Positions 1 through 64,000 of a stretch of 64,000 nucleotides of DNA are shown piece by piece. The notes under the pieces are model-generated. The model was given only the letters and a program-made list of their open reading frames with translations, had not been told where the DNA came from and ran no database searches. Source of the stretch: Takakia lepidozioides. Taxonomy: Eukaryota; Plantae; Bryophyta. Made by a program: the position numbers and the translations under genes. Numbering within the stretch: the first letter of the stretch is position 1; each line of letters starts with the position of its first letter. Location of the stretch: contig CM060732.1 of assembly GCA_030704615.1 (NCBI GenBank), positions 18,476,001 through 18,540,000 on the forward strand, read 5' to 3'.

Positions 1-1020
1 GTGCGGCAAGGCCATGGAATGTGCACCTAGGGTTTCAGAGCTTGGAAGAAGAGCTCTTGCACCACAAGAGAAGTGTCTTGTGGCTGGAAATGTAAGCCTT
101 AGGGTTTCAGGAGCTTGGCAAAGGCTGTGGAGTGCTTAGTCTTGTCTTAGAGAGCATCAAGGAGCCAAGGAGCCAAGATAGGGGGCTGATATCTCTTGTG
201 TGAAGAGGTTGCATGTGTGGAGCATGTATTCAGCTCATTGAAGCTTCCATCTTCAAGCTTGGAGGGCAAGCAAGGAAGAGGGAAGGGCTGACTTCCCTTA
301 TGTGAGGGCAATGCATGTGTGGAGCATGCTATCAGCCTGGTGAAGGCTTGCACTTTTAGGTGTGGGAGTGCAAGAAGGAAGGAAGGGGCTGGTTTCCCTG
401 TAGGGCATGTAGAGCATGCTTTCAGCCTGCTGAAGCTTGTATTTTCAGGTTTGTGGGTGCAAGAAATGAAGCAAAGGAGCTGATTCTCTTATGGTGAGAG
501 TGGGGCATGTGTGGAGCATGCCTTCAGCCCATTGAGGCTCTTGTTTTCAAGCCTTAGAGAGCTAGAACGGAAGGTCTAGGGCTGGTTTCCACTTGGAGTG
601 AAAGAAAAGCACTTGTAGGGCCTATGTGAGTTGGGGTTTCAACTTCAAGCTTGAAGGGAGCGCAACTCTTGAAGCAACAGGTGTAGAGGGCTGGAATAGG
701 CTCTAAGACAGATGCTATGGCCAATGAGAGTGCTTGAATGAGTGCTCACAAGGGCTGGGAACCAGCAGGGCTTGGTTGTTTGCCATTGAGTTTAGTGGCG
801 TGTTTGGGGAGGCTAAGTGAGAAAGAAGGCTTGGTTTGTGGCAACCACCTCATGGCTTAGGGCTACTATGGTGGTGTGTGGGAGCCGAAAGAGCAAGGAT
901 ACCTTGCTGATTTCCTCACAGCCACCATAGCTCGGTGGAAAGAAGCCTAGAGTCCAAGAGACACAAACCCTAGCTTGGCGTGGCTAAACCCCTTGGAGAA
1001 ATGGCTAAACTGCCAGAGCG

Positions 1021-2600
1021 GCCATGTGTGGGGCTGTGACAGGCTGTGGCAAGCTGTGACAGGCTGTGCCCATGGCCTTTGGGGCTGTGACGGGCTGTGA
1101 GGGGCTGTGACAGGCCGTGCCTGAGGCCTTTGAGGCTGTGACGGGCTGTGAGGGGCTGTGACAGGCCGTGCCCATGGCCTTTGGGGCTGTGAGGGGCTGT
1201 GATGGGCTGTGTCAGGCTGTGACAGGCTGTGCCCAGTGGCCTTTGGGGCTGTGACGGCTGTGCGGGGCTGTGACAGGCTGTGCCCTGAGGCCTGTGGGGC
1301 TGTGAGGGGCTGTGATGGGCTGTGCAAGCTGTGACGGGCTGTGATGGGCTGTGATGGGTTGTGACAGGCTGTGCCCTGTGCCCTGTGGGGCTGTGACGGG
1401 CTGTGTCAGGCTGTGACAGGCTGTGCCCAGTGGCCTTTGGGGCTGTGACAGGCTGTGCCCTGAGGCCTGTGGGGCTGTGACGGGCTGTGGCGAGCTGTGA
1501 CAGGCTGTGCCCATGGCCTTTGGGGCTGTGACGGGCTGTGAGGGCTGTGACAGGCCGTGCCTGAGGCCTTTGAGGCTGTGACGGGCTGTGAGGGGCTGTG
1601 ACAGGCCGTGCCCATGGCCTTTGGGGCTGTGAGGGGCTGTGAGGGGCTGTGACAGGCTGTGCCCTGTGGCCCTGTGGGGCTGTGACGGGCTGTGTCAGGC
1701 TGTGGCGAGCTGTGACGGGCTGTGACAGGCTGTGCCCAGAGGCCTTTGAGGCTGTGACGGGCTGTGAGGGGCTGTGACAGGCCGTGCCTGAGGCCTTTGA
1801 GGCTGTGACGGGCTGTGAGGGGCTGTGACAGGCCGTGCCCATGGCCTTTGGGGCTGTGACGGGCTGTGAGGGGCTGTGACAGGCTGTGCCCTGTGCCCTG
1901 TGGGGCTGTGAGGGGGCTGTGACAGGCTGTGCCCAGAGGCCTTGAGGCTGTGACGGGCTGTGAGGGGCTGTGACAGGCCGTGCCTGAGGCCTTTAAGGCT
2001 GTGACGGGCTGTGAGGGGCTGTGACAGGCTGTGGCCCTGTGCCATGTGGGGCTGTGACGGGCTGTGTCAGGCTGTGGCGAGCTGTGACGGGCTGTGACAG
2101 GCTGTGCCCAGAGGCCTTTGAGGCTGTGACGGGCTGTGAGGGCTGTGACAGGCCGTGCCTGAGGCCTTTGAGGCTGTGACGGGCTGTGAGTGGCTGTGAC
2201 AGGCCGTGCCCATGGCCTTTGGGCTGTGACGGGCTGTGAGGGGCTGTGACAGGCGTCCCTGTGGCCTGTGGGCGTGAAGGGCTTTGTCGGCCGTGCTGAG
2301 CCTTTGAGGCTGTGACGGGCTGTGAGGGGCTGTGACGCCGTGCCTGAGGCCTTTGAGCGGTGACGGGCTTTGAGGGGTGGACAGGCGTGCCTGAGGCCTT
2401 TGGGCTGTGACGGGCTGTGAGGGGCTGTGACAAGGCCGTGCCTGAGCTTTGGGGCTGTGAGGGTCTGTGAGGGGCGTGACAGGCCGTGCCTGAGGCCTTT
2501 GAGGCTGTGACAGGCTGTGAGGGGCTGTGACAGGCTGTGCCCAGTGGCCTGTGGGACTGTGACGGCTGTGACCAGTGAGCTGTGGGGCCTGTGCTGGTCT
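1021..2600 (+). repeat. Tandem minisatellite of about 10-bp GCTGTGAC(A/G)G / GCTGTGAGGG units with higher-order ~60-bp organisation, in the retroelement 5' leader
   Basis: Directly visible. It generates the spurious low-complexity minus-strand ORFs. Confidence 0.95.
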
Positions 2601-2860
2601 GTGGTGGCCCGTGTTGACTGTGGTGGCCTGTGCTGACTCGTGAGGCACTGGTGGACTGCCTTAGGACTGGCATGTGGTCTGGAAGGCCGAATTTTGAAGC
2701 TCGTGGAGGGCGGTTTGAGGAGTATCTTCATGATATTCCATGGTCATGCAAGTTCAGGTGTAGGCTATGTTAGGAACTTAGTATTCCAAACCATAAGCCG
2801 CAACAGGTTCTCTACCCGGTTACCTTGTGGAGAGGGGGTTAGGGACATGTTCATGACCGG

Positions 2861-5770
2861 TTGAGTGTCAACACGGAGGTGCCACTAGTTGCTGGGGACA
2901 GTGCCGGTTCGAGCACTAGCGATACTAGTGGGTACACGAGACGAGGTGTGCGGTTTAGGCCACCTTCACCTCCTGTGTCTTCTACGGAAGGTTCTGATTC
3001 GGATTGTGAATCAGGAGGACTCATACCGGCGGTGCAAGTTGTTTCTTTGCCATTGTTGTGGGACACAATGGAGGAGATGTATGGAGCTACCAAGGGGCCA
3101 CGAAGGTACTCTGGGGCGGTGGGCACCATCGAGTTGGATGATTTTATCCAAGAGTTTGATAGTTGGTGTGATTTGCAGCAAATGCGCAATCCACAACTAT
3201 TTACGCCTTTCATGGCATGGAAAGGGCTGTTTCAGCACCTTGAGGGGCCGCCTATGGATGATTACCATGAGTTCAGGCGGGGGCATGAGGTTGAGATCGA
3301 GGAGTGGAGGATGTACTGGTCACCCGACTATGTCTCCATCACTAGGGGCACTAGAGCCACGAGGGCAGTGGCTACACCTGCCGCTGCACCGGCAGCTTCA
3401 GCAAGCAGCAGTGGGACTGGTGGTACAGTAGCTACGACGTCCACCCAAGCCACTACCGCACCAGCACTAGCACCCGTGCCTGCCTTCAACCCTGTTGTGG
3501 AGTTCTTCGAAGAGTTGAGAGGGAACTACCAAGGGGTGAGGACAGAGAAGTTGCGGAGCTTGCAAGAGTTCCAACGGAAGCCGACCGAGAGCTTGAGGGA
3601 GGCTTTCACTCGCATGAGGCGCTTGATAAATGTAACCCAAGGGGTTACGGAAGCTCAGGCAGTCCAATTCTGGTATGGGATATTGGACAAGGAGCTGAGG
3701 AGAAGGGTGCGGGATGCAACTCTCCTACAAGCGGCCCAACCCACCTTAGCAAATGTGTTTTTGCTGGCAGAGCGGATAGAGCTCAACATGGTGGAGGAAC
3801 GAGTGGTCATGGTGGGATTTGCTAAGGAGACACCACGGGGTAGTGGTGCTCCTAGCCAACCACTACCTCAACGTGCTCAAGGCAACAAGGGGGCTCAGGT
3901 GAAGCTCAGGGAAGGGCAGAGAGGACCTCAGATGCAGGGGTCTCTCCCTTCATTTGCTGGCCAACAACGGGCGGATGTGGTGTGCTGGACATGTGGAGGA
4001 CCCCATGTCAAGAAGGATTGCCCAGAGGGAGGCAAAGGGCCGGCACATGCACAGCCTGCACAGTTGCAGTGTGGGCATTGTGGCAAGCACGGGCATGGAG
4101 AGGCCCAGTGTTATGGTTTGCATCCTGAGTTGCGCCCAGGCCAGTTCCAAGGGAACAATGGTGGCCGGGGGCGAGGTGGAGCAGCCCAGAGAGGACGAGG
4201 TGGCCAGCCACGAGGCCAAGGGCAAGCTCAACGTGGCCAAGGACGCGGAGGTCAGGGTGTTGACCAAGGCATGGCCAACCGGCTTCAGCAGCTAGAGCAG
4301 AGGCTCGCTGCCATGGCTACAGCTCAGGTGGTACCGGCTCTAAGGCCGGATGGTCCACCTCCTGCTCCTGAGGGAGGAGATATGGGAGGCATGGGATTCA
4401 TGTGTGGAGCAGCACTACCACTAGTGCAGGTGGAGTCTGCTGCAGCCGTGACTCGAGGAGCAGCACGAGTTCCTGAGCCACGAGGTGCAGAGGTGGAGTT
4501 GGATCCACAGCGTGGGGAGGCAAGCCGTCAGGCTAGGCTTCCTCAGTCATTCACATTGGCGGAGACAGTGTCGACGCCATCCATGGCACCTAGTTCTCGC
4601 CCGACTGTTACCGAGGCGGAGGTTACTATGCCATTGGGGAGAGCTACACGGGTAGCACCACTACCTAGTGTTGCCAAGGCTACGGCAGCTAGTGTGCTGC
4701 TAGGAGCGGCCACATCTGTGTGCCAGGCTCCATTGTTCTCGGCTACCATGATTGCGACGCCGGGGGTAAGACCAGCTGAGGTGTTCAGGCTGGCAGCTAC
4801 ACTCTGTGAGAGTGGGGAGGTTACTTCATCTTCTGCGGAGATAGTGGGAGGTGTAGTGCCGGAGGGATCCTCGGATTTGAGGGTCAAGACTGCCACGGCG
4901 GCGCCATGGCAAGCTGCAGCTGCCAGGTTGATGGAGCTGCCAGCTAGGCCAGCCATTGAGCGCGCCATGGTGACACCTGGAGTTGTCATGTTAGACAACC
5001 AGGATGGCATTTTCTGTTTGAGTGGACCGGCAGGCAAGAGGTACCGGCCACTGCGGGTCTTGTTGGACTCGGGAGCTCAGCCATTGATGCTGGGCAGAGC
5101 TGCTATTGCAGGCTTGGGCCTCACGGAGGCGGATATGGAGCCTTGTCCTTTCCAGATACAGACGTCTCTGGGAGGATCGGAGCAGGCTCGGGGCATGACA
5201 CGGCGTGAGTTGGCTATCAGACTACGGCCGGATCACCCTACAGATGGCTCAGTGATGCGAGCCAAGGCCATTGTGACAGACGCAGTCTCATACGATGTCC
5301 TGGTTGGTGGGGCAGTGTTGTACCCCATGGGCTTCACCCTGGATTTTTGGGAGGAGTCAGCTTCCTATAGGCCTGCATGGCAGTCAGGGGAGGGCCGGCG
5401 TGTGCAGCTCCCTGTGACGTTCATAGGAGGAGTTGCGGTTGCCCAGCGAGGCAAGATGCCGACACTAGCAGCATTCACAGCGGCAGTGAGTTGGCCTAGA
5501 GAGTTGCTTGAGGGCAATGCTCATTCAGAGGATGTACCACCTCCGGGAGAGCAGGATGACATGTATGGTATGGCGGAGTTGCCTACCATGGTTGCTCAGA
5601 CTCCATTGTGGGGCACGAGCAAGGATTTGCAGCGGGATGCTGATCGACGGGTGCAACAAGCCTGGGTGGAGGCTTTTGTACCGTCAGGAGAGGAGGAGAG
5701 TGTGGGGATTGCACCAGGACCACCTCAATTGTCTCCATTGGACACCTATTGTGTGGCAGTATCCGGATGA
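2861..5770 (+). CDS. gag: Gag-protease portion of the retrotransposon polyprotein
   Basis: Capsid-like region (FQRKPTESLREAF...), zinc knuckles CWTCGGPHVKKDC (~3983) and CGHCGKHGHGEAQC (~4070), RG-rich tract, aspartic protease LLDSGA (~5060). The annotated start is TTG; the first ATG is at 3068. Confidence 0.9.
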   Translation: MSVNTEVPLVAGDSAGSSTSDTSGYTRRGVRFRPPSPPVSSTEGSDSDCESGGLIPAVQVVSLPLLWDTMEEMYGATKGPRRYSGAVGTIELDDFIQEFDSWCDLQQMRNPQLFTPFMAWKGLFQHLEGPPMDDYHEFRRGHEVEIEEWRMYWSPDYVSITRGTRATRAVATPAAAPAASASSSGTGGTVATTSTQATTAPALAPVPAFNPVVEFFEELRGNYQGVRTEKLRSLQEFQRKPTESLREAFTRMRRLINVTQGVTEAQAVQFWYGILDKELRRRVRDATLLQAAQPTLANVFLLAERIELNMVEERVVMVGFAKETPRGSGAPSQPLPQRAQGNKGAQVKLREGQRGPQMQGSLPSFAGQQRADVVCWTCGGPHVKKDCPEGGKGPAHAQPAQLQCGHCGKHGHGEAQCYGLHPELRPGQFQGNNGGRGRGGAAQRGRGGQPRGQGQAQRGQGRGGQGVDQGMANRLQQLEQRLAAMATAQVVPALRPDGPPPAPEGGDMGGMGFMCGAALPLVQVESAAAVTRGAARVPEPRGAEVELDPQRGEASRQARLPQSFTLAETVSTPSMAPSSRPTVTEAEVTMPLGRATRVAPLPSVAKATAASVLLGAATSVCQAPLFSATMIATPGVRPAEVFRLAATLCESGEVTSSSAEIVGGVVPEGSSDLRVKTATAAPWQAAAARLMELPARPAIERAMVTPGVVMLDNQDGIFCLSGPAGKRYRPLRVLLDSGAQPLMLGRAAIAGLGLTEADMEPCPFQIQTSLGGSEQARGMTRRELAIRLRPDHPTDGSVMRAKAIVTDAVSYDVLVGGAVLYPMGFTLDFWEESASYRPAWQSGEGRRVQLPVTFIGGVAVAQRGKMPTLAAFTAAVSWPRELLEGNAHSEDVPPPGEQDDMYGMAELPTMVAQTPLWGTSKDLQRDADRRVQQAWVEAFVPSGEEESVGIAPGPPQLSPLDTYCVAVSG

Positions 5771-6730
5771 AGGCATTTGTCTTCTGGACTTGTTTGGCGG
5801 GATCAGCACCGGATTGGCTGCTGTGTTACAGGCAGGTGTACGAGTTCGGCGTTACCTGTATGTGGAGAGGGATGAGACTGCACGACGCGTTTCACTTCGC
5901 CATGTTGCTCAGTTGGTGCAGCGGTACCCTGAGTTGTTGTCGGTGTCTGCAATTCGTGGATATCAGCAGGCCTTGCCAGCAGACATTTCGTTGCTGGGGG
6001 CGCAGGATTTGGAGCGGGTTGGCTCCATTGATCTGGTAGTGGCAGGTTGGCCCTGCCAAGGGCATTCATCAGCCGGGCATGGCAATGGATTGCGAGACTC
6101 GAGGTCGGGTCTGTTTTGGGAGATGGTGCGGGTTTTGCGCCACTTGCAGCTTCATCAAGCTGTATCTCCAGCATACATCTTGGAGAATGTGCCACTGATG
6201 GGCGATTCTCGGGCCAGGGTGATGGCCAGTGTGCATCAAGTCCGGTCGTGGCTTGGGTCAGCAGTGTTGCTAGATGCAGCTACAGTGGGGTCACGGGCTC
6301 ATCGTCCACGGCTATGGTGGACTAACTGATGCCACCCGCACTGCTCAAGCGTGCATTTGATGGGGTGCAGCGGCCAGCACATCTCACAGTGGATAACATT
6401 CTGGACACAGGGAGGCAGTCTCAACGTGTGAGACACGATGACCGTTCGCCTTTGGCAGTGGTCAACAAGGTGGGTCAACCACGAGCAGCATTACCTACAC
6501 TGCTCAGCTTCCCAGGATCGCATGCTTTCCGGGATAGTGGACCTGGCCTCCTGTGGGATGCTCAGTTGCAGCAGTTAGTGGAGCCTAATGCTGACGAGCG
6601 TGAGCGGGCAATGGGTTTTACCACTGGTACCACGGCGGTGTCGTCTCTTTCTGAGGCATCACGTCGTCAAGTGTTGGGGCAAGCAATGGATCTCAATTGC
6701 TTGACCTGGATTATCAGCTTGGCTCTGGCT
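5745..6730 (+). CDS. DNMT3-like C5 DNA cytosine methyltransferase domain within the retrotransposon polyprotein, split by a 1-nt frameshift near 6327
   Basis: Motifs in order: I LLDLFGGIS, II YVERD, III ADI, IV AGWPCQG (catalytic PC, ~6048-6060), V SGLFWE, VI YILENV (~6183), VIII AHRPRLWWTN, IX RERAMGF, X RRQVLGQAM. Confidence 0.92.
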
Positions 6731-7021
6731 GAGCAACGCAGAGTGCGGAATACACTTCCCTCAATGGTCTCTCTGCCTACCGAGACGGTACAGGCAGTGA
6801 GTGGGGGCGAGCATGTGAGGACCACGGGGTGCATGCATCCATGGCACACGTGGGAGGTGCTCGAGGTTCAGAGGGAGTTGGCAGCCAAGGCGGCTGTGAT
6901 GGATGAGGTTGGGGATTCTTCTCGGGTTGAGGAGGTCCTCAAGGATGAGATGATGGGGCAGGATGAGGCCTTGTCATTGACTGAGCAGGCAGGGAGTACT
7001 GCTCAAGAGGTTGCAGCATAG

Positions 7022-9913
7022 CAACCACGGGACGCGTCCTCTACCTCTAAGCCCACTGGACTTAAGGTTGTAGTTACGGAGGACAATTGGGAGCCTGACA
7101 TTGGACCCATTGTCACCGGAGGAGAGAGACGACGTATACGGCGGTTCCTGAGGGCTTACAGGAATTGCTTTGCCTTCAGTTTGAAGGACTTGGGAGCACT
7201 GAAGGGTCAAGAGATCCGTATTGAGTTGGCCACTGACACGCCAATCTTTCGGAGACCCTATAGATACAGTGACATGGAGAGGTCTTTGATTCAGATGAGG
7301 ACTCAAGATCTCTGGGAGGCAGGTTTGGTGGAGCTCTCTGGTGGAGAGTATGCTTCAGCCACAGTGATGCCAGCCAAGAAGGATGTCTATGGCAATTGGA
7401 CGGAGAGACGTATGTGCGGTGATTACCGGCCTGTAAATCGTCAGACCAAGTCCGATAAGTATGCCATGCCAACACCAGAGGAGATCTTTGATGCCATCGG
7501 GCATGCTAAGGCCTTTAGCACTTTGGATTTACGATCCGGATATCACCAGTTGCCAATCAAGGAGGCGGACAAGCAGAAGACGGCATTCTGGGGGATCAAT
7601 GAGCACGGCAAGGATTGCCTATATCAGTGGCGGTTCTTACCATTTGGGCTTAAGAATGCTCCTGCAGAGTTTCAGAGAGTCATGGATAGGATTCTAGCAG
7701 GGGTGGACTTTGCTCGGTGCTACATAGATGACATCATCATCTTTAGTGTTACGATGGAGGAGCATGAGAGACACCTTCAGGTGGTATTGGAGCGCTTGAG
7801 AGCGCACGGATTGAAGTTGCATCCGGGGAAGTGCAAGTTTTTCCACAACCAGATTGAGTATCTGGGTCACATGATATATCCTGGAGGATTGGGGGTACAG
7901 CAGACTAAGGTAGAGGCCATTGCACAAATTCCACGCCCCACGGATGTGAGCCGAGTTCGAGCTTTCATGGGGTTGGCAAACTATTATAGACGGTTTGTCA
8001 AGGGATTTAGTACCATTGCAAAGGCTCTAACCAAGCTGACCAAGGTGGACCAGGAGTGGCAGTGGGAAGATGAGCAGGAACGAGCTTTTCAAGAGCTCAA
8101 GGCGAGGTTGACCTCGGCGCCTATCTTGAGACGACCTATCAGGGGGCGTCCCTTTCAGCTGCATACGGATTGGAGCATGCTGGGGCTTGGAGCGGTGCTC
8201 ACACAGGTGGATGATGAGGGAAGAGAGTTCGTAGTGGCTTACGCTAGCCGCTCGAACAACGCTGCAGAGGCTAAGTACAGCTCATATGAGGGAGAGTGCT
8301 TAGCTGCAGTGTGGGCCGTGGCACACTTCAGGTGCTATCTATACGGCAATCTTTTCACCCTTGTCACGGATCACCAGCCACTCAAGTGGTTGATGGAGTC
8401 AGACAAGCTTACGGGGAAGCTTGCACGGTGGGCACTTATACTCCAGGAGTATGACTTTCAGGTTGTGCATCGACCGGGTTTGGTCAATCGGGATGCGGAT
8501 GGATTGAGTCGCAATCCATGCATGAGCCAGCAGGATGACACTGGAGCTCGGTGGCATGGTGAGACGGACGAGGAGATGGTGCCGGGATGGCACGCATCTG
8601 CATTTTTGTGTATCTTGGCATCGGGAGGTCAGATTGGACCTACAACAGGGATGACTGTAGACGGAGTGTCTGAGGACCCTGAGGCTAGTGATGAGCTAGG
8701 TGGTGCCAGAGATATACATGAGGATTCGGCTGTGTTGGACTACCTCCGCACGGGAGACACGGCAGCCATTGTGACTGCCAGGGAGAGGGATCGGATCCTG
8801 CAACGAGCCAAGAGGTTCAAGTGGGAGGGGATACACCTACTTCGAGTGTGGGAGGATGGTCGGGTGAGGATTGTGCCTCACCCCACACAGCGTGCACGGT
8901 TAGTGCGGCATGCCCATGAGGAGTTGGGGCATTTTGGAGTGCGACGCACTCACAGTTTACTGCAGGGGCAGTATTGGTGGCGTGGTATGCATACAGAGGT
9001 GCAACAGTTTGTGGCTAGGTGCATGGTGTGTGACAGGGTGCGTGCTTCATTCAACGCCCCTACACCACAGTTGCATCCTTTACCAATCATGGGATTGGGC
9101 TACAGGTGGAGTCTTGACTTCGCAGGACCGTTGCCACTGACTATGCGCCACCACAGATATGTGTTGGTGATGGTGGAGCACTTCTCCAAGTGGATTGAGT
9201 TGGTTCCATTGCCTGACAAGGCTAGTGAGGGGGCTGCGTATGCATTCTTGGATCGTGTGCTTAGCCGATTTGGTGCTCCAGCTGAGGTACTCACGGACCA
9301 AGGGAGAGAGTTCTTGGGGGAGTTTCAGGCTTTGTGTGATAAAGCCTTGATAGACCACCGCACCACTTCTCGGGATCATCCTGAGGCCGATGGCTTAGCA
9401 GAGAGAGTTGTTCAGACGGTGAAGAGGGGTTTGCGCAAGTATGGCTTGCAGAAGGGACACCTAGGAGATTGGGATCTTCAGGTTCCTTGGTTAGCCATGG
9501 GCTACAGGTTCAGCAAACAAGCATCACTTGCCTCCTTCTCACCATATTTCCTTCTCTTTGGCCGAGAGCCGGATTTGCCTGCAGCCATTCGTAGGGACAC
9601 TGCTCAAGTCCTTAACCTTGACGATCCGGACGTGTGGGTACGTGCATGTGATCAGCGTGCAGAGTTGTTCAAGAAAGTCATGCCCATGGCTTTTGAGAAC
9701 CTTGCCATTGCACAGCACCGTGATACGTTGAGGTATGCCACTATACGTGGTGGAGGATATCGTCCTGGGGTTCGGAGGTTTAGCCCTGGTGACTATGTTT
9801 ATTTGCAGCAGACTGCTCCTACGACTCTGGATGTTACTGCAGGGCGTGTTATTCTGAGGGTTCGAGAGGTGTTGCCCTCAGGGGTCCTGATCTTGAGGGT
9901 CGGGATGGCATGA
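7022..9913 (+). CDS. pol: Pol: reverse transcriptase, RNase H, integrase
   Basis: RMCGDYRPVN, LDLRSGYHQ, PFGLKNAP, YIDD (RT); LHTDWS, ECLAAVWA, TDHQPL, ADGLSR (RNase H); HHCC HAHEELGH...CMVC, SLDFAG, LTDQG, LAER (IN). The frame is open from just after the TAG at 7019-7021. Confidence 0.96.
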   Translation, partial: QPRDASSTSKPTGLKVVVTEDNWEPDIGPIVTGGERRRIRRFLRAYRNCFAFSLKDLGALKGQEIRIELATDTPIFRRPYRYSDMERSLIQMRTQDLWEAGLVELSGGEYASATVMPAKKDVYGNWTERRMCGDYRPVNRQTKSDKYAMPTPEEIFDAIGHAKAFSTLDLRSGYHQLPIKEADKQKTAFWGINEHGKDCLYQWRFLPFGLKNAPAEFQRVMDRILAGVDFARCYIDDIIIFSVTMEEHERHLQVVLERLRAHGLKLHPGKCKFFHNQIEYLGHMIYPGGLGVQQTKVEAIAQIPRPTDVSRVRAFMGLANYYRRFVKGFSTIAKALTKLTKVDQEWQWEDEQERAFQELKARLTSAPILRRPIRGRPFQLHTDWSMLGLGAVLTQVDDEGREFVVAYASRSNNAAEAKYSSYEGECLAAVWAVAHFRCYLYGNLFTLVTDHQPLKWLMESDKLTGKLARWALILQEYDFQVVHRPGLVNRDADGLSRNPCMSQQDDTGARWHGETDEEMVPGWHASAFLCILASGGQIGPTTGMTVDGVSEDPEASDELGGARDIHEDSAVLDYLRTGDTAAIVTARERDRILQRAKRFKWEGIHLLRVWEDGRVRIVPHPTQRARLVRHAHEELGHFGVRRTHSLLQGQYWWRGMHTEVQQFVARCMVCDRVRASFNAPTPQLHPLPIMGLGYRWSLDFAGPLPLTMRHHRYVLVMVEHFSKWIELVPLPDKASEGAAYAFLDRVLSRFGAPAEVLTDQGREFLGEFQALCDKALIDHRTTSRDHPEADGLAERVVQTVKRGLRKYGLQKGHLGDWDLQVPWLAMGYRFSKQASLASFSPYFLLFGREPDLPAAIRRDTAQVLNLDDPDVWVRACDQRAELFKKVMPMAFENLAIAQHRDTLRYATIRGGGYRPGVRRFSPGDYVYLQQTAPTTLDVTAGRVILRVREVLPSGVLILRVGMA

Positions 9914-10155
9914 CTTGGAAAGACCATGTGCGTAATTGTGCGCCATGTCACCTTCCCAATGTCGATGGCAGAGTTGACCCAAACTTGGCAGTGGTACCTG
10001 CAGGTTTGAGGTGCATGCTCTGTGGGTCTGCCAAAGGGGCAGCCACCATGCTGGTGTGTGATCGATGCTCAAGGGGTTGGCATATGGGATGCTTGACACC
10101 ACCTCTTGAGAAGGTTCCTGACGGAGATTGGTTGTGTCCACACTGCTTGGGATAG
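9910..10155 (+). CDS. PHD finger (C4HC3) at the integrase C-terminus, joined through a 1-nt frameshift near 9895
   Basis: CMLC...LVCDRCSRGWHMGCLTPPLEKVPDGDWLCPHC is a canonical PHD pattern. Restoring one G in TTGAGGGT gives a continuous ...LILEGRDGMTW... Confidence 0.92.
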   Translation: MTWKDHVRNCAPCHLPNVDGRVDPNLAVVPAGLRCMLCGSAKGAATMLVCDRCSRGWHMGCLTPPLEKVPDGDWLCPHCLG

Positions 10156-10415
10156 TGGCAGTGGACATGACTGGAGGCAGCTAACAAGACATGGGAGGCC
10201 AAGCTCATAGGAGTCAATACATGAGATCCCAAGCTCAAGTTCACAGGTTGCAAGACGGCGACTAACGATGGGGCAACTCTTGCACCCGGCCTCTTGATCT
10301 ATCGAGTTTGAGTGTAGTAGGGATAGTGGTGGAGGACTTAGTGAGGCTATGGTCACTATCACATCTTGTGGCTACCTGGACTTAGAGGGACCTAAGCACC
10401 AGCTAGGGGGGCGAT

Positions 10416-11121
10416 TGTGTGGACTAGTGACTGCCATAGTGGGCAGCGTAGTGGCAGCCTAGTGACTGACTAGTTGTAGCCTAGTGGTTGGACTAGTGGT
10501 TGGACTAGTGGTAGACTAGTGGTATACTAGTGTGTGGTGTGCACATGTGTTGTGTGGTTTTGGACAGCGATGTAGTTGTGTAGCGATATGTATGCGCACG
10601 ACAGCTGTCAAGTTATTTTACCACTAGTGTGAAACTAGCTAGGAAATAGCTATCTTTTACATATTGACATTTGGGATTGGCCCAAGTGTCAATCCAGGGG
10701 TCAAGGCAGATTTAGGCCCTGGAGTGGTTATCTTCACGGCAAGCGCGGGAGGCTCATCTTTCTCGAGTTGAGCCTCACCGCGCCTAGCTATGGCGCCGTA
10801 GTGTGGATTCCCCATGGCGTGGGGTGCACTTGGCTTGACTTGTATTTGAGTGATGAGGTTATATATGCATGAGTTTATGCTTCAGCTTTGTGAGCTCGCA
10901 TGAGCTTGAGCTTGTATTCTTCTTCTTTATCATTGTGTGGACTAGTGACTGCCACAGTGGGCAGCGTAGTGGCAGCCTAGTGACTGACTAGTTGTAGCCT
11001 AGTGGTTGGACTAGTGGCTGGATTAGTGGTAGACTAGTGGTATACTAGTGTGTGGTGTGCACATGTGTTGTGTGGTTTTGGACAGCGATGTAGTTGTGTA
11101 GCGATATGTATGCGCACGACA
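10416..11121 (+). repeat. 3' LTR (706 bp, TG...CA) with 188-bp direct repeats at both ends (10416-10603 and 10934-11121)
   Basis: Starts just after the PPT and ends GACA at the junction with an interrupted CACTA-internal repeat unit. Confidence 0.8.
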
Positions 11122-13748
11122 ACCATCCTACTTGAGCATGTGCGCGAGTTTTTGGTGATGGCGTTCGAGGGGAGGGAGAACCCAGTTGTATGTCTCTCTC
11201 CTTCTTTAGATTCCGAGCTGCTTTATCAAGCTCTTGGATTTTTTCAATGACATTGTTGTCCTTTCGAATTCGTCAAGGAATCGAGGATGCCACCAAAGAA
11301 GTTTAGGATGCGCCTAATCCGAGGATCTCTAGAAGTTTTATACAAAGCAAAATCATTCGAAGTTGTGCTTATCTCTACCATCCCTACCTGAGCATGTGCA
11401 CGCATTTTTCTGTGACGAAGAGTATTGCATCGATTGCAATTGCGTCGTTCTGTGAAAAAACCATTCGAATTCGTCAAGGAATCGAGGATGCCACCAAAGA
11501 AGTTTAGTATGTGCCTAATCCGACGTTCTCTAGAAGTTATCTAATGTATCTAGATGTTGACTCCGGAGAGTGGAGACAACGATCTTGAAAACCAATAACC
11601 ACGATTTTGAAATAAAGCCAAAGCTTTTTACAAAGCGAAATCATCCGATGTTGTGCTTATCTCTACCATCCTACCTAAGCATGTGCGCGAGTTTTTTGTG
11701 ATGACATTCAAGGAGAGGGAGAACCCAGTTGTCTGTCTCTCTCCTTCTTTAGATTTCGAGGTGTTTTCTCAAGCTCTTGGATTTTTTCGATGAGATTGTC
11801 CACCTTTTGAATTCGTCAAGGAATCGAGGATGCCACCAAAGAAATTTTATTATGCGCCTAGTCCAAGGCTCCCTAGAAGTTATCTGATGTATCTACATGT
11901 CAACGTTGTCTCCTGATATTGAATGCCTACTACAACTCAGGTGATTATGTGAAACAACTCCCACAAAAACAACGACGTGCAACTAGAGCAAGTAATGCAA
12001 ATTGGCACTAAGACTCTACGCTATACAAATTACATGGAGGTGGAAATGTTAATGGGATCTCATCCGATGCGAAATCATCCGAGGTTGTGCTTCTCTGTAC
12101 CATCCTACCTGAGCATGTGTGCACGTTTTTCTGTGACGAAGAGTATTTGGGACCGATTGCAATTGCGTCGTTCTATGACAAAATATCGTCAAGGAATCGA
12201 GGATGCCACCAAAGAAGTTTAACATGCACATAATCCGAGGTTCTCTACAAGTTATCTGATGTATCTAGATGTGAATGTTGTCTCCTGACAGTGGATGTTT
12301 GCTAGCTACGACTTATGTGATTATGTCAAACAACTCCCACAAAGACAACGACGTGCAATTGGAATGCAACGATGTGCAATTGTATTGTATTCATGATTTG
12401 ATTTGATGATTTGTTGATTTGAAGTTTGATTTGATATTGATTTTAAAATAAGGCCAGAGCTTTATACACCGAATGATCTCCAACAAGAATGATCTGCTTC
12501 AGTTCCTTCATCTGGGTGATAATATCAGTCTCTACTTCTACTTGTTGTGCATCTTCATCAATTATTACGCAATTAAAAGCTTCAACGATCGTTGGCTTTC
12601 TATGGAGACAGTGCAAAAAAACAATGCAAACATTCTCCATGCATTCTATCTCCAACCATTCCAGTGATGTATCTAGATGTCAACGTTCTCTCCTGACAGT
12701 GGATGTTTGCTACGACTTAAATGATTATGTCAAACAACTCCCACAAAAGCAACGACGTGCAATTATATTGCATTTGCACTCCAAGATTGGGTTCTCTTCA
12801 AGTTCATGCATTGTTGATGAGCATATTTCTTAATGTTGCTTATCTTTTGAAACTTTGTATATGTGATTTGGACATACTTAAGCGCGTGTGGATCAAATAT
12901 GAGCTTGAACCAAGTTCATTCAATGAGTCATTCAAGTATTGAACACATCTACGTGTTTTAGAGACGAAAAACTACATTTCGTTTGCACATGATTTTATTT
13001 TTATTCCGTTCTTAAACCATATGCTTAATGACAGCATATGCAATGTGCGTGAAAAATTTGAGAGTGAATAAAAACAATTTAGCCCCAAAATCGTATTTTC
13101 TTCCCTCATTTGCACTCCAAAGTTGAGTTGTCTTCAACTTCATGCACTATTCATAGAGAATTATGCAATAGTGAACGAAGAAAATATTTTTTTTATATTT
13201 TATTTATTTTTGGTCCAATATTTTGCACGGATGTAGTGGTGCAAGGGTCAAATTCACAAAACAAAACACAACCAAAAAACAATTATTACGTAACAACAAT
13301 CCCCAATCCTAGACCTTCAGGCAAGAGGGCACTTGCAACACCCCAACAGGCCTACGACTGCGAGGAATCGCAACCTCGCCATTGTGGCATTTCGGTGACG
13401 TCTGAACATCGCAAAACCCAATGCGAGCTGACTCGGCCCTTCCCACACGCCTAAGTGTGAGGGGGTGTTGTTGCGATTCCCGACAGTCGCAGCCTTACGG
13501 GAACGTCGCAGAGGATACGTGCGACGCCCGGGCGTCGCAACCCTCACCTCGCTGGCGGATCATGCCCGAGCAGCAGCGACGTGGCGGAATTGCAAGCAGG
13601 CGAAGCGTCACCGAAGCGGCGCGGCAACGACAAGCCGACGTCGCAATTTCCAGGCCGGGCGCCTGCGCGGCGCTGCAGTCGCAGGAGGGTCGTCGTGTCC
13701 GGCATGCCCGAGGTCCCGGCGTCACTAACCCCCCTAAACGTAGTAGTG
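11122..13748. mobile_element. Right arm of a CACTA (En/Spm) element that hosts the Gypsy-DNMT insertion
   Basis: Terminal ...CGTAGTAGTG (reverse complement CACTACTACG) at 13739-13748; subterminal TGCGAC/GTCGCA repeats at 13350-13700; 12830-13270 is homologous to 42950-43420 in the second CACTA; degenerate tandem units GAATTCGTCAAGGAATCGAGGATGCCACCAAAGAA. Confidence 0.75.
12470..12590 (-). pseudogene. Captured fragment of a UPF1/SEN1-like SF1 helicase
   Basis: FNCVIIDEDAQQVEVET...KQIILVGDH matches the IIDEAxQ and LVGD motifs. Confidence 0.65.
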
Positions 13749-16600
13749 GAGGAGCGAGGAGAGGGTGGATGAATCAATGAAATCCCCTCTTTCCCACACA
13801 AAGGCCACATGAGAGAGCCCCTTCGATTCCCAAGTTACCCATTTCTTATGAAAGAAATTTAAATGAACACTCTCCAAATTCAAGTTTCCAAACAGTGGTT
13901 GACGTATGATTTCCTCAAAACATGTAGGCCTTCTTTGTGCTAAAAATGGCCTAACCACAATCCATGATGCCCACATGGAGCTCCATGCAGGAGATCCTTT
14001 ACCTTTGGATTTTGGTGGGCCATGAAACAACCATTTCAGGTAAGGTGCCCAAGCAATAGAGTTTGAAGGAAAGGTCCTAACATGTGGAAACGCACCAACG
14101 TGCACCAGGAATTGTCACCATGGAAGAGGGCCCTTGGAATCCATTTTGCCAGCAGGGCAGTTATCTGGGATGATGGATCAATTAATCCAAGACCTCCTTT
14201 TTTGGGTCTGCAGAGTTTTTTTGGGTTTGCAGGGCTCGCTTTGAGGGCGCTTGAGGCTTGGCTCCCCATAGAAAATTGCGCATCATTTATGAATTTTGAT
14301 CCAGGAGACCAGACTGAAGCAAAATACCAAACAGATGCAAGCAAAATTTGATTAAGCACAAGGGCTCTCCCAGCCAAGGAGAGCATGGCTGAGCTCCAAA
14401 ACGCTAGTTTGTTATGGAGCTTTGACAGAACAAGTTCAAATCTTTGATCATCTGTGAGACCAATACCCACTGGAAACCCTAGAAGAGTATGAGCTGAGCC
14501 TGGTTGCAACCATTTGAGCCCCAAATCATGCCCCCAAGGAGGCCCATGGTGCTTGGATGCATTGGGGGGTAGCTCAGTCAGGAGCCCTATAGATTTATTC
14601 CAGTTCACTTTAAGCGCAGAGGCCAAGCAGAATATCTGAAGAGCCTCCCGGGCTCTTTCAATATTAGAGGAGCTCTCATTGTTCAGTAGCAGGGTAGTAT
14701 CATCTGCATACATGGATAGTTTGACAGTTGAACCCTGGCCAAGGGGCAACCCTGCCTCACAGATCTTAAGAGAGCAAAGGGTTTAGAGATAGCCCCATTT
14801 ATCGCTACCTTGCTGGAGGCAGAGGTTAGGAGAAGCTTAACCCAGTCAGAGAAGGCTGATGGCATCCCCATTTCAGCCAGGACCTTATGGAGAAAGCCCC
14901 AATCTATGTTGTCAAAAGCTTTTTCAAAGTCTAGCATAAGGATTGCTAGAGGCTGCTCTGTAATTTTGGCCTCATGGATGGCCTCATTAACAAGCATCAG
15001 ATTATCCAGAATCATCCTTCCCTTAAGAAAGCCGGTTTGCTCGGGCCTTATAATTCTGGACAGCACTGGCTGAAGTCTTATAGCCAGAGCCTTAGCAATG
15101 ATTTTGTAAGAAGTGTTCAGCAGAGTAATTGGACGATAGTTAGAAATAGAGCTCCTGTCCCCCTTTTTGAAAACCAAAGTGATGAGGCCAACTGATAATT
15201 GTGAGGGCATAATGCCTTTGGCAAGAGTGTCTTTGGTAAACTCTACAAAGTCATCTCCTATACTTGGCCACAGTGCTTTAAAGAGCTCTACTGGAAGACC
15301 ATCAATTCTAGGTGCCTTGCCAGATTGCAGAGAATCCAATGCATGACCTAGCTCCGATTCTGAAAGAGGGGCAGATAAGGACTCTTTTTCTTTATCAGAG
15401 AGGAGAGCAGGGATGTGCTGCAAAATGGTATCAGCTGCTTGATCCACTTCTGCAGATTGAGGTCTCTTCGAGAATAGGCCCGCAAAGTGTTCTTCTGCAA
15501 TGCTGACCATGTCCTTCGGAGAGGAGGATGAGGAGCCATCAGCCCTTGCAAATGAAGCAATGGAAGTAGCTAATCTTCTTTGCTTGGCTTTGACGAAGAA
15601 TTATTTATTCATCTTTTCTCCTTTGAGAGACCAATTTACCCCTGCTTTTCTACGCAAGGCATTGTCTTTCTCATGTTTGAATTGCCAAAGATTGGTCTTA
15701 GCCCTATGGTAATTCTGCAGAGGGCAAGGACCCTCATCGTTGTTTTGAAGAAGCTGTTGACAAAGCCTGAGACATTTTAGTAGAGATTTCTTTTTTTGGG
15801 ATTTTGCAATAGTGAGCTCTCTGGAGAGAACTATAGCTTTTGCACGAACAGCTTCTAGCTTAGAGAGAAATCTGAGAGTGGGGGATTCAAAAGAATTCCC
15901 GGAGGAGGACCAGACTTGGGCCAGAACATTGACCAAGTCCTGGTGCTTAAGAAGGGTCGGATTCAGCTTAAAGTAGCCTCTGCCTTTAGGTCTAGTGCCA
16001 GGAGCCGTGAAGAGAGAGCTAATTTGAGCATGATCATAGTCCGGCAACACTGGGCCTAGAGGTGCAGTCCTAGACCAAGGAATGATACTAGTACAATAAA
16101 TACAATCAAGCCTGGCCATTACTAAAGAGGAGATCTGCAGTTGGACCATGTGAAACGAAGGCTAACTTCTTCAGGGATCGAAATGTCAACCAGCCCTACC
16201 GAGAGACACAAAGCTTCCCAGGCACTAAGCTCTTCTGGCGTAAGATTGGGAGAACCGGGATCTAGCCTGTCCATGGTTCTGTCAGTCATATTAAAGTCTC
16301 CAGCCAGAATCCAATGGTCTACTTCTGTCATCTAAAGAATTTTGGAATGCAGCATGAGCCAAAAAGAGATCCTATCGGTGACAACGTTAGGAGCATAAAT
16401 ATTTATAAGGCCAATTTTGCCACCCGAGCCAGGGATAGTGAGAAGACCGAATTGAGCTCTTCCCACCATCCATGTTTGGACATTAGAGATGTGGGCAGCC
16501 AGGCCCGGGGGAACGAGCACCGCTGTTCCTCCTCGGGAATCAGCTAGTGTTCTGTTCCACCAGGCAAGGAGGGAGGGAGGCGGGAGTGCTGAGAGAGGGG
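13749..16600 (-). pseudogene. L1/Tx1-like LINE ORF2 (APE endonuclease + RT), frameshifted, 3'-truncated by the CACTA
   Basis: INIYAPN, LAGDFN, ARLD, YRPITLLN, QTGF, LDFEKAFD, VRQGCPL and YADD motifs spread over several frames. Confidence 0.92.
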
Positions 16601-16948
16601 GAGGAGACCCATCTTCTCTAGAAGGGCGGGAGGGGGAGCAGCTGCCATGAGAGAGGGGGAGCGTTTAAGACATGAGGATGCGGAGATGTGCTTTGCTGCA
16701 GCAGGGTGCACTTGTTAGATGAATTTTGACAAAGAGGAGCTGACCAGGGTCCCACTTCAGATAGTGCCGGGGTCTGAACTGCAAGCAGATGCGGAGGAGG
16801 TGTACATAAGAAAGTGGAAGCAGAGAGAAGAGACAGCGTTGGGGAGGAGGGTGGGCGGAGTAAGACATTCTTACCAGGGATGGCGAGGATGATGGAGCGT
16901 ATGGGGAAAGTTGGGCCCTCTTGGTAGTTTTGACGTAGGGAAGGAAAC

Positions 16949-18749
16949 CTACTTCTCCTTCTTTTCCAGGTGGGGGCGACGGATAGGGGATGGGGTCGCA
17001 CCACGGATAGCATTTGCCAGTCTGAAGCCCGCATATAATACCCTGATGTTGCCATGGAAGCCACCAACTGATCCTTCCTGCAGCTCCTTCTTAGAAATCC
17101 ATGTAAAGCCCTTGGTGGTTTCACTGTCGCCCACAATGTCCTCCCAACGGAATGCCAGAATGGTGTGGACTGTAGAGGCTGAGTCAAATTCATTGTTGTT
17201 TTCCCAAAAAGCTCCAAAGTGGACATTGGTGTCATTAGAAAGCTGGAATTTGAAAGCTTGCTTGGCGAATATGTTTCCCACCAGCTTGAGTGATAGCTCG
17301 ACTTCTTTGGAGGCAGGGTAGTAGGTGGCGTGATGAGTGGTGATCCAAGCACCTAGGAGGCCTTCCAACCCATTGGTTAGCAAAATGGATGGAGGGTATT
17401 CAGGACCTTCCAAGCAAGTGTAGATGACAGGGGTGATCTTTACCACAGCCAGGGTTCTCCTCACGGCGTTGTCCGGCGTCCATTCACAAAGCCTAAGATG
17501 CGCAAAAGATCGGAGCTCCAAGCATCTGGTAGCTAAATTGATCTGCGGCTCATCTAGAGTGCTGGAGAAATGGCAGAAATCGAATACTGCAGGAGGGTGA
17601 TGGGGAGGGGGGCTTCCCTGATCACGCGGCAGTAGGAAGAGCTTCGGGCGAGGGGGGGGGGAAGATACCGTGGGCGGCCCTGTTCTCTTACGCTTTGCTA
17701 CCCGGCCATCTGCAAATACAGGGAGCGAGGCGGCAGCAGTGTTGGCTCCCTCAGAGCGGGAAGGGGAAATCATTTGTAGCTTTTGGGTGCTGATAGGCCC
17801 ATTAGACGTAGGAGCAGCAGATGCAGGTAGAGAAGCAGGTACCGTTACTGTGCGCTGGTGTCGTTCACCTTTTTCTTTTTCTTTGTCTTTGTGAGGGCAG
17901 TCTGCCTTGACGTGCCCCTCACCGTTGCAGCCGAAGCATGTAATACTGAGAATCTCCTCTTTAATTTGAACTGAAATGAAAGAACCATCTAGCGTAGGCA
18001 GCTTGATGGCATTCCCGGTCTTCGCATTTTCTGGCATCATCACAATCACTTTGGGTACTCCACTGTCTCTGTTGGAGTCAAACAACCACAGGTCCTGGTC
18101 AACGCTGAGCACCGCGTCGTTGATAGGATCAGAAACATTGAGGCTCCCGATGTAGGAGCCGAAGTGCGCTCCAATCTCTGGTAGAGATGCTAGATAGTTG
18201 TCAGGTAAGTAGGGAAGGGCTATAATTGTTGGCTTGCATGTTGCTCCATCTTTGTGACCCCAGTCCCAAGGAAAGATGTGGACTTTGAAGCGCGACCTGC
18301 GGGTGTTAAAGGCCAGAGCCCTATCTGCCTCCTCCTTTGATACAAATTTCACCGTGTAGAAGCCCCTGCCCATGGGGTGGCAAAAGTGATGCGTGAGCCC
18401 GCCCTCTGTTCCTAGGTGCTGGACAATCCAATTTCTCACGTCATCTGTGTCTCTTGGGCGCCCTGGAAAGTGCACAAGGATGCCGGGTTGCATCATTTTC
18501 TTGGAGTGGGCCCTTAAGCACTCTAAATTCAGTTGGATGATTTCCTGAGAATCAGATGTCGGGGCAACCGATTCCGCCCAAGGAACAAGCTCCATGCCCG
18601 ACGTGGGGATAGTGACCTCCCCGGGCCCTTGCCTAGAATGGAGGGGCAGGGATAGAGGAGGAAGAGCGGGTCGTCCAGCTGCCCCTGCCTCTTGCGCTAC
18701 CACCTGATCCTGATCGCTTTCTGCGGGAGGGAACACCTCTAGATGCCAT
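16949..18749 (-). CDS. LINE ORF1 (RRM/DUF4283-like region + CCHC knuckle) with an unusual C-terminal domain
   Basis: GRGFYTVKF..EEADRAL..FPW, CFGCNGEGHVKADC; lies upstream of ORF2 on the same strand. Confidence 0.8.
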
Positions 18750-20689
18750 GATCAGGAGAAGAGGAGGTTATAAAACACCAAGCTCCGGGCTCTCAGCACC
18801 AATTACCAAAGCTTTGCAAGGCCTAAGAAGGAGCAGAGAGGGGGTGAGGAGCGAATTCACCTTGAAATAGCTGTGTTCTCCCATGAATCCTCTGTGAGGA
18901 AGAGCAGGGAGCTCAAAAGCGCTGACAGATTGATTAAGGCAAGAGCGCACTACAATAGAGCGGGGCGCGCGACTGCAGTCAGGAAGCTGTAAACTCACTA
19001 AATTTGTCACGGCGGAGATTTAACACTCTGAGACTGGCAGCCGCAAACGGAGAGACCAGAGGGAGCGACAGGAGGCTGGGGAGCTGACAAAGTCAGTAAT
19101 TTTTTTAGAACTGAAGCGAGACAGATAGAGCTCAGCTCTGCGGAGGGGGGCGCAGATACGGGGACTGGACTTCAGTCCGTCAGTGTGAGGGAAGAGCCGT
19201 AATGCGCCGCCAAGAGGAGAGAGGAAGTGGGGGGCCAAAACGGCGCTAACACATGCAGAAGGTAAATCAAGGCGTGTAAAGAGCATGCATTAGGCCAGCA
19301 AGGCAGATTAGAGAAGAGGAGCGTGGTACACCGGTCGGAAAGGGACATGAAGCACGCTGGAAGGGGAGGGATGTTGGAAAAGTTGGGGAGACTAAGTCCC
19401 AACTCTCCTCACCGCGAACTACGGAGCCCTCCATCCCCCTGGCTATCCGCTTATTTTGGATAGTTGCAGAGAGTCGTTCATTTTCCGTTTTTTTTATCAA
19501 TCCAGTTTCCGTACCCTTTTCTCAAAAAACAAAAAAGTGCAATCGTGAACAGCTCAATTACAAGTGAAAAATGGAGCACCAATTTCGACATTAACACTGT
19601 ATCCTAGCCCAATTTTTTTGGTGGACTTGTCTATGTTTTTGTTCTTGAGTATTGGCCCTGGCTGATATTCAGGGTCGTGTGTTTGTTCTTGGAGTTTTCA
19701 TATTTTCCTCCTCTAATTGTAAATAAAGCTTTCAGGGGTGCGGGCCGCCCCCCACCTTTAAAAAAAAAACAATGTAAAAAAGAAAAAGAAAAAAAGAGAA
19801 TAAGTTCAAAACAATCATCCCCACATACGACTCTCATGTCAATGGAGCAAAAAGAAATGTTTCATTTTAGCCTAGAGTGGGGCAGCAAGTCATTGACTTG
19901 GCATCCCGGACCACAAAACAAAACCCACTTCTAATGATGTGTCACCACAATGAAATTATCATACTATAGGGCAGCTTCAGTCCTTGGCCCCTTTATTTAA
20001 AAAAAATAAATCATCTATATAATAAGCAAGGTAGTTTGTTTGTTTGTTTTGTTTCGTCATTGAGATCTCCCAAACCGCAAGGCCTCCACCCAGGATCTTA
20101 ATACCACTGGAAAGCCTTTTGATGGGTAGGGGTGCATCCAGGTGGTCGTCATAACTTTTGGACCTATGGTATGGGAGATACAAAATTCCAAGGATTTTTG
20201 GTCACTGGAAATTCATAAAAATAGCAAAATGGCTCTATGAGTAGGCAGTCTCATAATTTTTTGGACCTAGGGCAGTGTGGGAGATACTGAGTTTCACATT
20301 TTTTTGTCACTGAAAATTCATGAAATATAGTAAATTGGGTTTTTCTGGAATATATAACTGCGGTACAATATGTGCTCAACGCCGCAGGCCACACTAACTT
20401 AGTAGTAGTGGGTTTGGGTTGGCGGTGCAACCTTAAGGCAACAACTTCCAACCAAGGTGTCCGTCCACCTTCCAAATGGAAAGCAATAATAACAAACATT
20501 GAGACGAAGCTTGGGCAGCAATCCATCTTGGCTTTTTCGTTGATTGTTGAAATTTTTTCTTGCCCACTTATGGTAGTAGGATGACTCAGCAAGGGCCTCC
20601 CCAGAGGCGGAAGGATTTAGTGGTGACATTGGGGGTGATTGAGTATGTTATGTTAGTAATAAGCAAACAATGACATGAAAATGTGGGAA

Positions 20690-23600
20690 GAAATTGACAT
20701 GGAGTCAGCAGAGCGTGGGGATCTGGTGGGGGCTGCACACATCTGCTGACACAAGAGCTGGGACGCCAGCCGGACCGGCCTGGAGTCCATCACGTGCCCA
20801 ATTCCATCTGCATCACCTTGGATCATCCCTGCCACATAACTTAAATGCCGTGCCGCCTTCTCTCCTTCTCACCTGAATGCCTCGAGTGCAGCAAAAAAGC
20901 CTCCAGTAGGTGAACTATGTAAGCAAAAAGACAAGTGAAGTCCAGTCCAAGAAAGAGGGAAGGCTCATGTCAGCCTCGTTGCAACAGCTTGGCGTGTACT
21001 TGACTCTCGCACACTCTTGCACTCGTGGAATTTGTGTGGGACTTCCCACCATGTCCCTTTGCCTGTCTGATGAGGGAGTCAGTCAAAGCTTCTTTTTATC
21101 TTTTGGGCTTCTACACAAACTCAGACAGGCCGGCTTTTTCAAGGCAAGCATCTCCCATCTACATCTCCCATCGTTCAAGTATGTGATAGGGAATGGGAGG
21201 GGGTCAGATCTCCCCCCGGAGGTGTGTTGATCACAACCTTTGACTGGTCATCTCAACAATTTTATCTACAGAAAGACACGTTCATCCAAGCTTTCTGAAA
21301 TCGGGTGGCCCTACCAGGCATGTTTGAGGCGCCAAGGAGCAGCTTCACAGTAGGTACAAAAGAAAAGGCTGGTTGAATCAGCCGTAAGGCCCTAGCCACT
21401 CGGAGGTAGTGCTGGGGCAGGTGTGGTTTGGAAGATATCAAGAACATTCACAGGTGTACTGCTTAGCTTTCCAACAGCAGAAAGTTGAAATTCAATCTTG
21501 GGAGTTATGGGTAAGCAGAAGGGCGCACTCTTTTGAGTTGAGAAGGGTGAAGGATGTAAAAAGAGTCACAGCTGCTGTGTAACTTGGGAGGGATTAAATG
21601 GGGGTTTCCACAACAAATCGTCCAAAGAGTGTGCAACCCCTTACCAACCCTTCCTCAGGTAATGAATATCTATGACTGCCACAAGGGCAGTAGGTGCTAT
21701 GAACAGCTCGTGATTGATAAAGAGCATCCTTCACCCATTCTGCTTCGAAGCTTGCTCTTGCAGTGCCCAATTTGAGGTCATTGATGTTAATGATGACCCC
21801 CATTTCAGCTATGCCTGCCTGTCGGACGAGAAACATACCACCCTAGAAAGCCCAGAGGAGCCATGGGCAGATTCTTCAAACACAAGAAGCAGTTTATCAA
21901 CTGATACAAAACATTGGATGCCGGTTGATCAACTTATTCATAACTTTGTTAGCCTTCTCAGACTGTGTAGAGGGCAAGGCTCCGACAGCTACCAGCTGCT
22001 GAGCACGGTCGTTTAGCTCCGCGATCACTCTCTTCCTGGTCTCTTCTGCCTCTGCCTTCTCCTGTTTGCACCCAGACCAAATCTCGTGAGTGGGGAAGAT
22101 GATCACATACAAGGTTGATTACTATAATCACCACTTGTTGCATATTACAAACCCTCACCCAGGATGTAATAAAGAGGACCTTTTTGGACCCTGCACGAGT
22201 GCTCCCCTGTATCTTGCACCGCAGGGGGGTAATGGAATAAGTTCTTGAGATGCAAACGATTGATGGTCAAAGAGCAGAAGTTCAGTCAGTGCAAAGCCCC
22301 ACATTGACTAATGTCCCCAAAGGAGTGCGAACAAGGGGGCATAGGTTATTTCCAGAATCTTCTGGTAAGCTGCAGATTATGGCGCCATCCACAAAAGTTT
22401 TGGCTATGCCAGTGTTATAGCAGAAAAGGATTCTCGTACCTGTCATGTACAAAGCATCTTCGCTATGAATTCCATGAAATCCATGTATCACTTAAGAAGG
22501 CCATGCACGACCCCGCCCATGCAACCCCACCATCCTGACTGCAGCGCTAGTCTGATTCTTTGTTCTTGCATTCAAGTTCACTACAACGCGTGCCCATCAT
22601 AAGCAAAACTACTGCATGAAAAATATTTACGCCTTTAAGGGTTTCCTTCCATCAAGTGTGCACCACTTGAGTACAGATCCCTGACATTCAATTGAGTATA
22701 TTGACTCAAAGGCTAATGTCAGATTTGGATTTCATTGGTTCTGAAAGACAAGCAGGGGTCTATGACAGTAAAAGGCTCATGTATGTCTAACTGTGGAGAC
22801 AAAAGACCAAAAGCACTGACCCGCTCAGCACGAGTTCGAGCGTCTGCAATGGCCCTCTCAGCTTCTTCATGTGCACGGGCTTTGATGCGCACTTCATCCT
22901 CTAAGGCTTTTGCCACCATTTTCTCTGCACGCACCTGCACTCTCAGGTGACATAGTACGTCAAAACCCTTAGTAGCGATTTGTCTGTCGAAGCATGACAC
23001 AGATAACACAAGGGGAGAGAGAGACGGGGACAGGATGGAGGGGAAGGGTGAAGGAGGCAACAAGAGAATGTTTATAAGCAAGAGGAGACAGACACGTCGT
23101 GAATTTATGAAGTTCAGATGAAAGACCAGGTGAGAGAACAAGTCTGTCTAGCTGCCTGGGTGTTTCCTTCTACCTTCTTTGGGTCCCATAGGTCCTCTGG
23201 GCCTCCAGTGGACATAACGAATTCTTTTTCTGTTTTGCAATGTGATATCAGGCATCTGATAGGTCAATGAGAGGCAGAATGGAGACCTAAAAGACAGACA
23301 AAGGCACAGAAAAATGGAGGGAGGAAGACCTTGGCATCTTGAACAGCACGTCCAGCTCGTTGCTCCTCTCCTTTGCGGCGCTCCAAAGCTCGGGCTTCGT
23401 GGCGCATCCTTCGCTGCTCTGCCCTGGCCTGCAGTGTTTCACACTACGAATTCAGTCTTCTACCAGCAATGTACTCCAATTTTCTCAACTAAGAACCCCA
23501 AATTCTATGTCCTTGTGATTGTGCAGTATTTGCCTCTGCCTTACAGTTTGGTGAAACAACAGAACCAGGTCACATTCCAGTCCACCAAAATCACAATTAG

Positions 23601-25528
23601 CACTGGCACCTAGACCTTATGTTTGCACGTATGACAACACTACAATTACCAGCCACTGACAATCTAAAAGGCTCTACAGATGAGGCAGAGACTTTAGGGC
23701 CACTTTTGCTCCTCTCTCTCTCCATGACCTTCATGTGGTTGCTTGACGTGCATAGCCCAAAACCCTTCTGGCCATTCGACTAACATGGAGAGCTTGGAGT
23801 GCATCACAAATACCAGCCACTGACAGTCTAAAAGTGAGGCAGAGATTTGAGGACCACTTTTGCTCCTCTCTCTCCCCATGGCCTTCATGTGTTTGCTTAC
23901 CGTGTACAGCCTAAGGCCCTCATGGCCATTCCACTACCATGGAGTGCTTAGAGTGCATCACACTTTCTATTTGTGCTTGACGATTGAAGGGCAAGGGCCA
24001 ACCCTAAAGATAGGCTCTCTTCCAACTACACACAACTTACCAGCTGTAGGAGGTCCCTACAGTTTCTTCTGCCTCCTTACTTGATATCAATTTTGGCACC
24101 ACACATGGATAGGGGGAAACCTCAGCAATCATAATAACAACATGTCCTGCTCTAACTCTCAACATTCAGAATTCCACAAGTTCCAGAGAGGATTGTGACA
24201 TTTCAAGAGAGTTGTGTACTTTTCTCTGGCCATATGCCTTCTGTACTGTCATTATTGAACAGATTGAATCACATCTGACTGGGCACTTCGGGCACATGTT
24301 GAGCATTGCAGTGGTCAGATGCAAGGGCTGAAAGCTTGGCAGTTCCAACGGTGGGCACCATATCCTCCCTTGTTGAGAATGCCTTGGCTTCCCCTGTTCA
24401 GGAGGTCAAGACAGTGAGAGGGCATATGATTGAGGAAACTTTCTTTGATGCATGGGCTTGGCCTGTTTGGCCCCCACAGTCCTCTAAGATGCTAACTAAC
24501 GGCTCAACAGAAGCATCGTTGAGTACTTCCAGACAATGGAGTGCATTTGCAGTACGAATCTCTCTTGACATGGCTACTAAAAGAGTAGCTATCGTGGTGT
24601 GGACATTGCAACCATTCCATTGCGCTTCTGCTCACTTGGTTATCGATGCTATTTCAGAGGAATGCAGAAAGGTCATCGTGTCCCTGGCGTTCACAAGGAT
24701 CCCTCTACAGGATGTTTCTTTATTAAATGATTCAGCCTTCCGCTTGATATCTATCAAATAGCACATTGATACTAGCGACAGTGAACCAGGAAAACATTGC
24801 GCATCTCTCCACTCCACCCACATTCAAGGGGGACCCCTAAGCAGGTGTAAGTCAAGATTTGGGTGCGCCATGTCAGTGACCAAACAGACAATAATATCCT
24901 GAACTAGCATAACCTAAGAAGACTGTCCCATCTGCAAGAACGTTAACCAATGCACGCTCTGCCAATCCAACTTGTCGTATGACAAGAAACGTCGCACTAC
25001 ATTGAAATTCGAGGAAATGGGTGATTCTCAAACTTTGTGAAACGCCCGGCTTATTGACAGGTTCGTTATGTTACTCAAAATGCTGAACATTCGAAAGAAG
25101 AAATCTATGAAAGAACGGGACTAAAGAAACACAGGCAAGGCGGAAAGAGAACCATAAAAGAGATGAAGGAAAGTGTAGAGAAACATAGATGCGACGAAGA
25201 CAGTCAAGGATGGAAGATTGAAAGAGGGGGAGAGAGAGAGAGAGACTTGGAGCGTTTGGGCGTGGGCTTCCGCTTTCCGAGTCCCGGCATCTAAGAAAGC
25301 AGCAGCCTCAGCCTCTACCCGCCCTCGGTGTGCAAGGGCAAACACCTCCGCCTTCTGGTTGCCCGAGATGCTATCTCCGTTAGAGAAAGATTGGGAGTTC
25401 GTGCCCATGACAGTGGAGGTCACCAAAGGCAGGCTGACGGTGGGAAGAGGCGGATCATTGGGTGCTATGGTGTCAGGAGCCCACCGGGGGGCCTGCATTG
25501 CAGCTTGGCCCTGCGGCTTCATCGCCAT
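20690..25528 (-). CDS. Multi-exon gene or pseudogene of unknown function with charged coiled-coil exons
   Basis: Phase-0 GT-AG exons at 25528-25247, 23428-23330, 22934-22821 and from 22061 (ARAEQRRMRHEARALERRK; VRAEKMVAKALEDE; EKAEAEETRKR). Stops in the downstream and intervening segments make the 3' structure uncertain. Confidence 0.45.
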
Positions 25529-26881
25529 TTGATCAGCTCTTGGGATCCTCAACCGGCTGCCGCCATCCCTGCATCCCCAACAACCCCCTCCCAATCTCCC
25601 TCTCTCTTTCTTCCAATCTGCACCCCCAATCTCAGCTACCCTCCCTCTCTGTCCCCCCTCTGTCCCGGCTGTTGGGATTGAAATCCCCTCCCGCCTCCCT
25701 CTCCGCCTCCCTCTCCGCCCCCCTGTCTCCTTGATTTCTTGTCTGACAATGACGTCAAGCAAGTGATTCTCTCTGAGGAAGTCGGGGACCCATCAGCTGA
25801 ACTAGGCAGGTAGAGCGTCTGCCACATGGCAACGACCAACTTAGCTGTCAGGCCGTCTGGCACGGTTTGTACACGTGAGTGTGTCTCATTGCTTGCAGCG
25901 AAGGCTTGTGATCATAAACCGGATGCTCTCACAGATTTGACGAAGCACAACTTGAAGCATTTCAACTTCCTTCTCTGTTATCTTCAAGAACTTGCTCACT
26001 GCTGGAGCCCAGTCCAGTCTTCCGCACACACAGGGCTCCAGAATAAAAATCATTAGCTACCAATGTCGAATTCATGGGATCTTTGTGTACATTGTGCGAG
26101 GAATGATGGCCGTTAATAGTGACAGTTATCTTGTGAAAACTAATTTAGGGAAGCTTAAGGGAAAGCTTGCTCTGGTAATCATGCATGCCTGTGTGTGTTA
26201 TGCATGCAGTTTGCTTGTTTCCGAGTCCAACAGACAGAGTTCGAACAGAGTCAAGATGGTGGTGTACTCTTCATTCTGAACAGAGGAGGAGAGAATTATG
26301 CCACAGATCTCCTACCGACAAGCAAGGGAAGAGTCTGTCCAATGGATCGAGGGATCTCGCAGACCTGGGTTCAATTTCAGATGGGACTACGCAGGCTAAC
26401 GTCCTAGCCGTGCGAACTTTCGTAAAGTACTGATCCCACACCAGGATGACCAAGAAGTCACATTCTTTGAACCTTCTTTACTCATGTGCAGTCTCTAGTC
26501 TCTACCGATACCCTGCAAATGTAGTCCGAGCTGAATCCTCCCGCTCATAGCAGTCGATGACCATGGATCTGTTCTTGTTAAATTGTGCAAAGATTAATTT
26601 CTGTACAGAGGTTTGGCGGATTTGTGTACCTATAATGTCTACCGAGCTGTCCGCATGTGAAGCATCGAATCAAAGCTGGTTGATTGAGTGAAGTCTTGTA
26701 AATCTGGACTTCAGATGATGCTGGATGGTGACAGCGGCTTCATCTGTGGAAGTATAGTACATGTACAATGAGATGTAACACACCTGAGCTAGAAACTCTC
26801 TAACTTTTTTGCAAGTAACTCGCGAGCTAGTTTACAGCACAGATGGAGATGCACGCGGATCCACCTGGGCTCTTCCGGTGG

Positions 26882-29523
26882 TCATTGTTCCACTTGATCA
26901 GGCTTAGGTGAAACTGGTGCAGATGGGCCTAATCTTGCCATGATGTCTATGGGACTTCGAGGTCTATACTCGGTGGCAAGGCACTGTTGGATTATCTCCA
27001 AGACTTCGCTCATAGCGGGGCGTTCATCTAGAGTGTGGAGGTTACAGCATGCCCGCCCACAATCGATCATGGTGTCCAGCACGTCTTGGATGTAGGTGCC
27101 CCTTGGTATGCGGGCATCTATGATCCCTTCAGATCCACAGAGAGGATGGGTAGCCTCCACCCATGAGGGCAGATGCCACTCAAGTTCAGGTCGGCTCTCA
27201 TCGAAGGCCTGTTTCCCGGTTATCAACTCCAGTAGCACTACGCCAAAGCTGTACACATCGCTCTTATGGGTCAGCTTCTGGCTCATCTTGTAGAAAGGGT
27301 CTACGTAGCCTGTTGTCCCCTTCACACTTGTGCAATCGACATGGCTGAGACTGGGATCCTCGTCGCTCTGGATCACCTCGCAAAGGCCAAAATCACCTAA
27401 CCTGGCATGAAATTGCCTGTCTAACAAAATGTTGCTGGTCTTGATGTCCCGATGGATAATGCTTCTGGTTGCCTGCCATGCACACAGACATGATGTTGTA
27501 AAGGTCAGACTGCGATTGGACACAGTTGAGCTTGTGAGAAGGCGGAGGTTGTAGGACAGAAAGGAGAAAACACTTGCTGAAAGAACCATACAACTGGATA
27601 GAAGAGAGAGAGTAAGAAATTGGAGTACTTAGGTCTGCAGGTGACCAGTCCCGACAGCTGGGACCGGACGAGATATCGGGTGATACACTGCGAAGCTCAG
27701 GATATAGGGGATAACGACCAGCTGGCGTTGATATATGCAGCAGACTCACTCCAGACTAGAGTGAGATATAGAGCTTGGTTCATGTGGGACCTAGAGCCTA
27801 ATCACTCTGCATATGACGGTTTTCAGATCTTGTGTCAAGTCTTTGTAGATCATTACTTGAGAGAAGAAAGTTCTGGGGAAATGATTTTTGAACAAGATCA
27901 CACATGAGTGTAAATTCCTGAGAGAGAGATAACCTCTGTGTGCAGGTATGCAATGGCGCTTGCACATTCGCACGCAATCCTCACCCTGGTGCGCCAGCCT
28001 AACACCCTCCGCTGAGAGAACTTGCCAAAAAGATGGTCTTCCACTGTACCTCTGGGCATGTACTCGTAGACCAGCATCAGGTGCCCGCGGTCCACGCAGT
28101 AGCCCAACAGTGGCACTAGGTGCTTATGGCTCAGGCCCGACATTATGTCAATCTCTTGCAGCATCTGTTCATTACCCTCCTCAGTTTCCTCAGAACTGCG
28201 CTTCACAGCAATGGCCTCTCCTCCAGGAAGCACGCCTTTGTACACAAACCCACAGCCCCCCGTTCCAATCTGCTTCCTAAAGTTCCCGGTGGCCTTCTTT
28301 ATCTCTTTGATCCTGAGAATTCGTAAATTTTCTTTGCCACTGATGTTCCTCAACGACAGACTACTCTCTAGATATCCTGATCCTCTCCAGTACAATGGAT
28401 TCTGTAACAACGACTTCATGAATCTGGAGGTGCACCTCTTGTATTTGGGCCGGGAGTTGTCCCTGTTCAAGGTCCTACAATCATTGTGGTGTTTGCACCA
28501 AGAGAGCAACAGTAATAGCAAAGCTACCAATGCAAGAAGGCTCGCAAACACTACTCCTAGAATCTCCAACTTAGGGTGTGAGTGTGGGGATGTATCACGA
28601 TCTCTGTCTTTCACGGCACTGGGTGCTGGTATGGAAGCTGTGTAATACTGGTCACCAAGTAATAGCTTCCAGTTCCGGGAAGTGCCACATGAAGCAGGAC
28701 TAGAACCCACAGAGAGGTTTGATCCGAGAGTTGTCCAAAGAGACGAGGGAATCTCTCTAGACAAGTTATTTTCGTTCAATGAGAGACAAAACGAGTGGGA
28801 ATAGTTAGAGGCAGGAAGCGTGCCCGAGAGGGAATTGCTGTTCAAATTGATACGACGAATAGCGGGAAGCTCCAGAAGTGCTGTTGTTACATTGCCCGTG
28901 AGATTATTATTGGAGAGGTCCAGAATCTCTAACTGCAATAGTTGCCCCAGCTCTTCGGGAATCCCCCCTACGAAGCTGTTGTTGGCCAGAGAAAGGTAGG
29001 TGAGGTTCTTACATGCGCTCAAACGTGGCGGAATAGTCCCGTTCAAAAGATTCGAAGATAGGTCTAAGCTCTTCAGATTGCATGCAGGGCCCAAGGACTC
29101 CAGTGGAAGACCCTGCAGTGTAAGAGAATTGTGGGAGGCATTCAGGACCTGCAGACTGGGCATATTGAAGAGCTCCACTGGTACGGGCCCAGTCAATGAG
29201 TTGACATCCAGATTGAGTACTTCCAAAGAAGTGAAGTCATGTATAGAGGATGGTATACTCCCGCCCCACCCCATGTGGCTTTCATTAAGTTGCAGGACTG
29301 TGCTCGGACTTTTGTTCGCCCGAAATGCAAGAACCATGGTGAGATCCCAGCACGCTGATCCGGACACTCTACTCGGTGGAGCTGTTGAAGGAGAGACTTG
29401 ATGAGTGTCATTCGGGGATTGGTCGTGAGACCCTGGGTCCCAGTGTCTTGCAATCCCTTGCCTTACGTCCGCACAGAGGAGTAGGGTCGCTAGCAGGACG
29501 ACCAATTCTGCCTCGAGGTGCAT
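26882..29523 (-). CDS. LRR receptor-like Ser/Thr kinase (exons 29523-27934 and 27472-26882, about 726 aa)
   Basis: Signal peptide, plant-type LxxLxLxxNxLxGxIP LRRs, TM helix, GxGGxG, VAVK-like IAVK, HRDIK, DFG, KSDVYSFG; phase-0 GT-AG intron. Confidence 0.95.
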
Positions 29524-32500
29524 TCTCTCCGACTCTCAGCCTCATGCAATCCCATAGAGGTGTCGACAGCCTAAATTCATACTAACAGGAACGAAATCCG
29601 GAGCAGACTTGACTGAATGAAAACGTTCTGACATGCACCCGAAGATAGATCCAAGGAAGGAAGACAGAGATCAGAAGGGTTGTGACTTGACATCTCACAC
29701 ACGCGAGAGGGACTGTTAAGAGGAGGGTTTGCAGAGAGATGACACGCCCTTTCCAGCACAGAGAGAGAGACTGGAAGAAAGAAACCTTATACTGTCCAGG
29801 AAGCTCAAAGACCTCCTTTCACAGAGGAAAGTGGAAAACAAGAAAAGTCGCCTTGTCGTCTAGTGGGAAGTGCGATTGACGACAATGCACAGGTCGGGCA
29901 GCCATGGCAGCCACAGAGGTCTGGGAATCCTCCTCCCATGCGCTCCCACGACCGCATCGACGTCATCTCCTAGAGCTCTGATGAGGGGGCACATCGTCGG
30001 GTCATTGCTGCTATCCTTTTCCCAAGACTTTGTCCACATTCCACAAGTCTCATCAACGCTACAGGACTTTGGACTCTCAGGTCGTCGGTGTCAACCATCA
30101 ACATTGACAACCGAGCGGACAAACAAGAACATAAACAATCATCCGATCACTGCGTATCACACCAGCTGCTCCCCTCTTGTAGTGAAGATTACAAACTTGG
30201 GAAAATTCATGTTGAGATTCCCAAAGCCTAGTAAGCACTAGTAAATGTTATGTGGAGGAATTTCTTTCTTTTTTAATATTTTGAGTATGAACCGAGTACC
30301 CAAAAAAAAACTGAGGAAGCAAAGACACCTGGTAGGTGTTCTGTCTTTGACCTCGTCCCCACTTCCACTTTCACTTGGGAGGAGTTGCATTCATACAATA
30401 CAATACAAACTTTCCTTGGGATGAGTTGCATTCTACATACAATACAAAGGTACTCGTCCCGAAATCTTTGAGGCGAACAATGTCAGATATTGAAGGTTTT
30501 TGGATGGGTTTTTGAGATAAGGGACAAAGCCCATGTGTTGGACCAGGGTTGTAGGGGTAAATAGTTTTTTGCACACCACATCAGGGTAAGAGACAAATGA
30601 ATACTATTTGCTTATATCCTATTGTCGTTACGGGTAAATGAAAATATGATGATCTGTTTCAGCCAATATATTCATAAGGGTAACTTGTCTATTTTCTTAT
30701 TTAATTTTTTGTTTATTAAGCTAAGGGTTAAAGGGAAACAATATGAATAATGTTCCCCAGAAAAATAATAACAATAATAATGTAAGAGAAAAAAAAATGT
30801 AAGAGCTTAATGCACACGCATGACCTCTGATGCTGGTTTTGGTATGTCAAATCTTCCCCACCCCCTCTTGAGATTGACAGAGATTGGGATGACACGCCAT
30901 GGGGTGACACCAGACATCTGGGTGACACGATAACTCCCACTTTGTGTCATGAAATAGACTAAGTCGAAATTTGACAAAGCATAAAATGTAATAGGAGTAA
31001 GTTAGGAGTAAGTTAACACCAGACACAAAAGTAACATAGACTGGGGTGACACAAACCACACTGACCAGGGTGACACGGATATCAACCGAGAATCAAACTT
31101 TGCACTTTTTTCTTTTTCTTTTTTCAACAAACAGGGGACAGTGGCCCTGGAATTGCATTAAGAAAAGTGGAAAAAATAACAACTCGTAGGCGTGAAGGCT
31201 TACAGCGGGGAAACTATCCCGTAGCCCTGCATCTCATAGTTACCAGCAGACTACTGGTCACTTGGAACAACCATCTGCTAAAATACTCAATAATAGTGAG
31301 TTCTAGCTTCCTAGGTAAGAGGGGGTGGATTTAACATCCCTCCCCCCAACCCAGCCCACTTTGCCAGAGTACTGTCCGATCACAAGAATGCATTAAGTTC
31401 TTAGTTCTTACATTACTCCTATTGTTTTCCGTCATTTTGGGCATAATAGCAGGGCTGATTATAGGAGGTATGTAGGGTAAATCAGGCAAATGATTTATCC
31501 GCACAACACTGGAACCCTTTGAGTTTTCTATATTCTCCTCGAATATCCATTGAGTATTCTGCGCCCAAACAGAATTTTACTGATGCGAAAGATTTTGTGA
31601 AGTAGTCATATTTAGCTAATGTGGCATATTGAACAACCCAATCATAAGGATGCGGGAATTAAAGAGCTTGATTGGTCATTTACATCATGAAAAGCTTCAT
31701 GGCTTCATGAGAGCTTCATGATGGTTTAGTGTATGAAAGGGACTAAGAGCCTGAAATGTGATCCGCTTCATTTCAAATATATATATCATTTAATTAAGAT
31801 TGACTAAGATTTTATTTTTAATTTGTTGTTGAGCCTTTTTAACAGAAATTGGAAAGGGACCACCAGCCAGTAGCTCAATTGGATAGTGCACTGAGTGCCA
31901 CCCATGTCATTCCGGGTTGAAATCCTGCTACCTTGTCGAGCGTGGTATGTTTTTATCCCCCCTTCCCTTGGTCGGTGTCCCTTGAGCCTTGTGCTTGGCG
32001 CCTCCTGGCGAGGTTTAACTCTGAAAGAGGTTAATTTTCCTCTCACTATAATGAAGGGGCCTGATTTGTGAACTGTTGCTCCCAGGTGTTTCCCTTTTCT
32101 TTAAAAATAAATATTAAAAAAGGGGGGCAGCCCCATAAAACTTTTATTAAGCAGAAGAAAAAGTAAAGCTCCCTGCCCTTCCTTGGTGAGACAATTTCCT
32201 GCAAAGACCTGAGGCCTGTTTGGCAGGTTTCGCCCAAACCTAAAGAGCTTTAGCATTATTAAGGGCTCAAAATAAAATAAAATAAATTCGCTTGTGAAAC
32301 TCTTTCATAATTTGAAATTGGGTCCTAGACTTACGAAACATAGGGTATGTTGGCCTATCACAGGACAAAGACCCATCACCGCACACAATGATAGCATGTC
32401 ACATGTGGTATGGATGGATGTATAATGACCTATGACCAGCACAAGCGACATTTGCCAATGCTTTGAATGTTTATACGTATCTGTATCTTGTATGTACCTT

Positions 32501-32771
32501 TATAGATTAAGCATGTTCATATAAAATTACAATGTTGAATGACAAATAACTTGTGAACTGTGCTTTGTTGGCCATTTCATTGGGGTTATGTCCGAAGGCA
32601 GATATAGTAGCCAAGGGGGAAACAGTGTGGGGCTTGTAGAGAGAGGGGAAGGCGATTGATGGGCACAACAATTGGAACGGTGGGAAGAGCCAATCAAATA
32701 GTAGCAAGAGGGGTTGTGAGAGGGAGACAAACAACAGTAGGATGGTTGGCAGACACCTCTAGTGTAACTAC

Positions 32772-33229
32772 CTGGGTTGGACTGGTATATTGCTAGGTGA
32801 AGGACTGGTTATTGCACTGGTATTAGATACCAGACCAATCTGATATCATTTTGGAGAATACTTGGTCGTATACCAGGCTGGTATCAGTTTTTTCATACCA
32901 GCTGATACCAGCCACAATAACAATACTCCCCCGCCATCTTCCTCATTTACTCTGGTATGTGTACTATACTAATTTCTGTGTACACATGCCTAACATATTT
33001 GTACTCATGTATATTTATTTTTTTATGTGTAGTGTATTTGATAAACTTGATACTTGCTATTTGATAAACTTGTAATTCAAGATGGCTTTGGAATGATACC
33101 AGAAATGATATCTCATACCAGCTGGTATTGTGGTCATGATACTCATATTCATACCAGTATCTGGAAAAAAAAAATACATCCAGGACCAGTTTGCAGGTAT
33201 AAGAAAAACTTGATACCAATCCAACACTG
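32772..33229. mobile_element. hAT-family MITE
   Basis: 8-bp TSD GTAACTAC (32764-32771 and 33230-33237); imperfect 17-bp TIR CTGGGTTGGACTGGTAT / ATACCAATCCAACACTG; many internal TACCAG/CTGGTA motifs. Confidence 0.85.
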
Positions 33230-33399
33230 GTAACTACCCCAAATTGACACTTGTAGGGTCGGCCTTATGGGAGGCTCTACAGCAGTTGAGGGGCCGCCTA
33301 CGGAGGGTATATAAGGGAGGAGAAGGCACTCCTCCTTACTACTCTAGTACCTATTCCTAACCTCTTAGTGGGCTGTGTCCACATGGCCCTGAAAAAAAT

Positions 33400-34760
33400 G
33401 CAAAATGAACCATAGCTATATTAATTAGTTTCAAACTATGTATTACTTGTGGACCGTACTAAATGCTCTAAAATCCCATTTCCACATGCTTGGGACCACT
33501 GAATGCTGCATTGAACTGACATAGATTTCAACCTGTATGGTCACACGGCCTATCAAACCCAATGTTACACATCAAACATCACGTAAAAAATAATTAGGCG
33601 GCAAGGGTTCACGCAAGTCTATGACCTCATCAACAGGGCCTATTTGTTAACCCCCTCTCCTTTAAATTGATGTAAAACTTACAAATTTTGTTCAAGAATA
33701 GATGTTCTTATTCATATTAAAACCTATCTTTCCAACTGTGCAATGAACCTTAAAATGGATGAAACTTGTTGAAGTTAGCGCCACTGAACTATAGTAGAGC
33801 CAAGTATAGAGAATGTCAAGCATGCCGCCGACTCGTCGGTTAACTCTCAAGCCCCCAAATCCAAAGGGGACCGCAAAAAAATGACCGTATCCCCCTACCC
33901 TGGATTAAAACTCTATCCAATGGGCCCACGCAACCCCAACGCAGAATCTGGACTTTAGGAATCATTAGCAATCGCCTCGCAGTTCTCTTTGTTCAGGATA
34001 TTTCCACAAATCAACACTTTTATTTGACATTGATATGATATTAACCCTCACCTTGCGACGTTCTACACCCCCACAAGGCATCCCAAGGTTCCCCCATCAG
34101 GATTTGCTGCTGGTCCTCCACTGCAAAAGAAATGAATCCTATGCCTGCCCCTACCATCCCCATTCACAGTTGGCTGGTAACCAACAGATTCATATGGATA
34201 CGACCTCTGTCCAAACTCCCTTTTGATCCCAAAGAGTGGTCTTGGGCCTTCTTCTGCACTATCGACCCCTTCTTCTCGTATACCACTGAAAAGGCATACA
34301 AGGCTCTTACCAATGCCCATCCTATGAAGGCTAAGTGGAATAGCAGTTGGGACTCGCACGGTCAAAATGAAAACTGGTTTGTGATTTGGTCTTCTATCTG
34401 GTTCAAGACTTGCTCAGCCATAATCTCAGCCTTTCTCTAGCAAATTGCAAATTGAGTCTCAAAAATGACTGGAATTCCATATTGCTATTATTTGTGGTTA
34501 CTGCACATTTGGCATCATGGAATCACTGGAGTATTGTTTCCTTCACTGTCTAGCTCTTGCAAAAATATGGCCATTTCTGAAAGCCTTCTATCATACTTGG
34601 GACCCTCGAAACCTATCTACTACTAAACTATGATTGACCGTCTAAGACTTGGATTAAACTCTACGCATAGATTGAGCAATCTTTTTGTTCTGCACATGTG
34701 CTCTATGTTTCATTCCGAGCAACTCTTGGGGAAGTCACTCCCTATATAGTTTAGGGAATC
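33400..34760 (+). pseudogene. Degenerate LINE ORF2 3' remnant
   Basis: W-rich post-RT segment (FFSYTTEKAYKAL...KWNSSW...IWSS) typical of the zf-RVT region; heavily decayed and boundaries approximate. Confidence 0.45.
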
Positions 34761-34901
34761 ACGTGGGATAAAGAGATATTTTCTATGGGGGTATTACAAC
34801 TTTTTTCCCTTTTTTCATCCACCCTATAATTATTTAATTTTGGAATATGCACAATTATTCGGCATGCTGTTTTTTTTTAATTTGACTATAATCATCAAAT
34901 A

Positions 34902-37900
34902 TGTCATGGTTTTGTTTGTGATTAGTTAGAAATAGTTATTTCTAGCTAATTAGGACATTATACATTTATATTTGTATTTTGTTGGCATTGGGACTTCATT
35001 TGGTTCCATGTGCCAAGTGAGGTGACGAACCTCACTTGGGACGTGGAGAAGTTATCTCCACGTGAGACGTAGGCGGGCTCGTCGTCTTCTTCTAGTCGAG
35101 CATTCCGAGGCATCTCTCGCCGCCATAGCTCTAGTACTTGAGATGGAGAGTGGGTGAGGTCTGTATGGTGGAGTCAATTAGAAAGGTGTCATTGGCTTGA
35201 CTTATATAACATGATAGAGTGGGTTCACCTCTTTCACCATTTCCGTATCACTAGAAGAAGACTTGCTTACATCTATGAGTGCAAGGTGTTAGCATAGTTA
35301 GCACTTGTGTTTTAAAGAGAACTTGATAGAGAGCTTTTGTATTACAAGGTGTTGCAAGGTTTGCAAAGAAAGTCCTTGTGGTGTTTATGCACAGAAAAGA
35401 GAGCCCCATTGCAAAGTTTGAGAGCTTGTGAAGAAAGCTCTTGTTCTCCAAGTGTTGCAGGGTTTGAGGATTTCAAGAAGAGCTCGGGTGTTAACCAAAC
35501 AAGCGGTGCATGTGTGGAGCATGGTTTCAGCTTGTAGGGGTCTTCAACTTCAAGCTTAGGAAAGTTAGGAGTGAAGGGAGAAATCTGATTTCTCTTCTGT
35601 GCAAGATAGTGCATTTGTAGAGCATGCTTTAAGTTGGGGTTTCAATCTCAAGCTTGAGAAGAGCATGTCTATGGAAGTGACAAGTGCAGGGCTGGAAGAG
35701 GAGCTCTAAGGGGTGCACTATGACCATGGAAGAGAGCACTATGAGTGCATACAATGGTTAGAAGAGGGTATGTCATAGAAAGCTCAATAACTTGTTCTAT
35801 GTTTGTTTCAATGAGTTATGGAGAAAGAGAGCTTATTGTGTGGCAAATAGCTAGCTCAGGGAGTTAAAGACACTCTTGGTGGTCCATTGATGCCCAAGAA
35901 ACCAAGAACAACACCTCTGGTTGCTCCATAGAAGCCATAGCTCGTTGGCAGCAATCGCAAAGCCAAAGCGGCACAAACCCTAGCTTGGGAATGTGTGGGA
36001 ACGCTTGAAAACGCATGTGAACTCTTTGGGAACGCGTGGGAACATTGCCCCAGGGTTGGGAGCACCACCATTGAGCCATCGGATGAACTATTGAGCCAGT
36101 GGATGAAAATCGGTGCTCTTGGATGAGAATCGGTCGCGGTGAATGAAATCTGCACCAGTGGATGAAATCTTGGTATCGGATGAAATATCGCACTATTGAA
36201 TGAAAAATCACGGCGCCGGATGAAACTGCGGCAACGGATGAACTATCGCGCCATCGGATGATAAATCACGGCGGCGGATGAAATATCGCTGCGGCGGATG
36301 AAATTGCGCCAGCGGATGAGATATCGGACCTGCAGATGAAAAATCGCAGTTTTGGATGACATTTGGTCAGCAACGGATGACAAATCGACTGTTAATGGAT
36401 ATTCTTGGGGCCTTTTGGGGGCTGTTTGGGGTCTATTGAGGCTAGTATTATGCAGGCTTGTGGAGCCTTCTTGGGGCTGTTTGAAGGCCAATGTTTTGCA
36501 GGCCTGTGGAGCCTTGTGAGGACTGTTTGGAAGACGATTGAAGGTCCTTGGAGGCCCATATTGGGCAGACTTGTGGAGCTGTTTAAGAGCTCTTTGGGGG
36601 ACTATTGGAGGTTCTTGGATGCCAATACTTGGCAGATTTGTGGAGCTCCTTAAGGGCTGTTTGGAGGACTATTGGAGGTCCTTGGAGGCCAATACTTGGC
36701 AGATTTGTGGAGCTTCTTAAGGGCTGTTTGGAGGACTATTGGAAGTCCTTGGAGGCCATATTGGGCAGGCCTGTGCGGCCATTGTGAGGGTTGGTTGGAG
36801 GCTGGTTGGGGACTTTGGAGGCCATTATTTGGCGGGCGCTTAGGGCCTTCGATGGACTGTTTGGAGTCCAAGTTTTCGGATTTCTTGAGCCTCGGTGGGT
36901 TTATGTGAGGGGTTGATTGAGCGTAGATTTCAGAAGTTTGTGGGGATAATTGGAGGGCTCTTTTGAGAGTTATTTGAGAGATCCTTGAAGGATAGTCTTG
37001 TCTAGTGCCCAAGCAAGAGTGTGTGTGAAGATAGGGGGAGTAATGGGATGAGAGCATTTTGGGCTTAGAGATTGCTTTAACTTCCCTTCTCTATAGTCTT
37101 TCATCATCCTTGTAGGCCAAAGTTTTTCCGTAAATGGAGGCAGAGCTAGTTTGAATAGAGACTTGGTCATCTTGCAGGTTTTTGGAGCCGCAAGGAGGTC
37201 GATTGATTTAAGGTGTGGGAGGTGTTGTTGTTTGAGTTTCCTGTGTTTGGATCATCCTCCCACACATGCATGCTTGACTGTGCGCCATGCTAGTTTGGTT
37301 TGGGTGCTTGCTTTTATAGGTGGTTGGTCCGGAAATATTGTGGCCAGCCAACCCTAGAGCGTGTTGTCGATGGTGAGGCTGGGGTGATGACCAGCAGACC
37401 ATAGGAGTGCCTGCAGTGGATGTAGGTGCAGGTTCATGTTAGGAACCTAGTATTCCAAATTACCATAAGCTGCAACAAGTTCTCTATCTGGTTACCTTGT
37501 GGAAAGGGGGATTAGAGACAGGTTGATAGCCGGTTTGAGTGTGAGTTTTCATCACGGAGGTGCCACCTCTGAGGAGAGTGTCGATATGAGCACCAGCAAT
37601 TCTAATGGGTATACAAGACGAGGTGTGCGGTTAGGCCACCTTCACCTTCACCTTCAGTGTCTTCTGAGGAAGGTTCAGACTCAGAGTTAGGAGGATTATC
37701 GCCGAGGGTGCAAGCCATTTCTGTGACATTGTTGTGGGATACGATGGAGGAAATGTATGGAGCTACCAAGGAGCCACGTCGGTACTCTAGAGCTGTGGGC
37801 ACCATCGAGCTTGATGGTTTCATACAGGAGTTTGATAGTTGGTGTGATTTGCAATAGATGCGCAATCCACAACTGTTTACGCCTTTTATGGCATGGAAGG

Positions 37901-39624
37901 GGCTGTTTCAGCACCTTGAGGGGCCGCCTATGGATAACTACCATGAGTTTAGGTGGGGAAATGAGGTGGAGATTGAGGAGTGGCGACAATATTGGTCACC
38001 TGACTATGTCTCCATCACTAGATGTACAAGGGCAGCAGCGATACCAGCAGCTACACCAACATCCCCAACTGCAGCACTAGTAGTGGGACAAGTGGTACAG
38101 GAGCTGGGAAATCCACTCAAGCTTCTGCTGCAGCATGAGCACCCGTGCCTGCCTTTAACCCAGTTGTGGAGTTATTCGAGGAGTTGAGGAGAAACTACCA
38201 GGGAATAAGGACAGAGAAGTTGCGGAGCTTGCAAGAGTTCCAGGGAGGCCTACTGAGAGTTTGAAGGAGGCTTACACGCGCATGAGGCGATTGGTAAATG
38301 TAACCCAAGGGGTTATAGAAGCTCAGGCAATCCAATTCTGGTATGGGAGATTGGATAAGGAGCTGAGAGAAGGGTGCGGGATGCAACTCTCCTACAAGTG
38401 GCCCAACCTACCTTAGCAAATGTGTTTTTGCTGGCAGAGCGGATAGAGCTCAATATGGTGGAGGAGCGAGTGGTCATGGTGGGATTTGGTAAGGAGACAC
38501 AATGAAGTGGGGCTCATAGCCAACAACAACCACTACCCCAACGTGCTCAAGGCAACAAGGGGGCTGAGGCAAAGCCCAGGGAAGGACAGAGAGGATCTCA
38601 GATGCAGAGGTCTCTCCCTTCATTCTCAGGCCAACAATAGTCGGTGTGTGACATGTTGGGATTGTGGAGGACCCCATGTTAAGAGAGATTGCCCTGAGAG
38701 AGGCAAAGGGCCGACACAGGTACAGCCTACACAACCACAGTATAGGCATTGTGGCAAGTATGGGCATGAGGAGCTCCATTGTTATGACTTGCATCCTAAG
38801 CTGTGGCCTGGCCAATTCCAAGAGAAAAATGGAGGCCGAGGACGGGGCAATGTGGTCTAGAGAGGTAGAAGAGGCAGAGGTCGTGGTGGAGGTCATAACC
38901 AAAACCAATGAGCACAGGGTCAAGTTCAAGGTCATGACCAAGGCATGGTGGATAGGCTTGCCCAGCTAGAGCAACGGCTTGCTGCCATGGCCATTACTCA
39001 TGTTGCGCCAGCCCAAGTGTGTCAGAGGTAGAGTCACGAGTGCCATTGGAGAGAGTTGGTGTGGCTCGGGAAATGCCAGTGGGTGGTGTTGCAAAGCAAG
39101 GTGCAGCCAGTACATTGTTGGGGGCGGCTACGGCAATTCGCCAAGCTCCATTGTTTTCTGCCACGACCATTACAATGTCGAGGATTCGGCCAGCTGCAGT
39201 ATTTAGACTGGCGGGTGAGAGTGATGATGCATCGGCACTATCTACGAGGATAGCGGATAAGGTGCAGTTCATGGATACCCTGGATTCAAGGGTGAAGACA
39301 ACCATAGCTGCGCCATGGCAAGCGGCAGCTGCAAGGTTGCAGGAGTTGCCAGCTAGACCAGCCATTGAGCGGAGTATGGTGACTCCTGGAGTAGTCTTGG
39401 TGGACAACCAGGATGGTGTGTTTCAGTTGGGTGGCCCAACCGGGAGGAGGTATAGGCCACTGCGGGTCTTGTTGGACTCGGGAGCACAGCCATTGATGTT
39501 GGAAAGAGCAGCAATTGTAGGCTTGGGCCTTATAGAGGCGGATTTGGAACCTTGTCATTTCCAAATTCAGACATCTTTGGGTGGTTCAAAGAAGGCGCGA
39601 GGGATTACACGCCATGAGCTCTTT
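34902..39624 (+). mobile_element. Degenerate sister copy of the Gypsy element (LTR-like start, leader, gag, protease), truncated by a CACTA insertion
   Basis: Near-identical peptides to ORF 2861 (LLWDTMEEMYGATK, MRNPQLFTPFMAWKG, VLLDSGAQP) with stops and frameshifts; starts TGTCA with patchy similarity to 10606-10932. Confidence 0.88.
36080..36830 (+). repeat. Two tandem arrays in the leader of the second Gypsy copy: ~20-bp GGATGAAA units (36080-36380) and ~62-bp GGGCTGTTTGGAGGACTATTGG units (36400-36830)
   Basis: Directly visible. Confidence 0.85.
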
Positions 39625-39842
39625 CACTACAAGGAATAGGTGTTTTTTGCACCCGACTCGCGGTTGCAATTCTGTCTGAAACGACTGCGCGTGGGACTCC
39701 AGGTTGCCATCGCAGTCGTTTTTATGCCACGCTGGCATAAAGGATGGAGTATACAAGTCACAGAAGTGAACTCCGGGGTTCACGCCGATTTATAGGCTAA
39801 TTTCCAAAAATCGGGAAAAACATATTTTTTATATTATCGACC

Positions 39843-40205
39843 CTATATCTTGGAAACAGGACCGCCCTGTCAAACAGGGTAAGCCCTGGGAGAAGAGAGT
39901 AGAAGAGATTTTCAAGGATCTGAATCTAGACCCGCAAGTCTTGACCTTGCTGGATAAACCTGACTTAGAGAGTGTAGTGTCCAAAGCCATGTCTGTTACC
40001 AGAAAATTGTCCGATGAAAATGAAGTTAGGAAGAAAACTTCCCTGAACCTGTTTCCAGTCTGTGACATGGGGGAGGACATCATGGATGCGCTCAAGAGTC
40101 TATCCCACTCTTGGCACCAGACCTAAATTTAAACTCAGGGCAGGAAGACTATCTTTGAACAGTAAACAGAAACAGAGAAGAAAATGAGAGTTCAATTTCC
40201 CTGAC
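39843..40205 (+). mobile_element. Fragment of the RTE-like LINE 3' half
   Basis: Near-identical to 46175-46550 and overlaps the C-terminal part of the LINE at 51691-54564. Confidence 0.8.
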
Positions 40206-41639
40206 GTACCTCTGTTGCTGCTGCTGCTGGTGCTTGAAGCGAGCAGGCGCGGCGAGCTGCTGCGGTGCTGTCGCGGCTGCCAGCGGCGCGGGTCCCCGCT
40301 GCTGCAGGGTGTCTCTCCCCCGCTCACCACGGCTCTCTCTCTCTCTCTTCAGCTCGTTAGGTCGCGCCTCTACGCGGCGTTCCTACCACACAGGGGAGAG
40401 AGACATCAGCCCGTACTTAGGGCAAGAAAGCAAGACAGAAAGTGAGGGAGGAGGCAGTGCTTAGCTTGGGCGTTGGAGCGGTGTTGGGGCAAACTCCTTG
40501 GGGCCTTGCGACCACCTCGGGCTCAGCAGCAGGTACGTTTCTCCTCCACCCTAAACCCTACTCTCTGCACTACCTCTCTCCCAAAGAACAAACAAAAACG
40601 GGAGGGGAAAGAGATGCTTCAAGCACTTGGGGAAAAAAAAAGGCGCGGCGCCTACATGCGACGCCCGGCCGTCGCACGCCTGCGCCCCGCCCTTTTTTGA
40701 GATGTCAAAATGATATTTGCGACGGCCGGCCGTCGTTGCTTGCGACCCCCGGCCCCATAAATTAAAAAAACACGTCGCCCCCCGCGACGACTTTCCGTCG
40801 CGGGGTGCGACCCCCAGGTAAAAAAATGAAAAAAACTCGCCGTCAAATGCGACGAGAGGGTGTGGCAGGAGGCGACGGCTAGCCTTTCTGGGTTTAGGGT
40901 TTAGGGCCTTTTGGGTTTCTTAGTTTTTATTTATTTATTTTCATATGATACTGGTTTAGGGTGTTTGCTTTTCTTTATGGTGCTGGGTTTTGGATTGGCG
41001 GTTTTGGTTGTGGGTCTTGGGGTTAAAAGGATAAACGGTGTAATTATGATTCACATACCCAAAATGTGGTTCAATCTGATAATCGCAAAGCGCTGGGTCT
41101 CAACAAAATTTTCCATGGTGTGGGCATCCTGAAGATAGAACGAGAGCAAGGATTTATTGTCTTGGGCTCTAGCACCATAGGGATGTTCCACATTTGGTTA
41201 CCAATTTTGAAAGCCCCGAGGCTGAGGCATAGGGTTTTTTTGCCAACGGTTTTTGAGAAATGAAAGTGTTGGTGGTGTGTGTTAATTAGGATGCGATGGT
41301 GAGGAAACATCGACCCGTCTAACTCGAGGATGGGGAGGTAGTACCACATATCGATTGTGGCCTTAGAGCGACCTTTTTTCGTGGTGAGGAGCCACCCATA
41401 GCACCTGATCCAATACAGGCTGCCGGGCACAATCGTAGGAAGGACCGGGGCCAAATTTCAGGTGATGCGGAGGATGTTGACACTCCGGGATTGAGTCAGG
41501 CGCGTCGCGGGTTGCCCCCTCGCGGGCCACCCTGTCCAACCACGTCCACCTTTGACCCCCCCTGACAGGATTGAGTATTGGTGCATTAAGTGTTAGGAAC
41601 GGATACCGCCGGGCGGCACCAGACCACCGAGGCGGCGAC

Positions 41640-42822
41640 CGCATGTTGTCGAAAAACATTACAAGAAGAACAAGATTGCGGATGCGGCGAAGGTAAGTGT
41701 TTTTCCCACCCCTTCCCAAGTGTTCACTACGCACATTGCAGCCACGACTTAATGCCCAAGCTCGCAATCACATTGCACAGGAGGCATTTCGCGCCGATCT
41801 ACTTGCAGAATTTGAGCCAGAGCATGCCAGTTGGTTCCCCCAGCAGCACGTAGATGAGATGCGTAGGGTCGAGGGATATCGTAGGTGTCGTAGGCGTTAT
41901 GGCCGGCGACGAACAGAACCCCCCCCCCCCCTCTAGTTTCCTCAGGCGGTCCCCCTGATTGTGGTCTCCCCCCCCCCCCCCCGCGTCTGTTTCTTTGCCT
42001 GATCCACCTCCGATAGTACCTGATCCCGACGTTGTACCCCCGGCTGCACCTCCGACATTGCATCCTCAACCACCTTCACTTTCATCTCCTCCGCCAGCAA
42101 TACCACCTCCACCTCCACCTCCACGTGCATGTGCCCCCTGAACCCCTAGAAGGGGTCGGCTTCGCCTTAGGTTTCCTCCCCTTCGGCTTGGGCGGCCTAA
42201 GCCGGATCCTCGCCCCCGATAAGAAGCGCATATGACTATGTTACTAAGGACCGTCCAGCCTCGTTGTTGGGGGAATCATCTCGACCCTCCCACCCCCATC
42301 CGAGAAAATGTAGAGTTCGAGTATTGGGGGAGATAGTATGTTGTGAGAGCCGCTACAGACCTTGCTATGGGTCGGGGTTTATTCACGGTCAATGCTATTG
42401 TGGTTCCTCCTCAGAGAAACAGCATGGTGGACTTGTTTCCCTACTACGGTCCATACTACACCCCCGCGGAGTTCCGTACATTACGCCTCGAAGCCCCATA
42501 CATCGTACCCTACATTTTGTGTGTCAACGGACAAGATGTACATACACAGGGGTTGTCTCCCATTGAGATCAGATTTTGTGATGGTGACCCCGACATCTTC
42601 GACAATATTGCTGGGCTGGTCAATAGTTCTTTTGGTCATCCTAGGAGAACCAATGTAGTATGGGACGAGCGAAGCGATGGGCATGAGAGCTTTTGTGGTC
42701 ATATGTCAGTATACTGTGAGGGGATGCACATGTTTGTGATGACATGTGCTAGTAGGACTATTAGGGCTGGCAACGAACTATTTGCATCATACGAGTTCTC
42801 CCGGGATGATTGGGACCTCTGA
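41640..42822 (+). pseudogene. Proline-rich, SET-domain ORF inside the CACTA element (SET about 42367-42800)
   Basis: GRGLFT..., LFPYYG, NIAGLVNSS..P..TN, ASRTIRAGNELFASY follow the SET motif order. The same frame extends upstream through a Pro-rich region broken by in-frame stops. Confidence 0.72.
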
Positions 42823-43899
42823 TTACAGCGTGAGTGGGATGTGTATGTTAGAAATAGGGTTCCTTTGAGACAGAGATCGCGTAGAGGGGCATTGTAGATA
42901 TTCTCATGATGTACTTTGTATACATCCGATTAATTGATTGATGTAAATTTTTTTCTTGTTGCTCGTGGGGGTTGCAACTTTGCATATGTGATCTAAACAT
43001 ACTTATGCACATGTGGACCAAATATGAGCTTGAACCAAGTTGATTCAATGGGTCATTCTAGTGTTGAACGCATCTACGTGTCATAGAGACGGAAAATTGT
43101 GTTTCGCCTACAGATGATTTTTTTTTTATTCCATTTTCAAACCATATGCTTAATGATAGCATATGCAATGTGCGTGCAAAATTTGGGAGTAAATAAAAGT
43201 CATTTGGACCATAACCAGATTTTGTTCTCTCATTTGCACTCCAAAGTTGAGTTATCTTCAACTTCATGCAATTATTCAGAGAGAGTTTTGCAAAAGTGAC
43301 CCTAGAAACACACTTATTTTTTTTTTCTATTTTCTTTTTGTCCCATTTTTTGCATGGATGTAGTAGTGCAAAGCCCGATGTCAAAGAACAAAATAGAGCT
43401 AAAAATAAAATCATTACGCCCCTCAAAACCGCAATAATATATTTTCTAAATACAAATATTTATTTTAAATTCATTTTAATTCGATTTAATTCAAAATTGG
43501 TGCAAGGGTGAGTGCGTCGTTGGGGAGGCAAATTATTATTATTATTATTATTATTAATTAAATTTTGTTTTTCTGCTGGATCTTTGTACAAGTGTTGCAC
43601 ACATATTTAAGCACATGTAGGAAAAAATGAAGCTTGAGCCACATCCGTTTGTTGGGTGCAATGGCATGAGATGATTTTCTTTCACATTAATAGACAAAAA
43701 TTGGTTGATAGGGTGAATGCGTCATGGGGGGGGCAAATGATTTTGTTTGGGTTTGAAACTTTGCATGCGTGTACGTTGCTCATATTCATATAATTATTGA
43801 ATGACATATTTGATGCACACACACATTGAAGGTTGTTGTTTGCATTTCGCTTATAATGAAGTGTATGGTTGCAATGACACATTATAATATATGTCCATA

Positions 43900-45960
43900 T
43901 GTTCACTTGTTCGTATCAGAACTTTGTCCATCCCTTCCCGGTCTTTTCTCTTGGCACCCCATCCGAAAACAACCCAAGTACATCAGGCGGGAGCCGTGGG
44001 CGAGACGCCGCCCCCACGGTACCGGACGACGATGATGATGACAGTGACAGTGACAGTGACAACAACAATGAGCATGGAATTAACCAGGAGGATGTGCAAG
44101 CCATGAAGGATCTCTTAATGCATCATGTGGGCGCTGATGCATCCCATGAAGAAGGAACCCGGCCAATCGATGATCCTGAAATGGCCCCCTCAAATGACAT
44201 GGAGAGGGAGGTGAGAACTCCCTTGTACGAATGGGCGAAAGTGAGTCGACTTTGAACAATCTTACTTTTGCTCAATCCAAATTCGATTTGGCATAAATAA
44301 TGTTGGGATGTCTGCCATAATGCGAACTATTGTAGACTATATCCTTGCTCCACACTTGAAACCCAAGATGCCACGGTTGCGGAAAGAGGTGCGTAAAGTC
44401 TTGGACTCTGTGGGGATGGGCTATAAGATTTTTCATGCATGTCCATGTGATTAAACCGTATACTACGGAGAGGATTCGCATCTCACCAAGTTCCCAAAGT
44501 GCAAGAAAGACCGATATCGGGATGATGTCCAAGGGAAAAAAGTACCACGCAAGGTATAAGCGTCATCCCCCCTCGCCTGGAGATTATTATTTTTATTCTT
44601 CTCAATGTATGTAAAGTGTATTCCACAAAGTTTAGGGTTTAGAGAGTAGTACTCATGCAAGATCTGATTGTGGTTTTGGAAGGAGTGAGTGAGGAGTGGA
44701 AGGAGCGACGTTCGGTTTTGACCATTCACACCCGAATGAGGGAGAAGCTGCATAAAGGGAAATGCATAATGGTGTTGTATTATGTGTGCTAATGGGATGA
44801 TTACATGTGGGGGACGTGGGGTATTTCATCCTAGAAAATGCATTACTTTCCGATCATTCCGCGATTGAGGGCACAGTACCGAAGCCCCGAATTGGCCAGA
44901 CTCATGAGATGGCACGCCTCGCAGAGCCCCCCGGAAAAGGTGTGCGGGCCACAAGATTCACAAGCATGGAGGCATATTGAAGAGATGTGGCCTTTTCTCT
45001 TGGAGGACCCACGACATGTCCACCTCGGTTTCTCCTCGGATGGGGTCAACCCATTCTCTGTCTAGTCATGTAGTCATTCCACTTGGCCGGTGACCATGGT
45101 GAATTACAACATCCCTCCATATATTTCAATTAAAAAATACCATATCATGTTGGCTGCCATTGTGCCAGGTGAGCGTACTCAATTCATGTTTGTTATTGCC
45201 TTAGACTTTACATTAAACTTCTGATCTCTGACGCAATTCGGATGCAAGATTGATGAGTGACATAATCATGGAGTAAGACGTGTAATTCATTTTGTAGTAT
45301 AATTTGCATATTGGTGGAGCATTGAAACAATGATGTGAATGTCTCATAGGGAAAAAACAAGTGGCAAACATGGACACGTACTTGCGACCTCTTGTTGATG
45401 AACTTAAGGAGCTATGGAGGGGGGGTCCGGAAATTGGATGCTTCACTTGACCCTATGGCCGGACAATCTTTTCAGATGATAGACATCTTGCTTTGGACAA
45501 TGCATGATTATCCAGGTATATTATGTTCCCCATGAACAACCCGCGTACATTCACTTGTCAATGCCGGATAATATCGATGAGGATTAGGATTTGATTGAAG
45601 TAGTGGCGACAGTCTTGTGCACCGTAGTGGGGTAGATGGCATTATGGGCCATGCACATGACAACTTTTTTTTTTTGCTAATATGGCGGGATGTGTAGTAC
45701 AGGACTAACTGTTTGCTCGGGGCTAAGCACCAAAGGGTACCATGCATGCTTGCATTGTGGCGATGATCTTGATGCACATAGCTCCCGCCATCTTCACAAG
45801 ATGGTGTATCCCAACTACCGCAAATTTCTTCCTATGAGCCATCGATGGAGAAGAAGAGAGAAACACTTGTTTGATGGCAAAGAGGAAGTACGTCCCCCCC
45901 CTATGACACCGTCCGGGCAATTTTGGGAGGACTGATGGAAGGAGGCCCATGCGGGCACAG
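43900..45960 (+). pseudogene. CACTA TnpD/Tnp2 (Transposase_21-like) transposase, intron-containing and decayed
   Basis: HYFPIIPRL, SSDGVNPF, STWPV..VNYNIPP, YLRPLVDELKELW, WTMHDYPG, SGLSTKGYHAC, YRKFLP..HRWR. Confidence 0.9.
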
Positions 45961-46084
45961 ACGGTGAAGTGGACGTGCTCGATGCATGCATGTGATATTG
46001 CACATTTGGTATGCGTTGCATTGTCACTTTCACTCCCTCTCTCTGTCCCTCTCTGTCCATCTCTCCCTCTCTTCTGTCTTGCTC

Positions 46085-46855
46085 TCTTTTAAGCTCCCGA
46101 TGAGATAAATTCAAGTCAGATGGTGGGTTCATGTGCAACATATGTCCAACACCAGATATCCTAAGTTAATAGACTCTATATCTTGGAAACAGGACTGCCC
46201 TGTCAAACAGGCTAAGCCCTGGCAGAAGAGAGTAGAAGAGATTCTCAAGGATCTACATCTGGACCCACAAAGTCTTGACCTTGCTGGATAAACCTGACTT
46301 AGAGAGTGTAGTGTCCAAAGCCATGTCTGTTACCAGAAAATTGTCCGATGAAAATGAAGTTAGGAAGAAAACTTCCGGGCTGAACCTGTTTCCAGTCTGT
46401 GACATGGGGGAGGACATCATGGATGCGCCCAAGGGTCTATCCCACTCTTGGCATCAGACTGAAATTTAAACTCAGGGTAGGAAGCCTACCTTTGAACAGT
46501 AAACAGAAGCAGAGAGGAAATGGAGAGTGCAATTGCCCGTTGTGTGGGCAACCTGAAGACAATATTCATTTTCTGATGTCCGAGGTTCTCTCACCAAAGA
46601 GACGCTCTCTTCAAATCTATCAAGGGAATTATGCATGTACCTCTGTTTACTAACTTTGAAAGTCTCGAGGCTGAGCCAAAAGCCCAGCCCCTTCTGAGGC
46701 CTAGTTTTTGGGCAACTCACACACAACAGATTGATGCTTATGTGAAGGGATTTCTAGAGGATATCTGGAAAACCCGGATTAACTCTATATGTGAAGGTAA
46801 GTCTTACTACCAACGTCAGCCCCTGACAGAGATAGGATCTGTCCCTTTTGTTTCC
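46085..46855 (+). mobile_element. Fragment of the RTE-like LINE 3' half; a further piece lies at about 47645-47740
   Basis: RWWVHVQHMSNTRYPKLI (RWxGHVxRM-like) and CPLCGQPEDNIHF; matches 51760-52160 on the opposite strand. Confidence 0.82.
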
Positions 46856-48285
46856 CCAAGAGAGGGGGCAACAAAGAAAAAAAAAATGTGGGGGGGGGGG
46901 GGGGGGAGTGACTGAGCAGCAGCAGCTCCTCAGTCCCCCCCCCCAGCTTCTTTTCTTTCTTTTCTTTGTAACCCCCTGATGTCTCCCTCTCTCTCCCTCT
47001 CTCTCCCTCTGGAAACTGGGTTTATGGAATTGTTGTTCCAACTTCCATCCTTGAAAAAAATTGAAAAATTGGGTTGCAGGGAATTTATATGTTTTTCATC
47101 TAGAATACATTCTTTTTTTCCCAAGTGAGACATTTCTTCATTAATACCTGTGAGGTTTTGCTTCATCCGGACATCAACCCGGAATATACCGATTGCAAAA
47201 CTCCCGTCATTTTTTATTTTTTTTCAATCCAACCTGGATGAAACACACGATGTTTTTCATCTTCCGCGAATAAGAAACGGACAACGTCCGACGGGCGTAT
47301 GGGCTGGCGGATGTTTTTCATCCTAAGAAGGATGAATGACGAGCCGGACAGGGTGAAAGCCCTGCGCAACCCTAATGTCTTTCTTTTTGCGCTGCGAGAG
47401 TGCGCGCGATGGCCGCTTGGAGGTGGCGATGGTGCTCTTGCTGCAGATACCATGAGCTACCAATCCCTGGAGTGTTTAAGGCTCTTGTGAGCGCCGGCTC
47501 TGCAGGCTCTTTAAGGCGATGGCGGTGGCTTAGAGATGAGGGAAGATTCACTATCTCATTTGTCTATTTTTTTGCTGCACAAGGGAACAAAAGCAGTGAT
47601 GGCGGAGGTACCACCCTCTCTCTCCCTAGATCTCTTCTGTGCTGCTCTCTTTTAAGCTACCGACGAGATAAAATTCAAGGTCAGATGGTGGGTTCAGCTG
47701 CAACATATATCCAACACCAGATATCCTAAGTTAATCGACTCTGGGTGTTGCGTTATGCTTTACGGCTCTCTAGGAGGTTATTTTTTCTCCTTTGTATCCC
47801 CCCATTTTGTAACTCCCGGACGATTTATGTCCATATGATATAAAGTTTCATGAGGCCCCCGTCCCTCTAAATAAAAATTCCCTGAAAGCACTGAGAGCAT
47901 CCCCACCCTTCTCACTGAAATGAGGCAGCTACCGTGTGAGCAGAACCCGTGAGCACGCTCACGCTTTGCGTGGTAAACGTGAGCAAAATCCCTTAAGCGT
48001 GAGCAAATTAGTGAAGTGGAGTCTACAACCGAGGGGAAAAGATGGCCTATTGCCATGGACGCAAACTCCTCTCCATCGGACCGAAAACAGACAGCCTACA
48101 TGACGACAATGTAGTACGAATGTGCGATGAAAAGCTGCCGGATGAATGAATATGTGATGAATGAAAAAAAAAAAAAGGATGAACGTTGGATGAGTGTGGG
48201 ATGAAACATTGGCCTGATGAGTGAACCATGGATGACTGCAACAACATCTATCCTTACCGATCAGCATGTGCGTAACGAAACATGC

Positions 48286-49110
48286 ATTAAGCTGTCATCA
48301 ACGCTAGCTTAATTCGCAGCCCTTGTCAGCACATGACAATTCTACCCATGAAAGAAAGAAATAACTCCCCAGGAAAAAACCTTACCCATAAGCATTTATG
48401 TGCAGGGAAGCAAGCATTAAGGTGGCGTCAACGCCACCTTAATTCCGAGTAGGGGCACATGACATTTCAACACAGGGAAATAAAGCATTAGTGGTAAGCA
48501 TGTGTGTGCAGGGGTTGGGGATTGAGGTGTCGTCAACGCCATCTTAATTCCTAGCCCCTGTTGGCACATGAGAATTCAATCCAACAGAACAAATTAAAAC
48601 AAAAACCCAAAAATGTATGTGTTGTTGAGTTTAAATAAGTGTACTTTAACTTGGCAGAAGCTTAATTCCAGCCCAGAAGACCATCCAGATTAAGGTGTCG
48701 TCAACGACACCTTAATCTGGCACATTTGGGAAAAAAAATAAAAATAAAAATAAAAATCTGATTTTTTTTTGGGTTCCTGCTTTTTTGTTTTTTAATATCC
48801 TTCTGCTTAGAGGGTGGAGATTAAGCTGGCATCAATGCCATCTTAATCCAGACCCAGACAGACAGACATGGGTTTCTGCTTTTCTGTTTGTCAATTTCTT
48901 TGTGCTTAGAGGGGTGGAGATTAAGCTGGCGTCAACGCCATCTTAATCCAGACCTAGACAGATAGGTAGATAGACAGACAGGTACACAGACAGACACACA
49001 CACACACACACACAAATAGACGGTAGGACTTTAGTGGTTGTTTCTTTTCTGTTTTTCAATCCTTGAGCTTAGAGGGGTGGAGATTAAGCTGGCGTCAACA
49101 TCATCTTAAT
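48286..49110. repeat. Array of seven 28-bp palindromes ATTAAG(G/C)TG(G/T)CGT-CA-ACG(C/A)CA(C/T)CTTAAT
   Basis: Copies at 48286, 48416, 48521, 48689, 48820, 48920 and 49083. Confidence 0.9.
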
Positions 49111-49199
49111 CCAGACCCAGACAGGTAGCCATTACCATTGCCATGACTCTCTGTGATGTGGTCGAGCAAATTCACTCAGTGGAGATGGAACATAGGATG

Positions 49200-49620
49200 C
49201 AACATAGGAAGGTCACAGAAAGGGGTGCGACCGATCATGGTCACTTTCATTAGCCGAGTCAATGTATGTGCCAACCTTGGATACCTGGGGAAGGGCAAGC
49301 AAGTCCATGCTCATCTCATTCAAAAAGCAGGAATTGCATCATGCATCAGACAATATCACATTTATTCCACTTATTTCTGCTTGCAGTCATGTGGGACTAC
49401 TGGTCATGGTGGAGGTTCTTGGCCGCCCGGGGATATTGGATGAGGCAGGTGATTTGATTGTCAAACTACCAATGGACCCAAGCATGTTGGTGTAGGGAGC
49501 CTTGCTTCGTACCTGCAGACTTCATGGCAAAGTGGGGTTAGCACAACGTTGTGCATAAAGCCTTTCTAGAAAAGCATCCACAGGATGCCACAGCTTATGT
49601 GCACACTTTCCAAGTCATGA
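49200..49620 (+). pseudogene. PLS/E-class PPR gene fragment
   Basis: VTFISRVNVCANLGYLGKGKQVHA, ITFIPLISACSHVGL, MVEVLGRPGILDEA..IVKLPMDP...*GALLRTCRLHG. Confidence 0.85.
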
Positions 49621-50710
49621 TTCCTACTCAACACATAAGTATTTCTGCCAACAAAAACCATTGCGTCCCATGGGTATAAAAGCTGATGCGCCGAGAAGGA
49701 ATCCTCTTGTGAGATTGCTACAGACGAAACCTGTTGGCCATCGTACATGGAAAGCAGCATCGCCCCTTCTCTCCTCCAAAGCAATTTCTTCCCTCTTCAA
49801 GCCTTTTACCTTCCTTACGCGATAAGCGGATTGGAATCGACATTTTACATTTATCCACTCTACTTTCATTATCATATCACATTCATCCATCATTCATCCA
49901 CTCACCAATCTTATTGCCAAGCCTTAGTCATACTCCAAGAATACTAAGCTCCCATTTTCGAGATTTAAGCCCCGCGGCAATAGGGCTTCTAGGAGTCGAC
50001 GCACCGCGGTAATAGGCCCAACCCTAAATTCTAATTTTGAGGAATGTGAGCAGAATTCTACTCACATTATTTTCTGCTCACGGGTTCTGCTCACGGAATA
50101 GCAATCCCCCACTGAAATGGCCCCTCTACGTCCGCTTTGAAGAGGTTGGTTCATGACTCTCGAAAGGTGTGTGAAGGGGTCGGCTGCTCGTAGCCACACC
50201 CTTGCCCCTCGTTACGCCCTTGTATCCAATGTCCCCGCCTTGCTGGTGTTCCCAGCGACGTTCTCATACACTCTGACATGCTTCTCATAAGCTTCTCATA
50301 CGTGCCAGCACGCTCGGACATATCCATGGTCGGGAGGACTTGGTTGAGGGATGGGTTCAGGACGCTGAATATCGTGCATGTATTCAGTGAAAGAGAGGCG
50401 GTTCAGTGTCCGCCCTTAACGAAGTGGCAAGGGTGTGGTACAAGGGTGTGGTACGTTTGGAGGCAAATTACATCTATACGAGAAGTACAGGGGTGCAGGG
50501 GTCCATAGAGGCGTAGAGTGGGGATGCTCTGAGAGGCTCTTATTTACGCTAGCTCCGGCTGGCGTCGTATATATCTAACTTGGGCAGGCGTCGTCTCTCT
50601 GACATTATTCATCCATATTTAAACGACATTCCTCCACATTTCCGGATAAGGCTCTTGGGAACCGAAGTATGTAGTGTTGCGGGTCTCTTGAGGACGAGGG
50701 AAGGAAGAAG

Positions 50711-53700
50711 ATGGCAGCGATTGCAGGGGCAGGATCCATGGTGGCATTGACATCCGCTTCTGGAATAGGAGCATCTGCACAGGGCTCTGGCTTCCAGGAA
50801 TTCACAGGACTTGCGGGGTTCAAGCCATTCGGTGCTTCTTTGGGGCAATCTCCTCTCCTGCAAAGTGAGTGAGTTCTCCTTCTCTATCTTTTGACTTTTT
50901 TCTCGAAAGAGAGCCAAAAACATGGCTTTCGATTTCCTTGTGCTTTATTCTGGGAAATGGGAGCATCTACACTTGGTTTGTGCAGATCAGCTCGCAGTCT
51001 GGTGTTGGGAAGTCTAATTTCCAGGTGATTCGTGCAGTTGCCGCAAGTGGACCACTGAGGATAGAAGCGAGCGAGCCAACCCGGAGAGAGACCATCAAGA
51101 AACGCCATCAGCGTCTTAGGAAAAAGGTGAAATGCTAATGTCAGGTGGCTTAGTGGCTTGGCTTTGTGTGGGGTTCCTGTTGAGAGCGGGAGATTTTACG
51201 AATTGTGTCGTCTTTCTAGCACATAGCAATGTCATGGATCAGGTCTTGCTGAGATATGCTAGGCAGCATACCTGTAGGACTGCACAATGACACGGTCATG
51301 TAGACCCTTCAGTTTTGGCTGTGGAGTTGTCCCACCCTATCCAGCCTCTCCACAATCACAAATAATAATTATTACTTGCCTTGTGCCTGCCCTCCGGCAG
51401 TGGAGGGTCCAACAAGAAAATGCTGAGTGGGCAAGTGGGTGGGCGGTCTTTTATGGGAAAGCTGAATGGGACCAGCGAGAGGCCACGTTTGGCAGTGTTT
51501 CGCTCCAACCAACATTTGTACGCTCAAGTTATTGATGACACCAAGCAACACACTCTGGCTCATGCTTCCACCCTCACCAAAGCCGTCAAGGAAGAGTTGG
51601 AGTTTACTGCTGCCCCTACCATTGTAAGTAACTCACTCTTTATTGTTCATACTGTGGGTTCATCACACCCTGTATCACATTCTAGAAAGATTGTACTCAT
51701 AAGATGTTGTTTGCCGTAGCCTTGTGGCCATTGACCCCGCGCCCAGTTTGAGCGGGAACAAAAGGGACAGAACCTACCTCTGTCAGGGGCTGACGTTGGT
51801 AGTAAGACTTACCTTCATATATAGAATTAATCCGGGTTTTCCAGATATCCTCTAGAAATCCCTTCACACAAGCATCAATCTGCTGTGTGTGATTTGCCCA
51901 AAAACTAGGCCTCAGGAGGGCCTGGGCTTTTGGCTCAGCCTCGAGACTTTCAAAGTTTATAAACAGGGGTATAGGCACAATTCCCTTGATAGATTTGAAG
52001 AGAGCGTCTCTTTGGTGAGAGAACCCCGGACAGTGTATCAGAAAATGAATACTGTCTTCAGATTGCCCACACAACGGGCAATTGCACTCTCCCTTTCCTC
52101 TCTGCTTCTGTTTGCTGTTCAAAGGTAGGCTTCCTGCCCTGAGTTTAAATTTCAGTCTAGTGCCGAGAGTGGGTAGACCCTTGAGAGGGGAGAGAGTACA
52201 TCCTTGAGCTACACCTTGGTCTATGTCAAAGAAGTTGGACTTCTGTCCGTTAACAGTGACACAGCTTTTGGTGTGAGCATACACGTTGTGGACAACTCTC
52301 CACATCTTTCCCTTGATCCCACAAGACCAGAGGCGGAACCATAGGCCATCTCTCCACACTGTGTCATAAGCCTTTTTGACATCCAGGAAAAAAACATAAG
52401 TGGGTTTCCCTTCTTTTTTCCTTCCCTGGATAATCTGGCTTAGAGTGAAGATATGATCCACACAGCCCCTGTTTCGCTGAAAGCCAGCTTGGCCTTCGTG
52501 GAAACAACCTCTAGACTCTAGATCAACCTCGAGACGAGTACTTATAACTCTGCAGAATGTCTTGCCAACAGCATTGAGGAGCGTGATGCCACGGTAGTTC
52601 CCCGGTTCTTCTCTGTCACCCTTCTTGTATAGATTGACAATGACCCCCTGTCGCCAGCGAAAGGGGATCATTTCAGTCTTCCAGATAAGGTTAAAGAGGA
52701 GAACTAGGGCCTTTATCATGGGATCGCCACCGTGCTTGATAAGCTCGTTGACAATAACATTTCAATCTCATTGGACCACCAATTAACAGCTCTACCGCAG
52801 ACAATTAGTTTCCTCCCAATGATCTTGTCAGCCACGGAGGAGACGAAACTCTCCCAAGAGTCCACTGCTCTTTCGACTTCATTTCTTGCGTTGTCAGAGC
52901 GAGAGTGAAGTTCTTGGAGCGATTGGACAAAATGAGGGAGAGCCTCTTGCAAGGCCTGGACGTACTCAGCCTTGACCTCCTCATTATGGAATTTTTCTAT
53001 GCGCCACTTCCGAATCGAACGTTTCACAGATCTCTTGGTGTTGGGAAAACACCTTTTGATCTCAGTCCAAACCAGGAAGTGGTCAGAGGTACCAATATCA
53101 GTTCTGTCGATCAACACATTGGCACACTGGGGGAACAAATTTTTGTCCATTATGATATAGTCCACAATGGAACGTTCCCCAGTTTGGGATTTCTCACGAG
53201 TCCACTGCACTTGGTCACCTCTTGTCCTGTTATTCAAGGTCAAAAGCTGAAGCTCTTCCAGACAGTTAATTAACCATCTGCCATTAGAATTCAGCTTGTC
53301 CTCACCAAAAGGCCCAATGATATCGTCCTGATGGAGCCCTTTGCCCACCCAGGCATTGAAGTCACCCAATAGCACCACCTGACCTTTGGCAAGGAACGAA
53401 GCACAGTCCAGTTTACATCTTCGAAGGCTTTGTCTGTGTCAGCACTAAGGGTCCCCTCTGTGGGCATGTAAACACAACCCACAAAGAGGTCCTTCGTACT
53501 CATGCCGCCCTTCAGATTCAGTTTTAGCCAGATACTATGCTCGTACCTCAAACTCTTGTTGATAATTTCACAATTGTCAAACAAGAAATCACGGACAAAG
53601 AATCCAACCCCTTTTTGACCGCGTTTGGCAGAGGCTGCCTTGCGAGTACACATCTTACTTGCCCATTTATAACCATTGACATCTCCAACCAGTTTATCCG

Positions 53701-54841
53701 ACGTTTCCCATGTTTCTTGCCCAGCACAGGTATGAATATCATTAGTCCGAAGAACTTGTCCCACTTCGAGTTGTTTCCTTTGGTTGGTCAACCCTGAGAA
53801 GTTGAAAGTGGCCAGCCGCAAGCCAGCCCTTTGCATGTGAATTGTTTGTCGTCTAGGTAGCTTGTGATTGCTCCTGGACGGCCAACCGTTCTGCAAAGGG
53901 GGGACAGTTACCGCATGTGTAGATTTTGCTCGTCTTGTGTAAACTTTGAGAATTGGTAAACCATTCAGGGTACCAAATCCTTCAGTTACACGACGCACAG
54001 GCTCCGCACACATAGGAACAGATTGTCCGTCAGACTGCTTGGGGACAATTACCCCGTGTATAGATTTTGCTCGTCTTGTGTAGACTTTGAGGATTGGTAA
54101 ACCATTTAGAGTACCAAATCCTTCAGTTACACGACATTCAGGCTCTGCACACTTAGGGACAGATTGTCCATCTGACGGCTTGGGGATAATTACCCCGTGT
54201 ATAGAATTTGTTTGTCTTGTGTAAACCTTGAGGATTGGTAAACCATTCAGAGTACCAAATCCTTCAGATTCAGGACGTTCAGGTTCCGTACACTTGGGGG
54301 CATCTTGTCCCTCTGGCTGTTTGGATTCAACCTCATCCAGAGCATCAAATCGATTAGAAACCCTCAAGTTGAAGTCCTTGCCGTTGGTTGTCTTCCTAGA
54401 GCGCCCCATTGAGACCGCTCTCCAGCCAGTCAAGGGACGAACTTCTTTGAGATTGAATTGATGTGGGACTCTATTAGAAGCACTTTTGGTCATTGCAACC
54501 TTCAACGTACCCCTGTTATCAAGTCTCGAGATGGAACCATTAGCCATGAAGAAAGAGAGGGAGGTAGAAAGAGATCTTTTCTCCAGAATTGCTAGTGGTG
54601 CACATTGGAATCAAGATCTTTGGGTGCATTGGTGTGGCACAGGGAGGACATCTAGCAGTATCTGACTGATAACTTTCCAATCTTTTGGCAGGATGCCGCA
54701 AAAAAAGTTGGGGAGGCAATTGCCAAGGCTTGCCTAGAAAAAGGTATTAGCAAGGTTGCATTTGATAGGGGCGGTTTTGTCTACCATGGCCGGATTAAGG
54801 CCTTAGCTGATGCTGCACGGGAGGTGGGCCTTGACTTTTAG
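50711..54841 (+). CDS. RPL18: Nuclear-encoded plastid 50S ribosomal protein L18 (exons 50711-50864, ~51038-51126, 51462-51623, 54692-54841)
   Basis: Transit-peptide-like N-terminus; [34 protein letters not shown]; [28 protein letters not shown]. The exon 2 acceptor is inferred from phase. Confidence 0.93.
51691..54564 (-). mobile_element. RTE/RTEX-like LINE in rpl18 intron 3 (APE + RT + C-terminal CCHC), with internal deletions and frameshifts
   Basis: CAGQETW, LLGDFNA, IVDYII, SDH; [28 protein letters not shown] joined directly to the C-terminus (YADD region missing); candidate TSD TAGAAAGA (51683-51690 and 54565-54572). Confidence 0.9.
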
Positions 54842-55015
54842 AGTTGAGCTTTGCTGTTTACAAGCATCTGTAGTTTAGAGTCTGAGGCCACCCAGCAGTC
54901 TTATTTACGTCCCTTTACAAAGGTCTTCTTACAGCAAGAGGGCATGTAAATCTCTTGCAACTTCAAATTTTGTGTTGTCCTTCCCCGGCAATGTAGTCTC
55001 TCTTTCTTGTCATCA

Positions 55016-55056
55016 ATGGCCACAAGGCTACGGCAAACAACGTCTTATGAGTACAA
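55016..55056 (+). mobile_element. 41-bp 5'-truncated insertion of the same LINE with a 17-bp TSD
   Basis: Matches the reverse complement of 51691-51731; flanked by TCTCTTTCTTGTCATCA (54999-55015 and 55057-55073). Confidence 0.9.
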
Positions 55057-58000
55057 TCTCTTTCTTGTCATCATCAGACAGTCATGGTTTCTGCCAGGCA
55101 ATCATTTGGTTATTACTTGCAACCATCTCTATTCGTAATCTCAGATTGCCATGGGCTCAACGGTATAACAGGAAAAACTTGGCCCCCCAAAAATGTACTA
55201 CGTTTTTCCCATGAGGGTTTCTATGTGAGACTCAGTTCCCCAAGTCCGGATTCTTGAGCCCCAAGCTTCTTACCAAGTTCCAAGTCCCAACCTCTTCAAG
55301 ATCTCTAACGTAATTTGGGCTTTCAGTGTTGCCAGACATGCCAGCCTCTTTCACTTCCGAAAGTTCCGGCATTATGTTTATGGTCGGGATTGCCATCTTG
55401 GCCAGCACAACTTCAGATGTCTATTCACTGCCTACTTGATGTCATATGCTAGTTCTGTTAATTTTAGGAATGCGAGGAGAAATGACAGCACGGTATTGGG
55501 TGCACGGGGATGTGCATCCATTCTGTGGTGTGGAAGGTGTGAATGCTAACCATGCTGCAGATGCTTCTTTCGACACCCGTGCTTGTTTGTCTCCCTCCGT
55601 CTCTTTCTCTGTTGTGTCGCAGGGACATGTTTGTGTTGTGTTCTCAGCACAGGATTGCACGTTTCTTTTCACACTTCATTTTATGTCCCTGTCACTGCCT
55701 CTCTTTCCTCTGTTTGCATTGTGTTGGGTTTGTGGAGTTGCCATCCCTGTGGTTTCCAATGAAGAACCAATTGATGAAACATGTCGTCAGTTCTCAAGCC
55801 ACCCACAAAGTGCAAGATGCTACTTCACACTACGCCTTTAAGCTGTATACTGCTCTCCATCGTCCTTTCTCTCACCTGGGGAGTGTTTTGATTTCGAAGC
55901 GTCGTAAGTATTGAAATAGCTTTTGAAAGTATACCGAATAATCTTAAGAACCCTTTTCATCTTTTTGAGGTTTCGTGAGAACCATTTCAGTTGAATGCCC
56001 AGGGATGCTTAGTCTGTAGACACTCAACCCACAGATGCCTTTCATTGCCGTCAGTTTCATCAATGTCCCTTGTTTGGCGACCCGGAAGTCGTGACAATGA
56101 GCTGCCGCTTACTGCATGATGAATTCGGTGAAAGCAGACAATTGAGTTCTTTATGATGTTATCACTGGTCAAACATGTGTTTGTCAGTGTTTACCTTTTG
56201 ATTCCAAAATTGTCTAACCGGAATCAAGCGGGTGAAGGTTCCTTGGGTTCCATAGCCAGCAGAGTCTTTCCTTCAGAATGTTCCTAACACCGGCCGAGCA
56301 ACAGGTGGAAGAGCTGGCAAGGCTTTAGTCATGAGCTTCATGAGCAATGAGTGGATGTATTCAGAGAATTTCTTGAGATGAATGATCTGGAGGGAAGGAA
56401 GGGAGGGTTATGGATCAATGATTAGAAGTATCTTTAGTCAGGGGACTGGAAGCTGTGTTACACCAAAGGTCCCAGGTTCTGGATTTAAGCTTCATTTGTC
56501 ACTAGTTGCCTGGAGGTGAGTGTTGTGCTTTGTTTTGTTACATGATTTGATCTTACATTGGCAAAGCCTTGGGTGGTGGACAATCAGGTGCGCAAATTTG
56601 TGTCTCACTGATTTGAAATGAATTTGTTGATCACGATGTATTTACTCTTATCTAGTTCTACCTATAATTCAAAATCGGAACTTTAGACCAGCCTCTAATA
56701 GTCTATCCCTATGACAATTGATAGGTGACTAGACCTCACTGTATGCAAAGGGGAATTTTTCAACCTGCATGCAGATATGAAAGCAAGCAGGTCTGCAAGA
56801 TCTGTCTCAGATTATTACTTTTCCGAAATCTTTGCTGGTAGACATCCGTTTTCATTTAAAATATGAAAGGAGTCGAACACTGTGACTAGAAGTTGAAATG
56901 ATGAGGCCAATTTTTATCTGAGGTCAGGAGCGTCACAAAAAGCATGCAAAGCGAACATGGGGGGAACCGGAAATTTCTTCCAAAATTTTCTGAGCCAGAG
57001 AACGAAAAGTTGTGGCCTTCGCTCTTGTTCAATGAAATGGATTTTTCTGTACAAACTCCTTATTACGTAAACTAGATCTAGAAGATTGAAAAAATGAGGC
57101 CAGCTAGTCAGAAATTACTATGCCAACACCATCACATATACATGAAGGAAGCATCAAAAGACCTGAACGAAAATTCAAGCTTGCCAATCCTCTTATGTAA
57201 TACTGTCAGATCTTGCTTTACTGTAGTCACCGTTGAATCTGTTATTATAGCAATAGAAGCCATCTGCCCAGACACTTCAATGCAACTGATCGCAGCCCCG
57301 CTGTTGCGGTCACCATCAGTTTGCAAACCGTTACGGAACACTCTTGTGGATTATCGTCGAAGAAGTCCTGCTGTGTACAGGTCCAATATTGTAGAAGCAA
57401 CAAGTGGGACCTCTGGTCAGCAACGAGAATTTGCTCAACAGATCCGTCGGGCCGTCCTGTGCAGGACAACAGACAGTTCATACGCGAGATTTCGTAGTCC
57501 TGTTTGTTGGTGATGTCTCCGACGGTGGGCCATCGCCAGCAGCAGCAGAAGCACAGTACACAACAACCCGTCTTCTGCCTGCCAATCGTCCACACGTATG
57601 ATCCTCCATCCGCAGACCTACATGAGCTTGAGATCTAATAGAAACTTGGAGTGTGGAAGAATGTGCGTGGAAGGATTCCTTCCCATCCACCAGCCGCGCG
57701 CAACCAAATGCTCAGCGGTGTATAAGGAGTAACAGAAGATTCTTGGATATACCTCCAGTGATGCTTCGATCCCGTCCATTATAAGCTGGGATCCCGTCAC
57801 TGTAGGAGGGAGTCTCGATCGTGAAGTTGATGGGTATTATTTTTTAGGTGCTGATTGGGCCGGGAAAAACATTTACAAAGTGACCGCTCAAAAATACATA
57901 CATATAGAATTGACATTTTCTCCTCTTTTTAAAGCGCTCAGACTGCCCGAAAGGGACGAAAACAAATCTAATACAAAAGGTAGTCGCTCGGATGGCGATG

Positions 58001-58073
58001 GCGGCCGACCAAATCCGCCAGCTCGGCTTCGCTCTGCCACCGAGACCTGGACCCGACCTCGACGACGATCTCT

Positions 58074-58083
58074 GTATAAATAA
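58074..58083 (+). promoter_or_regulatory. Putative TATA box of the secreted repeat-protein gene
   Basis: GTATAAATAA about 135 bp upstream of the ATG at 58211. Confidence 0.5.
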
Positions 58084-58210
58084 TCTTACGCACACGCTGT
58101 TCCATCATCTCTCGCCTCCAGTGGTGTTCTGAGAGTTTTCTGATCCGGTCTTTCCTTCTCCCTCAGAAGGATCTACGTCGCAGCCATCTGGAGTTGCACA
58201 GCAGTCCTCC

Positions 58211-59209
58211 ATGGCTGAGAAGGTGAGCAGTGTGACGATGGGTTTGGTGTGTGTGTTGGGTCTCTTTCTGGCTCTGGGAAGTGGTGTGGAGGGTGCCAGG
58301 ATGGGTGGCAAGACGCAGGTTTTGTATCAGACGTTGAGTGGCGTACCGATCGCGTCCCACAGCAGCTTCCACCCAGCCAAGGGGGATGTCCCCATGGAGG
58401 AGGGGAAGACGCAGATTTTGTATCAGACATTGAATGGTGTACCGATCACGTCCCACAGAAGCTTTGACCCAGCCAAAGGGGATGTCCCCATGGAGGAGGG
58501 GAAGTTTTCCGACACATTGAATGGCCCAGTACCGATCGAGAGATCGACCACCACTGCAGTAAACCCAGCCAAGAACGATGCTAGGGATGGCGGCGAGAAG
58601 ATTTTGTGGACGACATTGGACGGGAAACAGATCGCGTTCGCCAGCAGCTTCAATCCAGCCAACAAGGATAGGGAGGGCGGCGAGACGCAGAGTTTCTCCC
58701 ACACATCGAATGAGGCACCGATCGTGTCCACCACCACCGTCAACCCAGCCAATCTCAACGATGCCAGGGACGGCGACGAGAAGATTTTGTGGACGACAGT
58801 GAATGGGAAACGGATCGCGTACACCAGGACAGCCAAGATGGATGACAGGGAGGCCGGCAAGACGCAGATTTTGTGGACGGAATTGAATGGAAAACGGATC
58901 GCGTACACCAGACCAGCCAAGATGGATGCCAGGGACGGCGGCGAGAAGATTTTGTGGACGACAGTGAATGGGAAACGGATAAAGACGGATGCCAGGGAGG
59001 CCGGCAAGACGCGGAATTTGTGGACGACATTGAATAACAAACCGATTGCGTACACCAGCCCAGCCAAGTCGATGGATGTCCGCACCAACCTTCAGGGGCA
59101 GCCGAAGTCAGAGATGGTGACCACACAGGTACCAAAGTACCAGGCAGCACGATCGGAATCGACCTATGATTGGGCAATGGAGACCAAGCCACAAGATGGG
59201 CCGCACTAG
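58211..59209 (+). CDS. Secreted tandem-repeat protein (332 aa), function unknown
   Basis: Signal peptide ending GVEG-AR; about 9 repeats of K(T)QIL(W/Y)TT(L/V)NGKxIAY..PAK.D; TATA box upstream; GT-AG intron in the 3' UTR (~59219-59360). Confidence 0.8.
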   Translation: MAEKVSSVTMGLVCVLGLFLALGSGVEGARMGGKTQVLYQTLSGVPIASHSSFHPAKGDVPMEEGKTQILYQTLNGVPITSHRSFDPAKGDVPMEEGKFSDTLNGPVPIERSTTTAVNPAKNDARDGGEKILWTTLDGKQIAFASSFNPANKDREGGETQSFSHTSNEAPIVSTTTVNPANLNDARDGDEKILWTTVNGKRIAYTRTAKMDDREAGKTQILWTELNGKRIAYTRPAKMDARDGGEKILWTTVNGKRIKTDAREAGKTRNLWTTLNNKPIAYTSPAKSMDVRTNLQGQPKSEMVTTQVPKYQAARSESTYDWAMETKPQDGPH

Positions 59210-62200
59210 AAATTTCAGGTATGAATGCATGCAGAGATCTTTAATCGATTTATCAAATAGATCTTCAATATGCAGGTCTATGGCGTATTCAATCCCTTAG
59301 ATATGTATGATTCGTGAAGCATTTCAGGAGATAGACGAACCGTTTTTGTTCTTGTGCAGGTGTGCATGCAGTTGCAAGGAAACTATCGATTTCCGTTGGG
59401 AACGAGACCTAGAGAAACGATCAGGCTGCTGGGCCGGGGCAAAATATTGTTAACTAGTCCAGAACTGTATGTCGATTCATTCGGTTCGATGAGATGATAT
59501 CATCTCAGGTCGAAACGTCTTCAATAAGAATCTTTATGTTCACACATGCATGCGGCATTCTGTGTTCATGAGAGAATAAATTGCTGTGGTGTCCCTTGTG
59601 CTTTTGTACCACTGCTGGACATTTACAACTAGAAACGTCACCATGATTCTAGAGAGTGCCCATGGATGTGTGGATTATTGTTCCAAAATCATTTCACGTG
59701 CACTGATATGTAGAAAATAAAAAAACCACATGCTCCACCGCTTGTGTGCAGGGCCCTTAATTTCCCTTACAATAAATTGGGAGGCTCATTGACTTTTGGC
59801 TTCAATAAGTGGGGTTCAGAAGAGATGAATTCAGTCATTTAAGTTGAAACACTTTTATGCAGTGGAAGTTGTACACATTGACAGAATTTCTTAAATCTTT
59901 GCCTTGCTGCCGAGAAGAACCACCCGCCCTCTCCCCCAGTAATCTCCGCAGTTTTGTTTGAAGTCTTGTGGTGGATGAGTTCTACTGTCAATTTGCGTTT
60001 GTAGCCGAGTGTGCAGCTATGCTCTCGATGGCTTTTATAAATTTATGTAGTTACGGTAACATAACTTATAATATGTGTAGATTTGGGGACACTGTTTCTT
60101 GAAGTCTATACCGGTGGGCGACCAAGCAGTCAGATTCAGAGTAGTTGTGATTCGTGTTTCTTAGACCTATTGGTTGTTTCAATAGTCATGACATTTCACA
60201 TGTCTTAAAAGTGAGCACACTCTCACTATTGTCACATCTTCTTCATTATCCATTACAAGTAACTCTCTCTCTATATAATTCCTACATCATAGACTGAACG
60301 TGGCATGAAAATGTTCTATTCGAAGGAGAGAAGCTTCTTAAATTACTAAATGTTGGTGAGATCGTCAGGCATGATGGCAGAAGGAGCTTCTCTGAGCCTG
60401 TTTAAATGGTGTCTAGACTGCAGCAGCTCGATAAGGATCTGATGAGCCACACTTTGTTAGGGCCTCATTTCATACCCTGTCTCTAGACTTCCCTGCTAAT
60501 CGTGTTCCAGGCAACACCGTGACAATCCTGTCATCGATAGAGCTGTGACCCCAGTAATTTAGTAGGACTTCCTCCTTCACACATGTATAAATTATTATCC
60601 GAGAACTCCTATTTTGCATGTGTGCCAGCTAGCCAATAAAATGCCGCAAATAAATCATCTCTAGAGCTGGTCGAGACCTTGTTGTTGACCGGATTATCGT
60701 CAAAAGTGCGTGAGCACGATGGCAATTTCGAGCTGTCCCGTACACCTTGTCGTCGATTATGGAACTGGCCAGAAAACTTGTAGAATCAGCCGCCCTTGCT
60801 TACAGTGTACCGACTCGCACAGCTCTCTATCCGTCTCCCCTCTCTCAAGTGGTAACTGGTCTCCGTGTGGCAAGGGGAGGATAGATTCACAGAGAGAGAG
60901 GAAGCTGTGCCCGGACTCAATAGTCTCCCTTGCTGTTCAACAGCGTCTGTGGGCGCGATCCTCCTCCAAGGTAATCCGGCGCTCAAATCCCGGCCTCAGA
61001 TCCTGTACAGGGCAAGAAATAAAAGGGCAACAGTCCTCACTCAAGCGATCACCATTGTCAAGATGGAGATAACACTAGTTATTAGAAGATGGAGAACAAG
61101 AGTGACTCCCACACTGACTGTACACTTCTACCACATGTTGGCACCACGTTGGGCGCAGAGCACAATGCTGCGGCATCTACAGATGCTGAGTCAGTACTGG
61201 CTGACCTCTCTCCGACAGCTCTCCCGCAAAACACACTTGAGCTCATCAAACATATGTGAAGAGAAGACCGATGCATTGACCAGAGGCACTGAGTTGTGCG
61301 TACGTGTCAAATGGAGGTACGGGATGTACAGATGGATGGGCGCTGGTCTGACACGTGTTGCACCCGCCCAAATCTCTGAGCAAGTGATTTTGGGCCACGT
61401 GCTGTGGACACTTCCACAATCAGCCAGACTTTCTGATCCGACGGCAACTTCCTCCACAAGTAGATTGGAAGGTGCATTCTGGTAGTATATATACATATAC
61501 AGCCATGGATCTCTTAAACTCTTGGGAGTCGACATTATCAATTCCACCTGAGGGAGGTGGGCGGGGATCAAACATCTGCGATTGACAAGCTCACGAGCCT
61601 CACAATATTTGACAGGTAGCGTGTGTTTCTTTCTAGTAATAGAGCAGCAAATTCAGGAGAGTTAGATTGCTTAGTGGAGCTGCCTGAGGCATGTGTTTGA
61701 AGTATTTGAGAATAAAAGTTGCTGTGGATACAGCAGAAACCTTGCCTTTGAGGCCAGCAAATGTCTGGCATACTCAAGTGCAATATTCTCTACGTTATGT
61801 GAGAATTGGGTTGTTTCTGTAGGACTTCATATTGGAAGTGATCATTCTTGAAGCTGTATCGGCTAATTGATAGGCATCACAAATGTTTTGGAGGTGAGGG
61901 TATAGACAGTCATGAAACTTCCGGGGAAAGGGAGATGAGCAATATGGAGAAATGCTCTTGAAGAGTGTGAGAGAGACGATTTTTTTGCGCATTTCGTTGT
62001 CCACTGCAGCTGAAATGGGCTTACATAGGACCAAACAAAAGTTCCCAATGAGTCAAACCAGCAAACTCTGACCCGGAGTTCGTGGCAATCTCTTTTTCCC
62101 CTCTCCCTCCCCCGCACAGACACACTGCAAGGGGCTAACGGAACATGTGAATGTGGCTCTAAAAGAAAATAAAAGAAATAAGGCTCTAAAAGCAACACTG

Positions 62201-62247
62201 ACCCAGGTGCCCAATCTCCAGCTGACAACCTTGAGATCGCCTCACCG

Positions 62248-62783
62248 ATGGCGCAATCTACGATAATGGATGGATCGACACTGAAGGCCTTTGTTGAGAA
62301 TGAGAAGACATGGTCAAAATTTGTGGATGAGAAGTTTGCGGCCCTGGATAAAAGCCACACAGGCACTTTGACACATGTCGAGCTTCAGCCTGCCATAGCC
62401 GGAATCGGCAGCGCACTGGGTCTTCCCCCCATGGGCGAGTCTCCTGAAACAGACCATATTTATGATGAGGTTAGTCTGTCTTGGATTTCTCTATGGTTGT
62501 CTGTTGCAGAAGAGTCTCATCAAGCATTCATCAACAAACAATCACAATGATCAATCAATCCTCTTAACTGCACGTCCTGTCTTTTCACAAAAAGTTACCA
62601 TGTACACTACTGTTGTAATCCAATTGGATATGGGGGATAAGGAAAATTTGCTGAGGCTCACCAATTGGTATCAGAAATGTGAACATGGAAGTTTCTTGAA
62701 ATTGAATGCAAAAGGGCAGATACAAAGAAGACTATTTCTGTGCACCCGGGTCTTCTTTTCACTGTCAAGCTAACTTCAGAGTG

Positions 62784-62823
<40 letters not shown>

Positions 62824-63867
62824 CAAAGTACCATTTCATTTCATGTCTCTCTCTGGGGTCTTTCACTATGAGGATCAGAAATGCTTGGCAGCCTACCTGC
62901 ACGAGGCATTCACCCTTAGACAATCACTCGAACAATAGTTCTTATCTTTGACTCTGGTTTCCTGTTTTCTCTCATGTTTTTCTTTCCATTTTGTCCCATA
63001 AGCTCTATGAGCTTTCCGCGGACGTTATAAAGCACCATTTCATTTCATTTCTCTTACACACACACACACACACACATTCTCAGTTCTGCTCAAACTAGGT
63101 GCGGTGTGTCATAAGTACATTCTCTCAGAACGAGATATTTCTCTTTGACCATAGCCATTGCACCTTCAGAATGTGAGAGTAAGGTAATTATACAATGTTT
63201 GCCATAATCTGGTGGCCATAGACCCCGCACCCAGTTTGGGCAGATGTTGTTCTAAGAGAGAAATGAAATGAAATGAAATGGTACTTTATAACGTCCGTGG
63301 AAAGCTCACAGAGAGAGAGAGAGAGAGAGAGAGAAACATCAACAGACTCTTTCTTTGACCAAAACAAGTGCAATCTCTCTCATGACTTAGTCTCATAAAC
63401 CAAATCTGTGCTTCAACGAATTCCTTCTGATGAAATTCCTGCCTATCATGTCTTCTCATTTGTTTCTCTTTTACACTATTCTTTCTTCCGTCCTCTTTAC
63501 TGCACATGAAGTACTTGTTAACTATCATAACCCTAAGGTTAGCTTCATGATTTAATGCCTGCAGATGTTCAGTGAGTTTGGGCATGGAATGGGGGATGGG
63601 GTGACAAAGCAAGAGTTTTCAACGGTAATGCGCGACATATTGTTGGGATTAGGAGATGGACTTGAACGGGACCCTGTGTCCATCGGTGTGTTAGACGGGA
63701 CAGGCCTGCAAAATTATGTCCAGAGCCCACAGTTTGAGATTGATACTGCAGCCACCTTTGTTCAGCTGGATAGCCAGAGCACTGGCACATTGAAAGCCAG
63801 CACTATCAAGGAAGCAATGCGGAGAATATCAGTTGCTCAAGGGATGCCTCCACCAATGGACCCCTCT
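62248..63867 (+). CDS. Plant calcium-binding EF-hand family protein (exons 62248-62469 and 63565-63867; continues beyond the window)
   Basis: MDGSTLKAFVE...FAALDKSHTGTLTHVEL; repeated unit (LDGTGL...FVQLDSQSTGTLKAS); phase-0 GT-AG intron. Confidence 0.85.
63008..63308. repeat. Foldback (inverted repeat) of about 300 bp in the EF-hand gene intron
   Basis: TGAGCTTTCCGCGGACGTTATAAAGCACCATTTC pairs with GAAATGGTACTTTATAACGTCCGTGGAAAGCTCA; a second, inner stem is also present. Confidence 0.7.
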
Positions 63868-64000
63868 GTATGTACTTTTTCTTCTTTGGCTATAGAGTAG
63901 CAGTGCTGGAATGTCATTGTATTTTGTACAGAAATGTGTAGACAAAAGACCATAGATCAAAACCCATTTCCATGCAACCAGATCGGCGTTGTCTGTACAG

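Follow-up and report, generated by a model that had tools for sequence, protein, structure and literature searches.

A DNMT3-type methyltransferase domain ahead of a conserved stop codon in a split-repeat Ty3/Gypsy element of a bryophyte-like host

The window, the whole 64-kb stretch of DNA analyzed here, contains at 3068-11121 (+ strand) a Ty3/Gypsy element encoding gag, protease, and a cytosine methyltransferase (DNMT) domain, followed by a TAG codon and then by reverse transcriptase (RT), RNase H, integrase, and a PHD finger (Table 1). The order protease-RT-RNase H-DDE integrase is that of Ty3/Gypsy elements. An earlier note on this DNA had placed the element at 2861..10155, but the 3' repeats extend to 11121 and the 5' end is placed before base 1. 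The 5' terminal repeat of this main copy probably lies just upstream of base 1; none was found within the 64-kb window. The putative leader is long and carries a G-rich tandem array (about 1024-2600) with periods of 10 and 51 nt.

Table 1. Features of the main element and of a second, truncated relative in the window
Feature	Position	Strand	Remarks
5' leader, long	1..3067	+	parts of 210-978 match the second copy's leader at 35502-35988; putatively assigned to the element
gag	3068..4960	+	ORF 2843-5770; Retrotrans_gag E 0.006, below cut-off; zinc-knuckle-like motifs at 3983, 4070
Aspartic protease	4961..5420	+	LLDSGA at 5060; Pfam E 0.047, below cut-off; omega 0.17
DNMT3-type C5 cytosine methyltransferase domain	5763..6736	+	motifs I-X; frame breaks near 5741, 6326
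Conserved UAG + CARYYA, predicted readthrough site	7019..7027	+	between DNMT and RT (one frame)
Reverse transcriptase	7406..7876	+	YIDD at 7721; RVT_1 E 4e-33
RNase H	8063..8452	+	RT_RNaseH E 1e-35
Integrase H2C2 finger + DDE core	8882..9382	+	E 2e-16 and 1e-13
C-terminal PHD finger	10012..10155	+	PHD E 2e-11; stop 10153-10155; frame break near 9894 upstream
Polypurine-tract-like AGCTAGGGGGGCG	10401..10414	+	conserved in relatives
Repeat B, first copy	10415..10603	+	ends GACA; 98% identical to 10933-11121
Palindrome GACA-GC-TGTC at B-A junction, predicted integrase attachment site	10600..10609	.	GACA-NN-TGTC or same in L007, L033, L051, L053, L058, L060, L161
Repeat A	10606..10932	+	starts TGTC; in relatives a second A copy is the 5' end of the element
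Repeat B, second copy	10933..11121	+	right element end (GACA); host tandem repeat next
Second, truncated relative	34902..39639	+	opens with TGTC; comprises A-like stretch, leader, gag, and partial protease; stops before DNMT

Downstream of the DNMT domain, RVT_1, RT_RNaseH, Integrase_H2C2, rve, and PHD all scored above their Pfam cut-offs. Gag and protease scored below threshold yet can be aligned to relatives: gag is 49% identical to residues 1-869 of a Marchantia protein (P0005), and the relatives of the protease exceed the cut-offs of Pfam protease families. A test for chromoviruses found no Chromo match in the element, and the PHD finger, whose nearest solved structures are CHD4, KDM5B/5A, PHF12, ATXR5, and PHF21A, occupies that post-integrase place. 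Frame shifts near 5741, 6326, and 9894 break this copy and are absent from many sister copies. The second copy is 74-80% identical to 2756-5209, has an A-like match (E 4e-4), and begins with TGTC about 600 nt upstream of its leader match.

Nine C5 methyltransferase motifs, including PC and ENV, were listed in the earlier note, and all were found in order on the + strand: I (LDLFGG, 5784), II (YVERD, 5859), III (PADI, 5976), IV (WPCQG, 6048), V (RSGLF, 6102), VI (ENV, 6183), VIII (AHRPRLWWTN, 6297), IX (ERERAMGF, near 6596), and X (RRQVLGQAMD, 6662), together with a VII-like DAA at 6273. Motifs I-X thus occur in the canonical order of the DNMT3 family, with catalytic PC, ENV, and RxR. The DNA_methylase profile, which the note had proposed as a check, matched 5490-6326 with a score of 50.7 bits (cut-off 22; E 2e-13). 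Assignment to the DNMT3 type relied on a relative, P0001, that is 79% identical to the window piece. A sequence search with P0001 ranked DNMT3A (E 6e-12) above DRM (1e-8 to 2e-4) and HhaI (4e-3), as did a profile search (4e-29, 5e-17, and 5e-10, respectively); its structure model (pLDDT 92) had DNMT3A/B as top folds (Z 29.2, rmsd 2.6, 279 aligned), with DNMT2 lower (Z 21-23). Judged through the sequence and modeled fold of P0001, the domain is nearer to DNMT3 than to DRM, DNMT1/CMT, DNMT2, DNMT5, or bacterial enzymes; a DRM identity was rejected. The element's domain shares motif order and fold with the catalytic domain of DNMT3A/3B and with moss DNMT3, but it is about 22% identical to these, has insertions, and comes without PWWP/ADD or the plant accessory domain.

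Relatives of 70-79% identity occur in Marchantia, Calypogeia, and Sphagnum, and the domain is present in relatives across the family, which removes the possibility, raised in the earlier note, that it is missing from other copies. Nor is its dN/dS near 1. Median omega for the window domain was 0.10 against 73 loci and 0.09 against 69, taken only over pairs with unsaturated dS (66 and 15 pairs), dS being near or at saturation; these values fall under the Ka/Ks of 0.2 used for KnitGypsy-Dnmt3 and compare with 0.06 for RT, 0.08 for integrase, and 0.28-0.41 for linkers. Such ratios support purifying selection on the domain. Among within-host variants at 35 coding places, a biased sample of the best listed, 23 were synonymous; the DNMT portion (3 of 6 synonymous) is too small to use. 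The family is very large in its host.

Trees of DNMT and RT including Klebsormidium, as the earlier note had recommended, agree with each other. The DNMT tree (58 proteins) recovered 18 of the 25 well-supported RT splits, and the elements with DNMT before RT form a split in both (DNMT support 0.98); the RT support joining Klebsormidium P0075 to the other pre-RT elements was 92/90, not starred. Both trees are unrooted, have a thin outgroup, and contain no host DNMT3. They indicate that DNMT and RT were co-inherited and that the window element belongs to the same lineage as the Klebsormidium elements. The land-plant equivalent of the earlier note stands as to its bryophyte-like host and falls as to its separateness. 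The lineage also takes in Closterium elements. A second layout, with DNMT between RNase H and integrase, was seen in Scenedesmus and, in a larger sister group, in 59 of 145 new representative matches. Among viral contigs, no relatives came up in a single-protein scan, and profiles run over 4 of the 64 parts matched only distant methylases (best 26%). Prokaryote genomes yielded two loci, one being an entire retrotransposon contig in a bacterial bin (L161) and the other weak, so no close bacterial donor was seen.

At the ends of the element the repeats are split, in the order A-internal-PPT-B-A-B, B begins directly after the polypurine tract, and the termini TGTC...GACA fall at a palindrome inside the LTR. 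A canonical LTR pair was rejected, since the arrangements A-internal-B-A-B and A-internal-B lack two complete flanking LTRs; by its predicted proteins the element is a Gypsy-derived variant and not a canonical LTR element. A DIRS/Ngaro identity was also rejected, given the rve and H2C2 matches of a DDE integrase and the 4-bp target duplications. The latter were present in all six testable relatives, three of the long form (L033, L051, and L061) and three of the short (L026, L062, and L071); duplications and TG...CA ends were scored on relatives, the window's own 5' end lying outside the window. The A|B joint was exact in four of five cases and had extra bases in the fifth. No TGG-type tRNA site follows the 5' A, and in four of five loci A contains a complement of 9-14 nt, which suggests self-priming of reverse transcription.

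Split repeats, TGTC...GACA ends, and 4-bp duplications together suggest integration from circular cDNA. On the route that we consider probable, reverse transcription would produce B-A-internal-B-A, joining of its ends would give a two-LTR circle, and integrase would open the circle where the LTR carries its internal GACA-NN-TGTC palindrome, leaving A-internal-B-A-B. HIV-1 integrase is able to cut a palindromic 2-LTR junction (PMC1905944). The main competitor, less probable though substantial, dispenses with the circle: integrase would trim linear cDNA at internal palindromes, or template switches would add the terminal B, and the short form would arise by later B-B recombination. None of the 21 resolved 5' ends has the mirror form A-B-A-internal-B, which a symmetric circle model predicts; the short and long forms of the 3' end occur in similar numbers (7 versus 6 plus the window); and repeats can collapse in short-read assembly. 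All of this favors such a scheme. However, trimming of linear B-A-internal-B-A yields A-internal-B only, and the long form needs an A end joined to a B start, at a joint that is exact or slightly untidy, like those of end-joined circles. The internal palindromic ends would suggest that a DDE integrase routinely integrates circular cDNA in this family.

The TAG at 7019-7021 parts DNMT from RT with the same frame on both sides. All of the 52 loci (of 81) that span DNMT to RT have a stop before RT; decay was rejected as the explanation of the stop at 7019. The stop is followed by CAR in 49 of the 52 (35 TAG, 14 TAA), and DNMT and RT share a frame in 41, which implies readthrough. These loci are not independent, being drawn from one large family with some duplicates. 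The earlier note had the DNMT embedded in the polyprotein, but with a conserved stop between them DNMT and RT are not one continuous polyprotein. Since the stop comes just after DNMT, production of the enzyme should match that of the capsid protein, which predicts its stoichiometry.

Our overall model, which we favor with reservations, is that the first ORF, comprising Gag, protease, and the DNMT3-type domain, ends at a leaky UAG. RT-RNase H-integrase-PHD would then be produced only when ribosomes occasionally read through the stop, and many copies of the methylase would enter the particle. There the enzyme would mark the element's new cDNA, and new copies would arrive pre-marked; that this cDNA is the main substrate we hold only slightly more probable than the contrary. 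The PHD finger could perhaps steer insertion to chromatin lacking H3K4 methylation, a suggestion offered with somewhat less assurance. The methylase might instead do its work chiefly after nuclear entry, on copies already integrated or on host chromatin beside them, damping the element itself or shaping the host methylome, a possibility raised in PMC5890265. A methylase made at the predicted Gag level would be present in excess of the needs of one cDNA, the PHD on the integrase ties the element to chromatin, and the family is very large. We nevertheless think nuclear action unlikely, because in the larger sister group the domain lies between RNase H and integrase, on proteins that stay with the cDNA, and because it lacks a chromatin-reading module itself.

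We predict with considerable confidence that RT-integrase is expressed by readthrough of the UAG. In the window, L004, L058, L059, L060, L080, and L161, the second codon after the stop is CCA, TCA, TTA, or CTA, which encode three amino acids but follow a single pattern, YYA. UAG-CARYYA is found in the least decayed loci, in L060 and L161 the stop alone separates two long ORFs, and in-frame DNMT-RT fusions exist (P0065, P0231, and P0101). Against this, the full hexamer is absent from 43 of the 49 stop+CAR loci, mostly CAACCC in one decayed family with an ATG two codons on. RNA structure 3' of the stop gave z of -0.6 to -3.0 by a crude shuffle in eight loci, among which no common fold was established. 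CARYYA stimulates readthrough (PMC4132726), and the element has the same stop codon and 3' hexamer as TMV-type UAG-CARYYA and retroelement gag-pol readthrough, but its stop follows the protease and DNMT regions rather than gag. Splicing, with the TAG as 3' acceptor, or re-initiation past the stop appears improbable as the source of RT-integrase. TTTGC(A/G)TAG does look like a plant acceptor, and the Sphagnum-type family has an in-frame ATG behind the stop. Ogre elements, moreover, splice between protease and RT. Against both, every unbroken lineage has the same frame on either side of the stop, with an open linker upstream; constraint is seen on the bases 3' of the stop (CARYYA), the 5' context varies (ACGGAC, ATGGAT, GCTACTAAG), and the ATG is missing in the window, L004, L058-L060, L080, and L161.

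That the DNMT domain is an active enzyme we consider quite probable. SAM-binding and catalytic positions are among the most conserved alignment columns, with the catalytic Cys retained in 72 of 73 loci and the Asn of ENV in 73 of 74. A non-catalytic or non-DNA role, such as nucleic-acid binding, particle structure, RNA methylation, or a decoy for host enzymes, might be entertained given that the Klebsormidium domain methylated no DNA in a yeast test, which its authors call inconclusive (PMC5890265), and that CpG observed/expected at codon joints shows no extra loss (0.27-0.48 in the element versus 0.14-0.41 in neighboring LINEs; 0.59-0.74 in L161) and so no self-methylation footprint. We judge it decidedly unlikely in view of those conserved residues, of a fold closest to DNMT3 with DNMT2 lower, and of dinoflagellate retrotransposon DNMT3 domains that are active on CG (PMC5890265).

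The host is likely a moss-type land plant. Although algal relatives exist and such contigs do turn up in bacterial bins (L161), algal or contaminant origin or a one-off capture, a concern of the earlier note, is very improbable and already largely refuted by liverwort RTs as nearest named relatives (79-86%; tree clade 99/97), by a neighboring LRR receptor kinase whose best match (60%) clusters with a Sphagnum protein, and by coverage of 30/30 bins in 4/4 runs from three studies.

DNMT-carrying Gypsy elements have been known since 2018, and the window family is a land-plant variant of them; we found no land-plant report of one in the literature. New beyond the earlier note are the conserved stop after DNMT and the split repeats with palindromic ends. 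We tentatively propose an ancient green-plant Gypsy lineage, still active and abundant in mosses and liverworts, with one DNMT3 capture, two polyprotein positions, leaky-stop overproduction, cDNA methylation, and circle integration by a DDE integrase at a mid-LTR palindrome. If true, this would add to the classical LTR and DIRS modes of integration a third, intermediate one. The family also bears on a question open since 2018, why a transposon would carry an enzyme that silences it; the hosts known so far are experimentally difficult, and close relatives in the genetic model Marchantia polymorpha make the question testable. Having no paired LTRs, such elements would escape standard LTR finders; in Marchantia their first ORFs carry host-gene annotations, which can distort DNMT counts.

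Among known systems, cleavage of retroviral 2-LTR junctions (PMC1905944, PMC1180852, and PMC4372172) shares the CA|NN|TG palindrome as integrase substrate, predicted in our element; in retroviruses such cleavage is a side pathway acting where the two LTRs meet, whereas here a dedicated palindrome inside the LTR is apparently the standard end. The plant Ty3/gypsy lineages of REXdb (Neumann et al. 2019, PMC6317226) belong to the same superfamily, some with 4-bp duplications and self-priming; PHD, methyltransferase, and Marchantia are not mentioned in the main text of that paper. SymbioDIRS-Dnmt3 of Symbiodinium likewise has DNMT3 in a retrotransposon polyprotein, two domain positions, and split direct repeats, and its CG methylation has been shown, but it uses a tyrosine recombinase in place of a DDE integrase and a dinoflagellate host (PMC5890265). 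The closest system is KnitGypsy-Dnmt3 of Klebsormidium nitens (de Mendoza et al. 2018, PMC5890265), which shares with the window element Gypsy domains, an intronless, unrearranged DNMT3 domain before RT, purifying selection, and DIRS-like A-coding-B-A-B repeats (Fig. 4c legend), which internal palindromic ends would explain; Klebsormidium P0075 has the order protease-DNMT-RT-RH-IN of the window element and groups with it by both RT and DNMT. The main text of that paper describes no PHD finger, internal palindromic ends, or 4-bp duplications and never mentions PHD, Marchantia, or Physcomitrella. The window family differs in its land-plant host, its very large size, and a DNMT that ends ORF1 at a conserved stop, whereas that of KnitGypsy lies within Pol, and this parting from RT makes it a variant of the KnitGypsy-Dnmt3 lineage. 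The KnitGypsy DNMT was described as an acquisition in the K. nitens lineage (PMC5890265), but the spread across bryophyte and algal relatives indicates an older origin.

A DNMT-bearing Ty3/Gypsy element is real in the window, with its reading frame broken near 5741, 6326 and 9894 by mutations or assembly errors. Contigs of four out of four sequencing runs carry extra letters at each of the three breaks, so sister copies unbroken at those places exist. Pfam matches above cut-off were obtained for DNA_methylase, reverse transcriptase (RT), RNase H, integrase finger, integrase core and PHD; gag and protease matched weakly yet could be aligned to relatives. The earlier note had placed a DNMT3-like methylase, with nine motifs in order, between protease and RT. 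Ten motifs are found in order on the forward strand, from 5784 to about 6690, and the placement is borne out by the ORFs, Pfam and alignment to relatives, the protease match itself being weak.

The likeness to DNMT3 also holds, as judged from a natural relative, P0001, that is 79% identical over a 188-residue piece of the window and served as a stand-in. Its best match among solved structures was DNMT3A (E 6e-12), followed by DNMT3B/C, DRM, bacterial enzymes and DNMT2, an order reproduced by a 55-sequence profile. The first fold matches of its predicted structure (pLDDT 92.3) were DNMT3A/B, with Z scores of 29.2 for DNMT3B, 25.4 for M.MpeI, 22.8 for HhaI, 19.5 for DNMT1 and 18.5 for DNMT5.

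Features of the element copy and its surroundings (window positions)
Feature	Position	Strand	Remarks
G-rich tandem array in 5' leader	1024-2600		10-nt subunits, 51-nt period
ORF	2843-5770, ATG 3068	+	ORF listing
Two overlapping frames	5763-7021	+	ORF listing
ORF	7022-9913	+	ORF listing
Short ORF	end at 10155	+	ORF listing
Conserved G-rich tract after PHD	10401	+	kept in relatives
Repeat B, first copy	10415-10603	+
GC dinucleotide between first B and A	after 10603, before 10606	+
Repeat A	10606-10932	+
Repeat B, second copy	10933-11121	+
Host tandem repeat, insertion target of element	11122-12765		unit has ACCA at insertion point
Decayed LINE-type element	14036-18751	-
LRR receptor-like kinase gene	26882-29535	-	two pieces, likely split by intron; nearest relatives cluster with Sphagnum
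Different array in leader of second copy	36434-36865		67-nt
Inverted fragment of decayed LINE-type element	46380-46855
Decayed LINE-type element	51697-54610	-
358-codon ORF	58133-59209	+	signal-peptide-like start, ~30-residue repeats; no Pfam family above cut-off
MITE-like 49-nt inverted repeats	63003-63313		213 nt apart

The family is clearly large. In run X2, possibly the sample from which the window comes, 103,029 contigs aligned to the query, a depth that does not equate to copy number, and all 30 query segments, those of the DNMT among them, were covered in 4/4 runs from three studies. The DNMT domain matched 81 longer proteins; named relatives came from Calypogeia, Marchantia and Sphagnum (mostly 61-79% identity), Closterium (47-48%) and Klebsormidium (51% over 65% of the query). 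For RT-RNase H, identity was 79-86% with the top-ranking liverwort proteins and 75% with P0085, a transcript-derived Coleochaete protein. The host is likely a bryophyte, because the best match of the nearby LRR receptor kinase (60%, among 168 candidates) clusters with a Sphagnum jensenii protein. Marchantia models such as Mp_4g09160 and Mp_8g17980 (P0005, P0007) are element ORF1 (gag-protease-DNMT) annotated as host genes, some such models being labelled DNA methyltransferase. Locus L161:1-9285, an intact DNMT3-Gypsy element, makes up an entire contig, with ends overlapping by 127 nt, in a cyanobacterial genome bin, and the related P0047 is a protein under a bacterial name; both are eukaryotic contamination of prokaryote databases. 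The methylase is also matched over nearly its whole length by a distant sequence (26%) on a viral contig (L081:6001-6882).

Selection on the domain was estimated as Nei-Gojobori omega between the window and 80 metagenome loci, mostly of one family and with dS near saturation. The two DNMT pieces gave 0.10 (73 loci; 7 saturated and excluded from the median) and 0.09 (69 loci; 54 saturated), neither near 1, as compared with 0.06 for RT, 0.05 for RNase H, 0.08 for integrase and 0.28-0.41 for linkers.

Of the 81 loci, 52 reach from the DNMT into RT; every one of these has a stop shortly before RT, with CAR behind it in 49, the full CARYYA in 6, and DNMT and RT in one frame across it in 41. TAG-CAR-YYA is kept in divergent lineages though flanking amino acids differ, it alone separates the two long ORFs of L060 and L161, and Marchantia and Calypogeia ORF1 proteins end just past the DNMT. 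In tobacco mosaic virus, CARYYA serves as the signal for readthrough (PMC4132726). We infer that the stop is read through to yield RT onward, which would leave the methylase at Gag stoichiometry. Counting against readthrough, the largest family has CAACCC after the stop and a nearby ATG, and expression past the stop may depend instead on splicing. ORFs of P0101, P0105 and P0095 start shortly before the DNMT and continue into RT; these may reflect a recoding site upstream of the DNMT in some lineages, or cut contigs.

The terminal repeats of the element are split. Its 5' end in relatives is A alone, and the six loci with both ends resolved, a count that leaves out L043 and L007, all start with TGTC, end with GACA or a one-base variant, and are flanked by 4-bp target duplications; three have the form A-internal region-B-A-B and three A-internal region-B. 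B begins at the polypurine tract (PPT), so reverse transcription should produce an LTR of B+A, with the integrated ends inside it. In the window and in seven loci, B and A meet at a palindrome, GACA-NN-TGTC. Opening a two-LTR circle at its 5' palindrome, with the cuts staggered by 2 nt as at processed retroviral ends, would give the long form. HIV-1 integrase can cut a palindrome of this sort (PMC1905944). Against the circle model, the mirror product (A-B-A-internal region-B) was absent among 21 resolved 5' ends, and the short form may come from later recombination. No tRNA-type primer site was found behind the 5' A; a complement of 9-14 nt lies within A in 4/5 loci, which suggests self-priming, although A also forms a hairpin at this place. 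In L014:5531-5819 and L017:11156-11444, partial A, a primer-site remnant and B are joined without coding region, either as a miniature derivative or through imprecise joining of a circle.

Methylation of the element's own cDNA would be the simplest account of the DNMT, and either of its positions in the polyprotein would keep it in the particle. Its catalytic residues are conserved. CpG depletion lends this account no direct support, as the element is not more depleted than the LINEs around it. Among known fingers, its PHD most resembles those of the CHD4, KDM5 PHD1 and PHF21A type, which are readers of unmethylated H3K4.

A library-wide search returned 269 clusters with E up to 1e-30. Among 145 new top matches the DNMT lay between RNase H and integrase in 59 and before RT in 4, no RT being seen in 82; the former order was found in 17 of 22 long proteins scanned, with PHD in 15 of the 17. 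This second architecture, RT-RNase H-DNMT-integrase-PHD, characterizes a sister group comprising P0225, P0267 (Scenedesmus) and 57 other representatives, the Scenedesmus pol being the single named protein among ten looked up; P0314 has a G-patch in addition. Across 58 proteins with both domains, DNMT and RT distances were correlated (r 0.69; 0/999 permutations, a signal that kin share), the DNMT tree repeated 18 of 25 supported RT splits, and both trees set the pre-RT proteins apart as a split.

A literature search without most subscription papers and Repbase turned up no description of a member from land plants or chlorophytes, of the conserved stop or of the internal ends. The text seen of PMC6317226, PMC12885004, PMC9033089 and PMC11982613 held nothing on such elements, and that of PMC12344493 gives the host range only as "streptophytes and dinoflagellates," citing 2018. 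Comparison with PMC5890265 rests on its main text, and the PHD, the stop or the ends may already appear in its figures or supplements; the yeast test in that paper showed no activity for either the Klebsormidium domain or human DNMT3B. A single DNMT capture is only likely, because the tree ingroup was picked by similarity and just 4-5 outgroups were used. With IQ-TREE, the window joined the liverworts (99/97) and then Coleochaete (96/93), apart from the post-RNase H group (98/95), and the Klebsormidium element grouped with the window in the pre-RT clade (92/90).
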